This document shows, one piece after another, positions 1 through 64,000 of a stretch of DNA of 64,000 nt. The stretch is from assembly GCA_035499075.1 (NCBI GenBank), contig DATJZN010000024.1, positions 19,549-83,548 of the forward strand, given 5' to 3'. The position numbers and the translations under genes were made by a program. Numbering within the stretch: position 1 is the first letter of the stretch; every line of letters begins with the position of its first letter. Below the pieces are notes generated by a model. It did not search any database. It was not told the DNA's origin and saw nothing but the letters and a program-made list of their open reading frames with translations. The DNA comes from Myxococcota bacterium. Lineage in GTDB: Bacteria; Myxococcota_A; UBA9160; SZUA-336.

Positions 1-927
1 GACGAGCGGTCCCATCGTGAACTTGGCGTCGCACTTGTTGCCGTAACCGTCGTGGTCGTCGTCGCGCTGCCCGCCGGTCAAGGTCGCCCACGGGTTGTTG
101 GTGAGGAACGTGGCGGCGTCTGGAGTGACTCGGGGATTCGGGGTGCTCACGCAGTTGTCACAGGCGTCGCCGACGCCGTCGCCGTCGGTGTCGGTCTGCG
201 AGGCGTTGGCGACCGTCGGACAGTCGTCGCTCGCGTCGGCAATGCCGTCGCCGTCGGAGTCGGACAGCAGCACCGCGCTCGGAGTCACCACGTCGACCGC
301 GAAGTTCGCGGTCGGGGTGACGCACGTCGTTGTGCCGTCCGCGGTGATGTTGCAGGTCTGGAACACGCCTCCGGTCAAGTCGCCGAAGTCGTCCTGAATG
401 CGCGAGTTCGGCGGGCCGGGGTTGACCGCGTACGGCGTGTAGCCCGAGTTGGTCAGGACCAACGTGTACGCGCCGGCGGGCAGGCTGCCCAACACCAAGC
501 GGCTGTCGCCCGTGACGACGGACCCGGCTCCGCTCCCGATCGTGACCGTTCCTGCCGCACCGTTCGGCGCGAAGCTCGTCAGGGTCACGGCGCTGGCGGC
601 GGGATTCGCGCCGGAGGGCACGAGCGTGGCGGTGCCCCCGACGCCCGAGAAGAGCGAAATGGTCGACGCGAAGCCGCCCGGCGCGATGACCGTGCCGGCG
701 CTGTTCGTTCCGCCTCCGAAGCCCCAGGTCTGGATCGTGACCTGGGAAGGGGAGGACAGGACGAAGCTCTGCGCGAAGACCGACGTCGGGGTGGCGAGGC
801 TCCCCGTGAAGGAGAGCGAAGTCACCTGGGCGCTGGCCGGTCGGCTCGCGACGAGCGCTGCGAGCAGGACGAAGACGAGCGACGACGCGGTTCCAGCCCT
901 CGCCGCGCTACATGAGGAATCACTCAT
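1..927 (-). CDS. Partial (3'-truncated by window edge) secreted protein with thrombospondin type-3-like calcium-binding repeats
   Basis: The minus-strand frame is open from the ATG at 927 to position 1. The N-terminus MSDSSCSAARAGTASSLVFVLLAALVASRPASA looks like a signal peptide. The C-terminal part has DSDGDGIADASDDCP...DTDGDGVGDACDNC repeats. The gene is not in the ORF track because it runs off the window. Confidence 0.55.
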   Translation of the reverse strand, partial: MSDSSCSAARAGTASSLVFVLLAALVASRPASAQVTSLSFTGSLATPTSVFAQSFVLSSPSQVTIQTWGFGGGTNSAGTVIAPGGFASTISLFSGVGGTATLVPSGANPAASAVTLTSFAPNGAAGTVTIGSGAGSVVTGDSRLVLGSLPAGAYTLVLTNSGYTPYAVNPGPPNSRIQDDFGDLTGGVFQTCNITADGTTTCVTPTANFAVDVVTPSAVLLSDSDGDGIADASDDCPTVANASQTDTDGDGVGDACDNCVSTPNPRVTPDAATFLTNNPWATLTGGQRDDDHDGYGNKCDAKFTMGPLV

Positions 928-1023
928 GTCGTCGCACCCACTCCAGGCAGCCCTACACCATAGTGTGACCTGTCCCGAGTCTCTCCGGGTGAAGAATGAT
1001 CTCGGCGCTCGCGTTTTCCGCGC

Positions 1024-1929
1024 TCACGTCTCGAAATAGTGTCGCAGCGCGAGGTCCGCGAGCAGTCCGGGATGCTCCGGCTGCCAGCGCAGGATCTCGC
1101 GCGTGCGCGCGCTGGACGTGGGGTTGTCGAGCTGTGCGAGCACGGCCAGTGCGCCCAGGGACTTGCCGGCGTCCTCGGGAGAGATGCTCCGGGCCGGCAC
1201 GCCGACGCCGCGGCCGATCGCCTCCGCGATCGCACGGAAGGGCACGCCTTCGTCCGCGGCGCCGTGCAGGCGCGTGCCCGCGGGCGCCGCTTCCACCGCC
1301 AACCGGTACAGGCGCGCTGCGTCCAGCGTGTGCAGCGCCGGCCAGCGGTTCGCGCCGTCGCCCACGTAGGCGGCGAAGCCGTTCCTTCGCGCGAGCTCGA
1401 TCAAGCTCGGCACGAAGCCGCCGCGGTCGAGCGCGCTGTGCACGGTGGGCGCGAGCCGGACCACCGACGACCGAACGCCGTGCGCGGCGAGAGCGGTGGC
1501 GGCGTTCTCGGAGTCGGCGCGCGGGCCGCCCGCGAGCCGGTCGTCTTCGGTGCCGACGCGGCCGGCCGCGGCATGCGCGAGCAGCAGCGTTCCCGAAGTG
1601 ACGACGAGCGGCTTGTTCGAGCCGACGAGCGCCGCGCCGAGCGCTTCGATCGCGCGCAGATCGGCCGCCGCGGCGCCCGCATAGTCGCCGCCGAACGCGA
1701 GATCGTGCTTGTACGCGAGATGGATGACTCCGTCCGCCGCGGCGGCCGCGCTTCTCAGGCTCGCGAAGTCGTCGAGGCTGCCGCGCTGCACTTCGGCGCC
1801 CGCTGCTTTGAGCGCGGCGGCGGAGGCTTCGGAGCGGGCGAGGCCGACGACCTCGTGGCCTGCGGCGAGGAGCTCGGGAACGAGGGCGGACCCGATGTGG
1901 CCGGACGCGCCCGTGACGAATACGCGCAT
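1024..1929 (-). CDS. NAD(P)-binding short-chain dehydrogenase, NmrA-like oxidoreductase
   Basis: N-terminal Rossmann motif MRVFVTGASGHIGSALV. Length of 301 aa fits an atypical SDR. Confidence 0.8.
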   Translation of the reverse strand: MRVFVTGASGHIGSALVPELLAAGHEVVGLARSEASAAALKAAGAEVQRGSLDDFASLRSAAAAADGVIHLAYKHDLAFGGDYAGAAAADLRAIEALGAALVGSNKPLVVTSGTLLLAHAAAGRVGTEDDRLAGGPRADSENAATALAAHGVRSSVVRLAPTVHSALDRGGFVPSLIELARRNGFAAYVGDGANRWPALHTLDAARLYRLAVEAAPAGTRLHGAADEGVPFRAIAEAIGRGVGVPARSISPEDAGKSLGALAVLAQLDNPTSSARTREILRWQPEHPGLLADLALRHYFET

Positions 1930-2009
1930 GGGGGGTTCTCCTGATGTCAGATTATGACATCAGGAATAGCAGGTGATGTCAGTTCCTGCAATCACGCTAG
2001 GATCTGGCG

Positions 2010-2612
2010 ATGGCCCGCTGGAAGCCCAACGCGCGCGAACGCCTCGAGCAGGCCGCGCTCGCGCTCTTCAGCGAGCGCGGCTACGCACGCACCACCGTGG
2101 GCGACATCGCGTCGCGCGCGGGCCTCACCGAGCGCACCTTCTTCCGCTACTTCACCGACAAGCGCGAAGTCCTGTTCTCGGGCTCGCCCGTGCTCGAGAA
2201 GCTCATCGCCGACGGCGTCGCCGATGCGCCCCCAGGCACCGCGCCGCTCGAGGCAGTCACCGCAGCGCTCGGGGCCACCGCTCCGATGTTCGAGGCGCGC
2301 CGCAGCTTCGCGAAGAAGCGCCGGCTCCTGATCGCCGCGCACGCGGAGCTCGGCGAGCGGGAGCTGATCAAGCTCGCCTCGCTCGCAGCCGCGGTCGCGA
2401 AGAGCTTGGAGGGCCGCGGCGTGGCGGGCCCCGCGGCGAGTCTCGTCGCCGAGACGGGCATCGCGATCTTCAAGAGCGCCTTCGAACGCTGGGTCGCAGA
2501 TGACGAGCAGCGTGACCTGGCGCACCACGTCCGGGCTTCGACCCGCGATCTCGAGCGCATCACCGCACGGCGGCGCAGCCCGTGGACGAAATCGAGAAGA
2601 TCCTACGCGTAG
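2010..2612 (+). CDS. TetR family transcriptional regulator
   Basis: N-terminal helix-turn-helix signature RERLEQAALALFSERGYARTTVGDIASRAGLTERTFFRYF. Transcribed divergently from the SDR gene, a typical TetR arrangement. Confidence 0.85.
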   Translation: MARWKPNARERLEQAALALFSERGYARTTVGDIASRAGLTERTFFRYFTDKREVLFSGSPVLEKLIADGVADAPPGTAPLEAVTAALGATAPMFEARRSFAKKRRLLIAAHAELGERELIKLASLAAAVAKSLEGRGVAGPAASLVAETGIAIFKSAFERWVADDEQRDLAHHVRASTRDLERITARRRSPWTKSRRSYA

Positions 2613-2662
2613 CCCGCCCCTCACTCAGTGAGAGGGAGTCGCGTGCGTGATACGATGCGTGT

Positions 2663-5500
2663 GTGCGTGTCGTCGGTCGGCTATTCGTCGCGGTCTGCTT
2701 CCTCATCTCGAGTCATTCGGCTCGCGGCGCGACGACCACGTCCGATGGCACGTCGTATCTCTTCCCGGCGACGTCCGGCGCGGCGGGCAACCCGGGCGGC
2801 CCCGGGGCAGCGGGGGCAGCGGGCGGGGATGGCGTCGCAGACGTGGTCACTCCGGATCTCGTGAACGATGCCGAAGCGAACGGCGGAAACGGCCAGGCTG
2901 GTGGAAACGGTGGCGCCGGATCTCCGGCGGGAGCAAACGGCGGGCCGGCCGGAGCCGGTGGCGCCGGCGGTGCCGCGCACGCCGAAGTCGCGAACTCCGG
3001 CGCCGGCGCGGCGAGAAGCGTCGCGAACGCCACGGGAGGCACCGGCGGCGCTGCAGGATTCCCAGGCCCGGCGACTGCGCCAGGCCTCGTCGGCGCGGGA
3101 GCGCCAGGCGGCCGCGGAGGAGATGCCGTAGCGGTCGGAGCCCTGGACGCGGAGACGCCCGCTCCCGCGCAATATGGAGAGCTCGACTCACTGGTGAATG
3201 CGTTCGGCGGCCTCGGAGGCACCTCGCCGGTATCTGGCGGCGGTGGCAATGCAACCGCCACGTCGCGCACCACGACGACCTCCGATGGGAAGATCGCAGC
3301 GCTCGCCGGCGCGAACGGAGGCGCAGGAGGCTCGGGGTTCGGCGTGAGTCCGGTCCCGGGAGCGGGCGGCAACGCGGACGCTCGCGCGAGCGCCGAGGGC
3401 TTTGGAAGCGGCTCGGTTCGAGCGCTCGCCGGTGCACACGGCGGAGACGCCGGTGACGAGGGGTCCGGAGGCGTGGGAGGCGTCGCTCATGCCGAAGCGT
3501 CGGGGATCTCGCACGGCGGTGGCGATGTCATGGTCGGAGCCTCGCAGTTCGCGGGCGGGTCGGGATTCAACGCAGGGCCGGGCACTGCGCAGGATTCGGT
3601 GATGGTCGACGCCGTCTCGGGCGCGACCTCGGGCCTGCTCACGCTCGAGCAGGATGCCGTCGGCGGTCCGACTCGAGTCGGCAAGGGCGGCAACGCGGTG
3701 TCACTCCTGCATGCGGGCAACCCGTTCGGCGGCAGGATCCAGGCGACGGTGAGCGCGCTCGGCGGCAGCTACTACCATTTGACCGGCGCCAACGGCGGCG
3801 ATGCGCTCGCGGGCGGCACGGTGACGGACGTCGCCGGATCGGACGTGTCGATCGAGGTGGACGCCACCGGCGCCGACTCGGAAGGAGCACAGAGCGTCGG
3901 CGGCTCTGCCTCGCTGCAGCCCGTGTTCGCGACGTCTGCGGGCGGGGCGGCCACTGCGAAGGCGCGCGCACAGGGCGGAGCGGGAGCCACGGGCGCGGAC
4001 GAGTCACTGAGCGAGATCGTCGGAGCCCAGACCAGCGGCGCGATCACGCTCGAACAGGCGGCGGTCGCGGGCGCCGGTAGCGACGGAGCGGGTGGCGCGG
4101 CAACGGGCGGCAAGGCGAGCAGCGTTCTTCACGTGAGCACCAGCTCCGCCTCGATCTCGGCGCTCGTCGATGCGGAGGGTGGCGACGGCTCGCTCGCGAG
4201 CGGGACGGGTGACGCGACGGTCGAGGTCACGAACGCGGGCGGCTCGGCCACCGCGAAGGGCTTCGCGAGAGGCGGCAGCAACGGCGGCTTTCCGAGCGCG
4301 GTGGCGGGCAGCACCGCAAACGCTTCGAGTCAGGCGAGCTCCTTCGGCGACGGCCATGCCGTGGAAGCCGACTCCACGGCGTTCGGGGGCGGCGGCAGCG
4401 GCAACGCGTCGGGCAACTTGGGCGGCGTCGGCGCCGACGCGCACGCGACAAGCGTCGGCGTCGCAAACGGCGATGCACCGGTGACCGTCTCGAGTCAGGC
4501 GGAGGGGGGCACCGGCGGCGCGAGTCAGTCCGGCAATGCGCTCATCCGGGCCGTCGGCGGCAACGCCTACGCCAGCTCGACCGCATCCGGAACCGGCGCC
4601 TCGCCGGTCTCCGCGACCTCGGCTGCCCTCGGCGGCAACGTGGGCCCATACGTCACGGGTGCCGTGGGCCCGAGCAACGCGAGCGCTGTCTCGCAGGCCA
4701 CGGGGGGAGGCTTCGTCTTCGCGTCGTCAGACACCAGTGGGCGCGCCGTCGGCCTCGCCGACAGCCGAGCGCTCGACGCCGGCACGCGCGGGCTCGCAGC
4801 TCACGCGACGATCTCCGGTCAGAGCGACATCGTGGGCCACCACACCGCGGTCGCGGAAATCGCCGGCGACGGCTTTCCCTTCAGCTCGGCGACGCACGCC
4901 ACCGGCGGCGATGCGATGAATCTCGCTTGGGTCGCGCCTCCGAGCTCGGCGCGGATCGACTGGACCGCGGGAGATACCGAGGTCGACGCACGCGTCGCTG
5001 GCGCGCAACAGATCTATGCGGTGGGTGCCGCGGGCGCCGGAGCGACGATCGGGACCTTGGACATGACCGAGGAATTCTCGCTCGCGACCCCGGAAGACAA
5101 GCCAGTCGAGCTGGCCTTCCCGGACTACCAATTCAGATTCACGCCCAGCTCCCACGCGCTCGATCTGCTGCACATCAGCGCCACTGCGGACGGCACGCGC
5201 TTCCTCGACCTCGAGTTCCATGACGCCGCGTCGGCGGACGCATGGTTCGCGGACAACAGCGTCGTGATTCCCCAAGAGCTCATGGCCGACGGCAAGCTCG
5301 ATCTCTCGCTCGCGATCGATCTCGCGGACGGCAACCCTTCGCCGTTCCTGTACTACATCGTCGGTGTAGCGGTCTTCACCGCGCCGGAGCCGGGAGTCAC
5401 TGCGCTCGTTGCGCTGGGCTTCGCGGCGCTCTCGGTGCTCCGCCGGTCTCTCGCGCCAGCACCCGGGCGCTCGCACGCACTTTCCGCTCCCGGTCCATGA
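2663..5500 (+). CDS. Very large Gly/Ala/Ser/Thr-rich secreted repeat protein with a C-terminal PEP-CTERM sorting signal
   Basis: GTG start with a signal-peptide-like N-terminus (RVVGRLFVAVCFLISSHSARGA). About 900 aa of low-complexity GA-rich modules follow, with recurring motifs such as LTLEQDAVGG, LTLEQAAVAG and SATAKGFARGG. The C-terminus is [21 protein letters not shown], a PEP motif followed by a transmembrane segment and basic tail. Confidence 0.7.
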   Translation: MRVVGRLFVAVCFLISSHSARGATTTSDGTSYLFPATSGAAGNPGGPGAAGAAGGDGVADVVTPDLVNDAEANGGNGQAGGNGGAGSPAGANGGPAGAGGAGGAAHAEVANSGAGAARSVANATGGTGGAAGFPGPATAPGLVGAGAPGGRGGDAVAVGALDAETPAPAQYGELDSLVNAFGGLGGTSPVSGGGGNATATSRTTTTSDGKIAALAGANGGAGGSGFGVSPVPGAGGNADARASAEGFGSGSVRALAGAHGGDAGDEGSGGVGGVAHAEASGISHGGGDVMVGASQFAGGSGFNAGPGTAQDSVMVDAVSGATSGLLTLEQDAVGGPTRVGKGGNAVSLLHAGNPFGGRIQATVSALGGSYYHLTGANGGDALAGGTVTDVAGSDVSIEVDATGADSEGAQSVGGSASLQPVFATSAGGAATAKARAQGGAGATGADESLSEIVGAQTSGAITLEQAAVAGAGSDGAGGAATGGKASSVLHVSTSSASISALVDAEGGDGSLASGTGDATVEVTNAGGSATAKGFARGGSNGGFPSAVAGSTANASSQASSFGDGHAVEADSTAFGGGGSGNASGNLGGVGADAHATSVGVANGDAPVTVSSQAEGGTGGASQSGNALIRAVGGNAYASSTASGTGASPVSATSAALGGNVGPYVTGAVGPSNASAVSQATGGGFVFASSDTSGRAVGLADSRALDAGTRGLAAHATISGQSDIVGHHTAVAEIAGDGFPFSSATHATGGDAMNLAWVAPPSSARIDWTAGDTEVDARVAGAQQIYAVGAAGAGATIGTLDMTEEFSLATPEDKPVELAFPDYQFRFTPSSHALDLLHISATADGTRFLDLEFHDAASADAWFADNSVVIPQELMADGKLDLSLAIDLADGNPSPFLYYIVGVAVFTAPEPGVTALVALGFAALSVLRRSLAPAPGRSHALSAPGP

Positions 5501-6629
5501 TGCCGAAGCGCACGTCGTAGCCGTGCAGCCACTCGTAGTTGTCGACGGCGGTCCAGTGGAAGAAGCCGCGCACGTCGATGCCGCGCGCGAGCGCGTCGCG
5601 CGTGATCGCGAGCCCGCGTTCGATGTAGCGCGCCCGCTCCGCATCGTCGTCCGTGCCGATGCCGTACTCCGCGACGAGGAGCGGCACGCCGGGCAGCGCC
5701 GTGTGGAGGTCGTCGAGCACCCGGCCGAGCCCGTCGGCCCAGATGCCGTACCCGAGCGGCGAGACGGGCGCGCCGGGCGGGTGGAGCGCGATCTCGCCGT
5801 GCTTCACCCCGAGCGCGGCATAGTAAGAGAAGCCGTACAGATCGAACGAGCGCGCCAGATCGGGCCGCTCGAGCGGTGCGCGGCCGGGAACGCGCAGCAC
5901 GCCATCGCGGAACAGGCCGATGCCCGGGCTCCATAGTGACTCGCGAAGTCGAGTCACTCGAGAGGCGGTCTCGGCCGAGTCGTCCTGCGCCACGATGGCG
6001 GACAGCGCGAACACCGACGCCACCGGTGCGCCCGTCTGGCGCAGCCGCACCGCGGCCTCGGCCGTCGCGAGGTGGATCGCTTCGGACACGAACGCCGCTT
6101 CCTGGGCATCGCGGTGCCCGGGTGCGAAGCCGCCGCTGCGGTAGGCGATCTGCGCGTAGAGGTTGGTCTCGTTCACCGGCTTCCAGCCGCCGACGAGATC
6201 GCCGAACGTCTCCGCGACGAAGTCGACGTGCCGGCGCCAGTGTTCCGTGCGGTTCGCTTCGACGAGGAAGCCGCCCGCACTCGCGAACCAACGGGGCAGG
6301 GTGAAGTGGTGCAGGCAGACCCACGGCACGACACCGGCGTGGCGCGCCGCCTCGAGGACCGCGCGGTAGTGACTCACCGCCGCCGCATCGTGGCGGCCCG
6401 GCTCGGGCTCGAGCCGCGCCCACTCGAGCGACAGGCGGTGATGGCGCAGGCCCAGCTCCGCGAGCAGGCCGAAGTCCTCGGCGTAGCGGCGCGCGAAGCC
6501 GTTGCCGTCGCCCGAGAGCGGCGCGCGGCCCGCGCGCTCCCAGTCCCACCAATCCGAAGCGGGCGCCGCGCCCTCGCACTGCGTCGAAGACGCGCCCGTG
6601 CCCCACAGAAAGCCCGAGGGCCAGCTCAT
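5397..6629 (-). CDS. Glycoside hydrolase family 1 beta-glucosidase
   Basis: GH1-type N-terminus [20 protein letters not shown]. The protein is 410 aa with an (alpha/beta)8 GH1-like layout, including VNETN and an AEYGIG region. Its 3' end overlaps the convergent PEP-CTERM gene by about 104 bp. Confidence 0.75.
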
Positions 6630-6794
6630 GCGGCTCCCATCCCGCGGATCCTACCTCCAAACGCCACGGTCGGAGCGAGCGGGCGGTCTGATAGAATGGG
6701 CAGCGTTCCTGCCGCAACGCGCGCGTCGTCCGGCGACGTGCGCCCGCTCACCGGCCGCGCGGGCCGGACGAGATCCACTTCGATCGGGGAGGCG

Positions 6795-8024
6795 ATGAAC
6801 CCACTCGGCGTCCATTCGGAAGTCGGAAAGCTGCGGACGGTCCTCGTCTGCCGGCCGGGACTTGCGCACCAGCGCTTGACCCCGGGCAACTGCAAGGACC
6901 TCTTGTTCGACGACGTGCTCTGGGTCCAGGAGGCGCAGAAGGACCACTACGACTTCGTGCTGAAGATGGAGCAGCGCGGCGTCGAGGTGCTCGACCTGCA
7001 CGACCTGCTCGCGCAGACGCTCGAGGCGAAGGACGCGCGCGCGTTCGTGCTCGACCGCCGCGTGACCGCGAACTCCGTCGGCCTGGGCACGGCGCGCCTC
7101 ATGCGCCCGTGGCTCGACGAGATGCCGGCGAAGCAGCTCGCGGAGCACCTGATCGGCGGCGTCGCGATCTCGGACTTGCCGGAGGCGGCGGTCCGCCTGC
7201 ACCTCACCGAGGCGTTCGGCGACGACGAGTTCCTGCTGCCGCCGATCCCGAACACGCTGTTCCAGCGCGATCCGTCGTGCTGGATCTACGGCGGCGTCAC
7301 GTGCAATCCCATGTACTGGCCCGCGCGCGCGCCCGAGACGCTGCTGCAGCGCACCGTGTACAAGTTCCACCCGCGCTTCCGCGACGCGGGCTTCCCCATC
7401 TGGTGGGGCGATTCGGACGAGGACTTCGAGAACGCGTCGTTCGAGGGCGGCGACGTCATGCCGATCGGCAAGGGCGTCGTGCTCGTGGGCATGGGCGAGC
7501 GCACCACGCGGCAGGCGGTCTTCCAGGTGGCGCAGGCGCTCTTCAAGGGCGGCGCGGCTTCGCGCGTGGTCGCGTGCCTCATGCCGCAGAGCCGCGCGGC
7601 GATGCACCTGGACACGGTGTTCACGTTCTGCGATCGCGACGTGGTGACGCTCTTCCGCGAGGTGGTGGACCAGATCCGCTGCTACAGCGCGCGGCCGACG
7701 AACGGCGACGGCGAGTTCGAGGTGCACGCGGAGACGAAGCCGCTGACCGAGGTCGTGACCGAGGCGCTCGAGCTGCCGAAGCTGCGCATCGTCGAGACCG
7801 GGGGCAACGCCTACCAGGCCGAGCGCGAGCAGTGGGACGACGGCAACAACGTGGTGGCGCTCGAGCCCGGCGTCGTCGTCGCCTACGACCGCAACACCTT
7901 CACCAACACGCGCCTGCGCAAGGCCGGCATCGAGGTCATCACCGTCCGCGGCTCCGAGCTGGGCCGCGGCCGCGGCGGCGGCCACTGCATGACCTGTCCG
8001 ATCTCGCGCGATCCCGCCTACTGA
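6795..8024 (+). CDS. arcA: Arginine deiminase
   Basis: Begins [30 protein letters not shown] and ends with the catalytic-Cys region [13 protein letters not shown]. The long ORF in the track (6072..8024) is an upstream extension. The internal ATG was placed by frame arithmetic. Confidence 0.9.
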
Positions 8025-8038
8025 CACGGAGTGACTCC

Positions 8039-9043
8039 ATGAGCTTCAACCTTCGCAACCGCTCCCTTCTGACCGTCCAGGACTACTCGCAGCGCGAGTT
8101 CCGCTACCTGCTCGACCTGGCGCGCGACCTGAAGCGCGCCAAGTACGCCAAGACCGAGCGCAAGGCGCTGGAGGGCAAGGAGATCGTGCTGATCTTCGAG
8201 AAGACCTCGACGCGCACGCGCTGCGCCTTCGAGGTGGCGTGCTACGACCAGGGCGCGCACGTGACGTACCTCGACCCCGCGGGCTCGCAGATCGGTCACA
8301 AGGAGTCGTTCAAGGACACGGCGCGCGTGCTCGGCCGCATGTTCGACGCCATCGAGTACCGCGGCGCCTCGCAGACGGGCGTAGAAGAACTCGCCAAGTG
8401 GGCGGGCGTGCCCGTCTACAACGGGCTCACCGACGAGTACCACCCGACCCAGATGATCGCGGACGTGATGACCATGCGCGAGCACAGCGACAAGCCGCTG
8501 TCCGAGATCCGCTACGCGTTCCTCGGTGACACGCGCTCGAACATGGGTCACTCGCTGATGATCGCCGGTTGTCTCATGGGCATGGACGTGCGGATCTGCG
8601 GACCCAAGCAGCTGTGGCCGGCCGACGATTACCAGAAGATCGCGCGCGAGCTCGAGCAGAGCTACGGCGCGAAGCTCACCATCACGGACGATGCTGCGGC
8701 GGCGGTGAAGGGCGTCGACTTCGTACACACCGACGTGTGGGTGTCGATGGGCGAGCCGAAGGAGGTCTGGAAGGAGCGCATCGGCCTGCTCCTGCCCTAC
8801 CAGGTGAACATGGACATGATGCGCAAGAGCGGGAACCCGGCGGTGAAGTTCATGCACTGCCTGCCCGCGTTCCACGACACGGAGACCACGCTCGGCAAAC
8901 AGATCGCCGAGACGTACGGACTGGCGGACGGGGTCGAAGTCACGAACGAGGTGTTCGAGTCCGAGCTGAACGTCGCGTTCGAGCAGGCCGAGAACCGCCT
9001 GCACACGATCAAGGCGTTGCTCGTCGCGACGCTCGGAGACTAG
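8039..9043 (+). CDS. arcB: Ornithine carbamoyltransferase (catabolic)
   Basis: Carbamoyl-phosphate binding motif STRTRCAFE and ornithine-binding HCLPAFHD. It lies directly downstream of arcA. Confidence 0.9.
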
Positions 9044-9046
9044 GCG

Positions 9047-9985
9047 ATGCGCATCGTGGTCGCGCTCGGCGGCAACGCGCTCCTGCGCCGCGGCGAGCCG
9101 ATGACCTTCGACGCGCAGCGCGCCAACGTGAAGATCGCCGCCGCGGCGCTCGCGCCGCTGGTCGGCGAGCACGAGCTCGTGATCACGCACGGGAACGGCC
9201 CGCAGGTGGGTCAGCTCGCGCAGATCGGCGCGCAGGTGAACCCCAAGGCGCCGCCGTCGCTCGACGTGCTGGGCGCCTTCACGCAGGGCGTGATCGCGTA
9301 CATGATCGAGCAGGAGCTCGGCAACCTGCTGCCGCTCGAGGTGCCGTTCGCGACGATCCTCACCATGGTCGAGGTCGATCCGAACGACCCGGCGTTCCGG
9401 GACCCGACGAAGTTCGTCGGCCCGATCTACGACAAGGCCGACGCCGAGCGCCTCGCGGCCGAGAAGAGTTGGGTCTTCAAGCCCGACGGCGACAAGTGGC
9501 GGCGCGTGGTGCCGTCGCCGCGGCCCAAGCAGATCTTCGAGATCCGCCCGGTGCGCTGGCTGCTCGAGCACAAGGTCGTCGTCATCTGCTCCGGCGGCGG
9601 CGGCATTCCCACCATGTACGAGCCGGGCTCGGATCGGAAGCTCGTGGGCGTCGAGGCCGTGGTCGACAAAGATCTGTGTACCGAGATTCTGGCGCGCGAG
9701 ATCGCCGCCGACCTGTTCATCATGGCGACCGACACCGAAGCGGTGTTTCTCGACTGGGGCAAACCCACGCAGCGTGCGATCCACCGCGTGAACCCGGACG
9801 AGCTGCTGCGCCACTCGTTCCCCGCCGGCTCGATGGGCCCGAAGGTCGAAGCGGCGTGTCACTTCGCCACGGCGACGGGCAAGACGGCGGCGATCGGCGC
9901 GCTGGCGGACATCGGCGCGATCGTGCGCGGCGAGAAGGGCACACTCGTCGACCGCCACTTCACCGGCTTGTCGGAGTACCGATGA
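9047..9985 (+). CDS. arcC: Carbamate kinase
   Basis: Starts [13 protein letters not shown], has the typical carbamate kinase length of 312 aa, and completes the arcABC order. Confidence 0.9.
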
Positions 9986-12327
9986 GCGCGGTTCCGTTCC
10001 AAGAGCTGCTCAAGATCGTGGTTATCGCCGACGGCGAGAACGCTCAGGTGCGCGAGCTCTGCGCGCGCATCTCGGCCGAGGGCTATCAGCTCGAAGTGAC
10101 TGCGTCGTTCCGGCGCGACGTGCCCGAGGACGCCGCCGTGGGGGCGTACATCGCGTGGATCGACGGCGACGAGCGCCGGGCCGCGGCGCGCGCGCTGGGG
10201 CGCGCGGTGCGCGAGGCGGGCTTCCGCACGCCGCTCTGGGCGCTCGCCGACTCGCACAAGATCTCGGACCTGGGCGCGTTCGAGATGATCGGCGAGGTGC
10301 AGGGCTACATCTATCTTGGCCAGCAGACGCCGAGCTACTACGCCAGGCAGGTCGTGGCGAGCCTCGTCGAGTACGGCACGAGCCTCCTGCCGCCGTTCTT
10401 CGGCGCGCTCGTCGCGTACGACCGCGCGGCGAACATCGAGTTCGACTGCCCGGGCCACCAGGGCGGCCAGTTCTACGCGAAGTCGCCCGCCGGCCAGCTC
10501 TTCTTCAAGCACTTCGGCGAGGGCATCTTCCGCAACGACCTGTGCAACGCCGACGTGGCGCTCGGCGACCTGTTGATCCACGAGGGCCCGGCGGTGCGCG
10601 CGCAGCAGCACGCAGCGCGCGTGTTCGGCGCCGACAAGACCTACTTCGTGCTGAACGGCACGAGCACGTCGAACAAGATCGTGACCGGCGCGCTTCTGCG
10701 CCCCGGCGACCTCGTGCTGTTCGACCGCAACAACCACAAGTCGCTGCACCAGGGTGCGCTCGTGCAGGCGGGCGCGACGCCGATCTACTTGCCCACGGCG
10801 CGCAACCCGTTCGGCATGGTCGGCGCCGTCGACTGGAGCGCCTGGGACGAGAAGTATCTGCGCGAGCAGATCCGCGCGAACCCGCGCGTCGCCGACGAGC
10901 GGCGCGCCGACGCGGAGCGCCCGTTCCGGCTCGCGTGCATCCAGCTCGCGACGTACGACGGAACCGTCTACAACGCGAAGAAGGTGCTCGAGAAGATCGG
11001 CCACCTGTGCGACTACGTGCTCTGGGACGAGGCGTGGATCGGCTACAACGCGTTCCACCCGCTGTTCGCGGACCACAGCCCCATGCGCATCGAGAAGCTC
11101 GGGCCGGAGATGCCGGGGCTGTTCTCGACGCAGTCGGTGCACAAGCAGGGCGCCGGCTTCTCGCAGGCGTCGCAGATCCACAAGCGCGACGAGCACGTCC
11201 GCGGCCAGCGCCGCTACGTGGAGCACAAGCGCTTCAACGAGTCGTACCTGATCCACGCCTCGACGTCGCCGTTCTACCCGCTGTTCGCGTCGCTCGACGT
11301 CAACGCGAAGGTGCACGAGGGCAAGACCGGCGAGATGCTCTGGGACCGCTGCATCGAGCTCGGGATCGAGGTGCGCAAGAAGCTGCGCGAGATCAAGCGC
11401 CACCACGAGCAGGTCGGTCTGTCCGCGCGGGAGCAGTGGTTCTTCGACCCGTTCGTGCCCGACGTCGTGACGGTGCGAAGCTCGCCGTTCACGGCCGACG
11501 CGACCGGCGTGCCGTGGGAGGAGCTGCCGACCGAGGTGCTGAAGCGCGAGCAGCAGTGCTGGAACTTCGCGCCCGACGCGCGCTGGCACGGCTACGCGGG
11601 CTACGCCGAAGGCTACGCGATGGTCGACCCGAACAAGCTGACCTTGCTCACGCCCGGCATCGACCGCAGGACCGGCGAGTATCTCGACTTCGGCGTGCCC
11701 GCGACGGTGCTCGCGAACTACCTCCGCGAGCAGCGCATCGTGCCCGAGAAGTGCGACCTGAACAGCATCCTCTTCCTCATGACCCCCGCCGAGGACGAGA
11801 GCAAGCTCAACACGCTCGTGGCGAAGCTCGTGAAGTTCAAGGACCTGTGGGACCGCGACGCCGCGCTGGCGGAGGCGCTGCCCGGCATCTGCGCCGCGAA
11901 CCCCGACCGCTACGCCGGCTACGGGCTGCGCCAGATCTGCAGCGAGATGCACGACTTCTACCGCAAGGCGAACGTGAAGGAGCTGCAGCGGAAGTGCTTC
12001 CGCGCGGCGAGCTTCCCCGAGCAGGCGCTCTCGTCACAAGAGGCGTATCGCGCGCTCGTCGGCAACGAGGTGGACTACCTGCCGCTGGATCAGGTGCGTG
12101 GCCGCATCGCCGCGACGCTCGCGCTGATCTACCCGCCGGGCATCGGCGTCGTCGTGCCGGGCGAGCGCTGGGACGACCGCGCGCAGCCGATGCTCGACTA
12201 CTTCCTCGCGTTCCAGGAGTCGTTCAACCGCTTCCCCGGCTTCAACTACGAAGTGCAGGGCGTGTTCCAGGAGCGCGTCGACGGGCGGATCAAGTTCCAC
12301 ACGTACGTGGTGTCGGAAGCGCGCTAG
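9982..12327 (+). CDS. Orn/Lys/Arg decarboxylase, inducible large type (fold-type I, PLP-dependent), paralog 1
   Basis: The ATG overlaps the arcC stop. Contains the motifs [18 protein letters not shown] and SVHKQ (PLP-Lys region), plus an N-terminal wing domain. Length is 781 aa. The ORF in the track (8569..12327) is an N-terminal over-extension. Confidence 0.85.
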
Positions 12328-14627
12328 CGCAGACACCACACGTGGTACTCGCCGTCCTTGAGCTGCGAGCCCTCGACTTCCTTCTCGAAGCCCGGGAACG
12401 CCTTGCCCCAGTCCTGCAAGGTGCGCAGGTAGCCGAGCCACGGGCCGTCCTCCGCGCCGACGTTCTCGCCGGGCATGACGATGGGAATGCCGGGCGGGTA
12501 GGGGATGACGCCGACGCCGACGGTGCGGTTCGCCATCTTGCGCAGCGGCAACAGCTCCGCGTCGCCGGCCTGCAGCTGGTGGAACGCGCGGCGCGGCGGC
12601 AGGACCGGCTTCGGCAGGTGGCCGAACGCCTGCGCCTGCCAGTGGTCCATCCGGCTCTTCTCCATGTGCGCGAAGATCTCGTCGCCCAGGTCGCGCAGGC
12701 CGAGCCCCGCGTAGCGCTCGGGCGCGAGGGACACGAGCCCGGGCAGCTCTTGCGCGAGCGGCGCGTTGCGGTCGTAGGCGCTCTTGAAGTCGAGCAGCAC
12801 GTTGATGAGCGTGGCCCACTTGCCCTTCGTGATGCCGATCGAGAAGAGCGGCAGGATCATGAAGTCGGTGGTGCGCGACGGCACGATGCCCTTTTCGCCG
12901 AGATACGCGCTCACCACGGCCGCGGGTACGCCGCGCTTCTCGAGCTTGCCGTCGTCCCCCATGCCCGGGCACACGATGCCGGCCTTGATCGGGTCGAGCA
13001 GGCAGTAGCCGTCGGGGATCCCCTCGAAGCCGTGCCACTTCTCGCCGGGGTGGAGCACCCAGCAGCTCGGCTCGTGCGCCAAGAGCTCGTGCGGCGCGTT
13101 CTCGAAGCGGTGCTTCTTCTTCGTCTTCGGGTCGGTGACGGTCGGCGCGTTCCAGGGCCAGAAGAACCACTCGCCCTTGGCGTCGAGCTCGCGGTGGCAG
13201 CGCGCGAGCGCCTGGCGGAAGCGCACCGCTTCGTCGATCACGTCCTGCGTCATGGCCTCGCCCGCGGGGCCGTCCATCATCGCTGCGCCGATCTCGTTCG
13301 ACGCGATGATCGCGTAGAGCGGCGAGGTGGTGGCCTGCATGCAGTACGACTCGTTGAAGCGGTGGTGGTCGATCGGATTGCGCCCGTTGCGCACGTGGAT
13401 GTACGACGACTGCGAGAGCGCAGCGAGCAGCTTGTGAGTCGAGTGAGTCGCGAAGACGGTCGGACCGTCCTTCGGGTGGTCGGCCGGGTCCCCGCGCATG
13501 GCGTAGCGGCCGCGGTACATCGGGTTGAAGCGCGCGTACGCGTACCACGCCTCGTCGAAGTGGATGCGGTCGACGCTGTCGTCGAGCAGCTCCTGCACGC
13601 GTTCCGCGTCGTAGCACATGCCGTCGTACGTGCAGTTCGTCACCACGGCGTACACCGGCTTCGCGTCCACGGCTTGCTTGCGCAGCGCGTGCTCCTGGAT
13701 CTTCTTCTTGATCGCCCGCGTTTCGAACTGTTGCGGCGGAATCGGGCCGATGATGCCGTAGCGGTTGCGCGTGGGCGTGAAGAACACGGGGATGCCGCCC
13801 GACAGGATCAGGCTCTGCTCGATCGACTTGTGGCAGTTGCGGTCGCACAGCGCGATCTGCCCGTCGGAGACGACGGCCCCGAAGATCGTGCGGTTCGACG
13901 CCGACGTGCCCACCAGCACGTGGTAGCTGCGGTGCGCGCCGAAGATGCGCGCCGCGTACTCCTCCGACTTCCCGATCGGGCCCGAATGGTCGAGCAGCGA
14001 GCCGAGCGCGCCGCGCTCGATGCCCGTGTCCGTGCGGAACAGGTTCTCGCCGTAGAAGTCGAACAGGATGCGCCCGACGGGCGACTTCGTGAACGCGACG
14101 CCGCCCTGGTGGCCGGGCGCCGCCCACGAGTACTCGCGCACCTCGTTGTAGCGGCCCAGCGCCTTCATGAACGGCGGCACCAGGTTGTCGAGATAGCGTC
14201 GGATCGCCGCGATCGCGCGGCCCGCGATGAGCGGCGCGGTGTCCTCGAGCATCCACACCGACTCGTCCGCGAGCTGCATGACTTCGACGGTGACGCTGTC
14301 GCGCACCGCCTGCGACGCGAGCAGGAAGATCGGGATCGCGGCGTTGCGCCGGCGGATCGTGCGCAGCAGCTCGAGCGCCTGCTCGTGCGAGTGCGAGTCG
14401 TTCTGGCCGAGGCACCAGTCGACGAAGATGCAGTCGATCGTAGCGTCCGAGACGACGACGGCGTGACCGTCGTCGTACGTCACGGCCTCGACGACCTCCA
14501 CGTCGCGCACGGCGAGCTCGTTCGCGAGCTCGCGGATGGCGCGTCCGCCCGCGGTGTCGGGGCGCGCCAGCTTGTCGTCGACGATCAAGAGCCGGCGCTT
14601 CAGGGCTTTCGAGGTGCGGCCGATCAT
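12324..14627 (-). CDS. Orn/Lys/Arg decarboxylase, inducible large type, paralog 2
   Basis: 767 aa. Contains WAAPGHQGGVAFTKSPVG and STHKLLAALSQSS. Convergent with paralog 1, with overlapping stop codons in GCTAGC. Confidence 0.85.
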   Translation of the reverse strand: MIGRTSKALKRRLLIVDDKLARPDTAGGRAIRELANELAVRDVEVVEAVTYDDGHAVVVSDATIDCIFVDWCLGQNDSHSHEQALELLRTIRRRNAAIPIFLLASQAVRDSVTVEVMQLADESVWMLEDTAPLIAGRAIAAIRRYLDNLVPPFMKALGRYNEVREYSWAAPGHQGGVAFTKSPVGRILFDFYGENLFRTDTGIERGALGSLLDHSGPIGKSEEYAARIFGAHRSYHVLVGTSASNRTIFGAVVSDGQIALCDRNCHKSIEQSLILSGGIPVFFTPTRNRYGIIGPIPPQQFETRAIKKKIQEHALRKQAVDAKPVYAVVTNCTYDGMCYDAERVQELLDDSVDRIHFDEAWYAYARFNPMYRGRYAMRGDPADHPKDGPTVFATHSTHKLLAALSQSSYIHVRNGRNPIDHHRFNESYCMQATTSPLYAIIASNEIGAAMMDGPAGEAMTQDVIDEAVRFRQALARCHRELDAKGEWFFWPWNAPTVTDPKTKKKHRFENAPHELLAHEPSCWVLHPGEKWHGFEGIPDGYCLLDPIKAGIVCPGMGDDGKLEKRGVPAAVVSAYLGEKGIVPSRTTDFMILPLFSIGITKGKWATLINVLLDFKSAYDRNAPLAQELPGLVSLAPERYAGLGLRDLGDEIFAHMEKSRMDHWQAQAFGHLPKPVLPPRRAFHQLQAGDAELLPLRKMANRTVGVGVIPYPPGIPIVMPGENVGAEDGPWLGYLRTLQDWGKAFPGFEKEVEGSQLKDGEYHVWCLR

Positions 14628-15982
14628 GCCTTCTCCTCCGAGTCACCGTGGCTCGTGCGAAGGAACACCCACACGGGCGCGGCGAGCAGCACCAGGATCA
14701 GCGACCACATGCCGGCCTCGGCGCCGGCGCCATAGATCGTGCCGAGCGAGAACACGAACGCGACCAGCGCCACCGGCGTGAACGGCCCCACCCGCAGCGC
14801 GCGCGAGATGGGCTTGCGCTGCACGAACAGCACGGCCTCCACCACCGAACAGAACACGTAGGGGATCATCGCGGCGTCGGTCGAGAGGTTGACCACGAGA
14901 TTGTAGAACGCCACGAACGCCGACGTGCCCGACGCGCTGAACAACACGAGCAAGGTCGACAGCGCCACCGAGACCGCGAGCCCCTGTGCCGCGACGCCGC
15001 GCGAGGACACGCGCGCGAAGATCGGCGGCATGGCGCCGTCTCGGGCCGCGGCCATCGGTACCTGCGAGAGCATGAGCGTCCAGCCGTTCAACGCGCCGAG
15101 CGACGAGACGATCGCCGCGAGCGCGATCACCGTCGCCGCCCACTCGCCCCACATGGCCCGTGCGGCGTCGGCGAACGGCGCCGAGGAGTGGCCCAGGGCT
15201 TCGCGCGGCAGCACGCCCATCACCACGGCCGTGCCCAGGATGTAGATCGCGGCGGAGACGAGCGTGCCGAGCACCGTCGCGCGCGGAATCGTGCGGCGCG
15301 GGTCGATCACGTCGCCCGCGGGGACCGTCGCGGACTCGATGCCGAGGAATGCGAACATGGTGAGCGGCGCCGTGGCCGCCAGCGCGGAGAGGAACGGCTC
15401 GCCCGTCGGGTTCACCGTGTCGAACGTGTGCCAGTCGACCCAGAACAGGCCGAGCGTCGAGATCGCAGCGAACGGCACGATCTTCGTGTAGGTCGTGACC
15501 GCCGCGAAGAGGCCCGCCTGCTTCACGCCGCGCATGTTGAGCAGCGCGACGCCCCACATCGCGCCGAGCGCGATCGCGATGCCGAGCGCGCGGTGGCCGC
15601 GCAGCGCGGGCACGAGCGACGCGAGATAGCCGACGAGCGCCGCCGCCATGGCGGGCAGCGAGGCCCAGATCGAGATCCAGTAGCCCCACGCGATCATGAA
15701 GCCCGCGAAGTGGCCGAAGCCCATGCGCGTGTACGCGTAAGGCCCGCCCGTCGCGGGCGCGATTCGCGCGAGCCGCGCGAACACGAGCCCGAGACACACG
15801 GCGCCCACGGCCATCACGGCCCAGCCGATCAGCGCCGTGGTGCCGTAGCGCGCGAGCGCGGCGGGCGCCACGAAGAAGCCCGAGCCCACCATGTTGCCGA
15901 TGACGAGCGCGGTCGACGTGGCGAGGCCGAGGCTCTGCCCGCCGGTGTCGCTCGTAGCAGCCGTGTCGGAAGCCGTCGCCAT
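14624..15982 (-). CDS. APC-family amino-acid/polyamine antiporter (AdiC/ArcD-like)
   Basis: Motifs IGNMVGSGFFVAPAALA, GGPYAYTRMGFGHFAGF and GWTLMLSQVPMAAARDGAMPPIFARV match AdiC-type arginine:agmatine antiporters. 452 aa with about 12 transmembrane segments. Confidence 0.8.
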   Translation of the reverse strand: MATASDTAATSDTGGQSLGLATSTALVIGNMVGSGFFVAPAALARYGTTALIGWAVMAVGAVCLGLVFARLARIAPATGGPYAYTRMGFGHFAGFMIAWGYWISIWASLPAMAAALVGYLASLVPALRGHRALGIAIALGAMWGVALLNMRGVKQAGLFAAVTTYTKIVPFAAISTLGLFWVDWHTFDTVNPTGEPFLSALAATAPLTMFAFLGIESATVPAGDVIDPRRTIPRATVLGTLVSAAIYILGTAVVMGVLPREALGHSSAPFADAARAMWGEWAATVIALAAIVSSLGALNGWTLMLSQVPMAAARDGAMPPIFARVSSRGVAAQGLAVSVALSTLLVLFSASGTSAFVAFYNLVVNLSTDAAMIPYVFCSVVEAVLFVQRKPISRALRVGPFTPVALVAFVFSLGTIYGAGAEAGMWSLILVLLAAPVWVFLRTSHGDSEEKA

Positions 15983-18229
15983 TCAGTCGGGCAGTGCGGC
16001 GTACTTGAAGAACGCCTGGGTCGCGTCGTCGGGCTCGCCGAAGTACTGCGTGTAGGTGTTGTAGATCTTCCCCGAGCGGTAGAGCTTGGACAGCGTGCGG
16101 TCGACCACGAGCCGGAAGTCGTCGTCGCCGCGCGCCGACACCAGCGCGATCGGCTCGTACGTGTATTGCCGGTCGAGCACGATCAGGTCGCCGGGGTGGT
16201 CGCTGTGCACCGCGGTGTCGAGCAGGATCGCGCGGTCGCCGAAGAACACGTCCGATTTCCTGCTCGTGACTCGCTCTACGCCTTCCTTGTAGGTGGCCAC
16301 GTTCGCGATCTCGGCGTCGACCTCGAACTGCGCGCGCTTCTTCGCGAGCCAGTCCTCGGCGGTCGTGCCGACCTGCGCGGAGAGCACGCGCTTGTCGAGC
16401 ACCTGCGCCAGGTTCGCGCGCCAGCGCGGCGAGTACGGCGGCTCGCGGCCGGACAGCACGGCCTTCAGGCGCTCGGGCGCATCGTGGCGGAGCAGCGCGC
16501 CGATGCCGCCGGGGAAGATGGGGATGGAGAACGCGACCTTCTCGCGGCGCTCGAGCGTCGCGGTCGAGGCGCCGCACAGGAGATCGATCTTGCCGGCGGC
16601 CACGTCGTCGAAGCGGTCGGTCGCGTCGACCGCGACCGTCTCGATCGCCAGGTCGGCGAGGCCGAGCTCGGCCTTCACGGCGTCCCCGATCAGCTTGCAC
16701 AGCGCGACGGAGTAGCCCGCCGGATTCCCCGACGCGTCCTGGTACGAGAACGGCCGCGCGTCGGTGCGGTGGCCGAGCCGCAGCTTGCCCGTCTCCTTGA
16801 TGCGGTCGAGGGTGCCGGCGTGCGCGGTGCCGGGCGCGGCGAGTGCGAGACCGAGCAGCGCGAGCGCGAGCGCCGCTGCTTGCGCCGCGGGCGCGGCCCG
16901 CCCCGCGGCCTTGTTCAGCTCGAACCGCGGCGCGAGGAAGCCGAAGATGACGAAGCCGAGCGCCATCACGATCGTGCCGCCGAGCACCGCGCTCGAGCCC
17001 GAGGCGTAGATCGCATACGTGCTGTAGAGCATCGCGACGACCGCGACGGCGACGTTGCGCCGGTACGCACCCGGCGCGACGCCCGCCTTCTGCATCATCA
17101 CGATCAGCGCCGACAGCGCGATGATGTACGGCACCACGTTCGTCACGACGGCCAGGTTCACGAGCACGCTGAACTGCTCGGAGAGCGACGGCGAGACGGT
17201 CGAGAGCGCCATCAGTGACTGCACCACGCCCATCACGATCATGCCGATGACCGGCGCGTCGCTCTTCGTGACCTGCGAGAAGAAGGACGGGAACATCCGG
17301 TCCTCGGCCGCCGACTTCGCGGTCTGCGCGATCGTGAACTGCCAGCCCAGGAGCGACCCCAGGCACGCCATGATCGCGAGCGCCATGATGATCGAGCCGA
17401 CCGCCGGGCTGAACATCTTCGCGTACACGAGCCCGAACGGGCCCGTCGACTTGGCGAGCTCCTCGTTCGGCACGATGCCCTGGATGACCGTCGTGGAGAG
17501 CACGTAGATCACCGCCGCGCCCAGCGTGCCGAGCATGCACGCGAGCGGCACGTTCCGCTTCGGGTTCTCGACGGCGGACGAGTTCTGCGCGGCCGACTCC
17601 ATGCCGAGGAACGCCCACAAGGTCAGCGCGATGCTCGAGCCGACGCCCGCGAGCGGCGTCATGCCCTTCGGGTTCCACGCCGCGGAGAACGTCGCCCCGC
17701 TGAACCAGAACCAGCCGATGAGCGACAGGCCGGCGACGGGGATGATGACGCCCCAGACGGTGATCGCGCCGAGGCGGCCCGTCACTTTCGGCCCGCCGAA
17801 GTTCGCGATCGTCGTGAGCCAGATGAGCCCGATCACGCTCGCGCACGTGGCCATGGGCGTGGCCGACATGCCGGGGAAGAAGGTGGCGAGATAGCCGACG
17901 GCCGAAATGGCGATCGCCACGTTCCCGATCGCGAGCGAGAAGAAGTACAGGTAGAACACCATGAAGAAGCCGGACTTCCCGTACGCCTCTTCGGCGTAGG
18001 CCGACATGCCGCCCGCGCGCTGGTTCAGCACGCCGGCCTGCGCGAAGCCGTAGGCGATCGCCATGGAGCCGACGGCGGTGACGCCCCACGAGAGCAGCGA
18101 GATCGCGCCCACTTGAGCCATGTTGGTCGGCAGCATGATGATGCCCGAGCCCATCATGTTGACGGCCACGATCACCGTCAGCTGGATGAGGCTCATCTTC
18201 TTCGTCTCAGCCATGGTGTCTCCCCTCAC
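15983..18229 (-). CDS. PotE/CadB-like APC antiporter fused to a C-terminal periplasmic solute-binding (PBP type 2, LAO-like) domain
   Basis: The N-terminal ~440 aa align closely with the E. coli PotE layout: LIQLTVIVAVNMMGSGIIMLPT, GWQFTIAQT and ends PRFELNK. A signal-peptide-like hydrophobic segment AAALALALLGLALAAPGTAHAG follows, then an SBP domain (LRLGHRTDARPFSYQD...). No stop codon lies between the two parts. An alternative start is at MAETKK, around 18214. Confidence 0.7.
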   Translation of the reverse strand: MRGDTMAETKKMSLIQLTVIVAVNMMGSGIIMLPTNMAQVGAISLLSWGVTAVGSMAIAYGFAQAGVLNQRAGGMSAYAEEAYGKSGFFMVFYLYFFSLAIGNVAIAISAVGYLATFFPGMSATPMATCASVIGLIWLTTIANFGGPKVTGRLGAITVWGVIIPVAGLSLIGWFWFSGATFSAAWNPKGMTPLAGVGSSIALTLWAFLGMESAAQNSSAVENPKRNVPLACMLGTLGAAVIYVLSTTVIQGIVPNEELAKSTGPFGLVYAKMFSPAVGSIIMALAIMACLGSLLGWQFTIAQTAKSAAEDRMFPSFFSQVTKSDAPVIGMIVMGVVQSLMALSTVSPSLSEQFSVLVNLAVVTNVVPYIIALSALIVMMQKAGVAPGAYRRNVAVAVVAMLYSTYAIYASGSSAVLGGTIVMALGFVIFGFLAPRFELNKAAGRAAPAAQAAALALALLGLALAAPGTAHAGTLDRIKETGKLRLGHRTDARPFSYQDASGNPAGYSVALCKLIGDAVKAELGLADLAIETVAVDATDRFDDVAAGKIDLLCGASTATLERREKVAFSIPIFPGGIGALLRHDAPERLKAVLSGREPPYSPRWRANLAQVLDKRVLSAQVGTTAEDWLAKKRAQFEVDAEIANVATYKEGVERVTSRKSDVFFGDRAILLDTAVHSDHPGDLIVLDRQYTYEPIALVSARGDDDFRLVVDRTLSKLYRSGKIYNTYTQYFGEPDDATQAFFKYAALPD

Positions 18230-18248
18230 TGACTCGTGAACGAATCAC

Positions 18249-20558
18249 TTACTCGCGGAGGCAATACAGCGCGTAGTACGGACGGCCGTCCTTGTCGGTC
18301 TTCACCTCGACGCCGTGCGTGTCGTGGCCGAAGCCGGGGAACCGCGCGTCGAAGGCCTCGAGCCCGAGCAGGAAGTCTCCCACCGCCCGCGTCGCCGGGC
18401 CGAAGCGCTCGCCCGGCATGAGCAGCGGGATGCCAGGCGGGTAGGGCACCACCTGCACCGCGAGCGTGCGGCCTTCGAGCTTGGCGGCGGGCACCTGCTC
18501 CACCTGGCGGTGCACGAGGCGCGCGAACGTGTCGCGCGGCGACAGCACGGGCTCGGGCAGGTTGCTGAACGCGCCGTCGAGGCTCTCGAGGACCTTGTGC
18601 TCGACGATCGCGGCGTGCTGCTCGGCGGCGAGCTCGCGCAGGCCGAGCTTCCCATAGCGCTCCGGGTAGTCGTCCACGAGCCCGGGCAGCACGCGTGCGA
18701 GCGGCGCGTTCGCGTCGTAGAGCTCCTTGAAGCGCATGAGCGCGGCGACGAGCGAGCCCCATTTGCCGCGCGTGATGCCGACGGAGAACAGCGCCAGGAA
18801 CGAGTACGGCTCGGTCTTCTCGACCACGATGCCTTGCGTGCCGAGGAACGCGGTGACGAGCGAGGCGGGAATGCCTTCCTTCGTCGGCTTGCCGTCGCGC
18901 CCGATGCCCGGCGTGAGCGTGGTGACCTTGATCGGGTCGAGCATGCAGTAGCGCGCGCCCAGGTCGCCGAAGCCGTGCCAGGCCTGGCCGGGCTTCAGGA
19001 TCCAGGCCTCGGGCGACGTCGCGAGGAAGTCGGCGTCGGCCTCGAGGAACGGCTTGCCGCCGGCTTCCTCGGCCTGCCAGCTCGCGAACCACCAGTCGCC
19101 CGACTTGCGGCGGTCGAGGTCCTTGCCGATGCGCAGCATCGCCTTGCGAAAGTCGATCGCCTCGCGGATGCACTCGTCGGTCAGCGCGGGGCCCGCGTCG
19201 GCCATCATCTTCGCGGACACGTCGGTCGACGCGATGATCGAGTACTGCGGCGAGGTCGAGGTGTGCATCATGAACGCCTCGTTGAAGAGCGCCGGCTCGA
19301 CGGGGATGCGGCCCTCGCGGATGTGGATCATCGACGCCTGCGAGAGCGCCGCGAGCAGCTTGTGAGTCGAGTGAGTCACCGTCACGGTCGCGTCTTTGGG
19401 CGAGCGCGCGCCGCGGTGCATGCCGTAGCGGCCCTCGTAGATCGGGTTGAAGCGCGCGTACGCGTACCACGCCTCGTCGTAGTGGATGCGGTCGACGCTC
19501 GCCGAGAATGCGCGGGTGGTGTGCTCCACGTCGTAGCAGAGCCCGTCGTAGGTGGAGTTGGTGAGCACCGCGAGCACGGGCTTGCCCTTGGCGCCGCGCG
19601 CGAGCGGGCTCTCGGCGACCTTGCGGCGCAGCATCTCGGGCTCGATCTCGCTCGAGGGCACGGGACCGATGACGCCGCGCGCGTTGCGCCGCGGGCGCAG
19701 GTAGACCGGGATCGCGCCGCTCATGTTGAGCGCGTAGTTGAGCGACTTGTGGCAATTGCGGTCGACGAACACGATGTCGCCGTCCGCGACGGCCGAGTGC
19801 AGGATGATCTCGTTCGACGCGGAGCTGCCGCCAACGGAGAAGAACGTGTGGTCGGCGCCGAACACGCGCGCGGCGAAGCGCTCCGCGGCGGCGATGGGGC
19901 CGGAGTGGTCGTTCAGCGAGCCGAGCGAGCCCACCGACACCGACAGATCCGAGCGCAGCATCTGCTCGCCGTAGAAGCCCAGGAACGCGCGCCCGACGGC
20001 GGTCTTCATGAACGCCGTGCCGCCGGTGTGACCCGGCGTGTGCCACGAGTACTCGTGCGTGTCGGCGAAGTTCGCGAGCTCGCCGAAGAACGGCGGCAGC
20101 ACCGTGTCGAGATACCGCTTGGCGGCGGCTTCGATTCGCCCCGCGATGAAGCTCGCGCTGTCCTCGGGCACCCAGATGTAGCCCTCGACCTGCTCCACGA
20201 TCTCGAGCGGCACCTGGCGCGTGGCCGCGCGGCTGGCGCCGATCAGCACCGGCAGGTTCGCGGCCTGGCGGCGGATGCGGGCGAGGATGCGCTTCGTCTG
20301 CTCGACGGCGGCGTCGTCCGCGGCCGCCAGGCCCCAGGCCAGCACCACGCACGAGAGCGCAGGGTGCGACTCGATCGCTGCTTCGGCGTCGGCGAGGCTG
20401 TTCGCGGCGAGCACCGGCCGGCCGAGCGCGCGCAGCGCGTCGACGATCTCCGCGGCGCTGCGCGCGACCGCCGAGTCCTCCGGCCCCCGTGCGCCGACGA
20501 CCAGCACGGGGAAGTTCGAGGCGAGTGCAGCCGGCATGGGCGTCGTGGTGTGGGGCAT
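18249..20558 (-). CDS. Orn/Lys/Arg decarboxylase, inducible large type, paralog 3
   Basis: Contains WHTPGHTGGTAFMKTAVG and THSTHKLLAALSQAS. 769 aa from MPHTTTPMPAAL. The ORF in the track extends spuriously upstream to 21533. Confidence 0.85.
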   Translation of the reverse strand: MPHTTTPMPAALASNFPVLVVGARGPEDSAVARSAAEIVDALRALGRPVLAANSLADAEAAIESHPALSCVVLAWGLAAADDAAVEQTKRILARIRRQAANLPVLIGASRAATRQVPLEIVEQVEGYIWVPEDSASFIAGRIEAAAKRYLDTVLPPFFGELANFADTHEYSWHTPGHTGGTAFMKTAVGRAFLGFYGEQMLRSDLSVSVGSLGSLNDHSGPIAAAERFAARVFGADHTFFSVGGSSASNEIILHSAVADGDIVFVDRNCHKSLNYALNMSGAIPVYLRPRRNARGVIGPVPSSEIEPEMLRRKVAESPLARGAKGKPVLAVLTNSTYDGLCYDVEHTTRAFSASVDRIHYDEAWYAYARFNPIYEGRYGMHRGARSPKDATVTVTHSTHKLLAALSQASMIHIREGRIPVEPALFNEAFMMHTSTSPQYSIIASTDVSAKMMADAGPALTDECIREAIDFRKAMLRIGKDLDRRKSGDWWFASWQAEEAGGKPFLEADADFLATSPEAWILKPGQAWHGFGDLGARYCMLDPIKVTTLTPGIGRDGKPTKEGIPASLVTAFLGTQGIVVEKTEPYSFLALFSVGITRGKWGSLVAALMRFKELYDANAPLARVLPGLVDDYPERYGKLGLRELAAEQHAAIVEHKVLESLDGAFSNLPEPVLSPRDTFARLVHRQVEQVPAAKLEGRTLAVQVVPYPPGIPLLMPGERFGPATRAVGDFLLGLEAFDARFPGFGHDTHGVEVKTDKDGRPYYALYCLRE

Positions 20559-20566
20559 GGCGATTC

Positions 20567-22333
20567 CTAGAAGTTGAAGTTCATGTACAGGTACCCGGTG
20601 ATCCAAGTGGCGGAGCCGTTCACCGCTTGCGTGAAGCCCTTGTTGGGGTTGGCCATGCCGACGGTCGCCGTGATCGACCACCAGTTCGTCATGGTGATGT
20701 CGAAGATGAGATCGACTTCGTCGGCCAGCGCGCGGCTGCTCACCGCCGACGGCGTCAACCCGAACGACTGGTTCCGGTTGTCGAGCAGGAAGCGGTAGTA
20801 GATCAAGTTCGTGGTGAGCCAGTCTCTCGGCTTCACCGTGAGACGCACCTGGTGCGATAGGAGATTGCTGTTCGACAGCACGTACTCGCCCAGGACCTCG
20901 CCCTGGAACCACGAGCCCCAGTCCGGAAGCCCAGTGAACAGCCCGTCGAACGCGTGCGTGCCGCCGCCGCTGAAGGACGCGTAGCGGTAGCCGAGCTGCG
21001 GCGTCCACGCGACCTGCGAGAGCTGGTACGCCGCGCCCGCGTACCAGCCGTACGCCGCCGAGAGACCCGACGACTCGGCGTTGCTCTCGCGCACGAAGGA
21101 GGCCTTGTACGAGAAGTCGGGCAGGAACGGGAACGGGTTCGCCTCGGTGTACACGTACGCGCCGTTCATGCCGTCGCGCGTGGCGATCCGCGAGTTGTAG
21201 ATGTGGAAGTACATGAAGCCGAGCTTCAGGTGCTTCATGAAGAAGTCGTCGGTCGCCCACTCCATGCGCTCGCCGAACAGCTCGGTGTTGGTGCTCGGAT
21301 GGTCGTTGTACTTCAGGTGGAAGGCCTCGAGCGTCAGCTCCTTCAACGTGAGCTTCGCGATCGCGGTGGCCTTGAACGCCTTGCGCGCCGACAGCCAGTT
21401 CGCGCCGCGGCCCGAGCAGTCCTGCCCGCCGTCCCAGAACAAGAGGCCATCGAACACCTGGTAGTTCTGGTTGCCGCCCGAGATCTCCAGCGCGTTGTGG
21501 CCGAGCTTGGGAAAGAGGTCGGCCGACTTCCACGCGAGATACGCGCTCTCGAGCGTGTAGTCACTCGTGGTGCCGTGCGCGTTGCAGACGGGGCCGTCGG
21601 GCTGGCTCGCGGTCATCGAGAAGATGCCGGAGACGCGGCCCTGCACCGTGCCGAACGCGTCCTCCGGACCGAGCCCGATGCGCGCGTTCAGGCCGGCCTC
21701 GTTCGAGTGCTCGAACCAGAAGTCGGCCTTGTCCACGGGCCCGAACGACCACTTCCCCCCGAAGCCGGGGTTGCCCTGGCCGGGGATGTACATCTGCAGG
21801 TTCAACGTCGGCTCGAGGTAGAGCGGCCCGAGCCCGATCTCGCCGAAGCCGAGCGTCTGCGGCAGGCGCGCGTGCTCGTCCGCCGGCGGACCGCCGGCCT
21901 CGCCCACGGTGAGCGTGATACCGCGCGGGCCGAAGCCCAGCGAGAAGCCCGAGCTCGTGCCCTTCATCTCGATGCGCACGCCCTTGTCGTTGCGCATCAC
22001 GATCACGCCCGCGCCGCTGCCGACGGTGAGGCCCGTCGACACGCCGGTGAAGTCGCCGTTCAGGTCCTCCGCCTTCGTGAGCCCGGTGACTTCGCCCTCG
22101 GCCTGCATCGACGCGGCGCCCACTGCGCCCAGCACGAAGCCGTCGACGCGCACGGGGTAGGTCTTGCCCTGGAACTCGAGCGTCGAAGCGCCCCAGCTGA
22201 AGCCGACGCCGACCGTCGCGGTCTTGCCGCGGAACGTGATGTGGCCCGCCGAGGCCGCGGGCGCCTGCGCGTGCGCCTGCGCGGCGAACGAGAGCGCGAG
22301 CGCCAAGCTCGCGACGAACGCGCGGCGGCTCAT
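20567..22333 (-). CDS. Outer-membrane beta-barrel protein (porin-like) with an N-terminal periplasmic domain
   Basis: Signal peptide MSRRAFVASLALALSFAAQAHA. Residue-by-residue composition is Gly/aromatic-rich, typical of beta strands. The C-terminus ends ...YLYMNFNF, an aromatic terminal residue. Confidence 0.6.
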   Translation of the reverse strand: MSRRAFVASLALALSFAAQAHAQAPAASAGHITFRGKTATVGVGFSWGASTLEFQGKTYPVRVDGFVLGAVGAASMQAEGEVTGLTKAEDLNGDFTGVSTGLTVGSGAGVIVMRNDKGVRIEMKGTSSGFSLGFGPRGITLTVGEAGGPPADEHARLPQTLGFGEIGLGPLYLEPTLNLQMYIPGQGNPGFGGKWSFGPVDKADFWFEHSNEAGLNARIGLGPEDAFGTVQGRVSGIFSMTASQPDGPVCNAHGTTSDYTLESAYLAWKSADLFPKLGHNALEISGGNQNYQVFDGLLFWDGGQDCSGRGANWLSARKAFKATAIAKLTLKELTLEAFHLKYNDHPSTNTELFGERMEWATDDFFMKHLKLGFMYFHIYNSRIATRDGMNGAYVYTEANPFPFLPDFSYKASFVRESNAESSGLSAAYGWYAGAAYQLSQVAWTPQLGYRYASFSGGGTHAFDGLFTGLPDWGSWFQGEVLGEYVLSNSNLLSHQVRLTVKPRDWLTTNLIYYRFLLDNRNQSFGLTPSAVSSRALADEVDLIFDITMTNWWSITATVGMANPNKGFTQAVNGSATWITGYLYMNFNF

Positions 22334-22746
22334 TGCTCGACGCCGCTGCCGGGGCCGCCGCGCGAGACCTTCGGCTGCATGCCGGCCTGGATCGCGATCT
22401 CGAACCCGTCGGCGCCGAACGCGAGCGGCGGGTCGAACTGGATGCGCACCCCCGACTCGTTCTGCACCACGGCGCCCGTGCCCTTGTACTTGCCTTCGAT
22501 GTCGCGCGGCCGCGCGAGCCCGAACACCGCGCCTCGAGACTCGGCGGTGCTATTGACACCACGCAGTGTCACGAGGACGTCGCGATCGCGGAACGTCAGC
22601 ACGCCCTCCACCAGGTGGCCGAAGCTCGAGCCCGCGGTCGCGGGCGACACGCGGAGGGTCGCAGTGGACGCATCGCCGCCACGCGCCGCGGGGGCGAACG
22701 AGAGCAACAGGAGAGCGCAAGCGGAGACCGAGGCGAGGCGCGACAT
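22330..22746 (-). CDS. Small secreted protein paralogous to the N-terminal domain of the downstream porin
   Basis: Signal peptide MSRLASVSACALLLLSFAPAARG. The sequence GVRIQFDPPLAFGADGFEIAIQAG is similar to GVRIEMKGTSSGFSLGFGPRGITLTVG in the porin N-terminus. The 4-nt ATGA stop/start overlap with the porin gene suggests translational coupling. The ORF in the track starts further upstream at 22875. Confidence 0.45.
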   Translation of the reverse strand: MSRLASVSACALLLLSFAPAARGGDASTATLRVSPATAGSSFGHLVEGVLTFRDRDVLVTLRGVNSTAESRGAVFGLARPRDIEGKYKGTGAVVQNESGVRIQFDPPLAFGADGFEIAIQAGMQPKVSRGGPGSGVEQ

Positions 22747-22825
22747 TCGTCTCTCCGATTCGGTTTCGCTTCGAGCATAACAGGAATCTCGTGCGCGGAG
22801 CGCGCGCGTGACGCTTTGGTGTGTG

Positions 22826-24094
22826 CTAGACGCGCGTGCCGCGCGTCTCGGGCAGGAGCCACACCCACGCCGCACCGAACAACGCGAAGAACGCCGCGAG
22901 GGAGATTCCGCCCGCGAGACCGTAGCGCTGCGCTACGCGCGCGATTGCGAGCGGTGTCACGAACTGTACGCCGCGCGCGAGATTGAACGCCGCGCCCATC
23001 GCCGTGTTCCGCACTTCGGTCGGGAAGAGCTCGGTGAAGATCGGACCGTAGCCGGAGAAGCTCCCCGTGCCCACGCCGACCAGGAACATGAAGCACAGCG
23101 TGAGTCCCGGCCAGCTCGAGATCGCGCCCCAGAACCACGTGACGGCGAGCAGCCCGATCGCCCACACCACCGAGAAGCCCGAGTATGCGACGCGCCGGCC
23201 GAGCCGATCCGCCGCGAAGCCGAAGCCGAGGTAGCCGAGGAAGCCGCCCGCCTGAGTCACGAGCAGCCACTCGCCCGACTTCGCCATCGAGAGTGACAGC
23301 TGGTCGTAGAGATACTTCGGCAGCCAAGTGTACGTGAACCAGTACGCCGACATGCCGCACAGCGCGAGCACGAACCCGAGCGCGAAGCGCCGCCGCAGCA
23401 CCGGCACGGACGCGAGCTCCGCCACGCGCGCGCGCACGCTCGGCGGCGCGGCGCCGCGCTGCGCGAGCCACACGTCGGACTCCGGCATCGAGCCGCGGAT
23501 CACCACGACGAGCAGCGCGGGCAGAGAGGACAGGAAGAAGCAGGCGCGCCAGCCCCAGTCCGGCCCGAGCGAGCTCTCGAGCGCGGGCGCCGCGAAGCCG
23601 CCGACCAACGCCGCGAGCGCGATGCCGAGCGGCGCGCCCGTCTGCATGAGCGCCGCGTAGCGCGCGCGCGTGTGCGGCGCGAACGTCTCGCCGATCAGCG
23701 TCTGGCCGGTCGCCCACTCGCCGCCGACGCCCAGGCCGGAGAGCACGCGGAACGCGAGCAGCGACCACGGGCCCGCGGCCGTGCCGCACAGGAATGCGCC
23801 CAGCGAGTACACGAGGATCGTCCACGACAGCACGCTGCGGCGACCGAAGCGGTCCGCGAGCGCGCCGAAGACGATGCCGCCGAGCGCCGTGGCGGAGAGC
23901 GATGCGCCGAGCAGGAGCGAGAGCGCCGTCTCGTCCAGCCCGAGCGAGCGCTGGATCGGCACGAGCAGGAACGAGAACAGCATCAAGTCGTAGAAGTCGA
24001 ACAGCCAGCCCGCCCAGCACATCGCGAGGATCCACCAGTGCTGGCGCGTCGGGCGCTCGCTCTCGTTCAACAAGCTCGGGGTTCGGGTCGCCAC
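22826..24094 (-). CDS. Major facilitator superfamily transporter
   Basis: 12-transmembrane hydropathy pattern. MFS motif GALADRFGRRSVL in the loop between TM2 and TM3. A GTG start is inferred just upstream of the first transmembrane segment (HWWILAMCWAGW). Confidence 0.7.
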   Translation of the reverse strand: MATRTPSLLNESERPTRQHWWILAMCWAGWLFDFYDLMLFSFLLVPIQRSLGLDETALSLLLGASLSATALGGIVFGALADRFGRRSVLSWTILVYSLGAFLCGTAAGPWSLLAFRVLSGLGVGGEWATGQTLIGETFAPHTRARYAALMQTGAPLGIALAALVGGFAAPALESSLGPDWGWRACFFLSSLPALLVVVIRGSMPESDVWLAQRGAAPPSVRARVAELASVPVLRRRFALGFVLALCGMSAYWFTYTWLPKYLYDQLSLSMAKSGEWLLVTQAGGFLGYLGFGFAADRLGRRVAYSGFSVVWAIGLLAVTWFWGAISSWPGLTLCFMFLVGVGTGSFSGYGPIFTELFPTEVRNTAMGAAFNLARGVQFVTPLAIARVAQRYGLAGGISLAAFFALFGAAWVWLLPETRGTRV

Positions 24095-24139
24095 GGGGAA
24101 TGGATCGTACTTCGCGCGGGCGCGCGGTAGAGTCGTCGC

Positions 24140-25390
24140 GTGCCGGGGTCGGTCGGGGAGACGAGCGCGGAGCTGCGGACCGCGTCGCAGAGCGACGTGG
24201 GCCGCGCGCGCCGGGACAACCAGGATGCGTTCGGCGAATTCACGGGCGCGGGCGGCGAGCGCCTGCTCGTGGTCGCGGACGGCATGGGCGGGCACGTGGG
24301 CGGCGCCACGGCGAGCCGGATCTGCGTCGAGACGCTCGGCGCGGCGCTCGAAGACGCGGAGGGCCGGCCCGAGACGCGGCTCGCGCGCGCTCTCTCGCTC
24401 GCGAACGCGCGCATCCGCGAGGCGGCCGAGCGCCAGCCCGAGCTGGCGGGCATGGGCACGACGGCGGTCGCGCTGCTGTTCACGACGCGCGGCACGGCCT
24501 GGCTCGGCTGGGTCGGCGACAGCCGCGCGTACCGGGCGCGCGACGGCGAGCTCGAGGCGCTTTCGAGCGACCACTCCGTCGTGGCCGAGTGGGTGAAGGT
24601 CGGCATCCTGCAGCCCGACGAGGCCGAGCACCACCCGCGGCGCAACGAGCTCCTGCGCGCGCTGGGCGCGAGCCCGGACGTCGAGCCCGAGCTGCGCGAG
24701 CTGCAGGTGCGCGCGCGCGACCGGTTCCTGTTGTGCACGGACGGGCTCTCGGCGGTCGTCCCGAGCGAGGAGATCCGCGCCGTGCTCGCCTTCGAGACGC
24801 CCGAGCTCGCGGTGAAGAAGCTCGTCGCCATGGCGAACGAGCGCGGCGGTCCCGACAACGTGACGGTCACGATCGCCGAAGCGGCGGAGGCGACCGCGCG
24901 CCCCGCCGCGCTGGCCGCGGCGCCGCGGCGCTCCGCGCGGGCGCTGCGCGCGCTCCTCGCCGTGGCGGCGGCCATCGCGGTCGGGCTGTTCGCCACCATC
25001 CTGTATGCGCTCGCGCACGGCGGCGGCGGGCTGCCCCCGAAGCCGGCGCCGGCCCCCGCTGCCGCGCGGGCGGCCCCGAGCGAGGCCGACCTGCTCCGCT
25101 TCATCGACGACTGGGAGGCCGCTGCCAACGCCCACGACGCGCCGCGGCTGCGCGGGCTCGGCTTCGAGCTCACGCCCGAGTCGCTCGAACGCGACTTCCC
25201 ACGCGACGGCGGGCGACTCGACGTGACGTTGCTCTCGCAGCAGCCGCTGGCCGACGACCTGTGGGGGCTCCGGCTCCGGCTGGCCTACACACATCCGGGT
25301 CGGGCGGGCGTCGAGCGCCACGAGGTCGAGCGGGCGATCCTCGTGCGCGCGAGCGCGGGCGCCCTGCACTACGCGGGCGCTTGGGAGTAG
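24140..25390 (+). CDS. PP2C-family Ser/Thr protein phosphatase with a C-terminal transmembrane segment and extracytoplasmic domain
   Basis: Motifs RRDNQDAF, VADGMGGH and LLCTDGLS. A transmembrane segment LRALLAVAAAIAVGLFATILYALA follows the catalytic domain. Confidence 0.8.
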   Translation: MPGSVGETSAELRTASQSDVGRARRDNQDAFGEFTGAGGERLLVVADGMGGHVGGATASRICVETLGAALEDAEGRPETRLARALSLANARIREAAERQPELAGMGTTAVALLFTTRGTAWLGWVGDSRAYRARDGELEALSSDHSVVAEWVKVGILQPDEAEHHPRRNELLRALGASPDVEPELRELQVRARDRFLLCTDGLSAVVPSEEIRAVLAFETPELAVKKLVAMANERGGPDNVTVTIAEAAEATARPAALAAAPRRSARALRALLAVAAAIAVGLFATILYALAHGGGGLPPKPAPAPAAARAAPSEADLLRFIDDWEAAANAHDAPRLRGLGFELTPESLERDFPRDGGRLDVTLLSQQPLADDLWGLRLRLAYTHPGRAGVERHEVERAILVRASAGALHYAGAWE

Positions 25391-25435
25391 CCGGTCCGCG
25401 CGGGCCTGAGATATCCTCGAAGGGCGGAGGCCGGG

Positions 25436-26038
25436 TTGGATTTCCATCGGATCTTCGATCGATTTCGCAGCGGGCGCTCGCGCAACCGCGGCGTCCGCCG
25501 CGCGTCTCCGCGGCCGCGTGACTCGCGCACCGACACCGAGTTCGTGCACACCGGGCCGCCGAGCTACCCGCCGCTCGCGCCGAGCCACCCGCCCGTGCCG
25601 CCGGTCGCGCCGCCGCCGGTCGCGCCGCCGCTGCCGGAGCCCGTCGTGCCGCGCGCCGCTCCCGCGCAGCCGGCGCAGCCCGCGAGCGACGCGGGGGCCA
25701 CGCGCATCCTGTCTCTGCCGGTGTCCGCCCAGGGCGCCGTCGCCGCCGTGTTGATCTGCATCGAGGGCAAGCTCGAGGGCGAGGTGTACAAGGTGCGCGA
25801 CGGCGAGAACCGGCTCGGCCGCGCGCCGGGCGCCGAGATCCGCCTCGACGACCGCGACGAGACGGTCTCGCGCGAGCACGCGCTCATCATCCACCGCGAC
25901 GGCGCGTTCGGCATCAAGCCGCTCAAGACCGACAACCCCACGTTCGTGAACGGCGAGGAAGTCGAGGGCGGCGCCTCGCTGTCGGACGGCGACCAGATCC
26001 GGGTCGGCCGCAGCACCTTCCGCTTCCGGGTCGCGTAG
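25436..26038 (+). CDS. FHA-domain protein
   Basis: C-terminal FHA fold: RLGRAPGAEIRLDDRDETVSREHALIIHRDGAFGIKPLKTDNPTFVNGEEV...IRVGRSTFRF. The N-terminal half is Pro-rich and low-complexity. Confidence 0.7.
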   Translation: MDFHRIFDRFRSGRSRNRGVRRASPRPRDSRTDTEFVHTGPPSYPPLAPSHPPVPPVAPPPVAPPLPEPVVPRAAPAQPAQPASDAGATRILSLPVSAQGAVAAVLICIEGKLEGEVYKVRDGENRLGRAPGAEIRLDDRDETVSREHALIIHRDGAFGIKPLKTDNPTFVNGEEVEGGASLSDGDQIRVGRSTFRFRVA

Positions 26039-26040
26039 CC

Positions 26041-27369
26041 GTGCGGCGCGCCGCCGCGCCCCGGCTGGTCGCCGCCGCGCTCTTCCTGGCAGCGCTCTCC
26101 GCGCGCGCCGCGGACACGGGCGGCGAGCTCGAGTTCAAGCAGACCGAGCGGCTCTTGCTGGACGACGTGTTCCCCGAGCCGGGCGGCGAGCGCGCGGTCG
26201 AGCTGCACTTCCGCGCGCTGACGCACAATGGTGTACCCGTGAAGGGGCTGCGCCCCGCCGACGTCGGGCTGTGGCAGGACTCCGACCGCATCGACTCGAA
26301 GTCGCTGTCGGTCGAGACGCTCGCGCAGTCGGGTCAGGGCGTGACGTGCGTGCTCGCGATCGACGCGTCGGGCACGATGCGCGGCGACCCGTTCGACCGC
26401 GCGAAGGAGGCCGCGCTCGCCTTTCTCGATCGGCTGCAGCCCGGCGACCGCGTGGCGGTGGTCACGTTCGCAGAAGACGTGAAGGTCGCAGCCAGCTTCG
26501 AGCTGTCGCGGCCGGAGACGCGCCAGGCGATCTCGGGGCTCGCGATCGACCTCGAGCGCAGCCAGCACACGCTCCTGTACGACGGCGCGGTGCAGGCGCT
26601 CGACCTGATCCGCTCCGCGCGCGGCGTCCCGCGCACGGCCTTCGTGCTGCTCTTCAGCGACGGCCGCGACGGCGGCAGCGACAAGACGCGCGACGCCGTG
26701 ATCGCGCGCGCGCGCGGCGAGGGCGCCGAGCCGCACATCCTGATCTTCAGCCTGGGCTACGCGCGCTTCGGCGGCGAAGGGCTCGACGAGATGCGCCGCA
26801 TCGCGGCGGACTCGGGCGGCGAGTTCATGCAGGCGGAGTCGATGGTCCACCTGCGCGACTTCTTCGACGCCATCGCGACGCAGATGCTCGAGAGCTACGT
26901 GGTCCGCTTCCCGGCTTCGCTCGACGGCGCGGAGCACCGCGTGCGCATCGAGGTCGACGAGAAGAGCGCGGAACGCAGCCTCGTGTACCCCTCGTTGGCG
27001 CGGCCGCTCTGGCCGTGGCTCGCGGCGCTCGGCGTGTTGCTCGCGGCGGCCGCGCTCGTGCTCGCGCTGCGCGCGCGCCGGCCTGCGGGCCGCATCGCCG
27101 TGGTGTCGGGCGCGAAGGCGGGTCTCGTGTACGACCTGCCGTCCGGGCGCACGCGCATCGGCGCGCTCGACGACAACGACATCGTGCTGCTCTCGGGCGC
27201 CGTGTCGCGCTACCACGCCGAGATCACCGCGCGCGGCAGGCGCGTGTCGATCGCAGACCTGCGCTCGAAGAACGGCACGCGCGTGAACGGCCAGGTCGTC
27301 TCCGAGAGCCCGCTGCGCCCCGGCGACCGCATCGCGATCGCAGACGTGGAGATGGTCTACGAGCGCTGA
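26041..27369 (+). CDS. Signal-peptide, vWA domain, TM, FHA domain protein
   Basis: The vWA MIDAS motif is VLAIDASGTM...DRVAVVTFAED...LLFSDGRD. A transmembrane segment WPWLAALGVLLAAAALVLAL follows. The C-terminal FHA is RIGALDDNDIVLLSGAVSRYHAEI...NGTRVNG. Confidence 0.75.
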   Translation: MRRAAAPRLVAAALFLAALSARAADTGGELEFKQTERLLLDDVFPEPGGERAVELHFRALTHNGVPVKGLRPADVGLWQDSDRIDSKSLSVETLAQSGQGVTCVLAIDASGTMRGDPFDRAKEAALAFLDRLQPGDRVAVVTFAEDVKVAASFELSRPETRQAISGLAIDLERSQHTLLYDGAVQALDLIRSARGVPRTAFVLLFSDGRDGGSDKTRDAVIARARGEGAEPHILIFSLGYARFGGEGLDEMRRIAADSGGEFMQAESMVHLRDFFDAIATQMLESYVVRFPASLDGAEHRVRIEVDEKSAERSLVYPSLARPLWPWLAALGVLLAAAALVLALRARRPAGRIAVVSGAKAGLVYDLPSGRTRIGALDDNDIVLLSGAVSRYHAEITARGRRVSIADLRSKNGTRVNGQVVSESPLRPGDRIAIADVEMVYER

Positions 27370-27652
27370 GCTGGTTGCGAGTGCCGCGTGCGCGAATCAC
27401 CCGGAGCGCGCGTCCGCCGAGTCTCTGGGCGCGCGCGCGTACTGCGCCGAGTGCCGCGACGCGCTCGCGCAGCTCGCCCCCGCACTGGACACACGCGCGC
27501 GCCCGGCGCGCTGCTTCGCGCGCTGGCTCGGCGGCGCGTGGCGCGCGCTGGACTCGGGCGCGGCCGCACACTGGCTCGCGCACGAGCTCGGCCGGCGCGC
27601 GGCGCCGGGCCGGCCCGCGTGCGCCGCGGGCTTCGCGGTCGACCGCGCCGAC

Positions 27653-27871
27653 GTGGTCGCAGCGCGCAAAGAAGTGAAGGGAGCGCCCCCGCGCGCCGGG
27701 GACCTCTGGCTGGATCTGGACCCCGAGGGCTGTGGAATCGTTGTGATTTCCCGGCCCGACGAGGCCCGCGGATTCGCCATCCTGATCCGCCACCTGCAGG
27801 CCCTGCCTGCGCGAGAGGTGCACTCGGACTTCTACCTCGAGCTGGGCGGCCGCGGGCGCTTCTTTCGCTAG
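27653..27871 (+). CDS. Hypothetical small protein, possibly the 3' part of a longer CDS spanning 27362..27871 that lacks a canonical start
   Basis: This frame is stop-free from 27362. The third-position GC is about 85-90% throughout, which is coding-like for this genome. The translation ...DLWLDLDPEGCGIVVISRPDEARGFAILIRHLQALPAREVHSDFYLELGG has a balanced composition. The only ATG/GTG candidate is the GTG at 27653. Confidence 0.3.
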   Translation: MVAARKEVKGAPPRAGDLWLDLDPEGCGIVVISRPDEARGFAILIRHLQALPAREVHSDFYLELGGRGRFFR

Positions 27872-28026
27872 TCGCGTACGGCCGTAAGTGCTCGTGCAAC
27901 CAAGGGGAGTTCAGTGCGTGCGAGCCGGGATTTCGGCTTGACTCTGCGCGCGCAGCGATGCTCTACTAGCGCCTCCCGCCGGCTGGGTCGCCACAATCCT
28001 GTGTCGCCCCATCCCCTACCAGCGGA

Positions 28027-29139
28027 GTGCGCTCTTTGCCTGAGCTCGAGGCGCTCGTTCTCCCGATCGCGGGTGCGGCGCCCGCCGGACCGAACCTCCG
28101 GCTGGCGCCCGGCGACGTGGTATTCGAGCGCGTGCAGGCCGGCCGCAGCGAGGTGCTGCCCGAGGTCGATCCCGGCGGGGTCGGGCGCGCGGCCGACTGG
28201 CCCGCGGTCGCGCGCGAGTGCGAGGCGGCGCTGCGCGAGAAGACCAAGGACCTCGAGCTCGCGGCCTGGCTCGCCGAGGCGTGGGCGCGCCTGCACAGCT
28301 TCGAGGGACTGCGCGACGGGCTGCGCCTGGTGGGCTCGTTGTGCGATTCGTTCTGGGACGGCCTGCACCCGGGGCTCGACGACGGCGTGCTCGACCTCGC
28401 CGTGCGCGCTCGGCCGCTCTCGTGGCTCGGCAGCTCGCGCAACATGCTGCGCACGGTCAACGCGTGCGCGCTCGTGCCCGTGCCGGGCAAGAACCCGCTC
28501 TCGTTCGAGGACTTGAAGCTCGCGCAGATGTTCGACGAGAAGGCGCTGCTGCCGGACAAGCGCCAGCACCAGGAGCTCGTGGCGCGCGGGCTGTTCGGCA
28601 CCGAGGAGTGGCGCGCGCGCCTGCGCGCCGCGCCCGCCGAGGCGCTCACCGCCGTACACAATTCGGTGTCGGAGTGCCAGGCCGTCCTCGCGGGGCTGCG
28701 CGAGCAGATCGCCAAGCGCTTCCCCGAGGGCGACGCGCCGAACCTGGTGCCGCTCGCGGAGCTGCTGGCCGACGTGGAGGCGCAGCTGGACATGCACGTC
28801 GAGAAGCCCGCCGCGGCCGCGGCGGAAGCCACGTCCGAGGCCGCCGCCGCACCGGCGAGCGCCTCCGCCGCCGCGGCGCCCGCGCCCGCGCGCGGACCCA
28901 TCGCTTCGCGCGACGAGGCGCTGCGCGCGCTCTCGCTCGCCGCGGACTACTTCCGCAAGCACGAGCCCCACAGCCCGATCGCCGCGCTGGTCGCGCGCGC
29001 CGTGCGCTGGGGCAGCCTGCCGTTCGAAGCCGTGCTGCGCGAGGTCGTGCAGGACGAGGGCGCGCTCGCGCGCGTCTGGAACACGTTGGGAATCGAGAAC
29101 CCGGGCGGCGCCGCACCGGACGCCGCCAAGAAGCGCTGA
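28027..29139 (+). CDS. tssA: Type VI secretion protein TssA (ImpA N-terminal domain)
   Basis: ImpA_N-like N-terminus LPELEALVLPIAGAAPAGPNLRLAPGDVVFERVQ. First gene of the tss operon, immediately upstream of tssB. Confidence 0.75.
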   Translation: MRSLPELEALVLPIAGAAPAGPNLRLAPGDVVFERVQAGRSEVLPEVDPGGVGRAADWPAVARECEAALREKTKDLELAAWLAEAWARLHSFEGLRDGLRLVGSLCDSFWDGLHPGLDDGVLDLAVRARPLSWLGSSRNMLRTVNACALVPVPGKNPLSFEDLKLAQMFDEKALLPDKRQHQELVARGLFGTEEWRARLRAAPAEALTAVHNSVSECQAVLAGLREQIAKRFPEGDAPNLVPLAELLADVEAQLDMHVEKPAAAAAEATSEAAAAPASASAAAAPAPARGPIASRDEALRALSLAADYFRKHEPHSPIAALVARAVRWGSLPFEAVLREVVQDEGALARVWNTLGIENPGGAAPDAAKKR

Positions 29140-29151
29140 GGAGAGCCAGTC

Positions 29152-29670
29152 ATGCCGGAGAGCATCTTCGACCGCAAATCGCGCGTGCGCCCCCCGCGCG
29201 TCCACATCACCTACGAAGTGGAGACGGGCGGGGCGATGGTCCTGAAGGAGATCCCCTTCGTGATGGGCGTGCTCGCCGATCTGTCGGGCCAGCCGGCCGA
29301 GGCTCTGCCGAAGCTGAAGGACCGCAAGTTCGTCGAGATCGACCGCGACAACTTCGACGACGTGCTGAAGAGCGCGAAGCCGCGGCTCGCGCTGCGCGTC
29401 GACAACACGCTGAAGGGCGACGGCAGCGAGCTCGCGCTGGAGCTGAACTTCCAGAAGCTCGCCGACTTCCGTCCCGAGAACGTGGTGAAGCAGGTCGCGC
29501 CGCTCGCGAAGCTGCAGGAAGTGCGGAACCAGCTGAAGGACCTGCTCGGGCGGCTCGAGGGCAACGATCGCCTCGAAGAGCTGCTCAACGCGATCAGCGA
29601 CAACGCGTCGGTGCGAGACAAGCTGAAGGGCGTGCTCGTCACCGAAGGCGAGAAGGCCGGGGAGAACTAG
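29152..29670 (+). CDS. tssB: T6SS contractile sheath small subunit TssB (VipA)
   Basis: MPESIFDRKSRVRPPRVHITYEVETGG...IPFVMGVLADLSG is the canonical TssB. Confidence 0.9.
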   Translation: MPESIFDRKSRVRPPRVHITYEVETGGAMVLKEIPFVMGVLADLSGQPAEALPKLKDRKFVEIDRDNFDDVLKSAKPRLALRVDNTLKGDGSELALELNFQKLADFRPENVVKQVAPLAKLQEVRNQLKDLLGRLEGNDRLEELLNAISDNASVRDKLKGVLVTEGEKAGEN

Positions 29671-29671
29671 C

Positions 29672-31165
29672 ATGGCTGCGAAGGAAGGCGTGAAGGCGGT
29701 CAAGGTCCAGGAGCTCGAGTCACTCGAGCCCGGAGACCTGCTCGCGCAGATGATCGACACGGGCGTCAGGCCGCGCGACGACGCAGCGCGCGAGCGCGCC
29801 CAGGACCTGATCAAGAACTACGTCGAGCAGCTACTCGATCCGGGCACGGTCGTCGACAAGAACGTGGTGCGCACGATCAACTCGCGCATCGCCGCGATCG
29901 ACGAGGTGCTGTCGAAGCAGGTCGACGCGATCCTGCACCACCCGGATTTCCAGAAGCTCGAGGCCACCTGGCGCGGCCTGCACAAGCTGGTGATGGACAC
30001 CGAGACGTCGGAGACGCTCAAGATCCGCGTCTTCAACTCCAGCAAGCGCGACCTGCAGAAGGACTTCTCCTCCGCGGCGGAGTTCACCGAGAGCGCGCTC
30101 TGGAAGAAGATCTACGAGTACCAGTTCGGGCTGTACGGCGGCGATCCGTTCGGCGCGCTGGTGGGCGACTACGAGTTCGACAAGGGGCCGCTCGACGTCG
30201 CGCTGCTCACGAGCATCTCAGAGGTCGCGGCCGCGTCGCACGCGCCGTTCATCTCGGCGGGCTCGCCCAAGATGTTCGCGATGGACAGCTTCACGCAGAT
30301 GCCCGACCCGCGCGATCTGGCGAAGATCTTCGACAAGACGAACCCCGAGAACACCAAGTGGCTGTCGTTCCGCGACTCGGAGGACTCGCGCTTCGTCACG
30401 CTGGTGCTGCCGCACGTGCTGCGCCGCCTGCCGTACAGCGCCGAGACGAACCCCGTCGAGGAGTTCCACTACGAGGAGGACGTCTCGGAGAAGCACGAGG
30501 ACTACCTGTGGGGCAACGCCGCGTACGAGCTCGCGGGCCGGCTCACGGCCGCATTCGCGAAGTTCCACTGGTGCGTGGCGATCCGCGGCCCCGAGGGCGG
30601 CGGGCTGGTCGAGGGCCTGCCGATCCACGTGTTCAAGTCGCGCGAAGGCGACATCGGGGCGAAGTGCCCGACCGAGGTGCTGATCCCCGACACGCGCGAG
30701 AAGGAGCTCTCCGACCTCGGCTTCATCGGGCTGCTCCACTGCCAGAACACCGACTACGCGGCGTTCTTCGGCGGGAACTCGGTGCAGCGGCCGAAGAAGT
30801 ACGACACCAAGGAGGCGACCGCGAACGCGAAGCTGTCGAGCCAGACGCCGTACTTGATGGCCACGTCGCGCATCGCGCACTACCTGAAGTCGATCTGCCG
30901 CGACAAGATCGGCTCGTTCATGTCGCGCTCGGAGTGCGAGGCGTTCCTGAACCGCTGGCTCACCCAGTACGTGCTGCTGCAGGACGACGCCACGCAGGCC
31001 GCGAAGGCGCAGCGCCCGCTGCGCGAGGCTCGCGTCGACGTGATCGACGACAAGGCGCGGCCGGGCTGTTACAAGGCGATCGCGTACCTGCGGCCGCACT
31101 TCCAGCTCGACGAGCTGGGCATCAGCCTGCGGCTGGTCGCCGATCTACCCGCGCCGGCCAAGTGA
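29672..31165 (+). CDS. tssC: T6SS contractile sheath large subunit TssC (VipB)
   Basis: 497 aa. Carries the characteristic ...GLLHCQNTDYAAFFGGNSVQRP... region. Directly follows tssB. Confidence 0.9.
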   Translation: MAAKEGVKAVKVQELESLEPGDLLAQMIDTGVRPRDDAARERAQDLIKNYVEQLLDPGTVVDKNVVRTINSRIAAIDEVLSKQVDAILHHPDFQKLEATWRGLHKLVMDTETSETLKIRVFNSSKRDLQKDFSSAAEFTESALWKKIYEYQFGLYGGDPFGALVGDYEFDKGPLDVALLTSISEVAAASHAPFISAGSPKMFAMDSFTQMPDPRDLAKIFDKTNPENTKWLSFRDSEDSRFVTLVLPHVLRRLPYSAETNPVEEFHYEEDVSEKHEDYLWGNAAYELAGRLTAAFAKFHWCVAIRGPEGGGLVEGLPIHVFKSREGDIGAKCPTEVLIPDTREKELSDLGFIGLLHCQNTDYAAFFGGNSVQRPKKYDTKEATANAKLSSQTPYLMATSRIAHYLKSICRDKIGSFMSRSECEAFLNRWLTQYVLLQDDATQAAKAQRPLREARVDVIDDKARPGCYKAIAYLRPHFQLDELGISLRLVADLPAPAK

Positions 31166-31209
31166 CTCACTCGAGACTCATTACTCACACAAACTAGGAG
31201 ACGACTCGA

Positions 31210-31701
31210 ATGCCCGCGGATTTCTATCTGAAGCTCGGCGACGTGCAAGGCGACAGCACCGTCAGCGGCCACGAGAAGCAGATCGAGCTCATGAGCGTGA
31301 GCCTCGGCACCTCGATGCCGGTCGGCTCGCGGTCGAGCGGCGGCTCGGCGACGGTCGGCAAGGTCAACATCAGCGACGTGTCGCTCACCAAGCAGACGGA
31401 CTCGTCCTCGACGGCGCTGTTCCTCGCCTCGTGCCAGGGCACGCACTACGACGAGGCGACGATCTCGATCAACCGGCCGGACGGGCAGGGCAACCTGGTC
31501 GAGTACGCGCTCTGGACGCTCAGCGACGTCGTGGTGTCGAGCTACGCGCACTCGGCGGCGGGCAGCGACATGCCGATGGAGTCGATCTCGCTGAACTTCG
31601 GCGCGATCACACTCACCTACACGCCGACGGACCCGGCCACGGGCGCGGCGCAGGGCTCGTTGACCGCGGGCTGGGACGTCGGGCAGAACAAGCCGGCCTG
31701 A
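31210..31701 (+). CDS. hcp: Hcp (TssD) inner-tube protein
   Basis: MPADFYLKLGDVQGDSTVSGHEKQIELMSVSLG is the canonical Hcp N-terminus. 163 aa. Confidence 0.9.
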   Translation: MPADFYLKLGDVQGDSTVSGHEKQIELMSVSLGTSMPVGSRSSGGSATVGKVNISDVSLTKQTDSSSTALFLASCQGTHYDEATISINRPDGQGNLVEYALWTLSDVVVSSYAHSAAGSDMPMESISLNFGAITLTYTPTDPATGAAQGSLTAGWDVGQNKPA

Positions 31702-31704
31702 GCC

Positions 31705-32511
31705 GTGCGAGAGCTCTTCTCGGCGGGACGGCTCGGCGATGCGCTGGCCGCGCAGACGGCGCTCGTCCGCGCGAAGCCGGGCGACGGCGACGCGCGCTTC
31801 GCGCTCGCCGGTCTGCTCTGCTTCGCGGGCGAGCTCGACCGCGCTTCCGCGCAGCTCGACACGCTCGCGCTACAGAGCCCCGAGCTCGCGGTCGGCACCT
31901 CGCACTACCAGAGCCTGATCCACGCCGAGGCCGAGCGGCGCGCGGTGCACGAGCGCGACGGCGAGCCGCTCCTGCCGCCGGACTCGCCGGCGCACGTCGA
32001 GCGGCGCGTCCTCGCGCTCCGCGCGCTGCGCGCCGGCGACGCCGAGGCCGCAGGCCGCGCGCTCGCCGAAGCCGACCAAGCTGCGCCCGCGCTCGAGGGC
32101 AAGCTCGACGGCGAGAGCTTCGACGCGCTCCGCGACTATGACGACCTGCTCGGCCCCGTGCTCGAGGTGTACGCGGGCGGTCGCTACCTGTGGCTGCCGC
32201 TCGAGCGCGTGCGCACGCTCGAGCTCGCGGCGCCCGAGCGCATGCTCGACCTGTTGTGGCCGAGCGCGCGGCTCGAGGAGACCTCGGGCGCCGAGGCCAA
32301 CGTGCACCTGCCCGCGTTGTACGCGGGCTCGCACGCGGCCGACGACGAGCGGCTGCGGCTCGGCCGCATGACCGACTGGCGCGACGCAGGCGGCGCGGCG
32401 TTCCGCGGCGTCGGCCAGAAGGTGCTGCTCGCGCGGCGCGGCGGCGAGGAGCGCGAGCGCGGCCTGCTCGAGATTCGCACGCTCGAGCTCGGCGGCGCGC
32501 GCCGTGGCTAG
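31705..32511 (+). CDS. ImpE-family TPR protein (T6SS accessory)
   Basis: 268 aa. N-terminal TPR-like stretch LGDALAAQTALVRAKPGDGDARFALAGLLCFAGELDRA. Positioned between hcp and tssE, as impE is in imp-type clusters. Confidence 0.6.
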   Translation: MRELFSAGRLGDALAAQTALVRAKPGDGDARFALAGLLCFAGELDRASAQLDTLALQSPELAVGTSHYQSLIHAEAERRAVHERDGEPLLPPDSPAHVERRVLALRALRAGDAEAAGRALAEADQAAPALEGKLDGESFDALRDYDDLLGPVLEVYAGGRYLWLPLERVRTLELAAPERMLDLLWPSARLEETSGAEANVHLPALYAGSHAADDERLRLGRMTDWRDAGGAAFRGVGQKVLLARRGGEERERGLLEIRTLELGGARRG

Positions 32512-32998
32512 GTCGGCGCGCGGCGACGCACCGCTCCGGCCCGGCGTGCTCGACCGCCTGATGCTGCCCGAGGGCGGCGCCGTGCGCGCGCGCCTGCACG
32601 AGGTCGACGGGCGCGACCTGTGCGCAGCGGTCGCGCGCGACCTCGATTGGCTGCTCAACACCAAGCGGTGGCTCCCCGAGGACCTGGCCGACTTCCCCGA
32701 GGCGAATCAGTCGATCCTCACCTACGGGCTCCCCGACCTGTCGACGTTCTCGTGGCGCAACGCCGGCGACTCGAGCGCGATCGCGCGCCTGCTCGAAGAG
32801 ACGATCCGCCGCTTCGAGCCCCGCCTGCGCGAGCGCAGTGTGAAGGTGACTCCTCTCGAGTCGAACGACGTCGACGACTTCCGCCTGCGGTTCCGCATCG
32901 ACGCCACGCTCGAGGTCGACCCCATCGTGTTGCCGGTGTCGTTCGACACGTCGGTCGACTTCGACGCGAGCCGTATCCAGCTGAAGGGCGAGCTGTGA
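32504..32998 (+). CDS. tssE: T6SS baseplate protein TssE (gp25-like)
   Basis: 164 aa. Contains GPW/gp25-like motifs (LLNTKRW...LPDLSTFSWRN...). It precedes tssF. Confidence 0.8.
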   Translation: MARSARGDAPLRPGVLDRLMLPEGGAVRARLHEVDGRDLCAAVARDLDWLLNTKRWLPEDLADFPEANQSILTYGLPDLSTFSWRNAGDSSAIARLLEETIRRFEPRLRERSVKVTPLESNDVDDFRLRFRIDATLEVDPIVLPVSFDTSVDFDASRIQLKGEL

Positions 32999-34836
32999 TG
33001 CGCGACGAGCTCCTGCACTACTACGAGCGCGAGCTGACGTTCGTGCGGAAGCTCGGTGCGGAGTTCGCGGCGAAGTACCCCGAGATCGCGGGCCGGCTGC
33101 AGCTCGAGCCGAGCGGCAGCCCCGATCCGCACGTCGAGCGGCTCATCGAGGCGTTCGCCATGCTGACGGCGCGGATCCAGATGCGCCTCGACGACGACTT
33201 CTCCGAGATCACCGACGCGCTGCTCGGCATCCTCTACCCGCACTATCTCGCGCCGGTGCCGTCGCTCGCCACGGTGCAGCTCGCGATGGATCCCGACGGC
33301 CCGTGCCCGGCCGAGGGCCTGCGCGTGCCGCGGCACGGCACGCTGTACACGCGCGCCGTCGGCGGCGTGCGCTGTCGCTTCCGCACCGCGTACGACGTGG
33401 AGCTGTGGCCCGTCGCGGTGGAGGCGGCGGAGCTCGTGTCGGCCGCGGCGCTCGGCGTGCCCGTGCCGGCCGACGTGCGCTCCGCGCTGCGCATTCGCCT
33501 GCGCGCGCTGGGCGGCCGCACCTTCGCGGAGCTCGCGATCTCGCGCCTGCGCTTCTTCCTCGACGCGCAGCCCGGCGCGGCGCAGCGCCTGTACGAGCTC
33601 TTGCTGCGCGACCCGCGCGGTCTCTTCGTGCAGCCGCGCGCGGGGAAGCCGGGCACGTTGCTCCCGGCCGACGCCGTGCGGCCCGTCGGCTTCGCGCGCG
33701 ACGAGGGACTCCTCGTCTACCCCGAGGAGTCGTTCGTCGGCTACCGGCTGCTCCAGGAGTACTTCGCGTACCCCGAGAAGTTCCAGTACATCGAGCTCGG
33801 CGAGCTCGGACGAGTCGGTTGCGACCGCGACACGGACTCCCTCGAGCTGTCGGTGCTGTTCGCCGAATCGCCCGCGGAGCTGGACGTGCGCGTGGCCCCC
33901 GACGAGCTCAAGCTCGGCTGCACGCCCGTCGTGAACCTGTTCGAGATGAACGTGGACCCGATCCGCGTCACGCAGACGTCGCTCGAGTATCCCGTGATCC
34001 CGGACGTGCGGAGCGCGACGGCGTACGAGGTGTACTCGATCCAGTCGGCCACGAGCGTCGAGCGCGGCACGGGCCGCACGACGCGCTTCGAGCCCATCTA
34101 CACCGTGCGGCACGGCACGGCCGGCGGGAGCGGTGGCGCGTACTGGCACGCGGCGCGGCGCGGCTCGCTGCGCAAGGACGATTCCGGCAGCGACGTGTAC
34201 ATCTCGCTCGTCGACGAGAAGTGGAACCCGCTCATGCCGCCGAGCGACGTGCTCACGCTCGAGGCGCTGTGCACGAACCGCGACCTGCCGGCGCGGCTCG
34301 CCTTCGGCGATCCGCGCGGCGACTTCGAGATCCAGGGCAACCCGGGCGTCGTGCGCGTGACGTCGCTGCGCAATCCGACCGAGCCGCTGCGCGCGCCGGT
34401 CGGGCGCGGCTCGCGCTGGCGCATCGTCTCGCACCTGGCGCTGAACCACCTGTCGCTCGGCGACCCCGGCGAGACGCGCGCCGACGGCAAGGCGCTCGAC
34501 GCGCTGCGCGAGATCCTGCGGCTGTACGACTTCGCCGACTCGGCCGTGACCCGGCAGCGCATCGCGGGGCTGGTCGGCCTGCGCACGCGGCGGATCGTGC
34601 GGCGCGCGGGCATCGGGCCGCGCGCCGGCTTCGCGCGCGGGACCGAAGTCGAGCTCGTCCTCGATCCCGAGCTCTACACCGGCTCGGGCGTGTTCCTGTT
34701 CGCGTCCGTGCTCGAGGCGTTCCTCGGCCTGTACGCGGCCGCGAACTCGTTCACCCAAACCGTTGCGCGCACGCGGCTGCGCGAAGGAGTGCTCAAGCGA
34801 TGGCCCCCGCGGGCGGGCGAGAAGCGGCTTCTCTGA
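32998..34836 (+). CDS. tssF: T6SS baseplate protein TssF
   Basis: Starts MRDELLHYYERELTFVRKLGAEFAAKYPEIAGRL, the canonical TssF N-terminus. The ATG overlaps the tssE stop. The ORF in the track (32620..34836) is over-extended. Confidence 0.85.
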   Translation: MRDELLHYYERELTFVRKLGAEFAAKYPEIAGRLQLEPSGSPDPHVERLIEAFAMLTARIQMRLDDDFSEITDALLGILYPHYLAPVPSLATVQLAMDPDGPCPAEGLRVPRHGTLYTRAVGGVRCRFRTAYDVELWPVAVEAAELVSAAALGVPVPADVRSALRIRLRALGGRTFAELAISRLRFFLDAQPGAAQRLYELLLRDPRGLFVQPRAGKPGTLLPADAVRPVGFARDEGLLVYPEESFVGYRLLQEYFAYPEKFQYIELGELGRVGCDRDTDSLELSVLFAESPAELDVRVAPDELKLGCTPVVNLFEMNVDPIRVTQTSLEYPVIPDVRSATAYEVYSIQSATSVERGTGRTTRFEPIYTVRHGTAGGSGGAYWHAARRGSLRKDDSGSDVYISLVDEKWNPLMPPSDVLTLEALCTNRDLPARLAFGDPRGDFEIQGNPGVVRVTSLRNPTEPLRAPVGRGSRWRIVSHLALNHLSLGDPGETRADGKALDALREILRLYDFADSAVTRQRIAGLVGLRTRRIVRRAGIGPRAGFARGTEVELVLDPELYTGSGVFLFASVLEAFLGLYAAANSFTQTVARTRLREGVLKRWPPRAGEKRLL

Positions 34837-35852
34837 GAGACCAGCTCTTCGAGGAGACCCAGCGCTTCGACTTCGTGCAGGCCGTGCGCGTGCTCGCGCG
34901 GCTGTATCCCGAGCGCGCGCGCCCGGGTGGCGACGCGGCGCCCGCCGACGAGGTCGTGCGCTTCACTTCCGACCTGTCGGCCGTGTTTCCCCGCAGCGAG
35001 GTGCAGGGCGCCCTGCCGGCCGATGACGACGGCCCGGCGCGCTTGATCGTGAACTTCATGGGCGTGGCCACCCCGTCGAGCTTCGGCGCGCTGCCGCGCC
35101 GCTACGCCGAGGAGATCCGCGCGCTCGTGCGCGACAAGAACCCGGCGCTGCGCGACTTCCTCGACCTGTTCAACCACCGGCTGATCTCGCTGTTCCTGCG
35201 CGCGCGCGAACGACACCATCCGGTGTTGCATCTCGAGCACGGGCCCGACAGCGGGTTCGAGCGCGCGCTCGCCGCGCTGCTGGGAATCGCCATGCCGGCG
35301 CTCCGCGCGCGGCTCGCGCTCGACGACCACGCGCTCTTCGCGCGCGCGGGCCTGCTCGCCATGCGGCCGATGCCCGCGGCGGCGCTCGAGTCGCTGGTCG
35401 AGAGCGTGTTCGGCACGCCGGCTTCGGTCGAGCCGTTCCGGCCCGCGACGTGCCGGATCGAGCCCGACGACGCGAACCGCCTGGGCCGCGCGAACGCACG
35501 GCTGGGCGCCGACCTGTTCGTGGGCGAGGAGGTCGTGCTCGTCGAGTCGCGCTTCCGCCTGCGCGTGGGCCCGCTCGACCTGGCGGGCTACGAAGCGCTG
35601 CTCCCCGACCAGCCCGGCCACGCGAAGCTCGTCGACCTGGTGCGCTTCGCGACGCGCGGCGAGCTCGACTTCGAGATCCAGCTCCTGCTCGTGCGCGAGG
35701 CGGCGCCGGCGCTGCGGCTGGGCGCGGGCGGCGACGCGCGCGGCCGGCTCGGCTGGTCGGCCTGGCTCGCGCCCGACGGCGCGGCGGGTGCGCCGCGCGG
35801 CGACGCGGTGTTCGCGCCCACGGATCCCCATGTGATGGAGGCGGCGGCATGA
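34800..35852 (+). CDS. tssG: T6SS baseplate protein TssG
   Basis: Starts ...LRDQLFEETQRFDFVQAVRVLARL, the TssG N-terminal signature. Overlaps the tssF 3' end. Confidence 0.8.
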   Translation: MAPAGGREAASLRDQLFEETQRFDFVQAVRVLARLYPERARPGGDAAPADEVVRFTSDLSAVFPRSEVQGALPADDDGPARLIVNFMGVATPSSFGALPRRYAEEIRALVRDKNPALRDFLDLFNHRLISLFLRARERHHPVLHLEHGPDSGFERALAALLGIAMPALRARLALDDHALFARAGLLAMRPMPAAALESLVESVFGTPASVEPFRPATCRIEPDDANRLGRANARLGADLFVGEEVVLVESRFRLRVGPLDLAGYEALLPDQPGHAKLVDLVRFATRGELDFEIQLLLVREAAPALRLGAGGDARGRLGWSAWLAPDGAAGAPRGDAVFAPTDPHVMEAAA

Positions 35853-38497
35853 CCCTCGACCTGCGCTCACTCATCGGCCGGCTCGACGCCACGTCGCGCC
35901 GCGCGCTCGAAGGCGCCGCGGGGCTGTGTCTGTCGCGGAGTCACTACGAAGTCGAGCTCGAGCACTGGCTCGTGAAGCTCGTCGAGGACTCGACCTCCGA
36001 CGTGCCGCGCATCCTGCGCCACTTCGGCGTCGAGCCGGAGCGCTTCCTGCGCGACTTGAACCGGGCGCTCGACGTCTTCAAGTCGGGCAACAGCCGCCGG
36101 CCCGATCTCTCGCCCACGATCGAAATGCTGGCGCGCGAAGGCTGGGTGCAGTCGTCGATCAACTACGCGCAGGGGCGCGTGCGCTCGGGCGCGCTGTTCC
36201 TCGCCGCGCTGTCGGATCTGCGCCTGCGCCGGCGGCTCGTCGACGTGCACCCCGAGCTGCGCAACGTGAACGCCGAGGCGCTGGCCAACGAGTTCCTGTC
36301 GATCGTGGCGGGCTCCTCGGAGGACGCCGAGGCGAGCGGCCGCGACGCCGACGCGCCGGCGCGCGAGCTCGGGCCCGCGGGCGGCGGGCTCGCGAGCAAG
36401 ACGCCCGCGCTCGACCAGTACACGGTCGACCTCACGGCCGCCGCGCGTGCCGGGAAGATCGATCCCGTGCTCGGCCGCGACCGCGAGATCCGCCAGATCG
36501 TCGACGTGCTGCTGCGCCGCCGGCAGAACAACCCGATCCTCACGGGCGAGGCGGGCGTCGGCAAGACCGCCGTGGTGGAAGGCTTCGCGCTGCGCATCGC
36601 CGCGAAGGACGTGCCGGAGCCGCTCCTCGGCGTGGCGCTGCGCACGCTCGATCTCGGCCTGCTGCAGGCGGGCGCGGGCGTGAAGGGCGAGTTCGAGAAC
36701 CGGCTGAAGCAGGTGATCGAAGAGGTGCAGGCGTCGCCCGTGCCGATCATCCTGTTCATCGACGAGGCCCATACCCTGATCGGTGCCGGCGGCCAGGAGG
36801 GCCAGAACGACGCCGCGAACCTGCTCAAGCCCGCGCTCGCGCGCGGCAAGCTGCGCACGATCGCCGCGACCACGTGGGCCGAGTACAAGAAGTACTTCGA
36901 GAAGGACGCCGCGCTCACGCGCCGTTTCCAGCCGATCAAGGTCGACGAGCCGGGCGAGGGCGCGGCGATCGAGATGATGCGCGGGCTCGTCGGCATGCTC
37001 GAAGCGCATCACCGCGTGCGGATCCTGGACGAAGCGGTCGTCGATTGCGTGCGCCTGTCGAGCCGCTACATCCCGGCGCGGCAGCTGCCGGACAAGTCGG
37101 TGTCGGTGCTCGACACCGCGTGCGCGAAGGTGGCGGTCGGCCAGCAGGCGATCCCCGCCGAGATCGAGGACCTGCGCCGCCGCCTCGAGGCGCTGGAGCG
37201 CGAGACGCGGATCCTCGGCCGCGAGACCGCGACGGGCGGCGACCACGCGGAGCGGCTGGCGGAGGTCGCCGCCGAGCGCGAGCGCGTCGCGACCGAGCTC
37301 GCGGCGCTGGAAGCGCGCTGGGCCGACGAGAAACGGCTCGTGTCGGAGATCCAGTCACTCCGCACGAAGATCGAAGCCGATGCGACGAGCGACTCGCCGG
37401 CCGACACGACCGCCGCGCGCGCCGAGTACGCCGCGAAACGCGCCGAGCTCGAGAAGCTGCAGGGCGAGCTCGGGCTCGTGCTGCCCGAAGTGGGCGGCCA
37501 GGCCGTCGCCGAGGTCATCTCCGCGTGGACCGGCATTCCCGTCGGCAAGATGGTCGCCGACGAGATCCACACGCTCCTGCATCTCGAGAAGCGGCTCGGC
37601 GAGCGCGTGATCGGCCAGGACCACGCGCTCGAAGCGATCGCGCGGCGCATCCGCACCGCGCGCGCGGGGCTCGACAACCCGTCGCGCCCCGTCGGCGTGT
37701 TCCTGCTCGCGGGTCCGAGCGGCGTCGGCAAGACCGAGACCGCGCTCACGCTCGCCGACGCGCTGTACGGCGGCGAGCGCAACTCCGTCATCATCAACAT
37801 GTCGGAGTACCAGGAGTCGCACACCGTCTCGAGCCTGAAGGGCTCGCCGCCGGGCTACGTCGGCTACGGCGAGGGCGGCGTGCTGACGGAGGCCGTGCGC
37901 CGGCGGCCGTACTCGGTCGTGCTGCTCGACGAGGTCGAGAAGGCGCACCCCGACGTGATGGAGCTGTTCTTCCAGGTGTTCGACAAGGGCGTGCTCGAGG
38001 ACGGCGAGGGCCGCGAGGTCGACTTCAAGAACACGGTGATCCTGTTGACCTCGAACGTCGGCTCGGACCTGATCGCGAGCCTGTGCGCCGACCCCGAGAC
38101 GGCGCCCACCGCCGAAGCGCTCGCCGAGTCGATCCGCCCCGAGCTGCGCAAGCACTTCCCGGCGGCGCTGCTCGGCCGGCTGGTCGTGGTGCCGTACTAC
38201 CCGATCTCGACCGAGATGATGCGCGAGATCACGCGGCTCCAGCTCTCGCGCATCCAGGCGCGGGTGCGCGCGAACCACGCCGCGGAGCTCCACTGCGCCG
38301 ACGCGGTGGTCGAAGCCGTGATCGCGCGCTGCCGCGAGGCCGAGAGCGGCGCGCGCGCGGTCGACCGCATCCTGACGCACGCGCTCCTGCCGCAGATCTC
38401 GAACGAGATCCTCGCGCGCATGGCGAACGGCGAGAGCTTCTCGCGCGTCGACGTCGAGCTCGACGCGGCCGGCGAGTTCAGCTTCCGGGTATCCTAG
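35849..38497 (+). CDS. clpV: ClpV (TssH) AAA+ ATPase
   Basis: Starts MTLDLRSLIGRLD with a Clp-N domain. Two Walker A boxes, GEAGVGKTAVVEG and GPSGVGKTETALTLA. 882 aa. Confidence 0.9.
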   Translation: MTLDLRSLIGRLDATSRRALEGAAGLCLSRSHYEVELEHWLVKLVEDSTSDVPRILRHFGVEPERFLRDLNRALDVFKSGNSRRPDLSPTIEMLAREGWVQSSINYAQGRVRSGALFLAALSDLRLRRRLVDVHPELRNVNAEALANEFLSIVAGSSEDAEASGRDADAPARELGPAGGGLASKTPALDQYTVDLTAAARAGKIDPVLGRDREIRQIVDVLLRRRQNNPILTGEAGVGKTAVVEGFALRIAAKDVPEPLLGVALRTLDLGLLQAGAGVKGEFENRLKQVIEEVQASPVPIILFIDEAHTLIGAGGQEGQNDAANLLKPALARGKLRTIAATTWAEYKKYFEKDAALTRRFQPIKVDEPGEGAAIEMMRGLVGMLEAHHRVRILDEAVVDCVRLSSRYIPARQLPDKSVSVLDTACAKVAVGQQAIPAEIEDLRRRLEALERETRILGRETATGGDHAERLAEVAAERERVATELAALEARWADEKRLVSEIQSLRTKIEADATSDSPADTTAARAEYAAKRAELEKLQGELGLVLPEVGGQAVAEVISAWTGIPVGKMVADEIHTLLHLEKRLGERVIGQDHALEAIARRIRTARAGLDNPSRPVGVFLLAGPSGVGKTETALTLADALYGGERNSVIINMSEYQESHTVSSLKGSPPGYVGYGEGGVLTEAVRRRPYSVVLLDEVEKAHPDVMELFFQVFDKGVLEDGEGREVDFKNTVILLTSNVGSDLIASLCADPETAPTAEALAESIRPELRKHFPAALLGRLVVVPYYPISTEMMREITRLQLSRIQARVRANHAAELHCADAVVEAVIARCREAESGARAVDRILTHALLPQISNEILARMANGESFSRVDVELDAAGEFSFRVS

Positions 38498-38513
38498 GCG
38501 CGCGGAGAGGGCG

Positions 38514-40796
38514 ATGGCGTACACGCAGAAGGACCGGATGTGCCGCATGACGTCGCCGCTGGGCGCCGACGCGCTGCTCGTCCGCCGCATGCGCGTCTCC
38601 GAGGCCGTGTCGAGCCTCTTCACGGTCGAGCTCGAGCTGCTCTCCGAGAGCGACGACCTGTCGTTCGACGCGATCGTCGGGAAGCCGGTCTCGATCTCGG
38701 TCGAGCTGAACAACAAGAAGCCGCGCTGGTTCCACGGCCTGGTGTCGCGCTTCGCGCACGGCGGCGCGAAGGGCCGCTTCGTGGCGTACCGCGCCGAGGT
38801 CGTGCCCACGCTGTGGAAGCTGACGCGGCGCTCGGGCTGCCGGATCTACCAGCACGTGTCGGTGCCCGACATCGCGAAGAAGCTCTTCACCGAGCTGGGT
38901 GTCACCGAGGTGCGCCAGGACTTCGCGAAGTCGTACCCGGCGCTCGAGTACTGCGTGCAGTACCGCGAGAGCGACTTCAACTTCGTGTCGCGCTTGTTCG
39001 AGGACGTGGGCATCTCGTACTTCTTCGAGCACGGCGAGAAGGCCGACACGCTGGTGCTGTTCGACTCGCCGCACGGCAACGCGCCGTGCCCGGGACAGGC
39101 GACCGCGATCTACGCCACCGCGTCGGACGCGGGCGGCACGTCGGGCGAGGTCAGCGAGTTCCACGTCGAGCGGCTGTTGCGCGCGGGCAAGTACTCGCAC
39201 ACGGACTTCAACTTCGAGCAGCCGAGCCTGTCGCTGCACACCACGACGCCGAGCTCCATGGGCATCGGCGGCAACGAGCAGTTCGAGATCTACGAGCACC
39301 CGGGCACGTTCACGCTGCCGCCGCAGGGCGAGTCGCGCGCCAAGACCCGCATGGAGGCGGAAGAGAGCGCGTCGCTCGAAGCGCGCGGCACGAGCCGCTG
39401 TGCCGCGTTCACGCCCGGCTATCGCTTCGACCTGCGCGGCCACCACCGCAAGGACACGAACGACGCTTGGGTGCTCACGGAAGTCGTGCACGAAGTGGTC
39501 GACAGCGTCGACCCCGAAGACCAGGGGAGCTACGAGAACACCTTCGTGTGTCGGCCGCACAGCGTGCCGCTGCGGCCGCTGTGTCGGACGCCCAAGCCGA
39601 TCATCTACGGCGTGCAGACGGCCACGGTCGTCGGCGCGGCGGGACAGGAGATCGACGTCGACCCGCACGCGCGCGTGGTCGTGCAGTTCCACTGGGACCG
39701 CGAAGGCAAGCGCGACCAGAACAGCTCGTGCCGCGTGCGCGTAGCGCAGAACTGGGCGGGCAAGGGCTGGGGACTCATCGCGCACCCGCGCATCGGCCAG
39801 GAGGTGATCGTCGAGTTCGTCGAGGGCGACCCCGACCGGCCGATCGTGACGGGCCGCGTGTACAACGGCGAGCAGACCGCGCCGTACGGGCTGCCCGCGA
39901 ACTCGACGCAGACGGGCATCAAGACGCGCAGCTCGCCGGGCGGCGGCGGCTTCAACGAGCTGCGCTTCGAGGACAAGGCGGGCAGCGAGCTCTTGTACGT
40001 TCAGGCGCAGAAGGACCGCTCGACGCTCACGAAGAACGACGACTCGCAGGAGGTCGGCCACGACCGCACGCGCAAGGTGGTGAACGACGAGAAGGTCGCG
40101 ATCGGCGCCAACCAGAACATCGACGTCACGTCGAACCGCACGCGCACCGTCGGCGCGGACGAGTCCGTGACCATCGGCTCGAACCGCACGAAGAACGTCG
40201 GCGCGGACGAGAGCTCCACGATCGGCGCGAACTACACGCAGTCGGTCGGCGGGAGCCGCACGCGCAGCGTCATGGGCGCCGAGACCGTCACCGTCGCGCT
40301 CGCGCGCACGCACACGGTCGGCGTGAACGAAGCCATCAGCGTCGGCGCCGCGCAGGAAGTCACGGTGGGCGCGGCGCGGACCGTCACCGTGGCGGGTTCG
40401 CAGACCACGAGCGTCGGCTCGTCGCACACCGTGACGGTCGGCGGGAAGCAGGACGTGAACGTCGGCGCGGACCGCGGCCTCACGATCGCCGGAAAGCACG
40501 GCGTGAAGGTCGGCGCCGACGAGTCGGTGAACATCGGCGGGAAGCACCTGGTCGAGGTCGCTTCGGACCGCGGGCTGAAGGTCGGGGGCGATCTCACCGA
40601 CGACGTCGGCGGCAACTACATCGCGAAGTCGGGCAAGGCGATCACGATCGGTGCTTCGGACGAGATCGTGCTCGAGGCGGGCAGCGCGAAGATCACGCTC
40701 TCGAGCAACGGCGACATCACGCTCGAGGGCAAGCAGATCAACGTGAAGGGCTCAGGGAACATCGTGCTGAAGGGCCAGAAGATCCTCGGGAATTGA
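38514..40796 (+). CDS. vgrG: VgrG (TssI) spike protein
   Basis: gp27/gp5-like N-terminus (RFHGLVSRFAHGG...YRAEVVP), an OB-fold, and a C-terminal beta-helical repeat region (VGADES.TIGSNRT... repeats). Confidence 0.9.
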   Translation: MAYTQKDRMCRMTSPLGADALLVRRMRVSEAVSSLFTVELELLSESDDLSFDAIVGKPVSISVELNNKKPRWFHGLVSRFAHGGAKGRFVAYRAEVVPTLWKLTRRSGCRIYQHVSVPDIAKKLFTELGVTEVRQDFAKSYPALEYCVQYRESDFNFVSRLFEDVGISYFFEHGEKADTLVLFDSPHGNAPCPGQATAIYATASDAGGTSGEVSEFHVERLLRAGKYSHTDFNFEQPSLSLHTTTPSSMGIGGNEQFEIYEHPGTFTLPPQGESRAKTRMEAEESASLEARGTSRCAAFTPGYRFDLRGHHRKDTNDAWVLTEVVHEVVDSVDPEDQGSYENTFVCRPHSVPLRPLCRTPKPIIYGVQTATVVGAAGQEIDVDPHARVVVQFHWDREGKRDQNSSCRVRVAQNWAGKGWGLIAHPRIGQEVIVEFVEGDPDRPIVTGRVYNGEQTAPYGLPANSTQTGIKTRSSPGGGGFNELRFEDKAGSELLYVQAQKDRSTLTKNDDSQEVGHDRTRKVVNDEKVAIGANQNIDVTSNRTRTVGADESVTIGSNRTKNVGADESSTIGANYTQSVGGSRTRSVMGAETVTVALARTHTVGVNEAISVGAAQEVTVGAARTVTVAGSQTTSVGSSHTVTVGGKQDVNVGADRGLTIAGKHGVKVGADESVNIGGKHLVEVASDRGLKVGGDLTDDVGGNYIAKSGKAITIGASDEIVLEAGSAKITLSSNGDITLEGKQINVKGSGNIVLKGQKILGN

Positions 40797-40803
40797 GGGG
40801 AAC

Positions 40804-41322
40804 ATGGGCGAAGAGACGGATCTCCCAGCGCAGATCGAAATCGTGCTCGGCGACTTGGCCGGCGGGCTCGAGACGGCCGCGGAGCCGCTGCCGAAGGCGG
40901 ACGGCGTGGTGCTCGGCCGCCTCGTCGCGTTCCGCGAGGACGGCGCGCCCCTGGTGCACTTCGAGGGCTGCGCCGATGGTGCGCCGGTGGCGGCGCTCGT
41001 CGTCGGCTCGCTCTCCGACGATGACGTCGGTGCCGACGTCGCGCTCGCGCTCGCTGCCGGCGACGCCCGCCGGCCCGTGGTGCTCGGCCGCACGCGCGCC
41101 GCGATTCCGGCGGCCGAACGCGCACGCGCCGCGTCGCCGCTCGAGACCAGCGCAGACGGCCAGACCGTGGCGCTCACTGCGGGGCGGCAGCTCGTGCTGC
41201 GCGTGGGGCGCGCGACCATCACGCTCACACAGGACGGCAGGATCGTGATCCGCGGCGGTCAGCTGGTGAGCCGCGCCTCGGGCGTGAACCGCATCCAGGG
41301 CGGCTCGGTCCAGATCAACTAG
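40804..41322 (+). CDS. Hypothetical VgrG-associated protein
   Basis: 172 aa, sitting immediately 3' of vgrG. The C-terminus TITLTQDGRIVIRGGQLVSRASGVNRIQGGSVQIN resembles spike beta-helix repeats. No known catalytic motif was found. Confidence 0.4.
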   Translation: MGEETDLPAQIEIVLGDLAGGLETAAEPLPKADGVVLGRLVAFREDGAPLVHFEGCADGAPVAALVVGSLSDDDVGADVALALAAGDARRPVVLGRTRAAIPAAERARAASPLETSADGQTVALTAGRQLVLRVGRATITLTQDGRIVIRGGQLVSRASGVNRIQGGSVQIN

Positions 41323-41333
41323 TCGGCTCGCCC

Positions 41334-42386
41334 GTGAACCTGCAGAACTTCACCCCCTTTCCGGCGGAGATCACGCTGGCCACCGACAAGGACGGCCGCG
41401 ACTCGTATCTCGTCGTCGTGAAGGGGACGTTCGAGATCGGCGACGGCGAGCCGCGTCCCGCCGCGGAGCAGGTGCCGTTCTTCTACGGCGACCAGCACTA
41501 CGGCGACCCCGAGACCACGAGCATCAAGTACGAGAGCGAGTTCGCGCCGGTGAAGTCGCGTGCCGACGTGGTGGTGGTCGGCGACGCCCACGCGCGCGGC
41601 CGCGGCGTGCGCAGGCTCTCGGTCGAGGTTCGCGTCGGACGCATGCGCAAGAAACTCATCGTACGCGGCGACCGGCGCTGGCGCTTCGGACTCGGGATTC
41701 TGTCGCGAGTCAGTTGGGCGCGGCGCTTCGAGTCACTCCCGATCGTGTACGAGCGGGCCTTCGGCGGCGCCGACACCTCGCACGACAACCCGAAGCGGCA
41801 CCGCTTCGAACGGCGCAACCCGGTCGGCACCGGCCTCGTGCGCCGCCTGCGCGCGAAGGGCGCGCTGCCGAACTTCTACTATCCGGGCGAGTCGTTGCGC
41901 CGCCCGGGCAAACGCATCCGGCCCGCGGGCCTCGGCTTCGTCGGACGCGGCTGGGAGCCGAGAGCGAGTCACGCGGGAACGTACGACGGGGCGTGGAAGA
42001 AGGAGCGCTTTCCGCTGTTGCCGGAGGACTTCGACGACGAGTACCACCAGGGCGCACCGCCGGACCAGCGCTGCGAGCTGCTGCGCGGCGGCGAGCCCGT
42101 CGAGCTGCGCAACTTGACGCCCGACGGTCGCCTGTCGTTCCGGCTGCCGCCGCTGGCGCTGGCGATCCGCTTCCGCTTCGCGAGCCGCACCGAAGAGAGC
42201 GTGATGTACGGCGACACGCTCATCCTCGAGCCCGGCCTCGGCCGCTTCCAGGTCGTGTGGCGTGCGTCTCGGCCCGTCGACGGGAAGCTGCTCGCGCTCG
42301 GCGAGGTGTGGATCGGCACGCCCAGCCGCGGGCGCCTGCTCGCCGTAGAGACGCGCAAGCAATACATCGACCGGAGCGCGCGGTGA
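41334..42386 (+). CDS. DUF2169-family T6SS effector adaptor
   Basis: The N-terminus MNLQNFTPFPAEI...VVVKGTFEI is typical of DUF2169 proteins. Position downstream of vgrG and upstream of a PAAR-like effector matches the known adaptor context. Confidence 0.6.
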   Translation: MNLQNFTPFPAEITLATDKDGRDSYLVVVKGTFEIGDGEPRPAAEQVPFFYGDQHYGDPETTSIKYESEFAPVKSRADVVVVGDAHARGRGVRRLSVEVRVGRMRKKLIVRGDRRWRFGLGILSRVSWARRFESLPIVYERAFGGADTSHDNPKRHRFERRNPVGTGLVRRLRAKGALPNFYYPGESLRRPGKRIRPAGLGFVGRGWEPRASHAGTYDGAWKKERFPLLPEDFDDEYHQGAPPDQRCELLRGGEPVELRNLTPDGRLSFRLPPLALAIRFRFASRTEESVMYGDTLILEPGLGRFQVVWRASRPVDGKLLALGEVWIGTPSRGRLLAVETRKQYIDRSAR

Positions 42387-43417
42387 GCGCGGTCGAAGTC
42401 CAGGCCGCGGGGCTCGTGACCGCCGTGGGACTCACCGCGGCCGCGTCCGCCGCCGCGCTGCGCGCGCGGATCATGCGCTTCCGCGAGACGCCGTTCCTCG
42501 ACGCCGGCGGCTCTCCCGTGATCGGCGCGCCGATCCGCGGCATGGCCGACGGCGAGCTGGGCACGCAGCGCCTCGCGACGCTCTTGTGCGCCGCGCTCGA
42601 CGACGCCGCGCGACAGCTCGGCGAGCCGATTCCCGACGGCACGCCGCTCGTCCTGGGCCTCGCCGAACGCGAACGCGCGGGCCGGCCGCCGGGGCTCGAG
42701 TCGCAGCTCGCCGACGCGATCGTCCGCGACGCGGGCTGGCGCTTCGACGAGGCGACCTCGTCCGTCGTCGCAACAGGAAACACGAGCGGCGCGCGCGCTT
42801 TCGAGCTGGCGCGGCGCGTGCTCGAGCGCGGCGCGCCACGCGTGGTCGTGGCGTGCGTCGATTCGTTCTTGAACGCGCCGGCGCTCGCGCAGCTCCAGGC
42901 CGCGGAGCGGCTGAAGAGCGAAGACGACCCCGACGGTGTGATTCCGGGCGAAGCGGCGGGCGCCCTGGTGCTCGGCGCTGCGCTCGACGGCGCGCGGAGC
43001 CGCGCGCGCCTCGCGGTCGCGGGCGCCGGCTTCGCGCGCGAGAGCGCTGCCGCGGACCGCGCGCGACCGAACACGGGCGTTGGCCTCGCGGCCGCGATCC
43101 GCGCGTGTCTCTCGGACGCGCGCGCGGGCACGCGGAACACCGACTTCCGGCTGAGCGACGTGAGCGGCGAGCGGCGCGCGTTCGTCGAGACCCAGTACGC
43201 GATGAGCCGCACCCTGGCCGAGTCGCACGCGGACTATCCGCTGTGGCTGCCGGCCGAGTCGTTCGGCGAGATCGGTGCCGCGAGCGTGCCCGCGCAGCTC
43301 GCGGTCGCCGCGGCGTCGTTTGCGAAGGGCTACGCGCCCGGCCGGGCAGCGCTGTGTCAGAGCGGCTCCGCGGACGGCGACCGCGCCGTCCTCTTTGCGG
43401 TGGCGCTGGCGGGCTGA
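42383..43417 (+). CDS. Thiolase-fold, beta-ketoacyl-synthase-like protein (possibly catalytically degenerate)
   Basis: The GTG start overlaps the DUF2169 stop. A KS-like Cys context VVACVDSF is present. The KS His motif appears replaced, with SFGEIGAASV where KS enzymes have GHxxGAAG. 344 aa. Confidence 0.45.
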   Translation: MSAVEVQAAGLVTAVGLTAAASAAALRARIMRFRETPFLDAGGSPVIGAPIRGMADGELGTQRLATLLCAALDDAARQLGEPIPDGTPLVLGLAERERAGRPPGLESQLADAIVRDAGWRFDEATSSVVATGNTSGARAFELARRVLERGAPRVVVACVDSFLNAPALAQLQAAERLKSEDDPDGVIPGEAAGALVLGAALDGARSRARLAVAGAGFARESAAADRARPNTGVGLAAAIRACLSDARAGTRNTDFRLSDVSGERRAFVETQYAMSRTLAESHADYPLWLPAESFGEIGAASVPAQLAVAAASFAKGYAPGRAALCQSGSADGDRAVLFAVALAG

Positions 43418-44415
43418 TGGGCAACGACGTCTACGCGAACAACATGAACGTCGCCTGCAAGGCGGGCGACGGAAAGGTGATCTGCGCGTTCCCCGACGTG
43501 TGTCTATCGCCGCCCACGCCGCCTGCGGGTCCGATCCCGATTCCCTACCCAGTCACTTCCATGTCGAGTGATACGACCGACGGATCGGGCACCGTCACCG
43601 TGAACAACAAGGAGGTCATGCTCAAGGACAAGTCGTGCTACTCGAAGTGCACGGGCGACGAGGCGGCGACGAAGACGCTGGGCATGGGCGTCGCCAACGC
43701 GTCGCTCTCCGGAAAGGTGTACTTCAAGATGTGGTCGATGGACGTGCAGATGGAGGGCGAGAACGTCGTGCGCGCCTTCGACATCACCACGTCGAACCAC
43801 ATGAGCGAGGTCGGCAACGCGGCGGTGCCCATGATCAACTCGGAGCGCATGGGCTTCACGCAGCTCGGCGAGTGCAAGGGCGTGAACAAGAAATTCGAGC
43901 TCGTGCCCTACGAGAGCACCAACCCGAGCACCGGCGACAAGGACCTGACGTGCGGGCGCAAGGGGATGACCGGCCACCATCTGATTCCCGGCCGCTGCAT
44001 GAAGACGAGAACCACCGCAGGCGGGAACGCCGCGTATCCGAAGGGCTGCTCTCACGACAAGGCGCCCTGCGTGTGCGTCGACAACGAGAACCAATACGAC
44101 GGCACGCACAAGGAGTGCCACGCCATCTTCGACCCCATCGAGCAGCAAGAGGCCAAGAAGCCGCCCAAGGACCAGATGACGTACAAGAAGGCGCGCGACA
44201 CGGCCGCGGAGTCGGCCGCGGGGATCAACGGCGGGAAGGACCTCACCGATAAGCAGCTCGAGTGCGTGAAGGCGCAGCTCGACAACTACTACAAGAAGTG
44301 CCTCGCGAACCAGGACGGCTCGATCGCGTTGAACTCGCCGCTCAACGCTCAGGCGGACAATTCCGGCCTCGTGTTGCCGAGCACGAGCTCGGTCGGCGGT
44401 CTCGGCAGCCCGTGA
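43417..44415 (+). CDS. PAAR-like (DUF4150) protein with C-terminal Tox-GHH HNH/EndoVII-type nuclease toxin domain
   Basis: The ATG overlaps the upstream stop in CTGATGG. N-terminal DUF4150 signature KVICAFPDVCLSPPTPPAGPIPIPYP. C-terminal GHH motif MTGHHLIPGRCMK plus Cys/His-rich CSHDKAPCVCVDNENQYDGTHKECH. Local GC is lower and the sequence is Lys-rich. Confidence 0.65.
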   Translation: MGNDVYANNMNVACKAGDGKVICAFPDVCLSPPTPPAGPIPIPYPVTSMSSDTTDGSGTVTVNNKEVMLKDKSCYSKCTGDEAATKTLGMGVANASLSGKVYFKMWSMDVQMEGENVVRAFDITTSNHMSEVGNAAVPMINSERMGFTQLGECKGVNKKFELVPYESTNPSTGDKDLTCGRKGMTGHHLIPGRCMKTRTTAGGNAAYPKGCSHDKAPCVCVDNENQYDGTHKECHAIFDPIEQQEAKKPPKDQMTYKKARDTAAESAAGINGGKDLTDKQLECVKAQLDNYYKKCLANQDGSIALNSPLNAQADNSGLVLPSTSSVGGLGSP

Positions 44416-44431
44416 GCTTCAGGGGGGAAAC

Positions 44432-45352
44432 ATGGCGAAGAAGCGGAAGCGCGGCGCGCTGTACTTCACGAGCATCGCGCGCGCGGGCGACGACTCCGTC
44501 GCGCTCTCGGGCAACTACTACATCTACGAGGACGGCGACGAGAAGCGCACCGCGCTGATCTCCCTGAAGCAAGGCCACTGGGGCGCGCTCGACGTGTCGG
44601 GCATCGTCCACGCCGCGCGCATCATCGGTACGTTCCCGAGCGGGAAGTGGACCATGCTCGGGCTCACGCAGAGCGGCGGCGTGTATCGGGCGTCGCCGTC
44701 GGGCGTGAAGTTCGCGATGATCGACGAGGAGCGGCCCGGCTCGCTCATGGACCTGCGCCAGATCGGGGGCAAGTGGTACGCGGTCGGCGGGCATCTGCGC
44801 ATCCATCGCGAGGACCGCGCCGGACACTGGACGGCGATCGACGACGACGTCTACCTCGAGGACGAAAAGGGCAACACGAAGCTCCTCTTGAGCATCGACG
44901 GCACCTCGGGCTCGGACCTGTGGACGGTGGGCTACAACGGCACCGTCCTGCATTACGACGGCTCGAGCTGGTCGTCGGTCGAGTCGCCGACCGACTACGG
45001 CCTGCAGCGCGTGCTCTGCCCGAAGAAGGGCGTCGTGTACGTGTGCGGTTACGGGAACTCGCTGTTCCGCCGCAACGCGAAGGGCGGCTGGGATGCGCTC
45101 ACGGAGCCCGACGAAGACATCGTGTTCTGGGACATGGCGTGGTTCCAGGACGAGCTCTACGTGTGCACGAAGAAGGACCTCTTCGTGCTGCGCGACGGCG
45201 AGCTCGAGAAGGTGAAGCCCAAGGTCGACGGGCCGCTCGGCTTCTACCGCATGGACGCCGACGACGGCGAGCTCTGGACGTGCGGCAACGAGTGCGTGCT
45301 CCGCTTCGACGGCAAGAAGTGGAAGCAGTTCGTCTGGCCCGACAACGAGTGA
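44432..45352 (+). CDS. Candidate immunity protein (beta-propeller-like repeat protein)
   Basis: 306 aa with no signal peptide. Repeated blade-like motifs are GHWGALDVSG, GKWTMLGLTQSGGVY, GGKWYAVGGHLRIH, GSDLWTVGYNGTVLHYDGSSW and GELWTCGNECVLRFDGKKW. It lies directly 3' of the toxin. Confidence 0.5.
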   Translation: MAKKRKRGALYFTSIARAGDDSVALSGNYYIYEDGDEKRTALISLKQGHWGALDVSGIVHAARIIGTFPSGKWTMLGLTQSGGVYRASPSGVKFAMIDEERPGSLMDLRQIGGKWYAVGGHLRIHREDRAGHWTAIDDDVYLEDEKGNTKLLLSIDGTSGSDLWTVGYNGTVLHYDGSSWSSVESPTDYGLQRVLCPKKGVVYVCGYGNSLFRRNAKGGWDALTEPDEDIVFWDMAWFQDELYVCTKKDLFVLRDGELEKVKPKVDGPLGFYRMDADDGELWTCGNECVLRFDGKKWKQFVWPDNE

Positions 45353-45353
45353 G

Positions 45354-46592
45354 TCAGGCGCGGCGGTCGCGCGCGAAACACTCGAGCTCGACGTCCGGCG
45401 CGTCGGTGCCCAGCTCGAGACACCGGCGCAGGCAGGCGTCGCGACCGCCCTCCAGGTCGAGCTCCGCGAGCACCTCGCCGAGCGACAGCGCGTCGACGTC
45501 GCGTCCGCGCCGCCAGCGCCGGCGCGGATCGAAGTCACCGCCGCGCTTGCGCCACAGCGCGCGGGCCTCGTCGGCGTCGAACATGGTCGCGTCGACGTCC
45601 TGCACCCGCGCGCGCCCGAGCGCCTCGCCGACGATCGCCTCGAAAGCCTCGGCCGCGGCGGCGGAGAGGTCGGGCACCTCGAGCATTTCCAGGAGCTTCG
45701 GCAGCGCCTGCGGGTCGCCGAGCGCGCCGAGTCCCTGCAGCGCCGCGGGCGCCAGCTCGGGCGAGGCGAGCGCGGCCTCGAGGGCCGGCCGGTCGCTCGT
45801 GGCACCGAGTGCGCCGAGCCAACGCAGCTCGACCGCACGGGCGCGGTCGGGCTGGCGCGCGGAGGCGCGCAGCAGCTCCAGCACCTCGGGCTGGCCCCAG
45901 CGCGCGCCCGCGCAGAGCGCCGCGATCCGGACCTCGGGCGCGGGATCGGCATGGCTCGCGACGAGCTCGCGGCGGTCGGGCGCGGGCCCCACGCGCAGAC
46001 GTACGGCCCAGTGGATCGCGCGCAGCGCCGCCGCTCCGCTCGCGCCGAATGCGGCGACGAGCCCGTGCGGTACCTCACGCCGGTGGAACGCGAGCGCGTC
46101 GGCCCAGACCGCGCGCTCCAGGTCCGCGGGCCCGTCCAGCCGCTCGCGCGCTTCGGCTTCCCAAGTCGACACCGAACAGTGTCGCAGTCCGTGACGCGCG
46201 CCCGCCGCGGCGGGCAGGGCAGCCCCGCGCAGCGCTTGGGCCACGGCACCCGGGTCGGGAGTCGGCCGTCTCAACAGCGTCCAGGCGCCCGCGGCGACGA
46301 GGCTCCAGGCGTCGGACCCGAGCGCCGCGCGAGCCAGCGCCGCGCCCGTCACGCCGCCTTCGAGCAGGCCGTCCAGGTGCGCCTCCATGCGGTCCTCGTG
46401 CCGGCGCAAATGCAAGGGGCGGAAGCCCGCGCGGAAGATCGACGTCTCGCGCAGCTCCCACAGGAAGTCGAGCTCCGCAAGGTGCTCCTCGAGCACGTCG
46501 GCCAGGACGGGCGGCTCGGACGAGGGCACGCCGTCAGCGCACCGCGGCCTCGATCCGCTGGCGCAGCGGATCCGCCAGCCGCGGCAGCGCAT
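45354..46592 (-). CDS. HEAT-like (PBS-lyase type) repeat protein
   Basis: Repeats of the type LRWLGALGATSDRPALEAALASPELAPAALQGLGALGDPQALPKLLEML. The exact start is uncertain; a GTG near 46526 would avoid overlap with the upstream gene. Confidence 0.5.
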   Translation of the reverse strand: MRCRGWRIRCASGSRPRCADGVPSSEPPVLADVLEEHLAELDFLWELRETSIFRAGFRPLHLRRHEDRMEAHLDGLLEGGVTGAALARAALGSDAWSLVAAGAWTLLRRPTPDPGAVAQALRGAALPAAAGARHGLRHCSVSTWEAEARERLDGPADLERAVWADALAFHRREVPHGLVAAFGASGAAALRAIHWAVRLRVGPAPDRRELVASHADPAPEVRIAALCAGARWGQPEVLELLRASARQPDRARAVELRWLGALGATSDRPALEAALASPELAPAALQGLGALGDPQALPKLLEMLEVPDLSAAAAEAFEAIVGEALGRARVQDVDATMFDADEARALWRKRGGDFDPRRRWRRGRDVDALSLGEVLAELDLEGGRDACLRRCLELGTDAPDVELECFARDRRA

Positions 46593-47289
46593 CGAGGTCG
46601 ACGAGCTCGATGAACGCGGGCACGCCCGAGAAGCGCGTCGCTTGCGCGATGAGCTCGTCGCTGGGTCGGAAGGCCGGTACCGCCGAGCGCAAGGTGACGA
46701 GCGGCAGCTCGCCGAGCGACTCGCGCTTCTCGATCACCACGTCGTAGCGCAGCTCTCGGAACAGCTCGCCGATCTCGGGCAGCCCGACGAGGAGCTGTTC
46801 GAGCACCAGCGCCGACAGCACGAACTGCCGCGCGTCGCTCGGGCGCAGCGAGGCGCGGTTCGCGAGCGCAGCTTCGAGCTGCGCGAGCGTGTAGCCCGAG
46901 CGGAACGCGATCGCCCAGCGCGCGGGATCGGTGATCGCGATCGTGCGGCCGTCGCTTTCGAGTGTATGGGCGTACTCGAACGGGAACACGTCGAGGATCG
47001 GCTCGACCGAGAGCGGCTCGTCGTCGAGCTCCTTGGGCAGGTTGAACGGGCGCCCGCAGGCAGCGAGCCAGCGCTCCTTCAGCCGGGCCAGCGCGCGGTC
47101 GGCGCCGGGCACCTCGTCGCGGCCGCCGCCCCGCACGTGCCGGCCCAGCAGCCGGCGGGGGGAAAGCACCGGCCGCAGCGCCTCCAGCTGGGCGGCCAGG
47201 CGCTCGCGCAGGAGCTTCGCCACCGTTTCGGTCTTCGCGCGCATGCGGGCCAGCTCGTCGATCGTGAGCGGGCGTCCGGGGTCGCTCAT
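46534..47289 (-). CDS. Hypothetical protein
   Basis: A 250-278 aa ORF in the track (46534..47370). The start is either at MSDPGRPLTIDELARMRAK (47289) or at 47370. No recognisable domain. Confidence 0.4.
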   Translation of the reverse strand: MSDPGRPLTIDELARMRAKTETVAKLLRERLAAQLEALRPVLSPRRLLGRHVRGGGRDEVPGADRALARLKERWLAACGRPFNLPKELDDEPLSVEPILDVFPFEYAHTLESDGRTIAITDPARWAIAFRSGYTLAQLEAALANRASLRPSDARQFVLSALVLEQLLVGLPEIGELFRELRYDVVIEKRESLGELPLVTLRSAVPAFRPSDELIAQATRFSGVPAFIELVDLDALPRLADPLRQRIEAAVR

Positions 47290-47391
47290 GGGGAGTTCAC
47301 TCCGCGGCCACGCTATCGCTGCGGGCTTGCGCGGGTCAAGGCTTCTTTCGATTGACCCCGGCGGAGGCATTCATCCATACTTCGCGCGGAG

Positions 47392-47859
47392 TTGGCTCGC
47401 TTTGGGGTCGCCCGTTTCGCGTCGTTGTTGGCGCCCGCGACGCGGTTGCTCGCGAGCGGGGTCGCCGTCGCGCTCGCGTGCGCCAGCGGTCCGGCGCCGT
47501 CGTCGATGTGCCTCGGCGTGACGGCGAGCCCGAAGCTGAACCTCTACGAAGGCGAGCCGCACGTGGTGGTGCTGAAGTTCTACCCGCTGCAGAACGTGGC
47601 GGCCTTCCAAGCGGCCGACGCGCAGGACTTGGTGAAGGGAAAGAAGCCCGCGGGTCTGACCGGCGATCCGTGGGAGGCGAGCGTCCTGCCTGGCCAGGCG
47701 CTCGACTTCTCCGAGCAGCTGCCGCGCGACACCTCGAACGTGGGCATCGTGGCGGACTTCTTCAACGGCGCGAGCCGCGCCGTCGTCCCCGCGAAGTGCG
47801 GCATGTTCGGCAAGCCGAAGATCGTGTTGTCGGCGAGCGACCTCCAGGTCGCGAACTAG
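47392..47859 (+). CDS. tssJ: T6SS outer-membrane lipoprotein TssJ
   Basis: TTG start. Lipobox VAVALAC. The SciN/TssJ-family pattern LNLYEGEPHVVVLKFYPLQNVAAFQAADAQDL...VLPGQ...VGIVADFFN is present. Confidence 0.7.
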   Translation: MARFGVARFASLLAPATRLLASGVAVALACASGPAPSSMCLGVTASPKLNLYEGEPHVVVLKFYPLQNVAAFQAADAQDLVKGKKPAGLTGDPWEASVLPGQALDFSEQLPRDTSNVGIVADFFNGASRAVVPAKCGMFGKPKIVLSASDLQVAN

Positions 47860-47861
47860 CC

Positions 47862-49199
47862 ATGGCCACGAAGGCGTGGGGAGCGCATCCGGTCGCGTGG
47901 CTCGAGGGCATGTTCCTGCGCCCGCAGCACCTGCAGCAGCGCGACCTCTTCGACGACGCACGGCTGGCGGCGGCGGTGCGCTCGCTCGACCCGTTCCACT
48001 GGGGCGTGCGCGCGCTCGAGGTGAACGAGGCCGCGCTCTCCGACCACCGCTTCGAGGTGCTGCGCCTCGACGCCGTGCTGCCCGGCGGGCTCGCGCTGCG
48101 CTACCCGGGCAACTGCACGCTCGAGACGCGCGAGTTCGATCCCGCGGCCGCGTCGACCGACGTGTTTCTCGCGGTGCGCCGGCTCGCGACCGGCGAAGCG
48201 CAAAGCGCGTCCGCCGACGCCGGCGCGCGCGACGTGCGCTACCGGGTGCGCGCCGAAGAGGTGCCCGACCTGTCGCGCGGCGCGAACGAGGCCGAGGTCG
48301 ACTTCCTGGTGCCGAACGCGCGGCTCTTCCTCGGCGGCGAGAAGCTCGAGATCGAGCAGCACGACGCGTTCCGGCTGGCGCGCATCGCGGCGACCGGCGA
48401 GCTGAAACGGCCGTTCGCGCTCGCGAAGGACTTCGCGCCACCGCTCCTCGCGGTGCAGGCGTCGCCGCTCCTCGACGACGAGCTCGCCCGGCTGCTCGGC
48501 CAGCTCGCTGCGCGCATGCGCGTGGTCGCGGGCCGCACCGCGACGATCGCGATCGCCGACCTGCCGCGCATGTGGATGCGCTACACGCTCGCGCGCATGA
48601 CGCCGCTCCTGCGGCACCTGTTGTCGACGGGCGCGACGCGGCCGTTCGAGCTGTACTCCGCGCTCGTCGAGACGGCAGGCGCACTCGCCGCGTTCTCGCT
48701 GCAGGAGCCGGTGGAGCTGCCGCGCTACGACCACGACGACCTGTACCGCTGCTTCCACGAGGTGATCGCCTTCATCGAGCGCGAGCTCGAGAAGGCGCTG
48801 CCCGACCGCTTCACCGAGCTCGAGATGCGCCACGACCGCACGGCGTACACCACGAAGGAGCTCACGCGCGAGCTCGTCGAGGCGCGCAACCACTTCTTCA
48901 TCGCGATCAAGGCGGCGGTCGACGCGCAGGAGCTCGTGGCGCTCGTGCGCGAATTCGGCAAGTGCGCGGCGCGCGACGAGCTGCCGTCGATCGAGATGCT
49001 GAAGCTCGCGGGGCTGCGCCTCGAGCCGCTGCCCGCCGCACCGACGGAGATCGCCGCGCGCGTCGGCTTCTCGTACTGGAAGCTCGAGCCGCACGGCAAG
49101 CTCTGGAACCGCGTGCGCGACGACTGCACCCTGGCGCTGTCGCTCGGCAAGCTCGAGGGCGCGGACGTCCGACTCTACGTGGTGTCGGCGGAGGCCTAG
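47862..49199 (+). CDS. tssK: T6SS baseplate protein TssK
   Basis: Starts MATKAWGAHPVAWLEGMFLRPQHLQQ, the canonical TssK N-terminus. 445 aa. The ORF in the track (47352..49199) is over-extended. Confidence 0.85.
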   Translation: MATKAWGAHPVAWLEGMFLRPQHLQQRDLFDDARLAAAVRSLDPFHWGVRALEVNEAALSDHRFEVLRLDAVLPGGLALRYPGNCTLETREFDPAAASTDVFLAVRRLATGEAQSASADAGARDVRYRVRAEEVPDLSRGANEAEVDFLVPNARLFLGGEKLEIEQHDAFRLARIAATGELKRPFALAKDFAPPLLAVQASPLLDDELARLLGQLAARMRVVAGRTATIAIADLPRMWMRYTLARMTPLLRHLLSTGATRPFELYSALVETAGALAAFSLQEPVELPRYDHDDLYRCFHEVIAFIERELEKALPDRFTELEMRHDRTAYTTKELTRELVEARNHFFIAIKAAVDAQELVALVREFGKCAARDELPSIEMLKLAGLRLEPLPAAPTEIAARVGFSYWKLEPHGKLWNRVRDDCTLALSLGKLEGADVRLYVVSAEA

Positions 49200-49202
49200 C
49201 CC

Positions 49203-49868
49203 GTGGGGCAGGGCAGACTGACTCGCCTGGCCGGCGCCTACGTGGCGCACGTGCAGTCGCTGCGCGCGGGCGACGGGCGCGCGTTCCCCGACGCGCCGGC
49301 GCTGCGCGCGCAATTGCTCGCGCTGCTCGCGCCGTTCCACGCCGCCGCGACCGCACAGGGCATCCCCGGAGAAGAAGTCGAAGAGGCGCGCTTCGCGCTC
49401 GTCGCGTGGACCGACGAAGTGCTCTCGAAGGCGAGCTGGGCGGGCCGCGACGAATGGCTGCGCGAGCCGCTGCAGACGCAGCTCTACCGCACCAACCGCG
49501 CGGGCAACGAGTTCTACGCGCACCTCGCGAAGCTGCGGCCCGATCAGGCCGCGGCGCGCGAGGTGTACTTCCTGGCGCTCGCGCTCGGCTTCGAGGGCCA
49601 GTACCAGGGCCAGGAGGCCGAGCGGCGCGCGCTGATCGCCCGCGAGTACGAGGCGCTGCGCGCGGCGGGCCGGCTCGCCGAGACGTCGCGCGAGTCGCAG
49701 CTCTCGCCCGGTGCGTACGCGCTCGACATCGAGCTGCCGCGCCGCGCGTCGAGCGGGCTGCTGCTCGGGCTGGGCGCGCTCGCGCTCGGCATGGCGGCGG
49801 TGTACGGGCTGCTCTGGGTCGTGCTGCACGCGACCAGCGGCAACGTGCCCGTGCCGAGGCTCGGCTAG
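49203..49868 (+). CDS. tssL: T6SS membrane-complex protein TssL (DotU)
   Basis: DotU-like sequence ...EARFALVAWTDEVLSK...EFYAHL..., with a single C-terminal transmembrane segment LLLGLGALALGMAAVYGLLWVVL. Confidence 0.8.
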   Translation: MGQGRLTRLAGAYVAHVQSLRAGDGRAFPDAPALRAQLLALLAPFHAAATAQGIPGEEVEEARFALVAWTDEVLSKASWAGRDEWLREPLQTQLYRTNRAGNEFYAHLAKLRPDQAAAREVYFLALALGFEGQYQGQEAERRALIAREYEALRAAGRLAETSRESQLSPGAYALDIELPRRASSGLLLGLGALALGMAAVYGLLWVVLHATSGNVPVPRLG

Positions 49869-49870
49869 CC

Positions 49871-52800
49871 GTGCGCGAGTGGCTCGCGGACGCGCGCGTC
49901 CGGATGGCAGCGCTGGCCGCGGGCGGCGTCGCGCTCGTGTCGCTGTTGCTCGGCGCGCTCACGCGCAACTGGCTCGTCGCGCTGCTCATCGCGCTGACGG
50001 CCCTGCTCGCGGTGCTCGTGGGTCTGCTGGTGCGCGTGTTGATCCAGCGCGAGCGCGAGGACCAGCTGCACCTCGGCGTCGGCGACGCGCGCGGCCGCGG
50101 CGGGCGTGCGCTCGGCGGCGCCGCGCCGGCCGGCGGCGCCGTGCTGTCGCCCGAAGAGCGCTTCGCGGGCGAGCTCGGCGAGGCGCGGGCGCAGCTCGCG
50201 CGGCGCGGCGGCATGTACGAGGTGCCGTGGCTGCTCCTGTTGGGCGAGAGCGGCGGCGGGAAGAGCGCGGTCGTCGCCAGCTCGGGGCTCGACCTGGTCG
50301 CGCAGTCGGCGCGGCGCGGCTTCGAGCCGACGCGCTTCGCGGAGCTGGTGCTCGCGAACGACGCGATCGCGCTCGACACTGCGGGCCGCTTCTTCCGCGG
50401 CGCCGAGCGCGACCACGAGGACTGGCTGCGCTTCCTCGGCCACGTGCGCAGCGCGCGGCCCGACTGTCCGGTCGACGCGGTCGTCGCCGTCGTGCCGGCC
50501 GCGTCGCTCTTGCGGCCGAAGAGCGGCGACCTGGACGACGACGCGCGCGAGCTGCGCCGGCGCCTGAACGAGATCCGCGTGAATCTCGCCGTCGATCCGC
50601 CCGTGTACCTGGTCGTGGCGAAGGCGGACCAGCTCGAGGGCTTCGCCGAGACGCTGCGCGCGCTGCCCGCGAGCTGGCGCGAGCAGGCGTTCGGCTGGAC
50701 GAACGACCAGCGCCGGCTCGCCGATCCCGAGGCGCGCGTGGTCGAAGCGCTCGGCGCGCTGTCGGCGCGGCTCGACGCGTTCCTGCCCGAGCTGCTGCTG
50801 CGGGAGCCCGACCCGGCGCGCCAGCGACGCATCTTCGTGTTTCCCGACCAGCTCACAGCGCTCGCGCGCACGGCGGCGCGCTTCGCCGGCGTGGCCTTCA
50901 AGCGCGATGCCTACAGCGAGGCGGCGCCGTTCCTGCGCGGCGTGTACCTGGCGAGCGCCCGCGCGCAGGAGGCCGGCGGCGAGAGCGCGTTCCTCCGCGA
51001 GCTGTTCGTCGACGTGATCCGCGGCGACGACGGGCTCGCGCTCCCCGAGAGCCGCATCGGCCCGCTCGGGCGCCGCGCCATCTTCGGCGCCGGGCTCATC
51101 GCGTCGGCGTGGCTGCTCGCCGTGTGGGGCGGCTCGTTCGCGCGGAACTACGAAGGCACGCACGAGCTCGCGAAGCGCGCCGAAGTCGCGCTGTCCGCGG
51201 ACCCGTCGCTGCGCGACCTGGGCGACCTGTGGACCGCGCTCGCCGACAGCGCCCAGGAGGCGCGCAGCGCCATCCACTGGATCGGCTTCGACGAGCTGTC
51301 GCGCGCGGTCGAGCGCGGCAAGGCGACGTACACGTTTGCGTTCGAGCGCAGCTTCGACCGCCTCACCAAACGCAACCTCGAGAGCGCGCTCGCGGGGCAG
51401 GACGAGCGCGGCGTGCGCGCGGCGATCTCGCTCGCGACCGACCTGGATTGGCTCGTCTCGGGCGCGGCCGACCTCGACCAGGTGCCGGAGCTCGCGGACT
51501 ACGTGCCGCAGACCGCCGCGCACGACGTCGCCTCGTACTCGGCCGCGTACGCGGCGTACGTGCGCTGGCTGCCCGAGCGCGAGCGCGACGACGCGCTGAA
51601 GCGCGAGCAGACCATGCTCGCGGGCGCGGCCGGCCGGCTGCTGCGCCTGCCGGTGCTCGAGGACATCACGAGCCAGCCGACCGGCGCGTTCCCGGCGGTG
51701 CGCTACGAGGACTTCGGCCTGCGCTCGCCCGGCGATCCGGCGGCGAGCGCGGTGCCCGGGATCTACACAAAAAAAGGTAACGACAAGCTCGTGGGCCGCT
51801 TGCTCGGCGCGATCGAGCGCACGGATTCGGTGCCGCCGGCGCAGGTCGCGGCGTTCAAGTCGCAGTACACCGACCGCTATCTCGCGAGCTGGCACCGTTT
51901 CTTCACCGGGGCGCCGATCACGCCGCGCGCCGCCGCGGACGCGAAGGGCTCGCCGTACCTGAAGCTCCTGCCGGAGATCGACAAGAACGCGGCCGTCGAG
52001 CTGCCCGGCAAGACGGACGCGCCGGCATGGCTCAGCGGCCTGCACGACGTGCTGGCGACGAGCGCCGGCGTGGGCGCGTTCCTGCCCGGCGGCGACCCGA
52101 CGCTGAAGGAGCTCGGCCCGCCGTGGACGGCCTACCAGAAGGCGCTCGACGCCGTGGCGCTCGACGTCGAGAGCGCGAGCGCGAAGGGCGAGCGCGCGCT
52201 CGGGCTCGCGCGCGACGTGGGCGAGGCCAAGCCGACCTCGTTCTCGGCGGCGCTCGACCTGGTCGGCAAGATCACGCGCTCGAGCGGCGACCCCGCCGGC
52301 AGCGAGAAGCTGCGCGACCTGCTCGACGCGCCCGTGCTCGACGCGTTCTCGGCGCTGCTGCTGTCCGCCCGCGACGAGCTCGACCGGCGCTGGACGGAGC
52401 GCATCGCGAGCAAGTTCGCGGGCGAGCTCACGCCGCAGGCGCTCGGCGAGCTCTATGCCACCGACGGCGCGCTGCCGAAGTTCCTCGCCGAAGAGCTCGC
52501 GCCGTTCTACAAGGACGGCGCGCCGCGGCAGATCCTGGGCGACCGCGCGCTGCCGTTCGGCAGGGGCGCGCTCGACTGGCTCGCGCACGCGCACGACATG
52601 AGCGCGCATCTCGGCGGCGCGGGCGGCGCGTCGGGCGTGCAGGTCGTGCGCCTGCGTGGCGTGCCGTCGACCATCGAGGGTGGCGACGGCCAGCGCGTGC
52701 TCCGCCGCGACTTGAAGCTCGCGTGCCCCGACGGCGAGCAGACGTTCCTGTACCGCGAGGGCAGCGGAGAGCAGGCGTTCAACTGGCGCGCGAGCTGCGA

Positions 52801-53050
52801 CGAGGTCGATCTGCGCGTGGTGCTGGCGTCCGCCGCGAACCCGAGCGGCGTGGAGGTGGCGCGCACGTGGCGCGGACCGCTCGCGCTGCCGCGTTTCCTG
52901 CAGGACGGCCACCGCGGCTCGGACGAGGTCTACGACTGGACGCTCGAGTCGCCCGACGGCGTGCGCGTGCGAGTCCGCTACCAGCTCGAAGCGGGCAGCG
53001 ACGTGCTCCGCCTCGCGCACGACGCGCCGCCCGCGTCGCTCGGGAGCTGA
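49871..53050 (+). CDS. tssM: T6SS membrane-complex protein TssM (IcmF)
   Basis: GTG start, with an alternative ATG at 49904. N-terminal transmembrane helices. Walker A LLLGESGGGKSAVV. About 1060 aa with an IcmF-related C-terminus. The ORF in the track (47876..53050) is an over-extension. Confidence 0.9.
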   Translation: MREWLADARVRMAALAAGGVALVSLLLGALTRNWLVALLIALTALLAVLVGLLVRVLIQREREDQLHLGVGDARGRGGRALGGAAPAGGAVLSPEERFAGELGEARAQLARRGGMYEVPWLLLLGESGGGKSAVVASSGLDLVAQSARRGFEPTRFAELVLANDAIALDTAGRFFRGAERDHEDWLRFLGHVRSARPDCPVDAVVAVVPAASLLRPKSGDLDDDARELRRRLNEIRVNLAVDPPVYLVVAKADQLEGFAETLRALPASWREQAFGWTNDQRRLADPEARVVEALGALSARLDAFLPELLLREPDPARQRRIFVFPDQLTALARTAARFAGVAFKRDAYSEAAPFLRGVYLASARAQEAGGESAFLRELFVDVIRGDDGLALPESRIGPLGRRAIFGAGLIASAWLLAVWGGSFARNYEGTHELAKRAEVALSADPSLRDLGDLWTALADSAQEARSAIHWIGFDELSRAVERGKATYTFAFERSFDRLTKRNLESALAGQDERGVRAAISLATDLDWLVSGAADLDQVPELADYVPQTAAHDVASYSAAYAAYVRWLPERERDDALKREQTMLAGAAGRLLRLPVLEDITSQPTGAFPAVRYEDFGLRSPGDPAASAVPGIYTKKGNDKLVGRLLGAIERTDSVPPAQVAAFKSQYTDRYLASWHRFFTGAPITPRAAADAKGSPYLKLLPEIDKNAAVELPGKTDAPAWLSGLHDVLATSAGVGAFLPGGDPTLKELGPPWTAYQKALDAVALDVESASAKGERALGLARDVGEAKPTSFSAALDLVGKITRSSGDPAGSEKLRDLLDAPVLDAFSALLLSARDELDRRWTERIASKFAGELTPQALGELYATDGALPKFLAEELAPFYKDGAPRQILGDRALPFGRGALDWLAHAHDMSAHLGGAGGASGVQVVRLRGVPSTIEGGDGQRVLRRDLKLACPDGEQTFLYREGSGEQAFNWRASCDEVDLRVVLASAANPSGVEVARTWRGPLALPRFLQDGHRGSDEVYDWTLESPDGVRVRVRYQLEAGSDVLRLAHDAPPASLGS

Positions 53051-53051
53051 G

Positions 53052-53792
53052 GTGAGGCCGCTGCGCGCGCTCGGCTGCCTGCTCGCCGCGGCTCTGGCGG
53101 GCGCGTGCGCGAAGCCGCCGCCCGACCTCGACGCCGAGCCCGCCGGCGCGATCGCGCTCCCGCTCGGCCAGGTGCACGCCGACACCCTCGACTGCGACAA
53201 GGGCGACTGCGCCGACTGGTACAAGATCGCCGTGCCGGGCGAGGGCAAGCTGTTCGTCGACGCCGACCCCGCGGTCGCCAACGCGGGTTTCGCGGTGCAG
53301 CTCGTCGACGCGGGCGGAGCGCCGCTCGCAGCGGGCGACAGCGCGGGCGGGAAGGCGGCCGTGCGCCTGCACACTCCGGTGTCGGAAGGAGCGGTGCTCG
53401 TGAAGGTCGTGCCCACGGATGCGAAGGCGAACGTCGCGTACGCCGTCACGGCGCGCTTCAAGCCTGCACCGCCGCCTCCGGTCGTGAAGGCGCCCGAGCC
53501 GCGCTTCGAGACGAAGAGCGCCGCGGTGCTCGAGGTCGAAGGCGACCGCACGGCGCATCCGGCGGTGCTGATCGACGCGGGCCAGGCGGCGAAGCTCGCT
53601 CCCGGCATGCGCGGCCGCCTGGTCGACAAGGGCCATACGATCGGCCAGATCGTGGTGCAGGACGTCTATCCCGACGGGAGCCGCGCGCGCGTCGACGGCC
53701 CGCTGTCGGGGCAGATCGGCCCGCACACGACCGCAGAGATCGACGTGCCGATCGCCGCTCCGGCGGGCCCGGAGAGCCCGCCCGAGAAGTAG
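53052..53792 (+). CDS. Lipoprotein of unknown function (T6SS-adjacent)
   Basis: Signal peptide with lipobox LAGAC. Cys-containing motif DCDKGDCADWYKIAV. 246 aa. Confidence 0.5.
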   Translation: MRPLRALGCLLAAALAGACAKPPPDLDAEPAGAIALPLGQVHADTLDCDKGDCADWYKIAVPGEGKLFVDADPAVANAGFAVQLVDAGGAPLAAGDSAGGKAAVRLHTPVSEGAVLVKVVPTDAKANVAYAVTARFKPAPPPPVVKAPEPRFETKSAAVLEVEGDRTAHPAVLIDAGQAAKLAPGMRGRLVDKGHTIGQIVVQDVYPDGSRARVDGPLSGQIGPHTTAEIDVPIAAPAGPESPPEK

Positions 53793-53796
53793 CGGC

Positions 53797-55161
53797 GTGG
53801 CCGCGCGCCTGGTCGAGCTCCGCGGCGGCCGCATCGCGTCGGAGCGCCGGCTCGGCCGCCGCGAGGTCGTGCTCGGCCGCGCTCCGTCGTGCGACGTCGT
53901 GCTCGACGACCCGCGCGTGTCGCGCGAGCACGCGCGCATCGACGCGAGCGAGGGCGAACACCTGCTCGTGGACCTGGGCAGCCGCAACGGCACGCGCGTG
54001 AACGGCCAGCCGGTCACGCGCGCGGTCGCGCTGCGCGACGGCGACCTCGTGCAACTCGGCGACGCGGTGTTCCGCTACGAGCTCGAAGCGGGGGCGCGGC
54101 CGCGCACCGCGCTGTGGCTCGGCGTAGCGGCGGCCGGAGTGATCGCGCTGGCGGCAGGCTTGTTCTTCGCGCTGCGCAGCGACCCGGTGCTGCGTCAGGC
54201 CGCGGAGACGGCGCGCGCCGCCGTCGAGGCCTCGCAGAAGGGCGACGCCGCGCGCGGGCGCGACTTGCTGCAGGACGCGGTCGCGCAGCTCTACCGCGCG
54301 GGGCGGCTCGACGACGTGCCGCGCCTGCACGCGCGCGAAGAGGGCCTGCAGCGGCTCGGCCAGGCGCTGGGCGGCGGCGTCGACCTCGTCGCCCTCTACC
54401 GCGCGGACGTCGAGCGCGGGCGCGCGCGCCAGGTGTCGGCTGCGCCGCCGCCGGGCCGCGGTCCGTGCCGGCTCGACGAGATCGCCGCCGCCGACCTCGA
54501 CGTGTGCGTGCGCGAGCGCGCCGAGGCGATCCTCGTGGGGCTGTGGCAGGACCCCGCGAAGGTGCCCGACTCGTTCTACCGGCAGGTCGAGGACCAGCTC
54601 TTGTTCCTGCTGCGGACGAATCGGCCGTGGGTCGCGTCGTCGCTCGCGCGCGGCGAGAAGCTCGAGCCCCTGCTCGTGCGCGAGCTCACCGCCGCGAAGG
54701 TACCGCCGCAGCTCCGCTACCTGGCCATGATCGAGAGCGGCTACAACCCGAACGCCGCCAGCGGGGCCGGCGCGCGCGGTCTGTGGCAGTTCATCCCGTC
54801 GACGGCGCAGCGCTACGGGCTCGTGGTGTCGGGCTCGGTCGACGAGCGCCTCGACCCCGCGAAGTCTACGCGCGCGGCGGCGCGCTACCTGTGCGACCTG
54901 GCGTTCGAGTTCGGCGACGAGGCGCTGCTGCTCGCCGTCGCGTCGTACAACAAGGGCGAGGGCGGCATCCGCTCCGCGCTCCACAAGCTCGACGACCCGC
55001 GCACGGAGCGCTCGTACTGGGTGCTCGCGCAGCGCGGGCTCCTGCCGGCCGAGACGCGCGACTACGTGCCGCGGCTCATCGCTGCCGCGGTGCTGGGCGA
55101 GGCGGGCGTGCCTTCGGAGGCCGCGCTCGCGGAGCGGCAGACCGCCTCGGCGCATGAGTGA
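53797..55161 (+). CDS. FHA domain, TM, lytic transglycosylase (SLT domain) fusion protein
   Basis: N-terminal FHA: VVLGRAPSCDVVLDDPRVSREHARI...NGTRVNGQPV. Transmembrane segment LWLGVAAAGVIALAAGLFFAL. C-terminal SLT motifs LAMIESGYNPNAASGAGARGLWQFIPSTA and ...SYNKGEG. Confidence 0.7.
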   Translation: MAARLVELRGGRIASERRLGRREVVLGRAPSCDVVLDDPRVSREHARIDASEGEHLLVDLGSRNGTRVNGQPVTRAVALRDGDLVQLGDAVFRYELEAGARPRTALWLGVAAAGVIALAAGLFFALRSDPVLRQAAETARAAVEASQKGDAARGRDLLQDAVAQLYRAGRLDDVPRLHAREEGLQRLGQALGGGVDLVALYRADVERGRARQVSAAPPPGRGPCRLDEIAAADLDVCVRERAEAILVGLWQDPAKVPDSFYRQVEDQLLFLLRTNRPWVASSLARGEKLEPLLVRELTAAKVPPQLRYLAMIESGYNPNAASGAGARGLWQFIPSTAQRYGLVVSGSVDERLDPAKSTRAAARYLCDLAFEFGDEALLLAVASYNKGEGGIRSALHKLDDPRTERSYWVLAQRGLLPAETRDYVPRLIAAAVLGEAGVPSEAALAERQTASAHE

Positions 55162-57022
55162 GCCGGGGCGCCGGCTCGCGCGGCTCGCCTGCGCGCTCGC
55201 GCTCCTCGCCGCGGCCCCCTCGCGCGCGGGCGACGCGTCGTGGCGCGGGCTGGACGAACGGTCCGACCAACACAATTCGGTGTACACTCGGAAGTCGTTC
55301 TACGTGGAGATGCGCGACGGCACGCCGATCGCCGTGGACCTGTGGCTGCCCGAGGGCGCCGGCGAGTCCGCGAAGCTGCCGGCCATCCTGCGCCAGACGC
55401 GGTACTGGCGCTCGGCGCAGCTCCGGCTGTTCGTGCGCCCGTTCCGCGGCGGACCGGAAGAGCTCGCGAAGCGCTTCCTGGCGCGCGGCTACGCGTGGCT
55501 CGACGTCGACGTGCGCGGCTCCGGCGCTTCGGGCGGCGTGCAGCGCTCGCTGTGGGCCGACGACGAGGTCGAGGACGGCGGCCAGCTCGTCGACTGGATC
55601 GTGCGCCAGCCGTGGTCGAACGGGCGCGTGGGCGCGCTGGGCGATTCGTACGACGGCACGGCGGCGGAGCTGTTGCTCGCTGCGGGTCGGCCGGCGGTGC
55701 GCGCCGTGGCGCCGCGCTTCTCGCTCTTCGACGCGTACACCGACATCGCATTCCCCGGCGGCGTGCGGCTGGTCTGGTTCACCGACACCTGGGGCCGCCT
55801 CGATGCCGCGCTCGACCGCGGCGAGCTGCGCCGCGCGTTCCCATGGTGGGTGCCGCTCTTCGTCATCGGCCCGCGCCCGGTCGACGGCCCCGGCGCGGCC
55901 GACGCGCTCGCCGCCGCGCAGCGCGCGCACGCCGACAACTTCGACGTGGCGCACGCCGCGCGCGAGGTCGAGTACCGCGACGACGTCGCGCCCGAGCTCG
56001 GCGGCTCGACGAAGGACTTCAGCCCGTGCTGCGGCCGTCGTGCGCGCATCGAGGCCTCGGGCGCGGCCGTGTTCGGCACGAGCGGCTGGTGGGACGGTGC
56101 GTATCCGCGCGCGGCGGCGCGGCGCTTCCGCAGCCTGGCGAACCCCGGCGGCCGGCTATTGCTCGGCCCGTGGAACCACGGCGGCGACCAGGCGCTCGAT
56201 CCGCTCCAAGCGACTCGCGCGAGCGAGTTCGACCACGCCGCCGAGCTGTTGCGCTTCTTCGACTTCCACCTGAAAGGCGTCGCCAACGGCTGGGAGCGCG
56301 AGCCACCCGTGCACTACTTCACCACGGGCGAATCGCGCTGGAAGAGCGCCGCGAGCTGGCCGCCGCCCGCGCACGTGCAGCCGCTCTGGCTCGCCGAAGG
56401 GCACGCGCTCGCGAGCCGGGCGCCGGCCGAGGCCGCCGCCGCGGACGAATGGCGCGCCGATCCCGAGAGCCGGACCGGCACGTCGAGCCGCTGGCGCGGC
56501 CTGACCGTGCCGACGTGGACCGAGTACGGCGACCGCGCGGACGCGGACCAACACAATCTAGTGTACGACTCGGCGGCGCTCGAGGCCGACCTGGAAGTGA
56601 CGGGCCATCCCGTCCTGCACCTGTGGCTGCGCGCCGACGGCCCGGACGCCGCGGTGTTCGCCTACCTGGAGGACGTCGACCCGAAGGGCCGGGTCGGCTA
56701 CGCGACCGAGGGCTGGCTGCGCGCGCGCGACCGCAAGCTGGGCCCCGACGCCGAAGCTCCGTACGCCCTGCTCGCTCCCTATCATTCTTTCGCGCGCGCC
56801 GACGCCGCGCCCCTCGCCGCGGGCGAGCGCACCGAGCTCGTCTTCGACCTGCTGCCCCTCTCGCACCTGTTCCGGCGCGGCCACCGGATCCGCCTGTCGC
56901 TGGCCACCTCCGACCGCGACCAGTTCGACGCCGTGGCCGGCGCCGCCTCGACCCTGTGGCTGGAACGCAGCGCGGGCGCGGCGTCGCGGCTCGAGCTGCC
57001 GGTGGCCGACCGCAGCCCGTAG
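55154..57022 (+). CDS. CocE/NonD-family (S15 X-Pro dipeptidyl-peptidase-like) alpha/beta hydrolase, secreted
   Basis: Signal peptide LARLACALALLAAAPSRAG. Nucleophile-elbow-like GDSYDG. About 620 aa, with the beta-sandwich C-terminus typical of this family. Confidence 0.7.
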   Translation: MSEPGRRLARLACALALLAAAPSRAGDASWRGLDERSDQHNSVYTRKSFYVEMRDGTPIAVDLWLPEGAGESAKLPAILRQTRYWRSAQLRLFVRPFRGGPEELAKRFLARGYAWLDVDVRGSGASGGVQRSLWADDEVEDGGQLVDWIVRQPWSNGRVGALGDSYDGTAAELLLAAGRPAVRAVAPRFSLFDAYTDIAFPGGVRLVWFTDTWGRLDAALDRGELRRAFPWWVPLFVIGPRPVDGPGAADALAAAQRAHADNFDVAHAAREVEYRDDVAPELGGSTKDFSPCCGRRARIEASGAAVFGTSGWWDGAYPRAAARRFRSLANPGGRLLLGPWNHGGDQALDPLQATRASEFDHAAELLRFFDFHLKGVANGWEREPPVHYFTTGESRWKSAASWPPPAHVQPLWLAEGHALASRAPAEAAAADEWRADPESRTGTSSRWRGLTVPTWTEYGDRADADQHNLVYDSAALEADLEVTGHPVLHLWLRADGPDAAVFAYLEDVDPKGRVGYATEGWLRARDRKLGPDAEAPYALLAPYHSFARADAAPLAAGERTELVFDLLPLSHLFRRGHRIRLSLATSDRDQFDAVAGAASTLWLERSAGAASRLELPVADRSP

Positions 57023-57141
57023 CCTGCAGGTGAGGCCCTGCAGTGCCGGCCGGGCTCTGCACTCCAGCCCGCGCGGAGCCCGCCAAGCCCGCCCCGCTGC
57101 ACGAGAATTGCGGCATGCCGCTTGCTCGAGGGGGGAGCCGG

Positions 57142-58383
57142 ATGAAGCGCCGAACTACAATTCCAGGTGCCGCCATCGGGGTCTCGACCGGACTCCTGCT
57201 CGGCGCGCTGAGCTCGTGCGGGGTGGAGCGCATGCCTCACGACTGGGACGAGTGGAAGAAGTGGAAGGGACGGCACCGCTACGGCCGGCCCGATTGGAGC
57301 CGTTCCGGCCGCGGCGACTGGAGCCGCCCGGGCCGCATGCGCTCGGAGCGCGACGACGAGCGCGAGCTCGAGCGCGCGTCGCGGCGCGAGCGCCGCCGCC
57401 GCCCGCCGCTCACGCCCGAAGAAGAGGCCTACCGCGAGGCGCGCCGCGCCGCCGAGCGCAAGCTCGCGTTCTTTCGCCACCTCGTCCCGTACGTGTCCGT
57501 GGTGCTGTTCCTCACGGTCGTCGTCGGCCGCTTCGTCGGCGCCGTGGTCGCGCTGTCTTGGGGCATCGGGCTCGCGTCGCACTACTTCCAGGCGTTCGTC
57601 GCGCCGGGCCTGCGCCAGAAGTGGGTGCGCGCCGAGGTCGAGCGCCAGGTCGCGCGCACCGTGTCGCGCCAGCGCGTGGTGCTGGAAGACGAGAAGCTGC
57701 GCTCGCTCGAGGAGCTGTCGGCCTCGATCGCCCACGAGATCCGCAACCCGATCACCGCCGCGAAGAGCCTCGTGCAGCAGCTCGGCGAGGACCCGAGCTC
57801 CACCGAGAACGTCGAGTACGCGAACATCGCGCTGCAGGAGCTCGACCGCGTGGAGAAGTCCATCTCGCACCTCCTGCGCTACGCGCGCGAAGAGGAGATG
57901 CACCCGACGCAGATGAAGCTCGTGGACGCGATCGAGAGCGCGCTCGAGACGCTGCGCGAGCGCGTGCAGGCGGCGAACGTGAAGATCCGCCGCGACTTCG
58001 ACGTGCCGGGCGAGCTCATCGGCGACCGCGAGCAGCTGCGCCGCGTGTTCATCAACGTGATCGGCAACGCGCTCGACGCGTTCGCGGACGCGAAGACGCC
58101 GAGCCCGACGCTCGCGATCGGTGTGGGCGAGAACCTGGGCGGCAGCGAGATCTGGGCGCGCGTGAAGGACAACGGCCCCGGCATGGACGCCGATACCCAG
58201 ACGCGCATCTTCAAGCCCTTCTTCACCTCGAAGGCGAACGGCACGGGCCTCGGGCTCGCGATCACCCGCAAGCTCGTCGACGCGCACGGCGGCGCCATCG
58301 AGGTCAGCTCGACTCCCGGTCAGGGCACCGAGTTCACGCTGCACTTCCCGAAGCAGGCGCAGCAGCCGGAGGCGCGGTCGTGA
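57142..58383 (+). CDS. Sensor histidine kinase
   Basis: Start placed at MKRRTT, after a gggggag ribosome-binding site. Two transmembrane segments. H-box SASIAHEIRNPITAAKS. HATPase N/G boxes NVIGNALDA, DNGPGMD and GTGLGLAI. Confidence 0.8.
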   Translation: MKRRTTIPGAAIGVSTGLLLGALSSCGVERMPHDWDEWKKWKGRHRYGRPDWSRSGRGDWSRPGRMRSERDDERELERASRRERRRRPPLTPEEEAYREARRAAERKLAFFRHLVPYVSVVLFLTVVVGRFVGAVVALSWGIGLASHYFQAFVAPGLRQKWVRAEVERQVARTVSRQRVVLEDEKLRSLEELSASIAHEIRNPITAAKSLVQQLGEDPSSTENVEYANIALQELDRVEKSISHLLRYAREEEMHPTQMKLVDAIESALETLRERVQAANVKIRRDFDVPGELIGDREQLRRVFINVIGNALDAFADAKTPSPTLAIGVGENLGGSEIWARVKDNGPGMDADTQTRIFKPFFTSKANGTGLGLAITRKLVDAHGGAIEVSSTPGQGTEFTLHFPKQAQQPEARS

Positions 58384-59777
58384 GCGCACGCATCCTCATC
58401 GTGGAAGACGAGAAGGCGATCCAGCTGGCGCTGCGCGGGCTGTTGCGCCGCGATGGCTACGACGTCGACCTGGCCGACACGGGCGAGGACGCCGTGCGGA
58501 AGCTCGGCGAGGCCGTCTACGACCTGGTGATCACCGACCTCGCGCTCGGCCGCGGCCTGTCGGGCATGGACGTGCTGCGCGCGACGAAGGACGCCCGCGC
58601 CGAGACGGCGGTCGTCATGATCACCGCGCACGGCAGCGAGAAGGTCGCGGTCGAGGCGATGAAGCAGGGCGCCGAAGACTACCTGCCCAAGCCGTTCGAC
58701 AACGAAGAGCTGCGCGTCGTAGTGCGCCACGCGCTCGAGAAGACGCAGCTGCAGCGCGAGAACCGCATGCTGCTCGAGCGGGTGGAGCGCGAGTTCAGCT
58801 TCGAGAACCTGATCGGCCAGGGCCGGGCGATGCGGCAGATCTTCGAGACGATCCAGAAGGTCGCCGAGACCGACCTGTCGGTGCTGGTGCGCGGCGAGAG
58901 CGGCACGGGCAAGGAGCTCGTGGCGCAGGCGCTGCACCAGCGCAGCGCCCGGCGCGCGAAGCCGTTCATCGCGGTGAACTGCGCCGCGATCAGCCGCGAG
59001 CTGGTCGAGAGCGAGCTGTTCGGCCACGAGAAGGGCGCCTTCACGGGCGCCGACGCGCGGCGCATCGGCAAGTTCGAAGCCGCGAACGGCGGCACGATCT
59101 TCCTCGACGAGATCGGCGACATGGCGCCCGAGACGCAGGCCAAGGTGCTGCGCGTGCTGCAGGAGCGGAGCTTCGAGCCGGTCGGCGGGAACCGCGCGGT
59201 GACGGTCGACGTGCGCGTCGTGGCCGCGACGCACCGCGACCTCGAAGCCGAGGTCAAAGCGGGCCGCTTCCGCGAGGATCTCTACTACCGCTTGAAGGTC
59301 GTGGAGATGACCTTGCCGCCGCTGCGCGAGCGGCTCGAGGACGTGCCGCTCCTCGCCCAGCGCTTCCTCGACCAGGTCGCGGAACGACTCGGCCGCGCGC
59401 GCAAGCCGATCTCTGCCGAGGCGCTCGCCCGGCTCGTCACGTGCTCGTGGCGCGGCAACGTGCGCGAGCTGCGGAACGCGATCGAGCGCGCAGCCGTGCT
59501 GGCGTCGGGCGACGAGATCCAGGCCGGCGACCTCGCGCTCGACGGCGAGCCCGCGGTGACGAGCGCCGACCCGCTCGTGCTGCCCGGCGTGCCGTTCCGC
59601 GATGCGAAGCGCCACACGGTGGAGAGCTTCGAGCGCGCCTACCTGATCAAGGCGCTGCGCGAGCACGGCGGCAACGTGTCGCGCACGGCCGAGGCCATCG
59701 GCATGGTGCGCCAGAGCCTGCAGCAGAAGATTCGCGAGCTGGAGCTCCGCTCCGAGGATTGGAGCGAGGACTCCTAG
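58380..59777 (+). CDS. Sigma-54-dependent NtrC-family response regulator
   Basis: The GTG overlaps the kinase stop. Receiver domain LIVEDE...DLVITDL. AAA+ module GESGTGKE with the sigma-54 contact motif GAFTGA. C-terminal helix-turn-helix. Confidence 0.9.
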   Translation: MSARILIVEDEKAIQLALRGLLRRDGYDVDLADTGEDAVRKLGEAVYDLVITDLALGRGLSGMDVLRATKDARAETAVVMITAHGSEKVAVEAMKQGAEDYLPKPFDNEELRVVVRHALEKTQLQRENRMLLERVEREFSFENLIGQGRAMRQIFETIQKVAETDLSVLVRGESGTGKELVAQALHQRSARRAKPFIAVNCAAISRELVESELFGHEKGAFTGADARRIGKFEAANGGTIFLDEIGDMAPETQAKVLRVLQERSFEPVGGNRAVTVDVRVVAATHRDLEAEVKAGRFREDLYYRLKVVEMTLPPLRERLEDVPLLAQRFLDQVAERLGRARKPISAEALARLVTCSWRGNVRELRNAIERAAVLASGDEIQAGDLALDGEPAVTSADPLVLPGVPFRDAKRHTVESFERAYLIKALREHGGNVSRTAEAIGMVRQSLQQKIRELELRSEDWSEDS

Positions 59778-59785
59778 GAGACGAC

Positions 59786-60547
59786 ATGACCCATCCGTAC
59801 GCACAGCGGGGCTTCTTCGCGCGACTGCGCGACCTGTGGAGCGGCATGTTCTCGGCGTGGATCCGCGACCGCGAGGCGTCGAGCCCCGACGCCGTGTACG
59901 AGCGCGTGATCGGCGAGCGCGTGCGCCAGTACGCGGAGCTGAAGCGCGCCGTCGCCGGGATCCTCTACATGCGCAACAAGATCGCGGGCGAGATCCGCGA
60001 CCGCCGCGCCGAGCTCGCGCGCCTGCACGCCGACATCGCGCGCGCCGTCGACAAGAACGACGACGAAGTCGCGGTCGTGCTGATCACGCAGAAGGACGGC
60101 CTGCTCCAGGACCTGGAGCGCTCCGAGAAGGAGCTCGACGAGGTCTCGGCGGAGTGCGAGTCCGCGAAGACGAACCTGGTGAAGTTCCGCGCCGAGATCC
60201 GCAATCTCGAACGCGAGAAGCTGCGCATGCTGGCCGCGCTGGCGAACGCGCGCGCGCGGAAGCGCATCCAGGAAGCCTTCGAAGGTCTCTCGACCGAAGG
60301 CGAGATGCGCGCGCTCGAGAGCGTGCGCGGCGAGATCGAGCGCATGAAGGCCGAGAGCCGGATCGACGTCGACATGGACTCGGGCCTCGAGAAACGCGTG
60401 CGCGCCATCCGCGACGAAGCGAAGCTCGACGCCGCGCGCCGCGAGCTGGAGGAGCTGAAGCGGCGCCTGCGCCCCGCGGGCCAGCTTGCGCCGGCACCGC
60501 GCGAGGTGGTGATCGAGGCGCCTCCGGTCGCTGCAGCCGGGCGCTAG
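59786..60547 (+). CDS. pspA: PspA/IM30-family protein (phage shock protein A)
   Basis: 253 aa with coiled-coil heptads. The N-terminus ...LWSGMFSAWIRDREASSPDAVYERVIGERVRQYAELKRAVAGILYMRNKIAGEI matches the PspA/Vipp1 family. Confidence 0.8.
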   Translation: MTHPYAQRGFFARLRDLWSGMFSAWIRDREASSPDAVYERVIGERVRQYAELKRAVAGILYMRNKIAGEIRDRRAELARLHADIARAVDKNDDEVAVVLITQKDGLLQDLERSEKELDEVSAECESAKTNLVKFRAEIRNLEREKLRMLAALANARARKRIQEAFEGLSTEGEMRALESVRGEIERMKAESRIDVDMDSGLEKRVRAIRDEAKLDAARRELEELKRRLRPAGQLAPAPREVVIEAPPVAAAGR

Positions 60548-60590
60548 TAAGTCAGTGACTCGCATTCCCTAGGTCGAGTAGACTTCGGGG

Positions 60591-63500
60591 ATGCCGTGTC
60601 CCCGGCGCCAGAGACCGAAGGTCGCCTTCTGGCTGGTCACGTTCGTCGGACTCGCACTCGCGAATCAGGGTTTCGCAGTCAGCATCACGGTGTACGCGCA
60701 AGGGGACGGCACCGACGCCGTAGCGAACGTCGATACGACCGATCCCACCAACGACGCGACCGCCTTCGGAGCGCGCGCTGGCCTAGGAGAGACCGCGGTG
60801 CACGGCGGCGCAGGCATCGCGACCGCCCGAACCAGGGGCACGACTGGACCGGCCACCGCAACGGCCATTGCGGGCGGGGGTCAGGGCGGAGGCCCCGCAG
60901 GAGGCGCCACTGCGTCTGCCGACGCGCGAGCGACGGGCAGCAATCCTGCAACCGCGACGGCGCTGGCAATCGGCGGTGTCGGCGGAGTCCTCCCCGGCGG
61001 TGGGAATGGCTCCGGGGCCGGGGGTACCAGCCTCCAAGCCACGGCGTATGCGCAATCGGGCTCGGGGAACGCCGACGCGACGGCGCAGGTCACCGGTGGC
61101 GCGGGCAATTTCATGCTCCCGAATTCGTCCGGCTCGGGCGGGTCCGCCGACATCGCGAACGCGGTCTCCGGCATGACGGCGGGCACGCTCACTCTCCAGC
61201 AAACGGCCGTGGGCGGAGCCGCGGGCGGGACTGCAGGGGACACCGGCGGCGGAGACGGGGGCCATGCCACCAACACGCTCGACTTCTCCACGACCGCGTC
61301 GGCGCTGAACGCGACGCTCCATGCCCACGGGGGACTCGGCGGCACCGTGACGTCGGGAACTGCTGCTGGCCGCGGTGGAGACGCCAGTGGCACCGCGGAC
61401 GTCACCAACTCGAGCGGCTCACTCACTCTGGACGTCAAGGCATCGGGTGGGGGCGGCGGGGGATCCGGCCTCGGCTCGGGTGCGCAGGGCGGGGCTGCCG
61501 GAAATGCGTCCGTCCAGGCGCGAGGCACCGTCGGGGGCGATGGTCACGTCTTGGTGGTCGGCAACTTCGATCCCCGCGTGGGTCTCGAAATACCGAGCGA
61601 GCAGGACTTCGGTGCGTTTGGCGGAAACTCGGGCGGGACCCTCGGAAACGACTCGCCCGGCGCAGGCAACGCGCAGAGCCGCTCGATGGGCGTCGCGCTG
61701 GGCGACAGCCAGGTCACGGTCAACGACCTCGCGGTGGGCGGGAGCGGCGGTGAGCCGGACCTGCTGTTCGGCGGAAGCGATGGAGGCGGCGGAAACGGCG
61801 GCACCGCGTCCTCGCGCGCGGAAGGGAGCAACGCGGGTTCGAGCTCGGCGGTCACCGTCAGCTCGACGGCGATCGGAGGCGCTGGCGGTGGCGCGACCGG
61901 AGTGGGCCGATCCTCCGGTTCGGGTGGCCAAGCGACGGCGAGCGCCGCCGGAAGCTCGACTCAGTGCGACGTGAGCGTGACTGCCACCCAGATCGGCGGT
62001 TCGGGCGGTGCGGCCTTGAACGGAGCCGCAGCCGGCAGTGGAGCCGGCTCCGTCCTCGTCGACGCCGTGAGCGGCAGCACCAACGGTGCGCTCACGCTGG
62101 CTCAATCGGCGATCGGCGGCAACGCCGGAGCTTCTACGGATCCGGCGAACGTGGGAGGCGCAGGCAACGCCAGCTCCGACCTCACGTTCGACGACGGCGG
62201 GACCGGGAGCCTGTCCATCCGCTCCAGTGCCACCGGTGGCTCTGCGGGAGGCTCGGGCGGAACGGCCGGGACGGCCTCAGCTTCGGCGCATGGCACCGGC
62301 TCTGGACCCGCCGTCTCCGTCACGGCGACTGCCCAGGGAGGCGCGGGCTTCTTCACGTCGTCGGGGCAGGTGGGAACCGGCGCGGATGGCGCAACGGCGA
62401 CGGTGGGCGCCGTCACCGCGTTGGCAACCGGATCTGGAAGCGCGAGTGCTGCTGCGACCGTGACCGGCGGTGCGGGCGCGACGTCCGTTCAAGGTGCGGG
62501 TGGAAACGGTGCCGTTGCCGCGCTCGTCGACGTCGTCTCAGCACAGGTCAATCCGCTGACTTCGGGCTCGCTCAGTCTCACTCAGTCCGCGTTCGGCGGA
62601 GCAGGAGGCGGGGGCGCTCTAGGTGGCGTGGGCGGTGCAGGTGGCAATGCTTCGAACTCACTGACTCGCACGGTGCAAGCCGCCGGCGGAGTCCGGGAGT
62701 TTCTCCAGGCCAAGGGTGGGGACGGCGGGGGCCAGACCCAGGCGAGCTTCGTCGGGTCGGCTCCCACGGGTGGACGCGGAGGAGACTCGCTCGTCACGAG
62801 CGAGCTCACCTCGCTCAGCGGTTCGATCCGCTTCGACGTCGAGGTCGGGGGCGGCAACGGCGGGTCGGGTCCCCAGGGAGGTGACGGAGGTCGAGCCGAG
62901 GTGGACGCACACGACGATGCGATGCGCGCGGGTGATTCCGTCACTCTCGGTTCGGAGTCGTTCGGCCCGGTGGTCGGCGGCAACGGCGGCTCGGGTTCGG
63001 CAGGAGCGGGTCGAGGTGGAGACGCCAGCGTTGCGCTGTACGGAGCCAACCTCGCGCCGGCCGGAGGCGGGAGCTTCTATGCGCCGGTCACGGTGACGAG
63101 CTCGGCGACCGGGGGGTTCGGCGGATACTCGCGGACGCCCGGCGAGGTGGGGGGAGCGGGCGGTAACGCGAGCGCAACAGCCGTGGGCTCGAGCTTCGGG
63201 ACGTCGACCGTGACCGTCGAGGCGACGGCGAAAGCCGGGCAAGGTGGAGGAGGGTCGGAGCCGTCGGATCCGTACTCGCTCGGCACGTACCCCGATGTCA
63301 CCGGCCATGCCGGGTCGGCCCTCGCACAGGCGAATGGCAGCGGCCTCGGCGCGGTGAGCGTCTACGCGAGCGCGGACGGCGGCAAGAGCTTGGGAGCCGC
63401 GCTGGCGCGGGCCAGCGGGCTGGGCTCGAGCGGATCGGTGGGCTCGGAGGCTTCGAGCGGACTTCCTTATTCGAGTTCTGCGTATCTCGACGCGACCGCT

Positions 63501-64000
63501 TGGGCGCCGTCTTCGACCGCGCCGTCCACGCAGGCTCAGGTCGCGTTTGCGCAGCCCTTCGTCGCTCCTCGCAGCAGCGTGACGGAAGCGATCGCGGTCG
63601 GGAAGCCGTTCGAGAGCGACGTCGCTGCTGCGCTCGCGGGGTCGCCGAGCCTGGCGCACGCAGTCGAGTCGCCCTTGATGCTCGGGGGGGTATCGCTCGT
63701 GCGCGGCACGGGGGGTGTTGGAGACGCCGAGGAAGACGTCGAGCTCTCGGAAGATTTTTCGCAGATCACCTCGGGGGCTCACCTCGCGCTCGGGCTGTTC
63801 GACGGCGAGCTCGCGAACATCGGGTTCGACTCGCTGCGCTTCACCGTCCACACGAACCAGGGCCTCGTGATCGACGAGACGTTCACGACGCCCGACGCCG
63901 CGGTTGCGTACTTCACCGACCATCTGCTCGTCCTGCCGACGCTGTCGGGCGCCCCGAGCTTCTTCGACGTGTCGTTCGCGCTCGTGTCGGCCGCGGCGGG
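60591..64000 (+). CDS. Partial (3'-truncated) very large Gly/Ala/Ser/Thr-rich secreted repeat protein, paralog of the gene at 2663..5500
   Basis: The frame is open from the ATG at 60591 to the window end; I translated it manually and it is absent from the ORF track because it has no stop. Signal-peptide-like N-terminus KVAFWLVTFVGLALANQ. Recurring motifs LTLQQTAVGG, LTLAQSAIGG and LSLTQSAFGG mirror LTLEQ.AVGG in the first paralog. The Arg-rich ORF in the track at 60596..61753 is the wrong frame. Confidence 0.65.
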   Translation, partial: MPCPRRQRPKVAFWLVTFVGLALANQGFAVSITVYAQGDGTDAVANVDTTDPTNDATAFGARAGLGETAVHGGAGIATARTRGTTGPATATAIAGGGQGGGPAGGATASADARATGSNPATATALAIGGVGGVLPGGGNGSGAGGTSLQATAYAQSGSGNADATAQVTGGAGNFMLPNSSGSGGSADIANAVSGMTAGTLTLQQTAVGGAAGGTAGDTGGGDGGHATNTLDFSTTASALNATLHAHGGLGGTVTSGTAAGRGGDASGTADVTNSSGSLTLDVKASGGGGGGSGLGSGAQGGAAGNASVQARGTVGGDGHVLVVGNFDPRVGLEIPSEQDFGAFGGNSGGTLGNDSPGAGNAQSRSMGVALGDSQVTVNDLAVGGSGGEPDLLFGGSDGGGGNGGTASSRAEGSNAGSSSAVTVSSTAIGGAGGGATGVGRSSGSGGQATASAAGSSTQCDVSVTATQIGGSGGAALNGAAAGSGAGSVLVDAVSGSTNGALTLAQSAIGGNAGASTDPANVGGAGNASSDLTFDDGGTGSLSIRSSATGGSAGGSGGTAGTASASAHGTGSGPAVSVTATAQGGAGFFTSSGQVGTGADGATATVGAVTALATGSGSASAAATVTGGAGATSVQGAGGNGAVAALVDVVSAQVNPLTSGSLSLTQSAFGGAGGGGALGGVGGAGGNASNSLTRTVQAAGGVREFLQAKGGDGGGQTQASFVGSAPTGGRGGDSLVTSELTSLSGSIRFDVEVGGGNGGSGPQGGDGGRAEVDAHDDAMRAGDSVTLGSESFGPVVGGNGGSGSAGAGRGGDASVALYGANLAPAGGGSFYAPVTVTSSATGGFGGYSRTPGEVGGAGGNASATAVGSSFGTSTVTVEATAKAGQGGGGSEPSDPYSLGTYPDVTGHAGSALAQANGSGLGAVSVYASADGGKSLGAALARASGLGSSGSVGSEASSGLPYSSSAYLDATAWAPSSTAPSTQAQVAFAQPFVAPRSSVTEAIAVGKPFESDVAAALAGSPSLAHAVESPLMLGGVSLVRGTGGVGDAEEDVELSEDFSQITSGAHLALGLFDGELANIGFDSLRFTVHTNQGLVIDETFTTPDAAVAYFTDHLLVLPTLSGAPSFFDVSFALVSAAA

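Follow-up and report, generated by a model that had tools for sequence, protein, structure and literature searches.

An FHA domain joined through a transmembrane helix to an MltD-type lytic transglycosylase: a recurrent protein of type VI secretion loci and its possible role in phosphorylation-controlled peptidoglycan opening

The T6SS operon and its terminal gene

The window (the whole 64,000-nucleotide stretch of Myxococcota DNA analysed here) carries a type VI secretion system (T6SS) gene cluster, in which tssJ, tssK, tssL and tssM are followed by a lipoprotein gene and by a gene encoding an FHA domain, a transmembrane (TM) helix and an SLT-type lytic transglycosylase domain (Table 1). Junctions within this string of genes measure 1-4 nt, with one overlap of 8 nt. 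A promoter-like site was found just before tssJ (47352-47381), and no terminator-like site was detected from there to position 57022. The FHA-TM-SLT gene closes the tssJ-K-L-M operon, one lipoprotein gene away from tssM. It had been placed next to tssM in the first-pass annotation, which is true in so far as both genes belong to the same tight string, but they are not direct neighbours, since the gene for a 246-aa lipoprotein lies between them. The vgrG island is located elsewhere in the window (38514-45352), apart from the membrane-complex operon.

Table 1. Positions of genes, domains and motif codons in the window
Feature	Position	Strand	Details	Evidence
PP2C phosphatase gene	24140-25390	+	TM helix at residues 271-289	Pfam
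Small GarA-like FHA protein gene	25436-26038	+		Pfam
Signal-peptide-VWA-TM-FHA protein gene	26041-27369	+		Pfam; TM and signal-peptide reading
tssJ	47392-47859	+		Pfam
tssK	47796-49199	+		Pfam
tssL	49203-49868	+	DotU only, without peptidoglycan-binding domain	Pfam
tssM	49871-53050	+		Pfam
Conserved lipoprotein gene	53052-53792	+	246 aa	Synteny; lipobox; AF2 (pLDDT 89); Foldseek
FHA-TM-SLT gene	53797-55161	+	454 aa, GTG start	ORF list; Pfam FHA and SLT; AF2 model (pLDDT 90.3); family alignment A1
FHA domain	53803-54084	+	Residues 3-96	Pfam; alignment; Foldseek; phmmer
FHA phosphothreonine-pocket codons, G27-R28	53875-53880	+		Alignment A1
FHA phosphothreonine-pocket codons, S42-R43/H45	53920-53931	+		Alignment A1
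FHA phosphothreonine-pocket codons, S62/N64-G65-T66	53980-53994	+		Alignment A1
Single TM helix	54103-54177	+	Residues 103-127	Kyte-Doolittle peak 2.37; helix 103-127 in AF2 model
Periplasmic all-helical linker domain (predicted)	54184-54693	+	Residues 130-299; GRLDDVPR motif	Alignment A1; AF2 helices
Linker Cys codon, C224	54466-54468	+	One of a conserved pair	Alignment
Linker Cys codon, C237	54505-54507	+	One of a conserved pair	Alignment
MltD-type SLT lytic transglycosylase domain	54700-55104	+	Residues 302-436	Pfam; phmmer; Foldseek; alignments
SLT motif codons, E313-S314	54733-54738	+		Alignments A1, A5
SLT motif codons, G328/W330-Q331	54778-54789	+		Alignments A1, A5
SLT motif codons, Y384-N385-x-G387	54946-54957	+		Alignments A1, A5

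The terminal gene is a real coding sequence, considering that its GC3 is 0.93 vs a GC2 of 0.57 and that approximately 100 homologous protein clusters, at 39-79% identity, have the same architecture as the 454-aa protein. In the family of the preceding lipoprotein, the lipobox Cys19 and a GDCADWY motif are invariant. Its AF2 model consists of a beta-sandwich resembling PPC and collagen-binding domains and a small beta domain, and Foldseek aligned it with PPC domains at a TM score of ~0.8; no Pfam match to the window lipoprotein was obtained. It is probably a periplasmic partner of the FHA-SLT protein.

The head of the T6SS cluster is formed by the PP2C, small FHA and VWA-FHA genes. Frame-vote gene calling gave 47 genes in the window, none of which had a Pfam Pkinase match, and when four locus-linked kinases of relatives were compared by tblastn with all six window frames, the best E-value was only 0.12. 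The initial description of a PP2C phosphatase and two other FHA proteins without any Ser/Thr kinase in the window is thus confirmed, and any phospho-control in this system would need a kinase gene from another part of the genome. In Agrobacterium, an N-terminal phospho-acceptor Thr of TssL is the phosphorylation target; a conserved N-terminal Thr tail of this kind was not found in TssL of the window and related loci.

Domain architecture and predicted topology

The 454-aa protein consists of an N-terminal FHA domain, a TM helix, a helical and presumably periplasmic linker and a C-terminal MltD-type SLT domain. The TM helix, whose hydrophobic stretch covers residues 104-127, is the sole segment with a Kyte-Doolittle value above 1.6, and each of the 24 aligned relatives likewise has one TM helix even though the helix sequence itself is not conserved. 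Summed over the 24 sequences, the net charge is +1 in the N-terminal and -22 in the C-terminal flank of the helix. Neither a signal peptide nor an N-terminal lipobox was found in the protein, and nearly all family members have two conserved Cys residues, in the C-terminal part only. The topology prediction proposed with the first-pass annotation was carried out in this way, and the charge bias, the Cys pair confined to the C-terminal part and the absent signal peptide support an N-in/C-out orientation. Together with the Pfam FHA and SLT matches and the single hydrophobic helix, this agrees with the earlier claim of a cytoplasmic FHA domain, one TM helix and a periplasmic SLT domain. The linker (residues 130-299) had no match in Pfam.

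The FHA domain appears to be of the phosphothreonine-binding type by profile, pocket residues and fold. The Pfam profile PF00498 was matched over its full length (1-67) by residues 24-88 (E-value 7.9e-22, 77.9 bits vs a cutoff of 20.7). The pocket pattern, i.e., Gly-Arg in the b3-b4 loop, Ser-x-x-His in b4-b5 and Asn-Gly-Ser/Thr in b6-b7, is present, and residues G27, R28, S42, H45, S62, N64, G65 and T66 are invariant in 24 of 24 relatives, down to 41% identity. Of these, G27, R28, S42, H45, N64, G65 and T66 line up with the equivalent residues of GarA (phmmer E-value 1.4e-12). The AF2 model shows the 11-stranded beta-sandwich of the FHA fold at a pLDDT of 90-96 over residues 1-96, and Foldseek superposed it on the phosphothreonine-binding FHA domains of GarA, OdhI and Rv0020c with TM scores of 0.78-0.92 and an rmsd of 1.7-2.1 A. 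The nearest FHA types are mycobacterial FhaB/GarA.

By profile, motifs and fold, the C-terminal domain is assigned to the family 1 lytic transglycosylases, MltD-like subgroup. Residues 302-397 matched Pfam SLT PF01464 (E-value 1.2e-24, 86.5 bits vs a cutoff of 21.3). The motif ES..NP....GA.GLWQ that had been pointed out at the first pass is present as 'AMIESGYNPNAASGAGARGLWQF', with the catalytic E313 encoded at 54733-54735; the catalytic residues were thus not missing on alignment. The family 1 motifs E313-S314, G328-L-W330-Q331 and Y384-N385-K-G387 do not vary in alignments A1 (24 relatives) and A5 (11 fused proteins) and align to 'VIESAYNP...GLWQF...AYNAGEG' of MltD (8rhe). E313, S314, W330, Q331 and Y384 are invariant in the 24 relatives, down to 41% identity, and E313, W330, Q331, Y384, N385 and G387 are invariant across 11 fused proteins from five phyla. 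The phmmer comparison with 8rhe gave an E-value of 4.9e-25 with 'IES.YNP' aligned, and the lysozyme-like all-helical fold was recovered by Foldseek against 8rhe, 8rhf and 8rhi (probability 1.0, ~200 columns, 35% identity), in which the domain superposes on the catalytic module of P. aeruginosa MltD.

Distribution and genomic context of the fusion

The FHA-SLT fusion is neither rare nor a one-off but forms a large family, with more than 200 protein clusters that include cultured purple sulfur bacteria. Among 18 fusion loci with usable flanks, 14 have T6SS genes within 10 kb, and these T6SS-linked loci belong to at least five phyla (Myxococcota, Eisenbacteria, Fibrobacterota, Chromatiaceae and Nitrospirae). 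In nearly all loci, genes for FHA, VWA-FHA, PP2C and/or Ser/Thr kinase (STK) proteins adjoin the fusion. The recurrence of T6SS and STK/PP2C/FHA adjacency across phyla implies that the arrangement seen in the window is no coincidence. As a recurrent non-core gene in T6SS loci of several taxa, the fusion gene qualifies as a Tag (type VI-associated gene).

The order tssM-lipoprotein-FHA/SLT was observed in nine of nine cases (the window and eight loci with enough upstream sequence), and holds over an identity range of 39-100%. In relatives, the small FHA, VWA-FHA and PP2C genes stand directly after the FHA-SLT gene. Five loci of the window clade have FHA and then VWA/FHA genes downstream of the fusion; PP2C comes next in four of them (the fifth contig ends there) and STK last in three. 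In a clade with two FHA domains, the arrangement is FHA-[FHA-FHA-SLT]-(VWA)FHA-PP2C-STK, with tssJ/K 7-10 kb away. A Chromatiaceae MAG (locus L081), used as gene-context stand-in for cultured Chromatiaceae (Thiohalocapsa marina P0195), has an STK gene followed by FHA/SLT-TagH-TssJ-K-L-M, where a true TagH is encoded by a separate gene right beside the fusion and TssL has its own OmpA domain. The Fibrobacterota fusion (L011) lies near tssC/hcp/tssF/tssG/clpV. In Nitrospirae (L092) the fusion adjoins tssBC; a gene for a PAAR toxin lies upstream at a distance of 9 kb, and a separate PG_binding_1 protein is encoded there too. The linked kinases carry extracytoplasmic sensor domains, including CHASE2, PKD/BiPBP_C-like and FGE-sulfatase domains.

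In the other four of the 18 loci (L008, L010, L012 and L093), no T6SS gene was found within the ~10 kb available. STK, PP2C or other FHA genes nevertheless adjoin the fusion in L010 and L093, and in L093 it stands beside a TolC/MFP/ABC-C39 exporter, which implies that the use of the FHA-SLT module may extend to envelope machines in general. As a control, SLT-only relatives were collected by scanning GTDB genomes with SLT-motif patterns (80 loci kept, mostly generic MltD-like); the scan also yielded fused members from Fibrobacterota, Ignavibacteriaceae and Chromatiaceae. Among 74 SLT-only relatives, the sole match to the T6SS queries was a lone ClpV/ClpB-type gene (L028). When metagenomes were scanned for GRLDDVPR, the motif of the linker, 119 matches were obtained, comprising 115 chance matches in high-GC DNA and four family loci.

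Relationship to known systems

[quoted passage not shown] Dedicated transglycosylases have been described as 'an exception in T6SS clusters' (PMC10433429). In the Sci-1 T6SS of EAEC, MltE is recruited by TssM (Santin & Cascales 2017, as cited in PMC13584744 and PMC10433429); this family 1 lytic transglycosylase lets TssJLM assemble through the peptidoglycan, the same job as we propose for FHA-TM-SLT. However, MltE is a housekeeping lipoprotein of the outer membrane whose gene lies outside the T6SS locus and which is controlled by periplasmic contact with TssM, whereas FHA-TM-SLT is locus-encoded, predicted to be anchored in the inner membrane, of the MltD subtype and equipped with an FHA domain on the cytoplasmic side, so that, unlike for MltE, control would come from a cytoplasmic phosphorylation pathway. 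TagX of Acinetobacter and Burkholderia is likewise a peptidoglycan hydrolase whose gene belongs to T6SS loci and which T6SS function requires, but it is a sequence-unrelated L,D-endopeptidase that acts on peptide cross-links and lacks FHA, and its loci are without PpkA/PppA/Fha (PMC9251886). The domain content of our protein (only FHA and SLT, with a glycan-strand transglycosylase fold) sets it apart from TagX.

In P. aeruginosa H1, Agrobacterium and Serratia, an FHA protein (TagH/Fha1), a Hanks kinase (PpkA) and a PP2C phosphatase (PppA), whose genes accompany those of the T6SS, gate T6SS assembly, a combination similar to that described here. TagH itself is soluble and has a T6SS_FHA_C domain and no enzyme, whereas FHA-TM-SLT lacks that C-terminal domain: the TagH/Fha1 model TIGR03354 scored 62.1 bits vs a cutoff of 120.25, over the FHA part only, PF20232 was not matched, and identity with TagH/Fha1 was rejected. 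The Myxococcota module has small GarA-like FHA and VWA-TM-FHA proteins in place of TagH. MltD of E. coli and P. aeruginosa (8rhe, 8rhf, 8rhi) has the motifs 'ES', 'GLWQF' and 'AYN.GE' in common with FHA-TM-SLT. As a lipoprotein, MltD has a lipid anchor, and its C-terminal part consists of LysM repeats, whereas in our protein an FHA domain and a TM helix take the place of the anchor. An MltD orthologue was excluded, as NCBIfam NF008050 gave 91.7 bits vs a cutoff of 508, over residues 275-430 only, and LysM, signal sequence and lipobox are absent.

Several other envelope machines have SLT-type enzymes of their own cluster which open the wall locally, such as EtgA/IpgF (T3SS), VirB1 (T4SS) and FlgJ/SltF (flagella). 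These enzymes are soluble in the periplasm, where rod or needle components recruit them, and we know of none with a cytoplasmic phospho-reader. In the actinobacterial PknB-FhaA/FhaB(FipA)-MviN/CwlM system, FHA likewise links Ser/Thr phosphorylation to peptidoglycan enzymes, but reader and wall enzyme are separate proteins and it is synthesis that they govern. The topology of a cytoplasmic FHA domain, a TM helix and a periplasmic domain is also known from SctD/YscD and GltG. SctD is a ring-forming scaffold without a phosphothreonine pocket; the SctD/YscD model TIGR02500 gave 19.8 bits vs a cutoff of 86 and the PF16697 match reflects the common FHA fold only, so this identity was rejected as well.

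Possible functions of the FHA-TM-SLT protein

The explanation that we favour, at a probability of roughly 0.55, is that the FHA-TM-SLT protein is a bitopic inner-membrane protein which serves as the T6SS's own peptidoglycan opener under the control of the threonine phosphorylation of the locus. The cytoplasmic FHA domain would bind a phosphothreonine epitope that a partner Hanks-type kinase writes and the PP2C phosphatase removes. The ligand might be this kinase, the small GarA-like FHA protein (25436-26038), whose tail has a conserved Thr within 'AGATRIL', or a subunit of the membrane complex. Such docking could concentrate or license the protein at the nascent TssJLM site, where the MltD-type domain would cut glycan strands locally, possibly with the adjacent lipoprotein, and let the ~MDa membrane complex thread through the sacculus. 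That the fusion accompanies T6SS and Ser/Thr-kinase genes in several phyla suggests that phosphorylation switches wall opening. On this view, the protein would be enzymatically active, depend on phosphothreonine, recognize one of the candidate ligands and be needed for T6SS assembly.

On the other hand, some FHA domains, such as that of SctD in T3SS, function without phosphothreonine, which counts against this explanation, as do the four loci with no T6SS gene in the ~10 kb at hand, the absence of a kinase gene from the window and the missing conserved Thr tail of TssL. The signal might also run from outside to inside: the SLT domain could sense or process damaged or remodelled peptidoglycan, e.g., after an incoming attack, and clustering could present the FHA domain to the kinase or phosphatase, in which case the protein would tune the phosphorylation pathway and not be its output. 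This would fit the STK, PP2C or other FHA genes that adjoin the fusion also at loci with no visible T6SS gene (L010 and L093), the bitopic VWA-TM-FHA and PP2C-TM-C-terminal proteins, whose periplasmic domains give the impression of a transmembrane signalling complex, and the response of the P. aeruginosa TPP to envelope perturbation (PMC9251886). However, the linked kinases already have extracytoplasmic sensors of their own, and the lack of conservation of the TM helix sequence speaks against conformational signalling through the helix. Strict conservation extends to the whole catalytic apparatus, which a mere binding sensor could do without, although catalysis and sensing are compatible. We consider a sensor role rather unlikely.

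A structural role should also be considered, since TssL consists of DotU alone (~220 aa) at every locus of the Myxococcota clade, including the window, a search of the window T6SS cluster gave no gene with an OmpA/MotB/LysM domain, and loci with an 'ancestral' TssL carry a compensating peptidoglycan-binding Tag (PMC13584744). The SLT domain could then tether the membrane complex to peptidoglycan in the manner of TagL/TagN, replacing the missing OmpA-like domain of TssL, while the FHA domain links the cytoplasmic apparatus. However, the fusion coexists with an OmpA-bearing TssL in L081 and with a separate PG_binding_1 protein in L092, the peptidoglycan-binding LysM repeats of MltD were lost and not kept, and the invariant catalytic Glu points to turnover; an anchor is therefore improbable. 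We judge it equally improbable that the protein is a kinase-regulated enzyme of general cell-wall housekeeping, comparable to actinobacterial PknB/FhaA/CwlM, and that its gene stands in T6SS loci by chance or with no more than a loose functional tie. The affinity of the SLT domain to housekeeping MltD and of the FHA domain to mycobacterial FhaB/GarA, as well as the four of 18 loci without a T6SS gene in view, would agree with such a role, but it leaves unexplained why the tssM-lipoprotein-FHA/SLT order is held over the whole identity range and why the link with T6SS genes is seen again in other phyla and in T6SS subtypes unrelated to each other, while SLT-only relatives lack it. Finally, muramidases and transglycosylases are common among T6SS effectors and a PAAR toxin gene lies upstream of the L092 fusion, yet a secreted or delivered anti-bacterial peptidoglycan-degrading effector would hardly have an internal TM anchor and a cytoplasmic signalling domain. 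The protein showed no association with PAAR, VgrG, MIX or Rhs, a neighbouring gene resembling an immunity gene was not found, and the FHA-SLT gene belongs to the membrane-complex operon and not to the vgrG island. An effector role is highly improbable and was rejected on topology and operon position.

Implications for T6SS assembly

The first-pass annotation regarded this design as not described for canonical T6SSs. No description of an FHA and SLT fusion was found in our literature search, which covered Santin & Cascales (2017) as cited elsewhere; however, the fusion does occur in a canonical, TagH-containing proteobacterial locus (L081). It is possible, though we put this forward only tentatively, that FHA-TM-lytic transglycosylases constitute a widespread, unnamed class of T6SS accessory proteins which make the local opening of peptidoglycan a direct output of PpkA/PppA-type threonine phosphorylation and which have been reused by other exporters (TolC/MFP/ABC in L093).

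To our knowledge, no bacterial cell-wall lytic enzyme fused to a Ser/Thr-phospho-signalling domain has been known before, and FHA-TM-SLT would be the first. Work on the T6SS faces two questions: how a membrane complex of ~MDa size crosses the peptidoglycan in species that have neither TagX nor recruitment of the MltE type, and by which mechanism threonine phosphorylation sets off assembly at a particular site. A transglycosylase that is encoded in the locus and carries its own predicted phosphothreonine reader joins both questions in one polypeptide, and such a fusion also bears on how bacteria keep autolysins spatially safe. If the fusions do form the class of accessory proteins tentatively put forward above, they would provide the mechanistic link, so far lacking, that leads from kinase activation to assembly of the membrane complex at a specific site.

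Architecture and topology of the FHA-SLT protein

At a window G+C of ~72%, long spurious ORFs are abundant. The FHA-SLT ORF (454 aa) proposed by the first-pass annotation proved to be a real gene with exactly those coordinates: its GTG start lies 4 nt past the stop of the preceding gene, its codon-position GC1/2/3 (0.77/0.57/0.93) has the signature of real genes, and a homology search found the same architecture in about 100 homologous protein clusters. The proposed order of FHA domain, TM helix and SLT domain was also recovered. Pfam matches to FHA (residues 24-88, E 7.9e-22) and SLT (residues 302-397, E 1.2e-24) were far over the curated cutoffs and flanked one hydrophobic helix (residues ~104-127, Kyte-Doolittle 2.37), and no second TM-like segment above 1.6 was found over the full protein. 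The quoted SLT motif, AMIESGYNPNAASGAGARGLWQF, is present, with E313 at 54733-54735.

Among the 24 members of the family alignment, which are 41-78% identical to the query, three groups of residues were invariant: those of the canonical pThr pocket of FHA domains (G27-R28, S42, H45, S62, N64-G65-T66), the catalytic residues of family-1 transglycosylases (E313-S314, G328, W330-Q331, Y384, G387) and two cysteines past the TM helix (C224 and C237). The SLT catalytic residues on which the earlier reading depended are thus kept. The catalytic Glu and the WQ and YN.G motifs were likewise invariant in 11 fused proteins from five phyla. A single TM helix was located at the same place in 24/24 aligned relatives, with no conservation of the helix sequence itself.

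The first-pass annotation placed the FHA domain in the cytoplasm and the SLT domain in the periplasm. This topology was supported by the charge around the helix summed over the 24 sequences (net +1 in the 15 residues before, -22 after), by a Cys count of exactly two in the C-terminal part of nearly every family member, and by the lack of an N-terminal signal peptide; it is also the sole arrangement compatible with what both domains do. The AlphaFold2 model built from the family alignment was confident (pLDDT 90.3), comprising a beta-sandwich (3-96), a helix (103-127), a helical region (130-299) and a lysozyme-like domain from 304. By Foldseek, the N-domain fell onto the pThr-binding FHA domains of GarA, OdhI and Rv0020c (TM 0.78-0.92) and the C-terminal ~200 residues onto the catalytic module of P. 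aeruginosa MltD (8rhe/8rhf/8rhi, 35% identity); phmmer concurred, with the catalytic motif 'IES.YNP' aligned to MltD. At the level of sequence, we show a bitopic protein whose cytoplasmic side is predicted to carry an intact pThr reader and whose periplasmic side an intact transglycosylase of MltD type.

Three known families were rejected as assignments: MltD orthologue (91.7 bits vs a cutoff of 508; lipobox and LysM missing), TagH (62 vs 120 bits; T6SS_FHA_C missing) and SctD (19.8 vs 86 bits). Only the catalytic module is shared with MltD, and only the generic FHA fold with GarA and SctD. The protein would resemble TagH as a phospho-reader of the T6SS pathway, again with only the generic FHA fold in common.

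The T6SS cluster of the window

Genes were called by codon-position frame vote and then scanned against Pfam. A complete T6SS cluster occupies 24140-55161, nearly throughout on the + strand.

Features of the window and apparent TssB-TssC fusions of related loci
Feature	Position	Strand	Basis or remark
945-aa ORF	2663-5500	+	good coding signal
Orn/Lys/Arg decarboxylase	9856-12327	+	
Orn/Lys/Arg decarboxylase	12324-14627	-	
Orn/Lys/Arg decarboxylase	18249-20681	-	
PP2C	24140-25390	+	Pfam
FHA (small protein)	25436-26038	+	Pfam
VWA-FHA	26041-27369	+	Pfam
TssA	start 28027		Pfam
TssB	29152-29670		Pfam
TssC	29672-31165		Pfam
Hcp	start 31210		Pfam
TagJ/ImpE	start 31705		Pfam
TssE / TssF / TssG	starts 32504 / 32995 / 34800		Pfam
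ClpV	start 35849		Pfam
VgrG	start 38514		Pfam
DUF6484	start 40804		Pfam
DUF2169	start 41334		Pfam
PAAR-like/GHH2 toxin	start 43243	+	Pfam
Two genes	45354-47370	-	
TssJ / TssK / TssL	starts 47392 / 47796 / 49203		Pfam
TssM (1059 aa)	49871-53050	+	Pfam
Lipoprotein gene (246 aa)	53052-53792	+	no Pfam match
FHA-SLT gene	53797-55161	+	Pfam
ORF >1135 aa	60591-63998	+	good coding signal; runs past window end
Apparent TssB-TssC fusion, L003	1486-3231	-	divergent from tssJ
Apparent TssB-TssC fusion, L005	1463-3196	-	divergent from tssJ
Apparent TssB-TssC fusion, L091	1195-2964	-	divergent from tssJ
Apparent TssB-TssC fusion, L092	11583-13499	+	just 3' of FHA-SLT gene

The FHA-SLT gene had been described as next to tssM, which is right as to neighborhood and off by one gene, since the 246-aa lipoprotein gene lies between. 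Genes here are spaced by 1 nt and 4 nt, and the CocE/NonD hydrolase gene that follows overlaps by 8 nt. A promoter-like site was found just 5' of tssJ, and from there on no terminator-like site before 57022. The PP2C and two further FHA proteins reported earlier were all matched by Pfam, and the reported lack of a Ser/Thr kinase in the window also held: Pkinase matched no called gene, and tblastn of the window with four kinases from related loci gave nothing below E 0.12.

The proteins around the FHA-SLT gene have features of their own. The lipoprotein has an invariant lipobox Cys19, a 'GDCADWY' motif and no Pfam family; its confident model has two beta domains, the N-domain matching PPC/collagen-binding domains and the C-domain small and conserved, and by this model it is a predicted binding module without enzymatic signature. 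With only ~35 homologues, every one named 'hypothetical', and a constant place between tssM and the FHA-SLT gene in Myxococcota, it is by itself an uncharacterised gene associated with T6SS. In the VWA-FHA protein, the order of signal peptide, VWA, TM helix (325-343), basic stretch and FHA implies a VWA-out/FHA-in topology. P. aeruginosa PpkA also has a periplasmic VWA domain, carried there on the kinase and here on an FHA protein. PP2C has a TM helix (271-289) followed by a C-terminal tail of ~125 aa that reads as extracytoplasmic. The whole phospho-module appears membrane-embedded. Ahead of its FHA domain, the small FHA protein carries a Pro-rich, disordered tail in which only one Thr is conserved (T-x-[Y/I], ~25 residues before the domain; 'AGATRIL' in the window protein; alignment A3). 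As this resembles the self-regulating tail-Thr-FHA layout of GarA/OdhI, the Thr is a candidate phospho-acceptor and kinase substrate. No conserved N-terminal Thr tail was found in TssL.

Several other observations were made in the window. TssM matched IcmF-related_N alone; IcmF-related, IcmF_helical and IcmF_C were undetected in TssM of the window and of Myxococcota relatives, which implies a strongly divergent periplasmic part in this T6SS lineage, whereas Chromatiaceae TssM (locus L081) has these periplasmic domains. In E. coli, the TssM periplasmic region binds MltE and TssJ. An effector island contains vgrG, DUF6484, DUF2169, an unassigned 386-aa ORF, and then (43243-45352, +) a gene for a nuclease toxin (PAAR-like + GHH2, HNH/EndoVII) and a 306-aa gene without Pfam match, likely its immunity gene. 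Straight after the cluster (57043-60547, +) are a 2TM-domain histidine kinase, an NtrC-type sigma-54 activator (REC + AAA + Fis HTH) and PspA/IM30, which could be an envelope-stress unit or, because sigma-54 activators control several T6SSs, a T6SS regulatory unit. The first 24 kb, unrelated to the cluster, are devoted to arginine/ornithine metabolism and transporters. In this stretch, an unusually dense arginine/polyamine block (6696-20681) encodes arginine deiminase, ornithine carbamoyltransferase and carbamate kinase, together with three paralogous Orn/Lys/Arg decarboxylases and a pair of amino-acid permeases, of which one carries a fused periplasmic solute-binding domain. The ORFs at 2663 and 60591 had no Pfam match at E <= 0.001.

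Distribution and genomic context of the fusion

It was synteny in related loci that raised the reading from plausible to supported. Among Myxococcota MAGs of the window clade (39-79% identity), each of the loci that extend far enough upstream (L001, L003, L005, L089, L090, L091, L163 and L170) has tssJ-K-L-M, a ~245-275-aa lipoprotein gene and FHA/SLT in this order. Small FHA and VWA-FHA genes are directly 3' of the fusion in five loci and PP2C follows in four of these (L003, L005, L090, L091), the contig of the fifth (L089) stopping there; in L005, L090 and L091 the string closes with a Hanks kinase (926-1143 aa) whose C-terminal domains are of extracytoplasmic type. For the window itself, PP2C/FHA/VWA-FHA have moved as a block to the cluster head, and the putative partner kinase would lie elsewhere in the genome. 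Several relatives have one 577-638-aa gene matching both T6SS_VipA and VipB, unlike the separate tssB and tssC of the window. A 550-574-aa clade (Candidatus Eisenbacteria and others) has two FHA domains ahead of SLT and the order FHA, [FHA-FHA-SLT], (VWA)FHA, PP2C, STK, with tssJ-K-L-M 7-10 kb downstream in 2/3 loci.

The genome scan also found fused proteins in a Myxococcales MAG (L012), in Ignavibacteriaceae (L047, followed by PP2C) and in Fibrobacterota (L009-L011), near tssC/hcp/tssF/tssG/clpV in L011 and with a CHASE2-kinase directly 5' in L010. In Nitrospirae (L092, a member of the larger clade described below), the fusion has a PAAR toxin/PG-binding gene set on one side and tssBC on the other. 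A Chromatiaceae MAG (L081) has a divergent kinase, FHA/SLT, TagH (FHA + T6SS_FHA_C), TssJ, TssK, TssL (which itself carries an OmpA domain) and full-length TssM, and is a canonical proteobacterial T6SS with the classical phosphorylation pathway. A homology search seeded with L081 revealed a second, larger clade: the best 120 matches were nearly all FHA+SLT (E < 1e-139) and included cultured Thiocystis violacea, Thiorhodococcus spp. and Thiohalocapsa marina as well as Ca. Thiosymbion, Ca. Competibacter, Nitrospirae, Bryobacteraceae and Planctomycetes.

T6SS genes were present within 10 kb in 14/18 fused loci with usable flanks, a small sample partly picked for long contigs, in which genes of divergent phyla may be missed by tblastn with Myxococcota queries; STK, PP2C or extra FHA genes adjoin the fusion in almost all 18. 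In the same scan, none of 74 SLT-only relatives had tssJ/K/L/M, tssB/C, hcp or vgrG nearby, the sole match being a lone ClpV/ClpB-type gene (L028). These counts and the fixed order after tssM uphold the T6SS linkage first proposed. The FHA-SLT gene ends the membrane-complex operon and is inherited together with T6SS genes and with a set of kinase, phosphatase and FHA genes. On the other hand, a Competibacter locus (L093, 711-14979) has an STK-FHA/SLT-PP2C block and no T6SS genes in 15 kb; beside the block are a TolC-like OEP, an 819-aa FHA protein, a HlyD-type MFP and an ABC transporter containing C39 peptidase as well as cNMP-binding domains. This single locus suggests that the fusion is also used outside T6SS, perhaps with the phospho-gated transglycosylase module working for a type I-like exporter as well.

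Possible role in T6SS assembly

Because of its size, TssJLM cannot cross the sacculus without help; in EAEC, TssM serves to recruit and activate MltE, Acinetobacter uses the locus-encoded endopeptidase TagX, and T6SS assembly is gated post-translationally by PpkA/PppA/Fha (PMC13584744, PMC10433429, PMC9251886). We infer, with a probability of about 0.55, that the partner kinase would create by phosphorylation a docking site for the FHA domain, that docking would concentrate or license the transglycosylase at the assembly site, and that PP2C would release it by dephosphorylation. The protein would then be like MltE and TagX in opening the wall for T6SS, with no shared family membership.

Other roles were considered. 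That the protein acts as an outside-in sensor is rather unlikely. Still less probable is a peptidoglycan anchor making up for the DotU-only TssL, a reading that L081 and L092 weaken, since PG-binding domains occur there alongside the fusion. We give similarly low credence to a general housekeeping enzyme under kinase control, given the synteny contrast with SLT-only relatives, and a T6SS effector is excluded, for practical purposes, by topology and operon position.

FHA-transglycosylases are absent from the T6SS accessory-gene catalogues of two recent reviews (PMC13584744, PMC10433429), and specialised LTGs 'are an exception in T6SS clusters' (PMC10433429). Database names are only 'transglycosylase SLT domain-containing protein' or 'FHA domain-containing protein'. 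No publication on the fusion was found in the full-text literature searched, and zero papers had 'FHA domain' and 'SLT domain' together, an absence that is provisional as coverage was incomplete. The earlier remark that this design had not been described for canonical T6SSs agrees with the literature searched; in gene content, L081 is a canonical locus with the fusion. Judged from sequence, we rate the protein as a putative dedicated secretion-system transglycosylase, in itself a known kind, in which the new element would be its fusion to the phospho-signalling layer.
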